Of a stretch of 14,310 nucleotides of DNA, positions 1-14,310 are shown in pieces. Under the pieces are notes generated by a model. It did not search any database. It was not told the origin of the DNA and saw only the letters and a list, made by a program, of their open reading frames with translations. The position numbers were made by a program, and so were the translations under genes. The stretch spans positions 1 through 14,310 of the IMG/VR virus record IMGVR_UViG_3300025738_000082. The stretch is one strand, 5' to 3'. The stretch comes from a virus. Within the stretch, counting starts at the first letter, position 1. Every line of letters begins with the position of its first letter.

Positions 1-1290
1 TTCCCATTCGGACGGAGTGATATGGCAAAGAAAATCGGCTTTGTCCTCTTCTTGTTTTAAAATTTCTTCGTCAGATATATCAGCATCTAAATCAAAATAT
101 TTTCTTAAACCTTTCGACCATCTAATCAAGTTAACCCCCTGCATTGCTCTAGCATAAAATAAAAATAAAATTCTGTTATCTGTGCGCTCTTCTTTAGTTT
201 CGGCTTCAGTTGCATCACTCAATAAATCCCATGGACTTTTAGAACCTTTACGACCTGTTTTTGTGTTGCCTTTGGTCATTTCGTCAGCCATATCCCAAGT
301 TACTTTTTTACCTGTAGCCGTTGTTAAAAATTCATCATCAGCCCCAAATTTAGAAATATATTCACCTGCAAAAGCACCGTTCTGAATATCCATCCCATAC
401 TCATTAGGACAAGCTAAACCCGACAATTTACAAGCACTTTTCCAACGAGTTAAAATTTTTGTCCATTCATCATGTTGAACTTTTGAAGGCTTACCAGATT
501 TAGTACGAGCCGTTAAAGGTAAAGGCTTTTTGCTAAAAATAATAATATGAAAATGAGGGTGCCAACCATTAGAACCATGACGGATTTCAAATGATCGTAT
601 GTTGCCAATAATGCCAAATTTTTCTTTGAATTTTTTAGCTGGACTTCCTCTCCAAAAACGCTGTAAAGCATCCGAAATTTTTACTTTTAAATCTTCTACT
701 TTATCACCTGAATGATGTGGAGCCGTAAGAGTCAACATAGAAATATTTAGCTTTTCTGCTCTAGCGATATTAAAAGCCATACGCATCTCATTCGATTTCC
801 GTTCTGAAATTTTAGCGGAACAAACGGGACATGTTCTAGAATTTGCACAATTCATCAAGCCAGAATAAAAAGCCTTACCATTAGTTTTTGATTTTACAAT
901 TTGAGTTGTTACACCACTTCTAAAACGGGTACAGCTACAAGTCCTATGATGAACTTCATAGCCTTTTGCATTTACGCGAACGTCTGAGCCGTAGTAACCG
1001 AAAAGAATATTTCTCGCTGTATCTTGTAATTGATAACGGACTTGTCGAGCGAGATTGATTGCTTGCTTCTTTGGTAACACACCAACATTTTGTATTTCAC
1101 CTGTGGAGAAATCCGTAACAGAGAAACTTTTTGATGAGTTTGTTTCGAGGGGGGGGGTTCGTAACTTCGTAGCATTACCGAGAGCGCTCCGCGCTTCTCC
1201 TCCTTGCTCAGGCTTCGCCGTCGTCGTCGCTTGTACGCGCTTTTCTTGGGACTTATCTTGATTAACTGATACTTTATCAATATAATTCAT
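1..1290 (-). CDS. Rolling-circle replication initiator (HUH, pC194/Rep_1-like motifs). Partial: 430 N-terminal codons, 3' end beyond the window.
   Basis: ATG at 1290..1288. My hand translation of the first ~55 codons (MNYIDKVSVNQDKSQEKRVQATTTAKPEQGGEA...LRTPPLETNSS) parallels rep2. The DNA aligns with 7041..8318 with only a 12-nt in-frame insertion near the 5' end. The track lists no rep-frame fragment, consistent with an ORF open to the window edge. Confidence 0.85.
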   Translation of the reverse strand, partial: MNYIDKVSVNQDKSQEKRVQATTTAKPEQGGEARSALGNATKLRTPPLETNSSKSFSVTDFSTGEIQNVGVLPKKQAINLARQVRYQLQDTARNILFGYYGSDVRVNAKGYEVHHRTCSCTRFRSGVTTQIVKSKTNGKAFYSGLMNCANSRTCPVCSAKISERKSNEMRMAFNIARAEKLNISMLTLTAPHHSGDKVEDLKVKISDALQRFWRGSPAKKFKEKFGIIGNIRSFEIRHGSNGWHPHFHIIIFSKKPLPLTARTKSGKPSKVQHDEWTKILTRWKSACKLSGLACPNEYGMDIQNGAFAGEYISKFGADDEFLTTATGKKVTWDMADEMTKGNTKTGRKGSKSPWDLLSDATEAETKEERTDNRILFLFYARAMQGVNLIRWSKGLRKYFDLDADISDEEILKQEEDKADFLCHITPSEWE

Positions 1291-1339
1291 TTGTCTGCTC
1301 TATATCGTCGTGGTTGGTGATTTAAGGCAAAAAGACAAA

Positions 1340-1377
1340 GGGTTGAATGTTTTCGCGGACGTTCAACCCATTTTTTT
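1340..1377. terminator. GC-rich stem-loop with U-tracts on both sides. Bidirectional terminator or attenuator-like, about 50 nt upstream of the rep start.
   Basis: GGGTTGAATGT (1340-1350) pairs with ACGTTCAACCC (1359-1369), 11 bp including one G-U. It is followed by T7 on the plus strand and by TTTGTCTTTTTG on the minus strand. Identical copy at 8369..8398. Confidence 0.5.
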
Positions 1378-1604
1378 GCTCAAAATATAATAATGTATTT
1401 AAAGAACAAAGAGAAGTTTAGCAGGATGGCAAAGGTGAAAATTAAAAATCATTAGTCATTTTGTTTAACTACTGGTTATCAATTAACAGCATTCAGCCCT
1501 CTGATATATTTCTCGCTTAACTGTAAATACTCCCCAAAAATCGCAAGCTAATTTGCTAACTTGAAAACAAAAAAGTTTATATCTGCGATGCTTAAGAAAA
1601 GTAA

Positions 1605-1658
1605 TTGGTACCAAAAACAGTTCACCGGTTTCAATCCTGGAAACAAAAATGGTACCAC
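1605..1658. promoter_or_regulatory. Two GGTACC palindromes (1607-1612, 1651-1656), 44 bp apart. Candidate operator pair between the RHH gene and rep.
   Basis: TTGGTACCAA and ATGGTACCAC. Same pair with the same spacing in unit B (8636, 8680). A degenerate GGTACT lies at 1705-1710. Confidence 0.5.
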
Positions 1659-1708
1659 TAAATTTTACGGCCAACTCCGTTCGTCAGCCTATAGATTTTT
1701 TTTTGGTA

Positions 1709-1978
1709 CTAATCTATAAAAACTGGATTTCTCATAGCAAAATTATGAATTATCGTTTCTGCTTCAGATTTAGCTAACAAAGAATCTTGTAACTCATTAA
1801 CCTCTGCATTTAAATCTTCATGTTTAGATTTCAATAAATCATATCTTTGTTCTAAATCGGCAAACCTTAAAATAACCTGCAAAGCCGCACCACTAGAAGT
1901 TCCAACATTAAAGCGAGATTTTAACTTTTCTATTTCTTCTAAAAACTCTTCTGTATCATTATTAATTTTAACTAACAT
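1709..1978 (-). CDS. Ribbon-helix-helix-like DNA-binding protein with a C-terminal coiled-coil (89 aa). Putative phage regulator.
   Basis: The N-terminus MLVKINNDTEEFLEEIEKLKSRFNVGTSSGAALQVILRF fits a beta-strand, helix, G-x-S loop, helix pattern as in Arc or CopG. The heptad-like C-terminus is shared with unit B (NAEVNELQDSLLAKSEAETIIHNF identical). It has its own promoter and a GGGT RBS. Confidence 0.6.
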   Translation of the reverse strand: MLVKINNDTEEFLEEIEKLKSRFNVGTSSGAALQVILRFADLEQRYDLLKSKHEDLNAEVNELQDSLLAKSEAETIIHNFAMRNPVFID

Positions 1979-2001
1979 AATTTAACCCTTTAATTGATTA
2001 T

Positions 2002-2096
2002 CTGGTACCATTTTAACAGATGCGAACCACAAGTAAAGTTAATTCGGTACCAAAATATCAATTATTTTCCCCCAGGTTATTTTTAATTAGTACCAA
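2002..2096. promoter_or_regulatory. Three phased (T)GGTACC-type palindromes upstream of and overlapping the RHH gene promoter.
   Basis: GGTACC at 2004-2009 and 2046-2051, and AGTACC at 2089-2094. Spacings are 42 and 43 bp. Same layout in unit B. Confidence 0.55.
2004..2037 (-). promoter_or_regulatory. Sigma70-type promoter of the 89-aa RHH gene, with a GGTACC palindrome abutting the -10.
   Basis: On the minus strand: TTTACT (2037-2032), 16-nt spacer, TGtTAAAAT (extended -10; -10 at 2015-2010), then GGTACC immediately after. The unit B equivalent is TTTACA-17-TAAAAT. Confidence 0.5.
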
Positions 2097-2220
2097 AACG
2101 TAAAGCTCTAGCCGTATCAAGAGCATTATCAACACCGATAAAAAACCCCATACAAATACAAACAGCACAGGCAACAAAAATTAATAAATTATCTTTATTA
2201 TCACTCAGAAATTTCTTCAT
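2083..2220 (-). CDS. Small single-pass membrane protein (45 aa), overlapping the zot 3' end.
   Basis: Hand translation: MKKFLSDNKDNLLIFVACAVCICMGFFIGVDNALDTARALRFGTN. A positionally equivalent 42-aa ORF with the same architecture (polar N-terminus plus one TM helix) exists in unit B. It falls below the track length cutoff. Confidence 0.45.
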   Translation of the reverse strand: MKKFLSDNKDNLLIFVACAVCICMGFFIGVDNALDTARALRFGTN

Positions 2221-3550
2221 TATTACTTTCCTTATCATTTAAAAAAGAGGGTGAAACGTCACGTTCAGGTTTCTCATATTTAACTGGAGCAAAAAAAACT
2301 AAACGTGAATTAACACCATCAGACAAACTAACTACAGAATCACTTTTAAAAGAAATCCTATAACCCATAACAACCAAATCAGAACTATTAACCGAAAATT
2401 CATCTGTACCAATATGGACAGAAAAAACATATTCAGCCGTAACCCTTTTACCTAATCTATAAATTTTATTGATACCCGTTAGATAAATAGCATCAGCGCT
2501 ATAGGGCAAAGTTAAAGAACCAACATCCTCAAACAAAGTCTTAGGAGTGACACGACCAACAGGAGAATGAATATCTTTTTGAATATCTTTAGGAGGAACT
2601 TTAAAACCGTTTTGAGATGTTTTATCAAAAACGGGAATGGAGGCAATTTTATTATTTTCGATGTGACTAGTGCGAAAGAAGAATATATAAATAATAAAAA
2701 CGACACAGGCAACAAAAACACCCGCACCAAGTATGATAGATAAAGTAATGGGACTGCCACCCGCTCCAGATTTTGTGTTTTGTCCGGTTGCTGTTGATTT
2801 GTAGATTTTGAATACATCAAGAGGAATTTTCCTATTAGTAACAATGTCGCCTTTTTTCGTTACGGTACCGTTACCACTGGGTAAATGTTCCAAAACTTTA
2901 GGACGTCTTTTAAAATACGGAAAGGGAGCGGAATCCTTTGAAGTATGAGCAAATGCCGCCTCACAAACCGAACGAATAAATCCAGAAACTTCTTTAATAT
3001 CAGGAGTAGCTAAAACAATATCCCAATTATAATGACGGTGACGCATAAACGACTCGCGCAATGTAGGTGGGTATTTTATGTAGTCTCGGTCATCAAAAAT
3101 ACTTAAACCAATATCATCTTCAAACTCTGAAATATCGACCAAAGATTTTATTAATTTTTGTTTTTCATGGTAAAGCGCTTTAACCTCTGGAGGCAATTTA
3201 TCATCCCAAAACCCCTCTGATTTATAATCATAATCAGTAGCTTTAAAACTACGATCATTTGGATAAATATCTTGTATTTCATCAATAAAAATAAAAGCGC
3301 CAATTGGCAACCAATGAAAAAAATTACGTATCAATTCACGACCTAAATCGTTATTTGAAGAGATACGAACTAAACGAGCTGAAGCAGGAAAAACAATATT
3401 CAATTCTCTTGAGATTTCTTCAATCGTCTTTACACCTTGTAAGTTAGTTACGACTAAACGACCAGCCACTAAAGCAGGAAGTAATTCAAACCAACAAACG
3501 GTAGACGATTTATAAGAACCCGGAGCACCATGGAATATTTTCGTAGCCAT
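2201..3550 (-). CDS. zot: Zot / pI-family phage assembly ATPase (449 aa).
   Basis: The N-terminus IFHGAPGSYKSSTVCWFELLPAL (Walker A), FIFIDEIQDIYP (Walker B) and FMRHRHYNWDIVLATPDIKEV follow the Vibrio cholerae Zot sequence as I remember it. It has a central TM helix (ITLSIILGAGVFVACVVFIIYIFFF) and a C-terminal periplasmic domain. Confidence 0.9.
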   Translation of the reverse strand: MATKIFHGAPGSYKSSTVCWFELLPALVAGRLVVTNLQGVKTIEEISRELNIVFPASARLVRISSNNDLGRELIRNFFHWLPIGAFIFIDEIQDIYPNDRSFKATDYDYKSEGFWDDKLPPEVKALYHEKQKLIKSLVDISEFEDDIGLSIFDDRDYIKYPPTLRESFMRHRHYNWDIVLATPDIKEVSGFIRSVCEAAFAHTSKDSAPFPYFKRRPKVLEHLPSGNGTVTKKGDIVTNRKIPLDVFKIYKSTATGQNTKSGAGGSPITLSIILGAGVFVACVVFIIYIFFFRTSHIENNKIASIPVFDKTSQNGFKVPPKDIQKDIHSPVGRVTPKTLFEDVGSLTLPYSADAIYLTGINKIYRLGKRVTAEYVFSVHIGTDEFSVNSSDLVVMGYRISFKSDSVVSLSDGVNSRLVFFAPVKYEKPERDVSPSFLNDKESNNEEISE

Positions 3551-3554
3551 TAGA

Positions 3555-3944
3555 TCACCATTTCATAAAATCAAGAATGTAACGAGTAACAAACGCTTCC
3601 ATAATCAAAGTGAAAGCATCAAAAAAACGAACGTCTATAAGTGTCTGAACTATGTCAGAATCAAGGGAACCAATTGAAGTTTGAATGACATCAACCAAAG
3701 ATAAATTATCAATAAAAGTTGAAGCTATAGTGTAAGCAAACTGACTAAAGAAAATCATTGAAGTAACTTTTGCCAATATAATATATTGCAATAACCACGT
3801 TAAAAAATTCTTTAGAAAAAGCGGAATATCAATTGTTAAATATTCCCACATCGAGCCAAAAAAACTTGCTACAGAATCAGTAAAACCACCTGCAAATGAA
3901 CTGCTAGAAAAGAGCAGCACAAAAATAATAAATAAAATTCTCAT
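3555..3944 (-). CDS. pVI-like minor virion or membrane protein (129 aa from the internal ATG).
   Basis: It lies between the pIII-like and zot genes, as gVI or ace does. It is hydrophobic with multiple TM segments and homologous to unit B 10616..11029. The ATG at 3944 overlaps the pIII stop (TAATG). The upstream part of the track ORF lies inside pIII and has no counterpart in unit B. Confidence 0.6.
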   Translation of the reverse strand: MRILFIIFVLLFSSSSFAGGFTDSVASFFGSMWEYLTIDIPLFLKNFLTWLLQYIILAKVTSMIFFSQFAYTIASTFIDNLSLVDVIQTSIGSLDSDIVQTLIDVRFFDAFTLIMEAFVTRYILDFMKW

Positions 3945-5350
3945 TACATACGCCCTTGAAAAATTATTGATAAGGAAATTAAAGAAGCGAGTGCATACAA
4001 AATCGCACCGATAGAAGCAAAATACTGAGAGAACCGCGACCATGAAATATCATAAGTCCCCTGAGATAAAACAAGATTCGTTTGCTGATAACCACTACCC
4101 GTAACAGTCAAATTAAATTTAGCCATTAAACTAGTTTTATAAGAATTTATATTTTCCTTTAAAGTAATTTCAGCCCCTGCAATTTTTGTGTTTACCTCGG
4201 TTTGGTCAAGAAACGAAGTGATAAAAGAACCTGAGCCGTAACGCGTCAAAGTTCCTGCTCCAGTATTTTCAAGTGAATTAGATTCGATAGCCGCAACAAT
4301 ATTTTCAGAATTAGTAGTTCCTGAAGCCGCACTATTATTAATTGAATTAATCATTCCAGAATCATCAAAACTACCACCAGTGGAACCACCACCAGAGCTA
4401 CTTTGAATAGCGCTTATAACTTCGTCTAATTTGGAAATTGAATTAGTAGAATTAACAGCATCAACAACAGCATTTTTAGCAACAATGGTTTGTTCAGCGT
4501 TTGAATTTCTAAGGTTGATAACCTCGTTTATTAACACATCACCTTGAGTCGTTGTAATACCATCGTTTCCAGTTCCATCAGCCGTTGTTGTTCCATCAGC
4601 TACATAAGGAATATCGGTTGTACTTGTAGGTGTGTAAGCATCACCACAACCAAAAACACAATTTGGGTCAGCAGTATCAGCAACATCACAATCAGCTAAA
4701 TCATTTGGATCGGCAGGATTACATAAACCATCAGGAGCATTAGCAAGTGAGCCGTTTTTATCTCCAGTTGTACCGTCATTACATATAAAATCACAGGATA
4801 AAGTTGAATCACCATTATCAGTAAAATTTGAAGATGTTAAACCATTATGTGAGAAACATTGGTTTTGAGCCATAGTGGTACATTCTTCATTGTTGGCTAT
4901 TGGTTCGGGCTCAGGAGGTGAGCCACATTCGTAAGTATAATCACCACTATTTTCAGGAGTCCATGAAAAATCTTTTAGGTCGACATTAGCAGATTCACAT
5001 TTGTCTTGAGCGATCTCTTGGCAATCATCAAAGTTACAACCTGCCGAACCACCATAATTAAAAGTTATTGTTTTTCTATGGGTACCATTTGAACCAATAA
5101 GAACGGCAATTTTCCCATTTTGCCAAGTGGAAAGCTGAATATATTGATAGCCACTACAATAAGAAGAACCAGACATAACTGAAGTTACAGCCGCAAACAT
5201 TTCATCTTTCGTTCTAAATTTATGGTTCGTTAAAAGAGATTTATTATCTGGATACATTGAACAACTAGTATCAACACCAGTGCCAATTAAATAAGAAGCT
5301 GAAGAACTAAAACTGAAAAGGGTTATAAGCAATAAAAAAATATATTTCAT
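3944..5350 (-). CDS. pIII-like adsorption / minor coat protein (468 aa).
   Basis: Signal peptide MKYIFLLLITLFSFSSSA, Cys-rich N-terminal domains, Gly/Ser/Thr/Asp-rich linkers (SSSGGGSTGGS) and a C-terminal membrane anchor (ASIGAILYALASLISLSIIF). It sits after the coat gene. Confidence 0.7.
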   Translation of the reverse strand: MKYIFLLLITLFSFSSSASYLIGTGVDTSCSMYPDNKSLLTNHKFRTKDEMFAAVTSVMSGSSYCSGYQYIQLSTWQNGKIAVLIGSNGTHRKTITFNYGGSAGCNFDDCQEIAQDKCESANVDLKDFSWTPENSGDYTYECGSPPEPEPIANNEECTTMAQNQCFSHNGLTSSNFTDNGDSTLSCDFICNDGTTGDKNGSLANAPDGLCNPADPNDLADCDVADTADPNCVFGCGDAYTPTSTTDIPYVADGTTTADGTGNDGITTTQGDVLINEVINLRNSNAEQTIVAKNAVVDAVNSTNSISKLDEVISAIQSSSGGGSTGGSFDDSGMINSINNSAASGTTNSENIVAAIESNSLENTGAGTLTRYGSGSFITSFLDQTEVNTKIAGAEITLKENINSYKTSLMAKFNLTVTGSGYQQTNLVLSQGTYDISWSRFSQYFASIGAILYALASLISLSIIFQGRM

Positions 5351-5362
5351 AAGTCACCAAGT

Positions 5363-5389
5363 AAAAAAAAAGCGCCCTATTAAGACGCT
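5363..5389 (-). terminator. Rho-independent terminator or attenuator between the coat gene and the pIII-like gene.
   Basis: Minus strand: AGCGTC-TTAATAG-GGCGCT (6 bp with one G-U) followed by T9. Unit B has a different stem sequence (AGTCTC/GAGGCT) at the same place, also followed by T9. Ff phages carry a terminator after gene VIII. Confidence 0.6.
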
Positions 5390-5460
5390 CTGATACCTGA
5401 TGTAAATCCTTCTATCATTGCGTAATAGAGGCAACAGGCAAACAAAATGGAAATGACCAT
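5380..5460 (-). CDS. 26-aa hydrophobic micro-ORF. Candidate pVII/pIX-type minor virion protein.
   Basis: MVISILFACCLYYAMIEGFTSGIRAS, versus VVLTVLIACTFYYCMVEGFSSGIRVS in unit B (12388..12468). The frame and length are conserved and the substitutions are conservative. It starts 3 nt after the coat stop. Confidence 0.5.
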   Translation of the reverse strand: MVISILFACCLYYAMIEGFTSGIRAS

Positions 5461-5463
5461 TTT

Positions 5464-5664
5464 TTACTTACGGAACCAACCAAGTACAGCATTTACACCG
5501 AAACCAAGGATAGCAATTGCAATTACAGCCGCAATTACAGCAGTTACGTTGCCAGTTCCTTCAGTTGAAGCAGTACCGATTTGAGTTGTTAAGTCAGCCG
5601 CATTAGCACCAACAGAAGCAACAAGAGTAGAACCGACTAAAACTAATTTTTGTGAAGTTTTCAT
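5464..5664 (-). CDS. pVIII-like major coat protein precursor (66 aa from ATG; the track ORF starts 12 nt upstream at TTG).
   Basis: Signal peptide ending ANA|AD. The mature peptide of about 44 aa has an acidic/polar N-terminus, a hydrophobic core (AVIAAVIAIAILGFGV) and a basic C-terminus (WFRK). Confidence 0.8.
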   Translation of the reverse strand: MKTSQKLVLVGSTLVASVGANAADLTTQIGTASTEGTGNVTAVIAAVIAIAILGFGVNAVLGWFRK

Positions 5665-5689
5665 ATTATTTTCCAAATTATTAAGAGTT

Positions 5690-5944
5690 TTATTTACCTA
5701 ACCAGCGCACAACGCGTCCGGCAAAGTGAGAAGTTAAAAAAGCTAAAATTAAAGCCGTTTCAACGATTGCAAAAACCTCAGTGTCAAACGCAAATAAGAC
5801 GCTTAAAAGTTCCTGCATTTGTTGCAATGAACCAGATTGTAAATTTACAAATTCAACCTGCGTCATTAAAACAAATTCGGTACATTCCGTTTCAGCCGCA
5901 ACTTTTAAAAAACCGCTACCATCAGCTACAGCACAAACAGACAT
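5690..5944 (-). CDS. Small membrane protein (84 aa), unknown function. Possibly a minor virion or assembly protein.
   Basis: The C-terminal TM helix plus basic tail (AIVETALILAFLTSHFAGRVVRWLGK) is conserved in unit B ORF 12696..13166. Tightly packed between the ssb-like and coat genes. Confidence 0.55.
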   Translation of the reverse strand: MSVCAVADGSGFLKVAAETECTEFVLMTQVEFVNLQSGSLQQMQELLSVLFAFDTEVFAIVETALILAFLTSHFAGRVVRWLGK

Positions 5945-5949
5945 TATTA

Positions 5950-6264
5950 TTAAGCCGCCTTTCTAGGTGAGAAACCGATTATTTCCATCGTTACGCCACC
6001 ACCTTTTACAGCCGTTTTTACATCAACATCAACAAGACCAGGAACTAAACCGGATGATGCTAAAGAACGAGCTAAAACGTTATCTTGTAAAACAGACATT
6101 TTTACTTTCGCATGTTGCTGTCCTACGTCGATACGATCACTAGATATTTCGTCAGCTACGTTTTCATCAAGAATAATTGCGCTTGCATAAACTATTTTTT
6201 CACCGCTATTAGAATCGACCATGTTGCCTGCACTAATGCGTAAAATATTCATTTGTACTTTCAT
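5950..6264 (-). CDS. Putative ssDNA-binding protein (gV position), 104 aa from the ATG at 6264.
   Basis: First gene of the structural operon. Its size and the beta-rich composition I judge by eye suit a gV-type protein. It matches unit B in length and closely in sequence (MKVQ...RISAGNMVD...IDVGQQHAKVKMSV). The GTG start in the track (6282) lies inside the leader repeats and has no counterpart in unit B. The function is inferred from position only. Confidence 0.5.
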   Translation of the reverse strand: MKVQMNILRISAGNMVDSNSGEKIVYASAIILDENVADEISSDRIDVGQQHAKVKMSVLQDNVLARSLASSGLVPGLVDVDVKTAVKGGGVTMEIIGFSPRKAA

Positions 6265-6274
6265 TTTTTTCCCC

Positions 6275-6298
6275 TGAATCACTGAATCACTAAATCAC
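6275..6298. repeat. Three tandem 8-bp repeats, TGAATCAC TGAATCAC TAAATCAC, in the 5' leader of the structural operon.
   Basis: Direct reading. They lie between the predicted transcription start and the RBS (GGGGAAAAAAAATG) of the ssb-like gene. Conserved in unit B at 13497..13520 with one change (TAAACCAC). Confidence 0.7.
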
Positions 6299-6308
6299 TT
6301 TGAACCAG

Positions 6309-6338
6309 ATTCTAGTTGCAAGTGAGATCTTGTGTCAA
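6309..6338 (-). promoter_or_regulatory. Strong sigma70-type promoter of the structural operon.
   Basis: Minus strand: TTGACA (6338-6333), 18-nt spacer, TAGAAT (6314-6309). Identical hexamers and spacing in unit B. An imperfect 10-bp inverted repeat, CACTTGCAAC-N9-GTTCAAAGTG (6296..6324), is centred on the -10. Confidence 0.65.
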
Positions 6339-6366
6339 TAGTTATTTGTATCAAAAGCTATATAAT
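6335..6366 (+). promoter_or_regulatory. Candidate promoter of the plus-strand 59-aa gene, back-to-back with the structural promoter.
   Basis: Perfect TATAAT at 6361-6366 (13583-13588 in unit B). The -35 is only weak (conserved TCAATAGTT) and overlaps the minus-strand TTGACA. Confidence 0.4.
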
Positions 6367-6400
6367 TAGAAATGAACTAGCTAAAAAGAGAATGGAAATT

Positions 6401-6580
6401 ATGAAAACTGAAAGTATTAGAGCAAGGATTGAAGATGCGAAAATCTTGAAACAGGAATGCAGGGTTATGTCAGCAGAACTACAAAGACAGGTGCCTGTAA
6501 GTGAATTGGTAAATGGATTAATGGAGTACCTAGAAAGTGCCAAAGAAAAAATTAAAAATACTACTGGTGAAGTTAGCTAA
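6401..6580 (+). CDS. RHH (CopG/Arc-like) small DNA-binding protein, 59 aa, transcribed divergently from the structural operon.
   Basis: MKTESIRARIEDAKILKQECRVMSAELQRQVPVSELVNGLMEYLESAKE fits a beta-strand, helixA, loop, helixB pattern (compare the CopG pattern ...SrSelireAlreyLe). The ATG at 6401 corresponds to the unit B ATG at 13620, which has an AAGGAA RBS. The upstream GTG extension in the track is not conserved in unit B. Confidence 0.65.
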   Translation: MKTESIRARIEDAKILKQECRVMSAELQRQVPVSELVNGLMEYLESAKEKIKNTTGEVS

Positions 6581-6585
6581 GAAAG

Positions 6586-6640
6586 AAAAAATCAGCTACA
6601 GAAGATTAAAGAAAAATCTTGAAAAATAGCTGATTTTTTT
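6586..6640. terminator. Nested hairpin flanked by an A-tract and a T-tract. Bidirectional terminator between the convergent rep2 and the 59-aa gene.
   Basis: AATCAGCTA (6590-6598) pairs with TAGCTGATT (6627-6635). An inner AAGATT/AATCTT stem is present. A6 lies upstream and T7 downstream, so it reads as a terminator on either strand. Confidence 0.6.
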
Positions 6641-6644
6641 GAAT

Positions 6645-6668
6645 GTTCGGGAAGCCCCCACCCCGAAC
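6645..6668 (-). terminator. GC-rich hairpin directly after the rep2 stop codons.
   Basis: GTTCGGG (6645-6651) pairs with CCCGAAC (6662-6668). The same stem with a different loop lies at 13873..13893 after rep3. Confidence 0.45.
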
Positions 6669-6671
6669 TTA

Positions 6672-8318
6672 TTACTCTAGTTCTTTTCTTCTTTCCATAT
6701 AATGCTTATTAAGTTCAGCGCTTTTAGCTCTTTTTTCTTCATCTCTTTTTGCACCTACCCAATTAAAAGATCGCTCGTCAGTTTCTACTGGAGTTGTTAA
6801 ATAGTTTTGATGTTGAGGCTTAACCTTATGAATAATTTCGTGCCTAGTTTCAGTCGTCGAATATTCATTAACTTCTGGCATATCTACATCTGGATGATTT
6901 TTTCTATCCATAAATTCAAAGTAAAATTCTTCAAAACTCATAAAAGAATATGCAGGATAAAACAAACGAGCTACAGCTTCAGAACCACCATTTTCAGCAA
7001 GTTCTAAAAGAATATGACGTTTTTTATTTTTAATAATATATTCCCATTCGGACGGAGTGATATGGCAAAGAAAATCGGCTTTGTCCTCTTCTTGTTTTAA
7101 AATTTCTTCGTCAGATACATCAGCATCTAAATCAAAATATTTTCTTAAACCTTTCGACCATCTAATCAAGTTAACCCCCTGCATTGCTCTAGCATAAAAT
7201 AAAAATAAAATTCTGTTGTCTGTACGCTCTTCTTTGGTTTCAGCTTCGGTTGCATCACTCAATAGATCCCAAGGACTTTTAGAGCCTTTTCGACCTGTTT
7301 TTGTGTTGCCTTTGGTCATTTCGTCAGCCATATCCCAAGTAACTTTTTTACCTGTAGCCGTTGTTAAAAATTCATCATCAGACCCAAATTTAGAGATATA
7401 TTCACCTGCAAAAGCACCGTTTTGAATATCCATTCCGTACTCATTAGGACAATCTAAATCAGACAATTTACAAGCACTTTTCCAACGGGTTAAAAGTTTC
7501 GTCCATTCTTCAGATTGATTTTTTGATGGTTTGCCAGATTTACTGCGAGCCGTTAAAGGTAAGGGCTTTTTACTAAAAATAATAATATGAAAATGAGGGT
7601 GCCAACCATTAGAACCATGACGAACTTCAAAAGATCGTATGTTACCAATAACACCAAATCTATCTTTAAAACTTTTAGCCGCCTTTCCTCTCCAGAAGCG
7701 CTGTAAAGCATCAGAAATCTTAACTTTTAAATCTTCTATTTTATCGCCTGAATTATGTGGAGCGGTAAGGGTTAACATAGAAATATTGAGTTTTTCTGCA
7801 CGAGCAATATTAAAAGCCATACGCATTTCATTCGATTTTCTTTCGGATATTTTTGCGGAGCAAACGGGACATGTTCTAGAATTTGCGCAATTCATCAAGC
7901 CAGAATAAAAAGCCTTACCATTAGTTTTTGATTTTACAATTTGAGTTGTTACACCACTCCTGAAACGGGTGCAACTGCAAGTTCTATGATGAACTTCATA
8001 GCCTTTAGCATTTACGCGAACGTCAGAGCCATAGTAACCGAAAAGAATATTTCTCGCGGTATCTTGTAATTGATATCGAACTTGTCGAGCGAGGTTAATT
8101 GCTTGCTTCTTTGGTAACACACCAATATTTTCAATTTCACCCGTGGTGAAATCCGTTACAGAGTAACTTTTTGAGGAGTCGGTTTTAAGGGGGGGTGTTC
8201 GTAACTTCGTAGCATTACCGAGAGCGCCCCGCGCTTCTCCTCCTTGCTCAGGCTTCGCCGTCGTCGTCGCTTGTGCGCACCCTACTTGATTAACTGCTGT
8301 TTTATCAATATAATTCAT
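6672..8318 (-). CDS. Rolling-circle replication initiator (HUH endonuclease, pC194/Rep_1-like motif set), 548 aa.
   Basis: Motif I LTLTAPH, motif II GWHPHFHIIIF (HUH), motif III with a candidate catalytic Tyr GEYISKFG. An upstream Cys cluster is present (HHRTCSC ... CANSRTCPVC). A C-terminal extension of about 170 aa has no motif I recognise. Confidence 0.9.
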   Translation of the reverse strand: MNYIDKTAVNQVGCAQATTTAKPEQGGEARGALGNATKLRTPPLKTDSSKSYSVTDFTTGEIENIGVLPKKQAINLARQVRYQLQDTARNILFGYYGSDVRVNAKGYEVHHRTCSCTRFRSGVTTQIVKSKTNGKAFYSGLMNCANSRTCPVCSAKISERKSNEMRMAFNIARAEKLNISMLTLTAPHNSGDKIEDLKVKISDALQRFWRGKAAKSFKDRFGVIGNIRSFEVRHGSNGWHPHFHIIIFSKKPLPLTARSKSGKPSKNQSEEWTKLLTRWKSACKLSDLDCPNEYGMDIQNGAFAGEYISKFGSDDEFLTTATGKKVTWDMADEMTKGNTKTGRKGSKSPWDLLSDATEAETKEERTDNRILFLFYARAMQGVNLIRWSKGLRKYFDLDADVSDEEILKQEEDKADFLCHITPSEWEYIIKNKKRHILLELAENGGSEAVARLFYPAYSFMSFEEFYFEFMDRKNHPDVDMPEVNEYSTTETRHEIIHKVKPQHQNYLTTPVETDERSFNWVGAKRDEEKRAKSAELNKHYMERRKELE

Positions 8319-8368
8319 TTGTCTGCTCTAAATCGTCGTGGTTGGTGGTTTAAAAGCAAAAAGACAAA

Positions 8369-8407
8369 GGGTTGAATGTTTTCGCGGACGTTCAACCCAT
8401 TTTTTTG
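8369..8407. terminator. GC-rich stem-loop with flanking U-tracts upstream of rep2 (copy of 1340..1377).
   Basis: GGGTTGAATGT...ACGTTCAACCC at 8369..8398, then a T-run. Confidence 0.5.
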
Positions 8408-8633
8408 CTCAAAATATAGTAATGTATTTTAAGAAAAAAGAGAAGTTTAGCAGGATGGCAATGGAGGAAATTAAAAAAATTTAGTTATTGTGTTTAACTA
8501 GTTGTTATCAATTTACGCCAATCAGCCCTCTGATATATTTCTCGCTTACCTGTAAATACTCCCCAAAAATCGCAAGCTAATTTGCTAACTTGAAAACAAA
8601 GAAGTTTATATCTGCGATGCTTAAAAAAAATAA

Positions 8634-8687
8634 TTGGTACCAAAAACAGCTTACCGGTTTCAATCCTGGAAACAAAAGTGGTACCAA
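8634..8687. promoter_or_regulatory. Two GGTACC palindromes (8636-8641, 8680-8685), 44 bp apart.
   Basis: Direct reading. Same spacing as the unit A pair. Confidence 0.5.
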
Positions 8688-8692
8688 AAAAA

Positions 8693-8956
8693 TCAAAAAT
8701 CAGGTGTTCTCATAGAAAAATTGTGGATAATGGTTTCTGCTTCCGACTTAGCCAATAAACTATCTTGCAATTCATTAACTTCAGCATTCAAATCTTCATA
8801 CTTAGATTTTAAAGAATCGTAACGCTCCTCTAATTCACAAAATCTCAGGATTGACTGAAGGGCGGCACCACTAGAAGTTGAAACATTAAAACGAACCTTT
8901 AACCTTTCAACCTGCTCTGAAAACTCTTCTGTACTATTGTTTATTTTAATTAACAT
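8693..8956 (-). CDS. RHH-like DNA-binding protein with a C-terminal coiled-coil (87 aa). Homolog of 1709..1978.
   Basis: MLIKINNSTEEFSEQVERLKVRFNVSTSSGAALQSILRF plus a conserved C-terminal helix. GGAG RBS and its own promoter. Confidence 0.6.
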   Translation of the reverse strand: MLIKINNSTEEFSEQVERLKVRFNVSTSSGAALQSILRFCELEERYDSLKSKYEDLNAEVNELQDSLLAKSEAETIIHNFSMRTPDF

Positions 8957-8977
8957 TTTATAACTCCATAAGTGAAT

Positions 8978-9072
8978 ATGGTACCATTTTAAGCTTATAA
9001 ATTAAAAATGTAAAGCAAAATGGTACCAAAATATGAGTTATTTTCCCCCAGGTTATTTTTAAATGGTACCGA
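8978..9072. promoter_or_regulatory. Three phased GGTACC palindromes plus the RHH gene promoter (unit B).
   Basis: GGTACC at 8980-8985, 9022-9027 and 9065-9070 (spacings 42 and 43 bp). Minus-strand promoter TTTACA (9014-9009), 17-nt spacer, TAAAAT (8991-8986), with GGTACC directly downstream of the -10. Confidence 0.55.
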
Positions 9073-9201
9073 TTAGTGGTTATACACCTCAGAAACTGCT
9101 GAAAAAGAATGTGATACTCCAAAGTAATAACCAATAGCAATGCAAACAACAAAACCAAGAACCAAACCAATATTACCAACTTCTTTATTTAAACTTTTCA
9201 T
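9073..9201 (-). CDS. Small single-pass membrane protein (42 aa) downstream of zot.
   Basis: Hand translation: MKSLNKEVGNIGLVLGFVVCIAIGYYFGVSHSFSAVSEVYNH. Same position and architecture as unit A 2083..2220. Preferred over the out-of-frame 73-aa track ORF 8958..9179, which runs through the conserved operator/promoter block. Confidence 0.45.
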   Translation of the reverse strand: MKSLNKEVGNIGLVLGFVVCIAIGYYFGVSHSFSAVSEVYNH

Positions 9202-9215
9202 ATTAAAAACCTACA

Positions 9216-10601
9216 TTAACCAAGTGAAGCTACTAGAGAAGAATCCCTAACAGCGCTATTAAGTTCATCATTCTGAACGGGTGTTTCATCTCTTTTTTTC
9301 AATTCACAATAGACAAAATTTGAAGAATGTTCGGCTCGCAATTCAACCAAACAATCAGACTTATAAAAAACCTTATAACCCAAAGAATACAAATCATCTG
9401 AAGTTATAGAGTGCCTGTAACCGTCTACAAGAAGATTAAAAATATAATGACGCTTTATATTGTTTTTACTCAAACTCTCGGTTACAAGACCCGTTAAGTG
9501 CATAGATTGAGCGTTATAAGGTAGGTTTACATTATTATCATTCGCAAACAGCTCCGAAACAGAACCATGACGAGCAACAAAAGAAGTATTTTCCCCATTA
9601 TCCTTAATAGGAAGTGGAGAGTTCTCTTTATTATTAACTTTATTTTTCGGTAAAGTTTTCTGATTATCAACTTTTTGAATATTAGGTATTTTATCACCCG
9701 ATAACACTTCTTTAGTATCATCACCATCAGTGAAAAAATTGATAAGAAAAACGATATAACCGACAACAAAAGCGAGACCGATTTTGTGGCGCCAATCAAA
9801 AGGTGAACCACCTGCGCCTGATTTAGTATTTTTTCCCGTTGCAGTGGACTTATAAAGTTTAAAAACATCAAGAGGTATTTTCCTATGAGTTGTGATATCG
9901 CCTTTTTTAACAGACATACCATTTTCTTTTGGTGGGTGTTCTAATACGCGAGGTCTACGCTTAAAATATTTAATCGGGATTGCATCTTTTGAAACGTGAG
10001 CATAACCCTTTTCGGTTGCACTACGAACAAAGCCAATAACCTCCTTAATATCTGGAGTTGCAAAGATAATATCCCAGTTGTAATGTCTATGCCTCATGAA
10101 GCATTCACGCATAGTTCTTGGGTATCTTAAATATCCCCGTTCATCAAAAAGTGACTCGCCAACATCATCAAGATATTCATTCAAATCAACATTATCTTTA
10201 ATTTCTCTCTGCTCTTTATGGTAAAGCTCGACAAGCTCAACAGGCAATTGAGAGTCAAAATAACCTTCTCCTTTATTGTCGTAATCATGAGCTTTGAAAG
10301 TTTTATCATTTGGATAAACATCTTGGACTTCATCAATAAAAATAAATGCCCCGATAGGCATCCATTGATAAAAATTACGCATCAAATTTAAACCGCGGTC
10401 ATGACCTATAGAAATACGAAAAATTTTTGCTGTTGCAGGAAAAATCTCACCTAATTCAAATTGAATTTCATCTATAGTTTTTAAGCCCTGTAAATTAGTA
10501 ATAACCACACGACCTTGACGTAAAGCATCAAGAAGACGAAACCATAAAACAGTAGAGGACTTGTAAGAACCTGGAGGACCATGGTAAATCTCAGTAGACA
10601 T
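9216..10601 (-). CDS. zot: Zot / pI-family phage assembly ATPase (461 aa).
   Basis: IYHGPPGSYKSSTVLWFRLLDAL (Walker A), FIFIDEVQDVYP (Walker B), FMRHRHYNWDIIFATPDIKEV, and a central TM helix. The C-terminal domain is strongly diverged from unit A. Confidence 0.9.
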   Translation of the reverse strand: MSTEIYHGPPGSYKSSTVLWFRLLDALRQGRVVITNLQGLKTIDEIQFELGEIFPATAKIFRISIGHDRGLNLMRNFYQWMPIGAFIFIDEVQDVYPNDKTFKAHDYDNKGEGYFDSQLPVELVELYHKEQREIKDNVDLNEYLDDVGESLFDERGYLRYPRTMRECFMRHRHYNWDIIFATPDIKEVIGFVRSATEKGYAHVSKDAIPIKYFKRRPRVLEHPPKENGMSVKKGDITTHRKIPLDVFKLYKSTATGKNTKSGAGGSPFDWRHKIGLAFVVGYIVFLINFFTDGDDTKEVLSGDKIPNIQKVDNQKTLPKNKVNNKENSPLPIKDNGENTSFVARHGSVSELFANDNNVNLPYNAQSMHLTGLVTESLSKNNIKRHYIFNLLVDGYRHSITSDDLYSLGYKVFYKSDCLVELRAEHSSNFVYCELKKRDETPVQNDELNSAVRDSSLVASLG

Positions 10602-10615
10602 CTAAAACCCCTTAA

Positions 10616-11029
10616 TTAAAAAGTAATCATGTTATAAACAAAACGTGTAATAACAGCCTCGATAAGGATGGTTAGACCCTCAAAAAAACCAACGTCAACA
10701 AGGACAGAGCGAACATCAGAAGGTAAATCAGCAACGGCTAAATTAATCATTGAATTAAGTTCTACAAGATCCAGAAAAGAAGTAGCTATCTGACTTGCAA
10801 ACTCAATAGCATGTAAAAACATTGTGTATTTTAAAAAAATAAGCCAAGAAATTAACCATACAAAAAAGTTAGTAATTGCAGTTGGTATTTCAACGGTTAA
10901 AAAAAACCAAATACCATTAAAAAAACTAGCTACATCTTCAAAGAAACCTGAAAAACTAATAGAAGTATCTGAAGCAAAAACAGAAAAAGAGAAGAGCATA
11001 AAAATAGAAAAAGTAATTAATCGAATCAT
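10616..11029 (-). CDS. pVI-like minor virion or membrane protein (137 aa).
   Basis: Lies between the pIII-like and zot genes. Multi-TM and homologous to 3555..3944. Its ATG overlaps the pIII stop (ATGA). Confidence 0.6.
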   Translation of the reverse strand: MIRLITFSIFMLFSFSVFASDTSISFSGFFEDVASFFNGIWFFLTVEIPTAITNFFVWLISWLIFLKYTMFLHAIEFASQIATSFLDLVELNSMINLAVADLPSDVRSVLVDVGFFEGLTILIEAVITRFVYNMITF

Positions 11030-12360
11030 GATTTAACACCCCCTAGAATTATAAAAAAAGCACCTAGCGTAGCTAGCATTATTATTATGGATTTAAGGGA
11101 TAAATAATTTTCTGCAAAACGAGAAATTGAAATATTATGAGTCCCCCAGCCACCTGCTAAAGTTAAATTCTCAACGGAATAAGAACTCGTAGCATTAACG
11201 GAAAAATAAGACATTAAATTGTTTTTTGTTGCTGTTAATAGTTCAGAAACTTGACCTTGCTTTACTAAAGTTTGAGCATCTATATCTGATATAGCTTGAG
11301 CATTAAACAATGTATGCAATGGGGTTTGAACATCACCTAAGGATTGAGGGGTGTAAGTAATTCCATCCATAGGATTTTCAGCAGCACTTCCAGAACCAAC
11401 ACCACTCAAATTGTTAATAGCATCAACAATATTTCCATCATAAAAAGGAGCTTGAGCATTTATTGCATCAATGGTTGAATTACCAGAATCCAAGATAGCT
11501 TGTGCAACATCATCTGTTTTCTCAACAATTGTCTGGTTAGTACTGACAGTATTATCAACTAAAACTTTTTCGTTTTTATTTCTAGATTTTATAACTTCAT
11601 TAATTAAAGTATCACCTTGTAAAGCTGATAAAGGAGCAGTGGGGTCAGCCGTTCCATCAGGGGTATAACCTGTATCAGTTGTAGGATCAGGAGTTCCTGT
11701 TGTTGGAGGTAAAACACTGGTGCCAGTATTGCCAACTATTACACTATCGTCTTGAGGTTCATCACAGTAATTATTAAATAATGTACATTCTTCAGGTTCG
11801 GTTGCGGCTGTTCCGTCGTTACAAGTTCCTGAGCATGTTTGATTTCCGTTACCATCGTCTTCATAGCTTGAGCTAGCAAAACCTAAATTTGAAGAGCATT
11901 GTTGTATTACCTGTTCTTCACATTGTTTAACAGGGTCGACAGGTGTGTCACAAGAATAGGAAAAATCTTCAGGGCTATTAAATTGAAAAGCAGCTATCGT
12001 CTTATTTTGAGAAGTACAGTCGAATTTTGCTAATGCGAAACAAGTAGGAGAATCTTTACAATCAGCATCATTATTACTCGTCACTCTGTCAAACTGTCCA
12101 TATCTTTGTTGATTACCATAAGCCATCCAAGAAGTTTTTATGTATTTTATAGAACCATCTTCATATTTTTTAGTTGAATAAATAAAGTAACTAGTAACAG
12201 TGTGAGCACCATCTTTTTGAATAGACTGAAGATAAGCAAAACACATATCAGCAGAATTTCCGCAATAAGTGCCTCGATAATTATAAGAACTAGATGAAGC
12301 GCTAAAACTTAAAGCGATAAGAGATAAAAAAAACAATACTTTATAAATCACAATTAACAC
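11026..12360 (-). CDS. pIII-like adsorption / minor coat protein (about 441-444 aa; GTG start at 12360 or, more likely, 12351).
   Basis: Signal peptide (IYKVLFFLSLIALSFSA), a Cys pattern shared with unit A pIII, a Thr/Pro/Gly/Asp-rich linker, the conserved GDTLINEVI segment and a C-terminal anchor. There is no ATG. AGGTG sits 6 nt before the GTG at 12351. Confidence 0.7.
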   Translation of the reverse strand: MLIVIYKVLFFLSLIALSFSASSSSYNYRGTYCGNSADMCFAYLQSIQKDGAHTVTSYFIYSTKKYEDGSIKYIKTSWMAYGNQQRYGQFDRVTSNNDADCKDSPTCFALAKFDCTSQNKTIAAFQFNSPEDFSYSCDTPVDPVKQCEEQVIQQCSSNLGFASSSYEDDGNGNQTCSGTCNDGTAATEPEECTLFNNYCDEPQDDSVIVGNTGTSVLPPTTGTPDPTTDTGYTPDGTADPTAPLSALQGDTLINEVIKSRNKNEKVLVDNTVSTNQTIVEKTDDVAQAILDSGNSTIDAINAQAPFYDGNIVDAINNLSGVGSGSAAENPMDGITYTPQSLGDVQTPLHTLFNAQAISDIDAQTLVKQGQVSELLTATKNNLMSYFSVNATSSYSVENLTLAGGWGTHNISISRFAENYLSLKSIIIMLATLGAFFIILGGVKS

Positions 12361-12372
12361 CTAAAAAAAAAG

Positions 12373-12397
12373 GAAAAAAAAAGCCTCCTAAGAGACT
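12373..12397 (-). terminator. Rho-independent terminator or attenuator between the coat and pIII-like genes (unit B).
   Basis: Minus strand: AGTCTC-TTAG-GAGGCT followed by T9 CC T9. Confidence 0.6.
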
Positions 12398-12468
12398 CTA
12401 ATTCCAGAACTAAAACCCTCTACCATGCAATAGTAAAAAGTGCAGGCTATTAGTACTGTTAAGACCAC
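12388..12468 (-). CDS. 26-aa hydrophobic micro-ORF. Homolog of 5380..5460.
   Basis: (GTG)VLTVLIACTFYYCMVEGFSSGIRVS. The GTG start overlaps the coat TAG stop by 1 nt. Conserved with unit A. Confidence 0.45.
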   Translation of the reverse strand: MVLTVLIACTFYYCMVEGFSSGIRVS

Positions 12469-12680
12469 TACTTTTTAAACCAACCAAGTAATGAGCCAAT
12501 GCCAAAGCCTAAAATAGCTAAGGAAATAACAGCCGCTATAACCGCTGTATTGTTTGCTGTTGCTTCAGTTGAAGCGGTTGCAATTGCTGTGGTTTGATCA
12601 GAAGCAAAAGCTAAAGAAGTTGTACCCATTGCAGTTAATGCCGCTACTGTTTTACCTTTCCAAGTTAAAGTTTTATTCAT
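12468..12680 (-). CDS. pVIII-like major coat protein precursor (70 aa).
   Basis: Signal peptide ending AFA|SD. The mature peptide has a polar N-terminus, a hydrophobic core (AVIAAVISLAILGFGI) and a basic tail (WFKK). Confidence 0.8.
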   Translation of the reverse strand: MNKTLTWKGKTVAALTAMGTTSLAFASDQTTAIATASTEATANNTAVIAAVISLAILGFGIGSLLGWFKK

Positions 12681-12695
12681 TTTAAGACCTATATA

Positions 12696-13166
12696 TTAAG
12701 AGTGTTTCCCCATCGTACGAACCATGCGACCCGTAAAATAAGACGTTAAAAAGGCGATAATAAAAGCGCCTTCAATTATTCCAAAAATCTCTGGGTCAAA
12801 AGTAAATAATGTCACCAGTAATTTCTGCAATCCTTCAGTGTCAGTTGAGGCAGACTTTTCAGATAAAACGCCAAAATCATAAGTACTCATGACAATATGA
12901 CCTGAACAAGTTTGCGGAGTCTCAACAGTTCCACTAGGGCTATCAACTAAATAAATGTGGTAATCACCTGCGTCCCTTAAAACAGTTCTGTCAAAATAAA
13001 TACATTCGGCAGAATATGAATCAAAAGAAACAAAAACAATTAACAACAAAAAAAGGCAAACAGAACGCTTTTTATAAACGGTAGAATTGCGAGGATTATC
13101 AATATAATAATCTCTCCAAAAAGAGGTAATATCCTCTTCTTGCTCAATATTTTGTTGATAGCTCAT
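12696..13166 (-). CDS. Membrane protein (156 aa). Its C-terminal half is homologous to unit A ORF 5690..5944, and it has an extra N-terminal segment of about 70 aa.
   Basis: Shared C-terminal TM helix plus basic tail (IIEGAFIIAFLTSYFTGRMVRTMGK). The N-terminal extension contains a second hydrophobic segment (VCLFLLLIVFVSF). Confidence 0.55.
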   Translation of the reverse strand: MSYQQNIEQEEDITSFWRDYYIDNPRNSTVYKKRSVCLFLLLIVFVSFDSYSAECIYFDRTVLRDAGDYHIYLVDSPSGTVETPQTCSGHIVMSTYDFGVLSEKSASTDTEGLQKLLVTLFTFDPEIFGIIEGAFIIAFLTSYFTGRMVRTMGKHS

Positions 13167-13170
13167 TAAA

Positions 13171-13485
13171 TTAAGCTACTTTTTTCGGTTCAAAACCGAT
13201 AATTTCCATCGTAATGCCACCTGCTTTTACGGATGTTTTTACTTCACAAGTAACAACTCCCGGGACTTGACCGGACGAAGCTAAAGAACGAGCTAAAACG
13301 TTGTCATTTTCAACAGACATTTTTACTTTTGCGTGTTGCTGTCCTACGTCAATTCTGTCAATTGATATTTCATCTGCTACGTCTTCATCAAGGATAATTG
13401 CACTTGCATAAACAATTTTGTCACCGCTTTTAGTGTCGACCATATTGCCTGCACTAATGCGTAAAACTTCCAATTGTACTTTCAT
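13171..13485 (-). CDS. Putative ssDNA-binding protein (gV position), 104 aa.
   Basis: First gene after the structural promoter. Close homolog of 5950..6264. Function inferred from position and size only. Confidence 0.5.
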   Translation of the reverse strand: MKVQLEVLRISAGNMVDTKSGDKIVYASAIILDEDVADEISIDRIDVGQQHAKVKMSVENDNVLARSLASSGQVPGVVTCEVKTSVKAGGITMEIIGFEPKKVA

Positions 13486-13496
13486 CTTTTTTCTCC

Positions 13497-13520
13497 TGAA
13501 TCACTGAATCACTAAACCAC
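13497..13520. repeat. Three tandem 8-bp repeats, TGAATCAC TGAATCAC TAAACCAC, in the operon leader (unit B).
   Basis: Direct reading. Same position as 6275..6298. Confidence 0.7.
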
Positions 13521-13530
13521 TTTGAACCAG

Positions 13531-13560
13531 ATTCTAGTTGCAAGTGAGTTTATGTGTCAA
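13531..13560 (-). promoter_or_regulatory. Strong sigma70-type promoter of the unit B structural operon.
   Basis: Minus strand: TTGACA (13560-13555), 18-nt spacer, TAGAAT (13536-13531). Confidence 0.65.
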
Positions 13561-13619
13561 TAGTTTTTTGAAACAAAGAGGATATAATTAGGAATGAACT
13601 AGCGAAAAGGAATGGAAAA

Positions 13620-13799
13620 ATGAAAACTGAAAGTATTAGAGCAAGGGTAGAAGATGCCAAAATTTTAAAGCAGGAATGCAGAGTTTTATCAGCTGAATTA
13701 CAGAGACAAGTCTCTGTTAGTGAATTAGTTAACGGATTAATGGAATATCTAGAAAATGCCAAAGAAAAAATTAAAAATACTACTGAACAAACTAGCTAA
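13620..13799 (+). CDS. RHH (CopG/Arc-like) small DNA-binding protein, 59 aa (below the track cutoff).
   Basis: Hand translation: MKTESIRARVEDAKILKQECRVLSAELQRQVSVSELVNGLMEYLENAKEKIKNTTEQTS. AAGGAA RBS 8 nt upstream and TATAAT at 13583-13588. Close homolog of 6401..6580. Confidence 0.65.
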   Translation: MKTESIRARVEDAKILKQECRVLSAELQRQVSVSELVNGLMEYLENAKEKIKNTTEQTS

Positions 13800-13872
13800 G
13801 AAAGAAGGAATCAGCCTTAGGAGATTAAAAAAAAACTTAGAGAAATAATAATTTTTTAATACTAAGACTGAT

Positions 13873-13893
13873 GTTCGGGTGGATAGCCCGAAC
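13873..13893 (-). terminator. GC-rich hairpin directly after the rep3 stop.
   Basis: GTTCGGG-TGGATAG-CCCGAAC. Same stem as 6645..6668 with a different loop. Confidence 0.4.
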
Positions 13894-14310
13894 TTATTCT
13901 AATTCTTTCCTTCTTTCGATGAAGTGTTTATTTAATTCAGCAGTTTTAACCCTTTTTTCTTCTTCTCTTTTAGCACCAACCCAATTGAAAGAACGCTGGT
14001 CAGTTTTTACTGGGGTAGTTAAATAATTTTGATGTTGAGGCTTAACTTTATGAATAATTTCATGCCTAGTTTCAGTCGTTGAGTATTCATTAACTTCAGG
14101 CATATCAACGTCAGGGTGGTTTTTTCTATCCATAAATTCAAAATAAAATTCTTCAAAACTCATAAAAGAATATGCAGGATAAAACAAACGAGCCACAGCT
14201 TCAGAACCACCATTTTCAGCAAGTTCTAAAAGAATATGACGTTTTTTATTTTTAATAATATATTCCCATTCGGACGGAGTGATATGGCAAAGAAAATCGG
14301 CTTTGTCCTC
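13894..14310 (-). CDS. Rolling-circle replication initiator. Partial: 138 C-terminal codons, 5' part beyond the window.
   Basis: The track ORF (from an internal Met) matches the rep2 C-terminus. The frame stays open upstream to the window edge, and the DNA aligns with 6672..7088. Confidence 0.85.
   Translation of the reverse strand, partial: EDKADFLCHITPSEWEYIIKNKKRHILLELAENGGSEAVARLFYPAYSFMSFEEFYFEFMDRKNHPDVDMPEVNEYSTTETRHEIIHKVKPQHQNYLTTPVKTDQRSFNWVGAKREEEKRVKTAELNKHFIERRKELE
14263..14310. repeat. 48-nt terminal direct repeat. Identical to window positions 1..48 and to 7041..7088.
   Basis: Direct comparison: TTCCCATTCGGACGGAGTGATATGGCAAAGAAAATCGGCTTTGTCCTC at all three places. Confidence 0.9.

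Follow-up and report, generated by a model that had tools for sequence, protein, structure and literature searches.

GGTAC(C/T) arrays as candidate operator sites of an RHH-like coiled-coil autoregulator in uncultured inoviruses

RHH proteins usually bind adjacent sites, and sites that lie far apart and each take a single dimer are uncommon. Among the closest described systems is Mnt of phage P22, a small protein (~83 aa) with an N-terminal strand-helix-helix part that binds DNA and, at the C terminus, a coiled coil through which dimers join into tetramers, and whose operator overlaps a promoter. RHH centromere-binding proteins (ParR/parC, omega) typically bind arrays of repeats in which their own promoter is included, and TraM of the F plasmid, which combines an N-terminal RHH domain with a C-terminal helical tetramerization domain, binds spaced short motifs in its multiple sbm sites cooperatively and regulates itself. 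The phage-encoded proteins RstR of CTXphi and Pf4r of Pf4 are small regulators that occupy a niche beside rep. In the related Pseudomonas inovirus PMBT54, the omega-like RHH gene ORF13 lies just upstream of rep, and a role in episome maintenance was suggested by its authors (PMC10534721). Here we describe a module in which GGTAC(C/T) hexamers accompany a gene for an 89-aa protein in a similar position. It has the look of a self-regulation switch, conserved and so far undescribed, within an uncultured phage group.

The DNA examined, called the window throughout, is the 14,310-nt stretch at positions 1 to 14,310 of IMG/VR record IMGVR_UViG_3300025738_000082. It holds two units, A and B, in an apparent head-to-tail dimer, each with a regulator gene and arrays of sites. 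Traits of Inoviridae were found in the form of Zot (PF05707, E = 4e-44), Rep_1 (PF01446, E = 1e-10), and a coat protein (phrog_1859, E = 1e-15). Unit A was also recovered as a circular contig of 7.0 kb, and inoviruses bearing the gene family have genomes of ~6 to 9 kb in which the regulator gene is placed between zot and rep. An Rfam scan of the window returned no matches, blastn of the region against 50,697 phage records yielded nothing new, and a conserved intergenic element, CCCCAAAAATCGCAAGCTAATTTGCTAAC, had no matches in 185,579 species genomes.

The original prediction held that helically phased GGTACC palindromes bracket the regulator gene of unit A. Site by site, this claim was accurate, as perfect copies are present at 1607, 1651, 2004, and 2046 and one-mismatch copies at 1705 (GGTACT) and 2089 (AGTACC), with spacings of 44 bp (1607 to 1651), 42 bp (2004 to 2046), and 43 bp (2046 to 2089); a gap of 54 bp between 1651 and 1705 had been omitted. 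The reported concentration of hexamers in the two regulatory regions also stood, and only the figures needed correction: the window contains 11 perfect GGTACC sites, not 12, and 9 of these, not 10, fall in the regulatory regions of units A and B (Table 1). The remaining two are singletons within genes, at 2864 and 5081. Against a composition background of 200 dinucleotide-preserving shuffles (mean 1.02, maximum 6), the 11 perfect sites represent the enrichment that had been anticipated. Across 59 array sites, the extended site reads WWW-T-GGTAC-Y-A-WWW, a near-palindrome whose A/T flanks are kept even in GC-rich relatives.

Table 1. Coordinates of the sites, predicted promoters, and regulator genes of units A and B
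Feature	Positions	Strand	Description
Downstream 44-bp unit, unit A	1607..1656		GGTACC 1607-1612, CCGG 1625-1628, CCTGG 1636-1640, GGTACC 1651-1656
Weak extra site GGTACT	1705..1710	+ (strand of reading)	Overlaps stop codon of 89-aa gene
89-aa regulator candidate gene (P0001)	1709..1978	-	MLVKINND strand, helix, VGTSSGAA turn, predicted long coiled-coil helix
Site 3, GGTACC	2004..2009		Directly downstream of predicted -10; 25 nt before ATG
Predicted sigma-70-type promoter, 89-aa gene	2010..2037	-	TTTACT-16-TAAAAT (consensus scan)
Site 2, GGTACC	2046..2051		8 nt upstream of predicted -35; ~-49 to -44
CCAGG/CCTGG element	2072..2076		Inside 43-bp spacer; then GGGAAAATAA on gene strand
Site 1, distal	2089..2094	-	GGTACT on gene strand; overlaps 3' end of 51-aa ORF
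Downstream 44-bp unit, unit B	8636..8685		GGTACC at 8636, 8680
Regulator gene, unit B, 87 aa (P0002)	8693..8956	-	80% identical to unit A protein
Upstream array, unit B	8980..9070		GGTACC at 9065, 9022, 8980
Predicted promoter, unit B	9014-8986	-	TTTACA-17-TAAAAT, abutting GGTACC 8985-8980

Of special interest is the relationship between the upstream array and the promoter predicted for the 89-aa gene. A consensus promoter scan bore out the proposal that the site at 2004 touches the -10 hexamer TAAAAT; this site covers the discriminator and transcription-start region of the predicted promoter, and site 2 occupies the place where an UP element would lie. Equivalent promoters are predicted between sites 2 and 3 in unit B, L013, L017, L046, and L044. 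The promoter spacers of units A and B have diverged from each other, and the sites with their spacing have been kept. The position of site 1 and its 43-bp step are conserved in unit B, L013, L017, L046, and L048, and the motif CCWGG-N2-3-AAAATAA recurs in these five and in unit A. The 42-bp interval has a simple alternative account: a single promoter, with its -35 and -10 elements, fits between the two sites.

Downstream of the regulator gene, between it and the intergenic region ahead of rep, lies a 44-bp unit that is nearly identical in unit B. Its form GGTACY...CCWGG-N7-CCGG...GGTACY is clearest in L017 and L044, and CCWGG-containing variants are found in L052, L055, and L057. The weak site at 1705 sits in a 44-nt insertion that unit B does not have.

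Conservation of the palindromes with the gene in distant relatives had been set beforehand as the test of the original prediction, and RGTACY arrays adjoin a family gene at 14 of 15 independent loci spanning 31 to 56% GC (units A and B, L013, L017, L018, L044, L046, L048, L052, and L055 to L059). For example, in the deposited phage blackswan219-6 (L055; 6.7 kb, 56% GC), all six RGTACY hexamers fall in the regulator region. Over the 15 loci, 40 of 98 adjacent site pairs are 32 to 33 or 41 to 44 bp apart, and the same spacing classes average 0.34 in shuffles (maximum 4). Chance was rejected as an explanation. The two spacing modes are one helical turn apart, a pattern that favors same-face binding and agrees with the same-side phasing first proposed. 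The second part of that proposal, that clusters bracketing the gene form a loop, found no support among the relatives. Most relatives have the upstream array alone, and in those with two clusters, the intervening distances (353/299, 300, 445, and 215 bp) are out of helical phase; a phase-locked loop across the gene was rejected. The suggested gating of read-through into rep likewise drew no support from the relatives.

In nine lineages, two sites bracket or overlap a sigma-70-like core promoter reading into the family gene or its operon. Units of 41 to 42 bp take the form GGTACY-N7-8-TTTACA/TTGATA-N16-17-TAAAAT/TATAAT-GGTACY, units of 33 bp place the second site inside an extended -10, and in GC-rich relatives, the proximal site itself forms the extended -10, TGGTACCAT. 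The arrays occur with both Rep_1 and Phage_CRI, and the gene family is found with Rep_trans phages as well. A DNA-only search of IMG/VR for triple sites returned three contigs, all of them inoviruses with a family gene directly downstream. A four-site pattern search in genomes gave only an actinomycete repeat without the gene (L060), and two metagenome contigs (L064 and L065) with GGTACTAAAAA repeats and no gene were judged unrelated. The L050/L051 subfamily has the same N-terminal strand and lacks an RGTACY array. Two further phages (L014 and L016) encode a related-looking protein with another N-terminal strand (MAITLRL or MAFPLRL), and their arrays consist of TGCTATCA or TGATATCA, again at 33- or 44-bp spacing, a case of co-variation between strand and site.

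Homologs of the regulator were reached through by-eye reading of Rep-related contigs followed by a full HMMER search of 1.8 billion proteins, which gave 75 matches, nearly all of 80 to 100 aa; the family comprises about 75 clusters at 50% identity. With one protein as the query, a word-indexed search recovered no proteins beyond the two encoded in the window, and nothing new came from tblastn against the 50,697 phage records with P0001, P0079, and the blackswan219-6 protein as queries. One candidate relative (L002) was rejected as a spurious coiled-coil match in a capsid gene. Pfam and NCBIfam gave no functional or RHH family for any of 50 members, and the sole PHROG matches (phrog_8031 and phrog_37395) were weak and of unknown function. 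The L018 and P0016 homologs end in an RNA polymerase alpha-CTD domain (PF03118, E = 3e-16), a fusion that fits a promoter-bound factor; most family members lack this domain. The searchable literature yielded no description of this system, in agreement with the earlier remark that no description of such an operator architecture was known for filamentous phages.

An AlphaFold monomer model of the 89-aa protein (25 sequences, pLDDT 88.8) has residues 1 to 9 extended, a helix at 10 to 23, a 4-residue turn, and a long second helix at 28 to 83 (56 residues, pLDDT about 95). The N-terminal strand M-L-V-K-I-N, in which M1, L2, and K4 are invariant, alternates hydrophobic and polar residues, and a turn of the G-x-[ST] type (V-G-T-[AS]-S-K-A-A), which in RHH proteins begins helix 2 and holds on to the DNA backbone, is conserved before helix 2, with S29 invariant or nearly so in alignments of 25 and 50 sequences. 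The best Foldseek matches in PDB and BFVD were mostly RHH proteins (MazE, NikR, CopG, VapB, MatP, ParD, and PrpA), at weak E values of 0.4 to 4 and TM-scores of 0.3 to 0.5; an earlier 5-sequence model had no Foldseek matches. A PDB sequence search found coiled coils alone (e.g., GCN4 and prefoldin) and no solved RHH match, and hhalign comparisons with CopG and Mnt sequences were insignificant (CopG, E = 0.07). The original description of an RHH/coiled-coil protein is therefore upheld in its secondary-structure order and long helix and not in any significant RHH profile or sequence match. The modeled protein is probably an RHH DNA binder with a long coiled-coil tail, a putative fold read from the AlphaFold monomer and sub-significant Foldseek matches.

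Taken together, these results make it likely that the GGTAC(C/T) hexamers serve as operators for an RHH-like coiled-coil autoregulator, which would occupy them on a single face of the helix. We infer that the protein encoded between the hexamers is the binder, that it represses rather than activates, and that its coiled coil bridges sites. The hexamers would be the cores of sites on which binding is predicted to center at each TGGTACCA, with the N-terminal strand of an RHH dimer reading one major groove per site. Helix 2 is predicted to continue into a coiled coil of ~8 nm, which would link same-face dimers three or four turns apart (33 or 41 to 44 bp). Because sites 2 and 3 enclose the -35 and -10 hexamers predicted for the promoter of the gene itself, protein bound there should block RNA polymerase, making the gene or operon self-repressing. 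Site 1 and the downstream 44-bp unit would serve as cooperative loading or anchoring sites, and units away from the promoter may in addition impede transcription into or out of the module. An autoregulator does not account for the conserved CCWGG/CCGG elements between sites, which hint at a second partner. There is a modest chance that the coiled coil acts as a ruler, in which helix 2, rather than pairing inside its own RHH dimer, pairs antiparallel or tip to tip with the arm of a neighboring one, coiled-coil length sets the 33/44-bp period, and CCWGG/CCGG contact that second partner. If so, the protein would form a polymer along DNA like beads on a string, an H-NS-like chain of RHH units with CCWGG/CCGG on the opposite face, and the alpha-CTD-fused homologs would plug this scaffold into RNA polymerase or UP-element recognition.

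Other explanations share parts of this evidence. The repeats could instead form a centromere-like or maintenance complex resembling those of ParR/parC, omega, or ParG, in which an RHH coat would pair, segregate, or set the copy number of the double-stranded replicative form and repression would be a by-product. Such a function would agree with the habit of RHH centromere-binding proteins of covering arrays that include their own promoter, with the same position before rep of the omega-like gene in PMBT54, with arrays lying away from the regulator promoter (downstream of the gene in the window and L052 and after rep in L017), and with a GGTAC core free of diversification of the immunity-operator kind. 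We nevertheless consider it unlikely: these 7-kb genomes encode no partition ATPase or other motor (no ParA/ParM-like gene was found in units A and B or in related contigs), known centromere repeats are contiguous with periods of 7 to 11 bp rather than 33 to 44 bp apart, and conservation is highest in the unit surrounding a core promoter.

It is quite unlikely that the bound protein activates transcription or recruits RNA polymerase. Site 2 does lie at an UP-element position, followed by an A-tract as in GGTACYAAAAAGC-TTGATA, and the alpha-CTD fusions in L018 and P0016 would suit an activator, but that domain is missing from most of the family, the second site abuts or overlaps the -10 or start region in nine lineages, which is typical of repressors, and several predicted promoters are already near consensus (e.g., TTGATA-16-TATAAT). 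It is very unlikely that the sites serve something else, whether a Rep initiator (as origin iterons), a host factor, or a structure in single-stranded DNA of the kind found in packaging signals or minus-strand origins. The interval between zot and rep is the usual seat of origins and packaging signals in inoviruses, pairing is possible between palindromic copies that have A/T flanks (e.g., 27-nt arms are 78% complementary), and the conserved CCWGG elements suggest an additional partner. However, the arrays accompany unrelated Rep families, and iterons were rejected because the repeats are not specific to one type of replication initiator. The arrays also span genomes of a GC range that implies diverse hosts, yet always with this gene family, and site positions track -35/-10 elements. 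Single-stranded hairpins were rejected because many relatives have their sites as directly oriented GGTACT copies; these are not palindromes and cannot fold into hairpins.

An autoregulator acting through these operators would provide a testable regulatory code, comprising an unannotated protein family, an invariant 8-bp site, and three- or four-turn spacing, in phages that are widespread and almost entirely uncultured, and the module could guide the annotation of promoters and regulators in inovirus metagenomes. Its geometry would be a compact model of how coiled-coil length sets operator spacing. The GGTAC core is invariant over very divergent phages, unlike the sites of classical immunity repressors, and this invariance suggests that the autoregulator has a housekeeping role instead of determining immunity. 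A housekeeping role bears on cross-regulation among co-resident filamentous phages, such as units A and B.

Compared with described systems, the 89-aa protein resembles Mnt in size, predicted order of elements, and a predicted operator-promoter overlap. The Mnt operator is a single stretch of ~17 to 21 bp with two half-sites one turn apart, whereas the sites here are single 8-bp palindromes in arrays of 2 to 6, with neighbors 33 to 44 bp apart, and no sequence similarity between the proteins was detected (hhalign E = 0.41). MatP-matS of Escherichia coli also combines an RHH domain with a coiled coil, binds one palindrome per dimer, and links separate sites through the coiled coil; MatP was among the Foldseek matches (3vea, 4d8j, and 7nyw) at E values of only about 1, but it has an extra four-helix bundle and organizes a chromosome macrodomain through scattered sites. 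Omega of pSM19035, ParR/parC of R1, and PMBT54 ORF13 share RHH proteins and repeat arrays that include their own promoters, and ORF13, which the family HMM did not detect, shares the position upstream of rep; omega and ParR/parC differ in having contiguous 7-bp or 11-bp repeats under a protein filament and partition ATPases as partners. TraM differs in that its GANTC motifs are 12 bp apart within each site and in that it serves conjugation. RstR and Pf4r, which hold the same niche, are helix-turn-helix proteins whose operators diversify between immunity types, whereas the present family has an RHH-like predicted fold and an invariant core site throughout.

Phased GGTACC/RGTACY sites are a real and conserved feature of the window and of related phages, and the core of the original prediction, that they are operator sites of a coiled-coil autoregulator resembling ribbon-helix-helix (RHH) proteins, was largely right. 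GGTACC occurs 11 times in the window, compared with a mean of 1.02 and a maximum of 6 in shuffled sequences, and nine copies lie in the two regulatory regions; the enrichment is real, with totals of 11 and 9 replacing the earlier 12 and 10. Both one-mismatch copies (1705 and 2089) are present, spacings of 44, 42, and 43 bp were borne out, and the 1705 copy sits within a 44-nt insertion lacking in unit B. A consensus scan agreed with the earlier placement of the 2004 site against a −10 element, as the predicted promoter ends directly at the GGTACC at 2009 to 2004, and found an equivalent promoter-site arrangement in unit B.

The window is a complete JGI metagenome contig of 14,310 bp with a 48-bp terminal direct repeat, in which two diverged filamentous-phage genomes of ~7.1 kb each lie head to tail, with nearly every gene on the minus strand. 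The major coat protein gene, along with the Zot and Rep genes listed in the table, was recognized from Pfam and PHROGs matches. Followed in the sense of transcription, rep and a small divergent ORF precede ssb, the coat genes, zot, and a 51-aa ORF; the GGTACC array comes next, then the 89-aa gene with a second array after it, and an intergenic region separates that array from the next rep. Because each unit also exists alone (unit A as L003, a circular 7.0-kb contig with 99.4% identity, and unit B as L008, with 99.97% identity), the A-B dimer may be a co-assembly artifact. Chimeric co-assembly and a true heterodimer are the two possible origins of the contig, and the regulator and site findings are unaffected if the dimer arose during assembly. 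Identity between the units is 84 to 86% across rep, ssb, the regulator gene, and the intergenic region; their structural genes are 67% identical or not alignable.

Coordinates of sites, arrays, and other features in the window and in related phages (L-numbers denote their loci or contigs)
Feature	Location	Strand	Details
48-bp repeat copies	1-48, 7043-7090, 14263-14310		
Unit A	1-7042		
Unit B	7043-14262		
Zot-type assembly ATPase	2201-3550		Pfam/PHROGs, E = 4e-44
Rep_1 rolling-circle initiator	6672-8318		Pfam/PHROGs, E = 1e-10
Perfect GGTACC, unit A regulatory region	1607, 1651, 2004, 2046		
Perfect GGTACC, unit B regulatory region	8636, 8680, 8980, 9022, 9065		
Predicted sigma-70-like promoter	2037-2010	minus	TTTACT-16-TAAAAT; consensus scan
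Promoter units, 41-42 bp	2004-2051, 8980-9027		GGTACY, 7-8 nt (often AAAAAGC), −35 TTTACA/TTGATA, 16-17 nt, −10 TAAAAT/TATAAT, GGTACY
33-bp units	GC-rich phages		Second site part of extended −10, TTGACT-16-TGGTACCAT
43-bp units	2046-2094		Upstream of promoter unit; CCWGG-N2-3-AAAATAA
44-bp units	1607-1656, 8636-8685		CCWGG-N7-CCGG
L013 sites	2956, 2999, 3040		Spacings 43, 41
L018 sites	609-741		Spacings 44, 44, 44
L017 sites	861-1066		Spacings 44, 44, 32, 43, 42; second array after rep, 44, 44
L052, L057 arrays			52% GC both; spacings 44, 33, 44
blackswan219-6 sites (MZ474488)	5130-5508		56% GC; spacings 44, 33, 42, 215, 44
TGCTATCA or TGATATCA arrays	L014 2946-3428; L016 3034-3677		
TATAGCWG repeats	L050 3360-3420		Downstream of family gene; only family locus without GGTACY arrays
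Hairpin, 13-bp stem	1340-1369, 8369-8398		T-runs flanking on both strands; ~50 bp upstream of rep start codon
Intergenic element CTCCCCAAAAATCGCAAGCTAATTTGCTAAC	1530-1560, 8559-8589; L050 3555-3587; L048 ~2715-2785 (reverse)		

The 89-aa product of unit A and the 87-aa product of unit B are 80% identical, and a word-indexed search with the window proteins returned no relatives beyond that pair. Clear homologs in L013, L017, and L018 emerged when the sequence upstream of rep was read in IMG/VR contigs related through their Rep proteins, and a five-sequence HMMER profile (E <= 0.001) scanned against 1.8 billion representative proteins gave 75 family hits, nearly all 80 to 100 aa long. The family signature is M-L-[IV]-K-[IF]-x3-4; F..I..LK; [VG]-T-[AS]-S-K-A-A; and a coiled coil. 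M1 and K4 are invariant in alignments of 25 and 50 sequences, and L2, K20, and S29 vary little or not at all. Members had no family match in Pfam or NCBIfam (a separate PF03118 domain in two homologs aside), a PDB sequence search returned coiled coils alone, and full-text searches found no account of this family, nor of any filamentous-phage operator built on GGTACC. An AlphaFold model from 25 sequences (pLDDT, 88.8) has residues 1 to 9 extended, a helix at 10 to 23, a short turn, and a long helix at 28 to 83. Foldseek matches to the PDB had weak E values (0.4 to 4), and the top ones were almost all RHH proteins, among them MazE, NikR, CopG, VapB, MatP, ParD, CopA, and PrpA; named BFVD matches were likewise RHH or CopG proteins. 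Judged from the predicted structure, an RHH fold is likely for the 89-aa protein, short of proof. In the two homologs with PF03118 (E = 3e-16), L018 (168 aa; 751 to 1257) and P0016 (154 aa), this domain, the C-terminal domain (CTD) of the RNA polymerase alpha subunit, lies at the C terminus; fusion of a phage regulator to an alpha-CTD-like module is unusual.

The family gene is found in inovirus contigs of ~6 to 9 kb, mostly between zot and rep; L059, at 9.6 kb and with less typical gene content, is an exception, and in L050 and L056 the gene is oriented opposite to rep. Three unrelated kinds of Rep accompany the family gene: Rep_1 (window, L013, L017, L018, L052, and L057), Phage_CRI (L045, L046, L048, and L056), and Rep_trans (L050). 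In 14 of the 15 independent loci (31% to 56% GC), RGTACY arrays adjoin the gene, so the refuting outcome named originally, relatives with the gene but without phased sites, was not borne out. Pooling the 15 loci, 40 of 98 neighboring pairs were spaced 32 to 33 or 41 to 44 bp, versus 0.34 in shuffles, and the best evidence that sites must share one helix face is that these two modes lie one helical turn apart. All six RGTACY sequences in the blackswan219-6 genome lie directly before its family gene (5515 to 5820), which is annotated as hypothetical (local HMM E = 3e-10). The pattern GGTACT-N37-38-GGTACYAAAAA-N30-32-GGTACY, a DNA-only query, hit three IMG/VR contigs; each is an inovirus in which the family gene follows directly downstream. 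The L050/L051 subfamily has an identical N-terminal strand yet no RGTACY array, and the L050 gene is divergent from the Rep_trans replication operon. The IMG/VR inovirus L061 has four GGTACT sites at 2673 to 2804 (spacings 44, 43, and 44) and two family paralogs, one per strand, at ~3400 to 3774. In the actinomycete Phytohabitans aurantiacus (L060; 71% GC), five GGTACC sites lie at 6878 to 7023 with 41-, 33-, 44-, and 22-bp spacings, and the genome has no detectable family gene; either an analogous system or a repeat unrelated to the phage arrays may be present here.

Anchored alignment of all units, each a neighboring site pair with its spacer, gave four classes. In the predicted promoter units, one site lies near −47 and its partner immediately past the −10; between A and B the spacer has strongly diverged, with sites, hexamers, and spacing retained. 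The extended consensus of 59 array sites, WWW-T-GGTAC-Y-A-WWW, is nearly palindromic and keeps its A/T flanks even at high GC. CCWGG/CCGG elements, absent from promoter units, occupy fixed spacer positions (window 1625 to 1640 and 2072 to 2076; L014, L016, L017, L044, L052, L055, and L057), ~1.5 and 2.6 turns from site centers on the opposite helix face, and are kept from 31% to 56% GC. L014 and L016, whose Rep proteins are 52 to 53% identical to the window's, encode a 71-aa protein of the same layout with another N-terminal strand (MAITLRLDEN or MAFPLRLDEK) and a weak link to the family (hhalign E = 0.001). Their arrays carry TGCTATCA (8 copies) or TGATATCA (5 copies) in place of TGGTACCA, again spaced 33 or 44 bp with CCAGG or CCGG at the spacer midpoint, and two sites fall within the 3' coding part of the 71-aa gene. 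Since the change of strand accompanies a change of site, recognition by the N-terminal strand fits.

A mechanism can be proposed from what is shown: the enrichment and phasing of the sites, their conservation, their link to the gene family, and their placement around predicted promoters. One RHH-type dimer would bind each TGGTACCA, with the invariant K4, and L2, facing the bases, and coiled coils of ~8 nm would join dimers at neighboring sites; two such arms could span 11 to 15 nm, or 33 to 44 bp. With the −47 site and the one at or beside the −10 occupied, the promoter would be shut and the gene thereby made self-limiting, and nonpromoter units would add cooperativity and may be roadblocks at operon borders. 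A one-protein model does not explain the CCWGG/CCGG elements. Looping between upstream and downstream clusters, also proposed originally, is unsupported, because most relatives have the upstream array alone and intercluster distances (353/299, 300, 445, and 215 bp) share no helical phase. The originally proposed gating of rep is likewise unsupported. The core site is unchanged across regulators just 20 to 30% identical, an invariance that is unlike immunity repressors and suggests a housekeeping or maintenance role.

Other elements accompany the arrays. The hairpin upstream of rep, which L013 and L058 also have, could terminate transcription in both directions, act as an attenuator, or belong to the origin. 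The CTCCCCAAAAATCGCAAGCTAATTTGCTAAC element is common to phages that differ in Rep type (Rep_1, Rep_trans, and partly Phage_CRI), and a search of 185,579 species genomes gave no exact copy of it; it might serve in packaging as a signal, in replication as a minus-strand origin, or in integration as an attachment site. Three AATCACT repeats with an 8-bp period (6277 to 6299 and 13499 to 13513) lie where the ssb operon begins and face a divergent, RHH-like-looking 59-aa ORF (6401 to 6580 and 13620 to 13799, plus strand). The repeat fits the omega-repressor heptad, WATCACW; a BLASTP comparison of the 59-aa protein with omega gave no match. At the position of this ORF, PMBT54, a cultured relative, has a MatP_C (RHH) gene.

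At the position of the family gene, PMBT54 (Rep identity, 29%) has an omega-like RHH gene (PMC10534721). In layout the phage protein resembles P22 Mnt and Escherichia coli MatP, both of which combine RHH with a coiled coil, and in logic the system resembles omega, ParR, and TraM, RHH autoregulators acting on repeat arrays. The differences are that the protein has no detectable sequence membership in curated RHH families, no partition ATPase is present, and the sites are isolated single-dimer sites set three or four helical turns apart.

Follow-up and report, generated by a model that had tools for sequence, protein, structure and literature searches.

Organization of the locus

The window, that is, the entire 14,310-nt stretch of IMG/VR virus record IMGVR_UViG_3300025738_000082, reads as an array of two phage units, A and B, and forms a putative 14,262-nt two-unit circle, possibly joined during assembly at a shared 48-mer. 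In unit A, a small plus-strand gene encoding a protein of 59 amino acids (aa), hereafter the regulator gene, lies between two minus-strand genes, ssb and rep, and is accompanied by promoter elements, short repeats, and a terminator (Table 1). A copy of this entire cassette is present in unit B, and nowhere are the two units better conserved than in the switch segment (92%). The ATG assigned to ssb agrees with that of its unit B paralogue (13171-13485). The gene at the same position in two related loci (L001 and L065) carries the Pfam domain Phage_DNA_bind; since the 104-aa protein of the window itself had no Pfam match, its probable single-stranded DNA-binding function is assigned from position. 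The product of rep matched Pfam Rep_1 (E = 1.3e-10) and phrog_11698 (E = 1.5e-62).

Table 1. Coordinates of the cassette of unit A, its neighboring genes, and its copy in unit B
Feature	Coordinates	Strand	Basis
ssb, 104 aa from ATG 6264, probable gene V-like ssDNA-binding protein	5950..6264	-	ORF, position
Three tandem 8-bp repeats CTGAATCACT, proposed main operator	6274..6299	.	Repeat finder, shuffles
Imperfect inverted repeat, arms 6295-6309 / 6311-6325, 12/15 matched	6295..6325	.	Repeat finder
Sigma-70-type promoter TTGACA-18-TAGAAT, serving ssb and coat genes	6309..6338	-	Top-ranked match in window
Inverted copy TCTCACT in promoter spacer, proposed operator half-site between -35 and -10	6321..6327	-	Relatives compared
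Small palindrome TTTG-TAT-CAAA between the two promoters	6345..6355	.	Read from sequence
TATAAT, probable -10 of the regulator gene promoter	6361..6366	+	Conserved position; not called by promoter scan
59-aa regulator gene, probable ribbon-helix-helix-type DNA-binding protein (predicted)	6401..6580	+	Homologues, codon pattern, AF2
Bidirectional intrinsic terminator (A-run, 14-bp stem, T-run) common to the regulator gene and convergent rep	6585..6640	.	Repeat finder, folding
Rep_1-family rolling-circle replication gene, convergent with the regulator gene	6672..8318	-	Pfam, PHROGs
Unit B copy of the whole cassette	13496..13799	.	Repeats 13496-13513, promoter 13560..13531, TATAAT 13583-13588, 59-aa gene 13620-13799

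Every element named in the original prediction for this locus was found where it had been placed. This includes the bidirectional terminator between the regulator gene and rep, whose stem (6585-6598 / 6627-6640) is flanked by A and T runs and gave folding z-scores of -4.8 (plus strand) and -4.2 (minus strand); a second hairpin lies at 6645-6668. The gene order, ssb (minus), regulator (plus), and rep (minus), was the same in all loci examined, among them loci that encode a Phage_CRI-type Rep in place of Rep_1 and loci that encode a Phage_DNA_bind ssb. The cassette is found with both of these Rep families, which are unrelated. In the circular contigs made up of a single unit (L001, L003, and L061), as in every other relative, the regulator gene is flanked by ssb on one side and the 3' end of rep on the other, both belonging to the same genome. 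The regulator had been described as oddly placed and convergent with the rep of the neighboring unit, an impression that does not survive comparison with these relatives and that arose because the two-unit array was read as linear units.

The suggestion that each phage encodes two ribbon-helix-helix (RHH)-type proteins is likewise not borne out. The second candidate, an 89-aa protein, is an orphan with no family match, no PDB match, and no homologue except its own paralogue, and it could not be aligned to ORF13 of the Pseudomonas inovirus PMBT54. Its gene has its own promoter-like site and its own TGGTACCA sites and is absent from relatives. The sole P-loop protein is the Zot-type assembly ATPase, with no ParA-type partner in any unit examined. 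When the window was compared at near identity with GenBank phage DNA, no match emerged; tblastn with the 59-aa sequence as query returned noise or nothing from phage and plasmid sequences, and no confirmed locus of the 59-aa family came to light in 185,579 species genomes. The Rep relatives among those species genomes are only 24-37% identical and so point to no host.

A near-consensus promoter opposite a conserved small gene

The minus-strand promoter (TTGACA at 6338..6333, an 18-nt spacer, and TAGAAT at 6314..6309) agrees with the consensus at 11 of 12 positions and, together with its unit B copy, ranks first among 38 promoter-like sites in a scan of the window. Its two hexamers and a spacer length of 17-18 nt are unchanged across 14 related metagenomic phage loci, which corroborates the near-consensus promoter originally proposed here. 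The further claim that this promoter serves the whole structural operon is too broad: the promoter is strong, but a terminator-like hairpin (5391..5369) is located 3' of the major-coat gene, and the 89-aa gene has the promoter-like site mentioned above.

On the opposite strand, the -10 hexamer sits 22 nt from the -35 of the strong promoter; of 12 aligned loci, 11 have TATAAT or TATACT at this position. No acceptable plus-strand -35 was found; the best candidate, TAGTTA, matches at 3 of 6 positions, and the scanner called no plus-strand promoter here. The sequence TTGTAT/TTGATA was ruled out as a -35, being just 9 nt from TATAAT. The arrangement had been described as back-to-back promoters with overlapping -35 regions. 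The TATAAT is present and its position conserved, but the overlap is true only geometrically because an acceptable plus-strand -35 is lacking.

The original prediction depended on conservation of the 59-aa open reading frame (ORF) in relatives. A total of 17 close homologues (59-100% identity), in which the ATG start (6401) and the N-terminal MKT are conserved, and about 25 more remote ones were recovered, and a Shine-Dalgarno-like GGA, GGAG, or GGGG precedes the start in aligned loci. Differences among homologues at codon positions 1, 2, and 3 number 666, 391, and 1094, respectively, and the order (position 3 > 1 > 2) is that of a coding sequence. The ORF is under coding constraint, and the elements of the cassette are conserved together; the compact divergent control region, a strong promoter facing a small, conserved, and oppositely transcribed gene, is supported. 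A mechanically called GTG start at 6332 was rejected since it falls in the -35 box and is not conserved. An antisense ORF (6358-6543) was also rejected as a real gene, given that its third-codon positions are common to the sense frame, its position-1/position-2 pattern is wrong, and it is broken in L054.

ATCAC-type repeats surrounding the -10 element

The three tandem repeats have AATCACT cores at 6277-6283, 6285-6291, and 6293-6299, corresponding to about +4 to +27 of the predicted structural transcript, and each core conforms to WATCACW. A tandem 8-nt repeat score as high as this was reached in 0 of 2000 shuffles of the 138-nt region. These repeats (6274-6299) had been overlooked in the original prediction.

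What had been proposed instead is a 10-bp inverted repeat centered on the structural -10, CACTTTGAAC (6296-6305) and GTTGCAAGTG (6315-6324), the arms of which pair at 8 of 10 positions and fall within the 15-nt arms given in Table 1. The longer repeat is centered on position 6310, inside the -10, and its left arm is the third tandem repeat. The presence and centering of the palindrome are thus upheld, but not its significance when taken alone: an equally good inverted repeat with 10-nt arms occurred in 1296 of 2000 shuffles of the 138-nt region, which is chance level, and one with 15-nt arms in 67 of 2000, which is weakly significant alone. Support for the inverted repeat comes from relatives, because the outer TCACT...AGTGA arms, the only part of it that is kept there, are conserved. 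The proposed operator is better described, as far as can be read from sequence comparison, as a set of ATCAC repeats than as a single 10-bp palindrome.

Among relatives, the spacer position occupied here by the inverted copy holds TCACT or ATCAC in most cases. Within 75 nt adjoining the -35, no 5-mer is more enriched than TCACT/AGTGA (28 occurrences versus 1.43 expected; 10 of 10 loci), and exact WATCACW matches occur at 10.3 per kb in the intergenic region versus 0.68 per kb elsewhere; these statistics overstate the significance of the enrichment because related loci are not independent samples. One locus (L065) has no exact WATCACW within the switch region. The arrangement of ATCAC copies varies by clade, and they always flank or overlap the -10.

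Two readings of the repeats that do not involve an operator in duplex DNA bear on these data. It is extremely improbable that the repeats and the palindrome serve replication, as Rep iterons or as a hairpin at the nick site, or that they arose by chance in A/T-rich intergenic DNA. Rolling-circle origins often contain hairpins, and the chance-level score of the 10-bp palindrome would be in keeping with such an explanation; however, the same cassette occurs beside the unrelated Rep_1 and Phage_CRI, no shuffle attained the score of the tandem repeats, and the ATCAC motif is 15-fold enriched and keeps its position among relatives. Alternatively, the tandem repeats could act in RNA, as a translational operator in the ssb mRNA leader, for example in ssb autoregulation, much as gene V protein of the Ff phages acts on the gene II mRNA. 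The three repeats do follow the predicted start and precede the AGGGGA Shine-Dalgarno sequence, in a leader of roughly 38 nt, and in the L055, L059, and L003 clades the leader contains AAGTGATTCACTT, a sequence that could fold into a small hairpin in the RNA. We nonetheless consider this quite improbable, as the spacer between -35 and -10, which is not transcribed, retains a copy of the motif and the motif occurs in both orientations, a pattern that fits recognition of duplex DNA rather than RNA. An Rfam search returned no match.

Between the two promoters, most relatives have an element resembling TTTG-N3-CAAA whose distance from the -35 is constant, and the palindrome of this window is a candidate second operator or UP-like A/T element.

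Predicted fold and family of the 59-aa protein

Profile searches place the 59-aa protein outside annotated families. With the protein and 36 family members as queries, Pfam, PHROGs, and NCBIfam returned no meaningful family and no RHH match, except that one member matched VAPB_antitox (E = 0.005 only), and the profile scans of the 59-aa protein gave no helix-turn-helix match. A PDB profile search with the family recovered only designed helical repeat proteins, hits that were treated as spurious.

The AF2 model built from a 36-sequence alignment (pLDDT 90.5) has residues 1-9 extended, followed by helices at 10-27 and 33-56. From an alignment of 17 sequences, AF2 produced a helical hairpin with a helix over residues 2-28 and no N-terminal strand, a model without a Foldseek match in the PDB; it was set aside when the deeper alignment altered the N-terminus. 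Since the two models differ at the N-terminus, the RHH call depends on alignment depth. The sequences of the family, which have Ile, Val, Ala, or Leu at positions 6, 8, and 10 and in several members Gly or Pro at position 10 or 11, favor an N-terminal strand, with alternating hydrophobic residues and a Gly/Pro at the strand/helix junction. Foldseek matches of the 36-sequence model in the PDB were all non-significant (every E > 3); ParD2, ParD1, and NikR were among the top eight (E = 3.6-7.8, TM 0.42-0.64). An RHH-type fold is plausible for the modeled protein. The original designation of the gene as RHH-like gains plausibility from the deeper AF2 model and from an omega-like N-terminus, described below, but not from a significant match in sequence or structure.

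Likeness to the omega repressor and a proposed mechanism

The omega repressor of plasmid pSM19035 binds WATCACW repeats, in direct or inverted orientation, that overlap promoters (PMC2441792, PMC9499535), and its Thr29 contacts the central G-C pair of the heptad (PMC2441792). The cassette resembles that system in having short non-palindromic repeats in both orientations over a promoter, with the AATCACT found here fitting WATCACW, and in encoding a small protein, which in omega has an RHH fold. In addition, the motif K-[ST]-[IV]-R-[AVI]-[RK] of the 59-aa family corresponds to the DNA-reading strand of omega, KTVRVR (K28-R33), and the residues so aligned are the most conserved in the family. 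In hhalign, the sole stretch of the family that aligned with omega was this one (K4-S5-I6-R7-A8-R9 with K28-T29-V30-R31-V32-R33), over 13 columns and with a probability of 0.8%. Pfam Omega_Repress (PF07764) was matched by 0 of 36 family members, whereas omega itself matched at E = 6e-32. The systems also differ in the operators, which for omega consist of 7-10 unspaced 7-bp heptads and here of three contiguous copies with an 8-bp period plus one distant inverted copy; in the first helix, which is about four residues longer in the 59-aa protein; and in genomic context, a plasmid system with ParA versus a phage without a ParA partner. By analogy, the N-terminal strand of the 59-aa protein would read ATCAC-type repeats in the manner of omega.

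The reading that we favor, and consider somewhat better than an even bet, is that the 59-aa gene, the TTGACA-18-TAGWAT promoter, and the ATCAC repeats form a single portable regulatory cassette of a marine filamentous phage lineage that operates by repression. Judging from the sequences compared, the 59-aa gene probably encodes a repressor that binds the flanking ATCAC repeats; its fold, DNA binding, direction of regulation, and feedback are features that we infer. Under this model, the 59-aa protein would be a small dimeric RHH-type DNA-binding protein whose N-terminal strand, K-[ST]-[IV]-R-x-[RK], contacts the ATCAC-type repeats, namely the three tandem 8-bp copies just past the transcription start and the inverted copy in the -35/-10 spacer, which together bracket the -10. 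Cooperative occupancy of these sites would block RNA polymerase at the strong promoter, lowering expression of ssb, the coat genes, and, via read-through, the assembly genes, and might thereby hold the phage in a low-production or carrier state. In the most speculative step, repression of the strong promoter would relieve competition and favor synthesis of the regulator itself; this is proposed because the promoter of the regulator gene consists of a -10 only and the place where its -35 would fall is taken up by that of the strong promoter.

The promoter and repeats could also form a genuine operator for a different binder, such as a host factor, the ssb protein, or the 87/89-aa protein, in which case the 59-aa protein might be an activator, an anti-repressor, or a superinfection-exclusion factor. 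The connection between the 59-aa protein and the repeats is one that we infer, and the fold is a prediction; furthermore, the conserved TTTG-N3-CAAA element is nearer to the promoter of the regulator gene and could be the true site of the 59-aa protein. Such an arrangement is rather unlikely given that the 59-aa gene alone always accompanies the repeats while rep, ssb, and accessory genes differ, that the residues aligned to the DNA-reading strand of omega are so well conserved, and that the 89-aa gene is an orphan with TGGTACCA sites of its own.

A role in maintenance was also considered, in which the 59-aa protein, resembling omega or ParG, would bind a centromere or control the copy number of the episomal replicative form, and the repeats would be a partition site more than a transcription switch. 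Omega acts both as a repressor and as ParB (PMC9499535), and for the omega-like ORF13 of PMBT54 a maintenance role has been suggested by its authors (PMC10534721). This possibility is very improbable for the phages examined here, because no unit encodes a ParA-type partner, omega requires more repeats to activate ParA than the three or four present here, and the repeats are placed exactly on a consensus promoter.

Comparison with known small-repressor systems

In the immI region of phage P22, the small RHH repressors Mnt and Arc act on operators over the -10/-35 of a strong promoter, and the divergent promoters Pant and Pmnt overlap. The weak divergent promoter drives the repressor gene, and repression of the strong promoter favors the weak one. 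The geometry is similar here, where it is read from sequence alone, with starts predicted near 6302 (minus strand) and 6373 (plus strand), about 70 bp apart. P22 immI differs in having two regulator genes and one palindrome, whereas this cassette has one gene and repeated ATCAC units, and no sequence relationship was detected.

Among cultured phages, PMBT54 has the closest Rep (29% identity). In the same rep-ssb slot it carries a 64-aa antisense ORF, ORF2, annotated as MatP_C (RHH), and four tandem 8-bp repeats lie between ORF2 and ssb; these have the sequence TCGTGTTW, not ATCAC. Comparison of the 59-aa family with ORF2 by hhalign showed no homology (probability 0.2%), and ORF2 had no Pfam match in our searches. 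ORF13 (RHH_9) is a second small RHH protein of that phage.

CTXphi is likewise an inovirus with a small, divergently transcribed repressor gene beside a phage promoter. There, rstR is upstream of and divergent from rstA, whereas the regulator gene in all loci examined here lies 3' of rep and diverges from ssb. In its canonical form, RstR belongs to the helix-turn-helix proteins. The second-best viral Foldseek match of the 59-aa model was an 86-aa protein named RstR (TM 0.73, E = 0.21), which is not the RstR of GQ499847. The best viral match was the 56-aa ORF2 of the Alteromonas inovirus phiAFP1 (TM 0.82-0.86, probability 1.0, E = 0.078), which superimposes with an rmsd of 1.3 A over 55 columns at 25% identity. 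This phage shares with the present lineage a marine setting, its host being a marine gammaproteobacterium, and a regulator of similar size, named only 'putative regulator' (PMC9769780). It differs in that ORF2 is upstream of rep and that rep and ssb are adjacent.

Implications for uncultured marine inoviruses

The kind of switch proposed here is already familiar from phages and plasmids, and the cassette is a fresh example of it. To our knowledge, only a few filamentous phages (CTXphi and Pf) are understood in how they choose to be carried silently or to produce virions. The cassette is a candidate point of control for an entire lineage of marine inoviruses that have not been cultured, which gains a defined promoter, a defined repeat motif, and an unannotated protein family of about 40 known members. 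The recognition strand and target sequence that it appears to have in common with omega yield a specific, falsifiable prediction of how DNA is read. In practical terms, annotation of inovirus regulatory modules in metagenomes would improve; no current concept is overturned.

A broader interpretation, which we regard as unlikely, is that the cassette is a mobile immunity or copy-state module of marine inoviruses, built on an unrecognized family of omega-like RHH proteins, swapped between phages with unrelated Rep proteins, carrying a fast-diversifying spacer operator, and bistable by virtue of competing back-to-back promoters. If this were true, hetero-immune variants could co-reside as mixed tandem or heterodimeric genomes, like that of this window. 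Rapid diversification of the spacer operator is proposed because the two units of one relative (L004) differ there at 6 of 12 nt and are elsewhere 96% identical.

A conserved small gene and its control region

The feature proposed as a divergent switch at 6264-6401 in unit A, one of the two phage units of the window, is real and conserved, and the cassette is best read as an unannotated repressor and operator of a familiar kind. The original prediction was right in broad outline; it erred on the placement of the regulator, missed part of the operator, and named a second ribbon-helix-helix (RHH) protein that finds no support. The strong minus-strand promoter on the side of ssb (a predicted ssDNA-binding-protein gene) and its unit-B copy are the top two among 38 promoter-like sites detected across the window, and the plus-strand TATAAT and the 59-aa ORF are both present. 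A search of 5.8 billion proteins recovered 17 members of the 59-aa family (59-100% identity, all beginning MKT), and a full HMM search with this family returned about 25 further, more distant small proteins; no species-representative genome was found to carry the family. Pairwise differences at codon positions 1, 2, and 3 of the 59-aa frame numbered 666, 391, and 1094 among 11 distinct gene sequences, as expected if purifying selection acts on a coding sequence, and SD-like sequences lie upstream of the regulator start in the aligned loci. A long antisense ORF was treated as a shadow ORF because its third positions are common with those of the 59-aa frame and it is interrupted in one related contig (L054).

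Coordinates of features in the window and in related loci
Feature	Record	Coordinates	Strand
Strong promoter, TTGACA-18-TAGAAT	window	6338..6309	minus
Three tandem 8-nt repeats	window	6274-6299	
Centre of 15-nt-arm inverted repeat	window	6310	
Switch segment compared between units	window	6260-6338	
Regulator TATAAT	window	6361-6366	plus
59-aa ORF (regulator)	window	6401-6580	plus
Hairpin and T-run after coat gene	window	5391..5369; 12380-12399	minus
rep copies	window	6672-8318; 1-1280 + 13894-14310	minus
Hairpin upstream of rep	window	8369-8398; 1340-1369	
TGGTACCA palindromes	window	1606-2095; 8635-9071	
Promoter-like site of 87/89-aa gene	window	9014..8986	
Further copies of first 48 nt	window	7041-7088; 14263-14310	
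Four tandem 8-nt repeats	L062 (PMBT54)	1765-1796	
Promoter-spacer operator copies	L004	90-101; 6746-6757	
166-aa protein	L055; L056	2585-3085; 355-855	

The predicted inverted repeat is present, and its 10-nt form is unremarkable (equalled in 1296 of 2000 shuffles). It extends to 15-nt arms, 12/15 matching, centred within the -10, which is mildly unusual (67/2000 shuffles). Three tandem 8-nt repeats had been overlooked; these were reached in 0 of 2000 shuffles, and the third is the left arm of the palindrome. Between the two units, the switch segment is 92% identical, above the flanking coding DNA. Twelve distinct loci were aligned over their intergenic regions, and two more (L063 and L065) were read in addition; four blocks are conserved: on the ssb strand, TTGACA spaced by 17-18 nt from TAGAAT or TAGTAT; TCACT/AGTGA copies with an ATCAC core, one within the promoter spacer and at least one just past the -10; a short element resembling TTTG-N3-CAAA, located upstream of the -35 by 6-7 nt; and TATAAT on the regulator strand. 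The arrangement of the ATCAC copies varies by clade, with three direct 8-bp repeats in the window clade, the palindrome AAGTGATTCACTT in L055, L059, and L003, and, in several loci, a copy (TAGTATCACT) that overlaps the -10. Beside the -35, no 5-mer is more enriched than AGTGA/TCACT (28 versus 1.43 expected, in 10/10 loci that are related and hence not independent samples). That the core stays constant while its arrangement changes argues for selection on this motif. The promoter-spacer copy differs at 6 of 12 nt between the tandem units of contig L004, which diverge by about 4% overall, and L005 has a third version; these may represent operator diversification or escape variants.

Predicted fold and proposed mode of action

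The 59-aa product had been called RHH-like. With 17 close homologues, AF2 gave two long helices, a model with 0 Foldseek matches; with 36 sequences, distant members included, all five models had pLDDT of at least 89. In the best of these, residues 1-9 are non-helical and helices span 10-27 and 33-56, so that the model resembles an RHH monomer minus its partner strand. The family alignment supports this reading: positions 6, 8, and 10 are Ile, Val, Ala, or Leu while 5, 7, and 9 are polar, several members have Gly or Pro at position 10 or 11, and the almost invariant Asp12 fits a helix cap. Against the PDB, Foldseek placed the RHH proteins ParD2, ParD1, and NikR within the top eight, yet with E > 3. 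Against viral models, the best match was a 56-aa 'putative regulator' of Alteromonas inovirus phiAFP1 (TM 0.82-0.86, probability 1.0, E = 0.078) and the second an 86-aa protein named RstR. The RHH call agrees with the 36-sequence topology and the alignment. Sequence searches of Pfam, NCBIfam, PHROG families, and the PDB gave no meaningful match. Such a fold is likely, not established.

The window repeat AATCACT fits 5'-WATCACW-3', the heptad bound by omega, the RHH repressor of plasmid pSM19035. Promoters under omega repression are overlaid by such heptads in both orientations, direct and inverted; Thr29 of omega contacts the central G-C pair of the heptad, and the T29A mutant loses binding (PMC9499535, PMC2441792). 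In 11 loci, the density of exact WATCACW matches is 10.3 per kb over the 150 nt that precede the regulator gene and 0.68 per kb over the remainder. Alignment of the family to omega by hhalign gave a single segment, K4-S5-I6-R7-A8-R9 with K28-T29-V30-R31-V32-R33, that is not statistically significant; residues K4-R9 are among the most conserved of the family. Given an alignment short of significance, and a repeat period of 8 bp in the window versus 7 bp for omega, the comparison with omega is taken as an analogy of mechanism that yields a specific prediction, rather than as an indication of family membership.

The ATCAC copies, which lie on either side of the -10 and span +4 to +27, would be bound by dimers of the 59-aa protein, and this binding would block the strong promoter driving ssb and the coat genes. 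The regulator promoter has a -10 only, and its -35 position coincides with that of the strong promoter; RNA polymerase should therefore not occupy both promoters at once. More regulator could then be made when the strong promoter is repressed, a feedback that is conjecture here. In the immI region of P22, repressing the strong promoter raises regulator synthesis.

Gene placement and genomic context

The order ssb(-), regulator(+), rep(-), where rep is the replication gene, was found in every locus fetched, including those with a Rep of the unrelated Phage_CRI family (L001, L002, L063, L064) and those where ssb encodes a Pfam-recognisable Phage_DNA_bind protein (L001, L065). The placement does differ from that in CTXphi, with its rstR upstream of rstA, but rather than odd, as first described, it is the rule throughout this lineage. 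Nor is the regulator convergent with the rep of a neighbouring unit: terminal overlaps of 119, 30, and 114 nt indicate that contigs L001, L003, and L061 are single-unit circles, in which it lies between rep and ssb of the same phage, making the 'neighbouring unit' an artefact of where a circular or tandem array was cut. In the cultured Pseudomonas phage PMBT54, the same rep-ssb slot holds an antisense 64-aa ORF2, annotated MatP_C, for which no homology to the 59-aa family was detected; four tandem repeats (TCGTGTTW) between ORF2 and ssb parallel the 8-nt repeats of the window.

The window comprises two related yet different filamentous phage genomes. Its large ORFs all lie on the minus strand and recur about every 7.0-7.2 kb, in the order ssb-like, a small phrog_969-matching gene, major-coat-like, pIII-like, pVI-like, Zot/pI assembly ATPase (Pfam Zot, E = 4e-44), the 87/89-aa gene, and a Rep_1-family rep. 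The window is an entire contig; because its first 48 nt recur at the unit junction and at the contig end, it closes into a circle of 14,262 nt made of two dissimilar units (7040 + 7222 nt). This circle may be a genuine replicative form or prophage, heterodimeric or tandem, or may reflect an assembler joining two co-occurring phages at the common 48-mer; an independent IMG/VR contig (L052) matches window 1449-7095 at 99.9%. No close relative was found among GenBank phages, Zot being about 31% identical to that of Vibrio filamentous phages and Rep about 29% identical to that of PMBT54; the relatives come from marine metagenomes, a Tara sample among them. The rep copies share 88-97% nucleotide identity versus about 67-82% for the structural genes, suggesting that the replication module was recently shared or exchanged.

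Terminators and other candidate regulatory elements

As predicted, a bidirectional terminator lies between the 59-aa gene and rep: a long hairpin bordered by an A-run and, at its other end, a T-run, stable when folded on either strand (z = -4.8 and -4.2). In the proposed scheme, rep would be a transcription unit of its own that ends there. About 50 nt before the rep start codon, the two units carry identical copies of another hairpin, with a 13-bp stem (GGGTTGAACG...CGTTCAACCC) and with an A-run and T-runs on its flanks; it could be an attenuator or terminator ahead of rep or part of a replication origin. In both units a terminator-like hairpin with a T-run also separates the major-coat-like gene, which it follows directly, from the pIII-like gene; Ff phages have their gene VIII terminator at this position. 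Graded read-through past the coat-gene terminator occurs in Ff phages, and the hairpin suggests the same into pIII, pVI, and Zot.

The proposal that the 89-aa protein is a second RHH protein found no backing: it has no family or PDB match, no alignment to the omega-like ORF13 of PMBT54, and no homologue outside the window, its unit-B paralogue being the only one. No helix-turn-helix family was matched by the ORFs scanned, a set covering part of the small ORFs. Five TGGTACCA palindromes per unit surround the 87/89-aa gene (17 matches at up to 1 mismatch versus 3.2 expected), two of them bracketing its promoter-like site, TTTACA-17-TAAAAT; they look like a second, separate operator system belonging to this gene. 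Downstream of Zot, the related contigs L055 and L056 encode a 166-aa protein matching Pfam RNA_pol_A_CTD (RNA polymerase alpha C-terminal domain), an unusual inovirus cargo.

Follow-up and report, generated by a model that had tools for sequence, protein, structure and literature searches.

What do three short tandem repeats do between the promoter and the first structural gene of a filamentous phage? Filamentous phages influence the behavior of many Gram-negative bacteria, and to our knowledge their control circuits have been worked out in detail for few of them, mainly Ff, CTXphi, Pf, and SW1. The stretch of DNA analysed here in its entirety (a whole contig of 14,310 bases, hereafter the window) consists of two tandem filamentous phage (inovirus) genome units, related but non-identical, in each of which three 8-bp repeats precede the first gene of the structural operon. 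An earlier note, made from the sequence alone, had likened these repeats to the heptad operators of the ribbon-helix-helix (RHH) repressor omega, and had offered as an alternative an mRNA operator for a single-stranded DNA-binding (ssb) protein. The reading that we favor, with a probability of roughly 0.6, is that the three units would form a cooperative operator array of the omega/ParG/MetJ kind, with a divergently encoded 59-aa protein as the binder. This repressor-array architecture is familiar from plasmids and has not yet been described in this uncultured phage group.

Genome Layout and Locus Sample

The main genes of the window all lie on the minus strand. In each unit the gene order is headed by the gene of a Rep_1-type replication protein (6672-8318, minus strand), which is followed by the genes of a 104-aa protein, small coat-like proteins, a pIII-like protein, a DUF2523 protein (pVI-like), and a Zot-type assembly ATPase. 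Even the nearest cultured relatives are remote, the Rep protein being 29-33% identical to those of Pseudomonas phage PMBT54 and a swan-associated inovirus, and the closest Zot proteins belong to Vibrio inoviruses (~32% identity). A comparison of the region with the phage collection at the DNA level gave no match, and scans of one genome per bacterial species gave no relatives of the ssb-like protein or of the 59-aa regulator.

The first gene of the operon encodes the 104-aa protein (5950-6264, minus strand) and occupies the position of the filamentous-phage ssDNA-binding protein gene; it is on account of this gene position that the product is treated here as a putative ssb-like protein. It had no match in Pfam, PHROG, or PDB, and none to the ssDBP of PMBT54 in hhalign.

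The two genome units (W1 and W2 for units 1 and 2) extend roughly from 1 to 7040 and from 7041 to 14310. Their ssb-like proteins are 80% identical and their 59-aa regulators 88%; an 84-aa ORF in one unit is replaced by a 156-aa ORF at the same place in the other, the pIII-like proteins are very different, and a rep gene is split over the two window ends. The two-unit window has the appearance of a circular heterodimer, of two prophages in tandem, or of a chimera from assembly. Since W1 and W2 have common operator units, they would be expected to cross-regulate each other.

Two hairpins (6590-6640 and 6646-6668; unit 2: about 13860-13895) lie between the convergent ends of the regulator gene and rep. 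The first has the form AATCAGCTA...TAGCTGATT with a T-run after it and resembles a terminator for the 59-aa regulator gene. The second, GTTCGGG...CCCGAAC, directly follows the rep stop codon, and its stem is kept in both units while its loop differs. This hairpin region also gave a weak, sub-threshold Rfam match to Chlorobi-1 (E 0.039).

For the comparative analysis the locus sample was made up of the contigs of 28 metagenomic ssb-like homologues and of three loci added via the small regulator. The related loci are designated by L-numbers, and as homologous sequences they are non-independent samples. Their gene order is kept: rep comes first, then a small gene of opposite orientation, and then the ssb-like gene.

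The Repeat Array and Its Promoter

The array of unit 1 comprises three tandem 8-bp units at 6275-6298, which read TGAATCAC TGAATCAC TAAATCAC on the plus strand and GTGATTTA GTGATTCA GTGATTCA on the gene strand. As had been claimed from the sequence, it is present in both genome units: the array of unit 2 (13497-13520; TGAATCAC TGAATCAC TAAACCAC on the plus strand) differs by a single base, substituted in the unit nearest the promoter (gene strand: GTGGTTTA). Tandem Repeats Finder confirmed the coordinates of both arrays (6274-6299, period 8, 3.2 copies, 94% matches; 13496-13521, period 8, 3.2 copies, 88% matches). A threefold tandem repeat with a period of 7-9 and at most one mismatch was absent from all 300 windows simulated with a first-order Markov model (0/300); the real window contains exactly one such repeat, the array at 6275-6298.

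Each unit consists of a TCAC core and a 4-bp A/T-rich spacer. The AATCACT that had been pointed out in every repeat, at an 8-bp period, is borne out by the sequence, and it forms perfect 5'-WATCACW-3' heptads at 6277-6283, 6285-6291, and 6293-6299 with one extra base between neighbours.

A promoter scan identified a near-consensus sigma-70 promoter for the operon of the ssb-like and virion genes at 6309-6338 (minus strand; -35 TTGACA at 6338-6333, 18-nt spacer, -10 TAGAAT at 6314-6309; 11/12 consensus matches), and we infer a transcription start near 6301, which places the array at about +4 to +27. Read along the gene strand, the order is TTGACA-18 nt-TAGAAT, ctggttcaaa, the array, GGGG, and seven A, the last of which is the A of the start codon, then TG. 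The RBS (GGGG, 6274-6271) directly adjoins the last repeat and is followed by the ATG at 6264-6262 (6262-6274 in all, minus strand), in agreement with the placement between predicted start and RBS given in the earlier note. The promoter of unit 2 has the same organization (13531-13560, minus strand; TTGACA at 13560-13555, 18 nt, TAGAAT at 13536-13531), and the TTGACA is kept at the operon promoter in all group A and group B relatives.

A lone fourth unit is present in the promoter spacer at 6321-6327 (TCTCACT on the gene strand), in the orientation opposite to that of the array, and is a possible additional operator sub-site. A TCAC or GTGA unit occurs at this spacer position in W1, W2, L010, L011, L002, L014, L029, and L030. 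The regulator gene has a candidate -10 (TATAAT, 6361-6366, plus strand) with a weak -35, back-to-back with the operon promoter; it was read from the sequence and was missed by the promoter scan. The corresponding gene-strand ATTATA is kept in most group A relatives and partly in group B. The leader of the regulator gene also contains an inverted hexamer AACTAG (6370-6387, plus strand: GAACTAGC), kept as GCTAGTTC in group A relatives, and the same hexamer is found at the -10 of the operon (6309-6319: CAACTAGAAT); the pair may be a coincidence or a second regulatory site.

The leader RNA folds no better than shuffled sequence (z-scores +0.7 and +2.0), and no Rfam family was found above threshold on it. 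These results bear on the possibility that the Rep_1-type rolling-circle initiator binds the repeats as iterons, or that they serve replication or packaging in some other way and overlap the leader by chance. The array does lie ~370 bp downstream of rep, and rolling-circle origins can hold initiator-binding direct repeats, as described for the bind locus of pMV158 RepB. We nevertheless regard such a replication role as quite improbable: the units are always located between the -10 and the RBS though Rep lengths vary (456-553 aa), the array flips in relatives (see below) while a packaging signal or a minus-strand origin is strand-specific, and neither a hairpin nor a nick-site-like motif accompanies the weakly folding array. 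Upstream of rep no GTGATT cluster was found.

Selection on the Array

Among W1, W2, and L009 the array shows 0-1 differences in 24 positions. Over the same three sequences the synonymous divergence is 0.41-0.52 in the ssb-like gene and 0.49-0.57 in the 59-aa regulator gene on the other side of the array, and the binomial probability of the observed array conservation at the synonymous rate is 2e-8 to 6e-5. With 0-1/24 differences between flanks that have diverged by 41-57% at synonymous sites, the array must be considered as being under purifying selection. Compared with L010 and L011 it shows 3-4 differences, far fewer than neutrality would predict. Conservation of the adjoining promoter is similar to that of the array, so the constraint applies to the promoter-leader as a whole rather than to the repeats alone, and conservation by itself cannot separate an operator from other promoter-leader functions. 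The only unit that is invariant across W1, W2, L009, L010, and L011 is the RBS-proximal one.

The same divergence values weigh on the notion that the repeat, as a tract prone to slippage, has no specific function or none beyond varying the length of the leader. An example of length variation does exist in the sample, where L024 has two copies of a 13-bp unit and the near-identical L023 one. In W1, W2, and L009, however, both the copy number and the sequence of the repeats are constant at ~50% synonymous divergence, and we consider mere slippage extremely improbable. The 13-bp leader unit is TTTGTGTCACTTG (L024:~470-500), and the two loci encode the same ssb-like protein.

Number, Period, and Orientation of the Units in Related Loci

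In 17 related loci the words most enriched at -75 to -9 of the first operon gene were TCAC-containing 5-mers, which were 10-15 times more frequent there than in the remainder of these loci. The earlier note had proposed a survey of repeat number and period in related phages; in the relatives examined, TCAC-core units occupy the same promoter-proximal place with a period of 8 or 7 bp and in 2-5 copies. The consensus of the units reads T-R-A-A-TCAC-T for group A and C-A-W-R-TCAC-A for group B.

Three 8-bp units are found in W1, W2, and L009. L010-L013 have three units of which two are degenerate; in L010 and L011 two of the three lack GTGA (GCGATTTA, ATGAATCA). L004 has three 8-bp units of the TTGTNAC type. 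The arrays of group B (L018-L021) are built from unspaced 7-bp heptads of the ATCAC, GTCAC, and GTAAC types, with three to five heptads (TTGTGAT, ATGTGAT, TTGTTAC) in L018, L020, and L021, and with the same three heptad types on the other strand in L019. L002, L014-L016, and L029 lack a tandem array and combine a spacer unit with two inverted units at the start site. A shared unit thus occurs in several arrangements, of which the tandem triple is one, and this form is neither universal nor obligatory. The absence of the repeats from close relatives that keep the regulators had been put forward as evidence against a regulatory role; the tandem triple is indeed missing from L002, L014, L015, and L029, but the units themselves are kept there in rearranged form.

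The orientation of the units varies as well. The coding strand of L030 carries AATCACTGAATCACT, the exact reverse complement of the window array, the array of L031 is likewise flipped relative to the gene, and L019 has already been mentioned. In L030 the array is located at about +22 to +38, past the normal footprint of the polymerase. On a smaller scale, a clustered 6-base replacement in the promoter spacer (GATCTCACT -> TGTGACAGT; L010:2900-3000 versus L011:2490-2592) flips a TCAC unit between two loci with a synonymous divergence of 0.03 in ssb, and could represent an operator or immunity variant. Because arrays flip relative to the gene, recognition of duplex DNA is favored over an mRNA or single-strand signal. 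Inversion would abolish a signal carried by the transcript or by the packaged strand, but is compatible with a dimeric protein that reads duplex DNA, as known from omega heptads and ParG boxes.

This result is central for the alternative in which the repeats act as a translational operator in the mRNA leader, bound by the ssb-like protein or by another RNA-binding protein. There are precedents, as pV of Ff represses via the gene II mRNA and gp32 of T4 via its own leader. The repeats adjoin the RBS within the predicted 5' UTR, an unstructured leader would suit a cooperative single-strand binder, and the invariance of the RBS-proximal unit in W1, W2, L009, L010, and L011 would also fit. In L030, L031, and L019, however, the inverted array would read AAUCAC in the RNA instead of GUGAUU, one unit lies in the untranscribed promoter spacer, and no similarity of the 104-aa protein to an ssDNA-binding protein could be detected. 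In L029 the regulator and the units are kept while the first operon gene is unrelated, which argues against autoregulation by the ssb-like protein. Taken together, the flips in L019, L030, and L031, the first gene of L029, and the positional nature of the ssb identification make an mRNA operator modelled on Ff pV, the alternative of the earlier note, unlikely.

Orientation also weighs against the proposal that the units tune expression with no phage repressor involved, either as targets of a host factor or as stand-by sites for the ribosome. GUGAU can pair with the AUCAC in the 3' tail of 16S rRNA, GTGAT is part of an extended Shine-Dalgarno sequence (the RBS of group B is AAGGTGAT), and TGTGA is a CRP half-site. 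Flipped arrays lose the rRNA complementarity, direct repeats of 7-8 bp misfit the inverted TGTGA-N6-TCACA geometry of CRP, and the constant pairing of the units with one phage gene would be left unexplained. We hold this proposal to be very improbable; as specific candidates, ribosome stand-by sites were rejected since arrays flip, and CRP half-sites and DnaA boxes were rejected on geometry. The preferred reading remains a double-stranded operator for a phage-encoded protein.

Several observations concern loci at the margin of the sample. The L022-L024 group has a different divergent regulator of 85-95 aa with weak Arc-like/RHH_4 matches. Its -35 is overlapped by a 20-bp palindrome (TTGCATC-N6-GATGCAA), which in L022 occurs without a TCAC unit. 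A pattern scan of viral contigs with AATCACTRAATCACT returned mostly chance matches, and L030 was the only related locus. Two unrelated viral contigs carry longer arrays of this same 8-bp unit, TAAATCAC x8 in L056:36-106 (contig of 8.3 kb) and AGTGATTT x5 in L035:1149-1190 (177 kb), and no homologue of the phage proteins was found near either of them.

The Small Divergent Protein

The proposed repressor gene (labelled RHH1; 6401-6580, plus strand) is divergent from the operon and its product starts with MKTESIRARIEDA. Its copy in unit 2 (13620-13799, plus strand) is 88% identical at the protein level, with an identical N-terminal MKTESIRAR. The 59-aa gene adjoins the units in every locus and is under strong purifying selection as measured by pN/pS (0.03-0.12 at a pS of about 0.5; 0.03-0.10 among W1, W2, and L009). 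The family consists of about 24 clusters at 50% identity, all with 51-88 residues and all unannotated, and its N-terminus is nearly invariant, K-T-(K/E)-(S/T)-(I/V)-R. The regulators of group B are 18-25% identical and align without gaps except for a 2-residue insertion near the C-terminus, with T-(I/V)-R at the same place. Downstream of the regulator and on its strand, group B has a second conserved ORF of 44 aa (MKERTIELDGGYKAK...LGFG; L018:2025-2156, L019:986-1117, L020:2030-2161, L021:757-888).

Searches with the 59-aa protein in Pfam, NCBIfam, PHROGs, and PDB (phmmer and profile) gave no meaningful match and no RHH chain, and hhalign of alignment A4 against omega gave a probability of 1.7%. 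Structure prediction from an alignment of 13 close sequences yielded a plain all-helical hairpin, for which no Foldseek match was found. AF2 prediction from 31 diverse sequences yielded an extended segment at residues 1-9 followed by helices at residues 10-27 and 33-56 (pLDDT 90, pTM 0.65), and as the deeper alignment changed the N-terminus the 13-sequence model was not relied on. The predicted topology of the 31-sequence model is RHH monomer-like, and family membership is not established by sequence. A strand leading into a helix cap is compatible with the alternating S5-I6-R7-A8-R9-I10 and the conserved D12-A13. Foldseek matches in the PDB were all non-significant (E 3-8) and included the RHH proteins ParD2 (TM 0.51-0.55) and NikR. 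Among the predicted viral structures of BFVD, the best matches were to proteins annotated as inovirus regulators: an entry of phiAFP1, a filamentous phage of Alteromonas, named 'putative regulator' (TM 0.83-0.87), and then an entry of CTXphi named 'RstR' (TMq 0.84).

The earlier note had counted two RHH-like proteins per phage as possible binders. The second, an 87-89-aa protein encoded on the minus strand (1709-1978 and 8693-8956), resembles RHH proteins at its N-terminus (MLVKINN), continues with two helices, and ends in a coiled-coil-like tail. This protein was rejected as the binder since it is confined to the window-type phage and is missing from L009, which has an identical array, as well as from L010, L014, and L015; the 59-aa protein, which is always adjacent to the units, was retained. 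No TCAC array was found upstream of rep or of the 89-aa gene, which is placed where PMBT54 has its omega-like ORF13. As to the proposal of a heptad-type DNA operator for a small RHH-type regulator, the operator half is supported by units that are conserved, recurrent, and found in either orientation, while the assignment of the regulator to the RHH family is not established.

Proposed Mode of Action

In the mechanism that we propose, the units would serve as transcriptional operator sub-sites on the double-stranded replicative form. Dimers of the 59-aa protein would bind one per unit, reading the TCAC core and cooperating with their neighbours, and together they would coat the DNA from about +4 to +27 of the strong promoter of the ssb-like, virion, and assembly genes. 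The coat might extend to the lone unit in the promoter spacer and would hinder the binding of RNA polymerase or its escape from the promoter. The outcome would be that phage protein production is held down and that immunity is conferred against phages with the same units. Binding, its stoichiometry, and repression as the effect, as opposed to activation, are what we infer.

The locus is thereby a candidate for a compact switch in an uncultured, marine-type lineage, composed of one protein of ~60 residues and three 8-bp units and separate from replication. The switch would act on the virion operon. A further and more tentative idea, which we think doubtful, is that an unannotated family of ~60-residue regulators, so far found only in uncultured inoviruses, has reached the TCAC-heptad code of omega, either independently or via undetectable homology, and that spacing, number, and orientation of the units evolve fast together with the protein. 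Local flips of units, as between L010 and L011, may on this view be operator mutations that alter immunity or virion output. If that were the case, the related loci would constitute a natural series from which the encoding of dimer-to-dimer spacing in repressors of this sort could be learned, and the system would be a second kind of filamentous-phage switch, which acts on the virion operon and not on rep. Since period, copy number, and orientation vary naturally among the loci, these provide test cases for the polymerisation of a small dimeric repressor on DNA.

Comparison with Known Systems

Omega of the inc18 plasmid pSM19035 binds unspaced WATCACW heptads in either orientation, with T29 contacting the central G-C pair (PMC2441792). 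The heptad is matched perfectly (AATCACT) in each window unit, and the occurrence of either orientation is common to both systems. The 7-bp operators of omega are unspaced like the group B arrays, whereas the window heptads are spaced by one base. The N-terminal strand of omega, T29-V30-R31 (checked against 1IRQ), resembles the (S/T)-(I/V)-R of the 59-aa protein, and T29 and R31 are paralleled by its (S/T)-x-R motif, which is a resemblance and not a test. The differences are that the window array is located downstream of the -10, that the 59-aa protein has no sequence homology to omega (hhalign 1.7%, no Pfam match) and a first helix about 7 residues longer, and that omega belongs to Gram-positive plasmids while the host of the window phage is probably Gram-negative. 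A ParA/delta-type partner was not found in the window, in which the sole ATPase is the Zot-type assembly protein. Membership of the omega sequence family is not supported; the likeness lies in the heptad sequence and in the probable mode of working.

By architecture the closest known system is that of ParG from plasmid TP228, with the O_F operator and the parH centromere, where one dimer binds per ACTC box at an 8-bp period, the boxes are coated cooperatively, and inversions and degenerate boxes are tolerated (PMC3130281). Like O_F/parH, the window array has boxes with a 4-bp core, 4-bp A/T-rich spacers, and mixed orientations, and overlaps a promoter. It differs in its core (TCAC versus ACTC) and in having 3 units, plus one in the spacer, versus 8-20 boxes; the window is moreover from a phage, there is no ParA-type partner, and the proteins have no detectable sequence similarity.

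Adjacent 8-bp units as in the window array are also typical of MetJ. The metbox is the palindromic AGACGTCT, unlike the window unit, and MetJ differs further in that it needs SAM as a co-repressor and controls a chromosomal regulon. MetJ binds adjacent metboxes of 8 bp in promoter regions with one small repressor dimer per unit (PMC2775130). With both the metboxes and the ParG boxes at 8 bp, the 8-bp period of the window is no departure from RHH practice.

Within filamentous phages, the compact regulatory region ig-2 of CTXphi contains several operator sites, and RstR of this phage, like FpsR of SW1, is a divergently encoded repressor (PMC4762005). Both act on the rep promoter, which drives the co-transcription of all genes, and FpsR is described as a helix-turn-helix protein (PMC4762005). 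The window shares with them the filamentous phage background and a small, in its case putative, repressor gene that is divergent from the controlled genes. It departs from them in that its regulator gene is situated between rep and the ssb-like gene, and the regulator would control only the downstream operon, via tandem units. The RstR-type arrangement of CTXphi at the rep promoter was not encountered, the regulator and the units both being downstream of rep.

The cultured inovirus PMBT54 (Rep 29% identical) has the same order of rep, a divergent small gene, which is annotated with a MatP_C domain, four 8-bp repeats, and ssb. Its repeats, four tandem TCGTGTTW units (L025:1765-1795; OR047306.1), are located ~55 bp upstream of ssb and beside the divergent ORF2, and they differ from the window units in sequence, just as the small protein is unrelated in sequence to the 59-aa regulator. 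The published description of PMBT54 makes no mention of the repeats; the operator reading would offer a function for them as well as for the unannotated family of the 59-aa protein. The repeats of PMBT54 fall inside ORF3, annotated as a 'hypothetical protein', which may be spurious.
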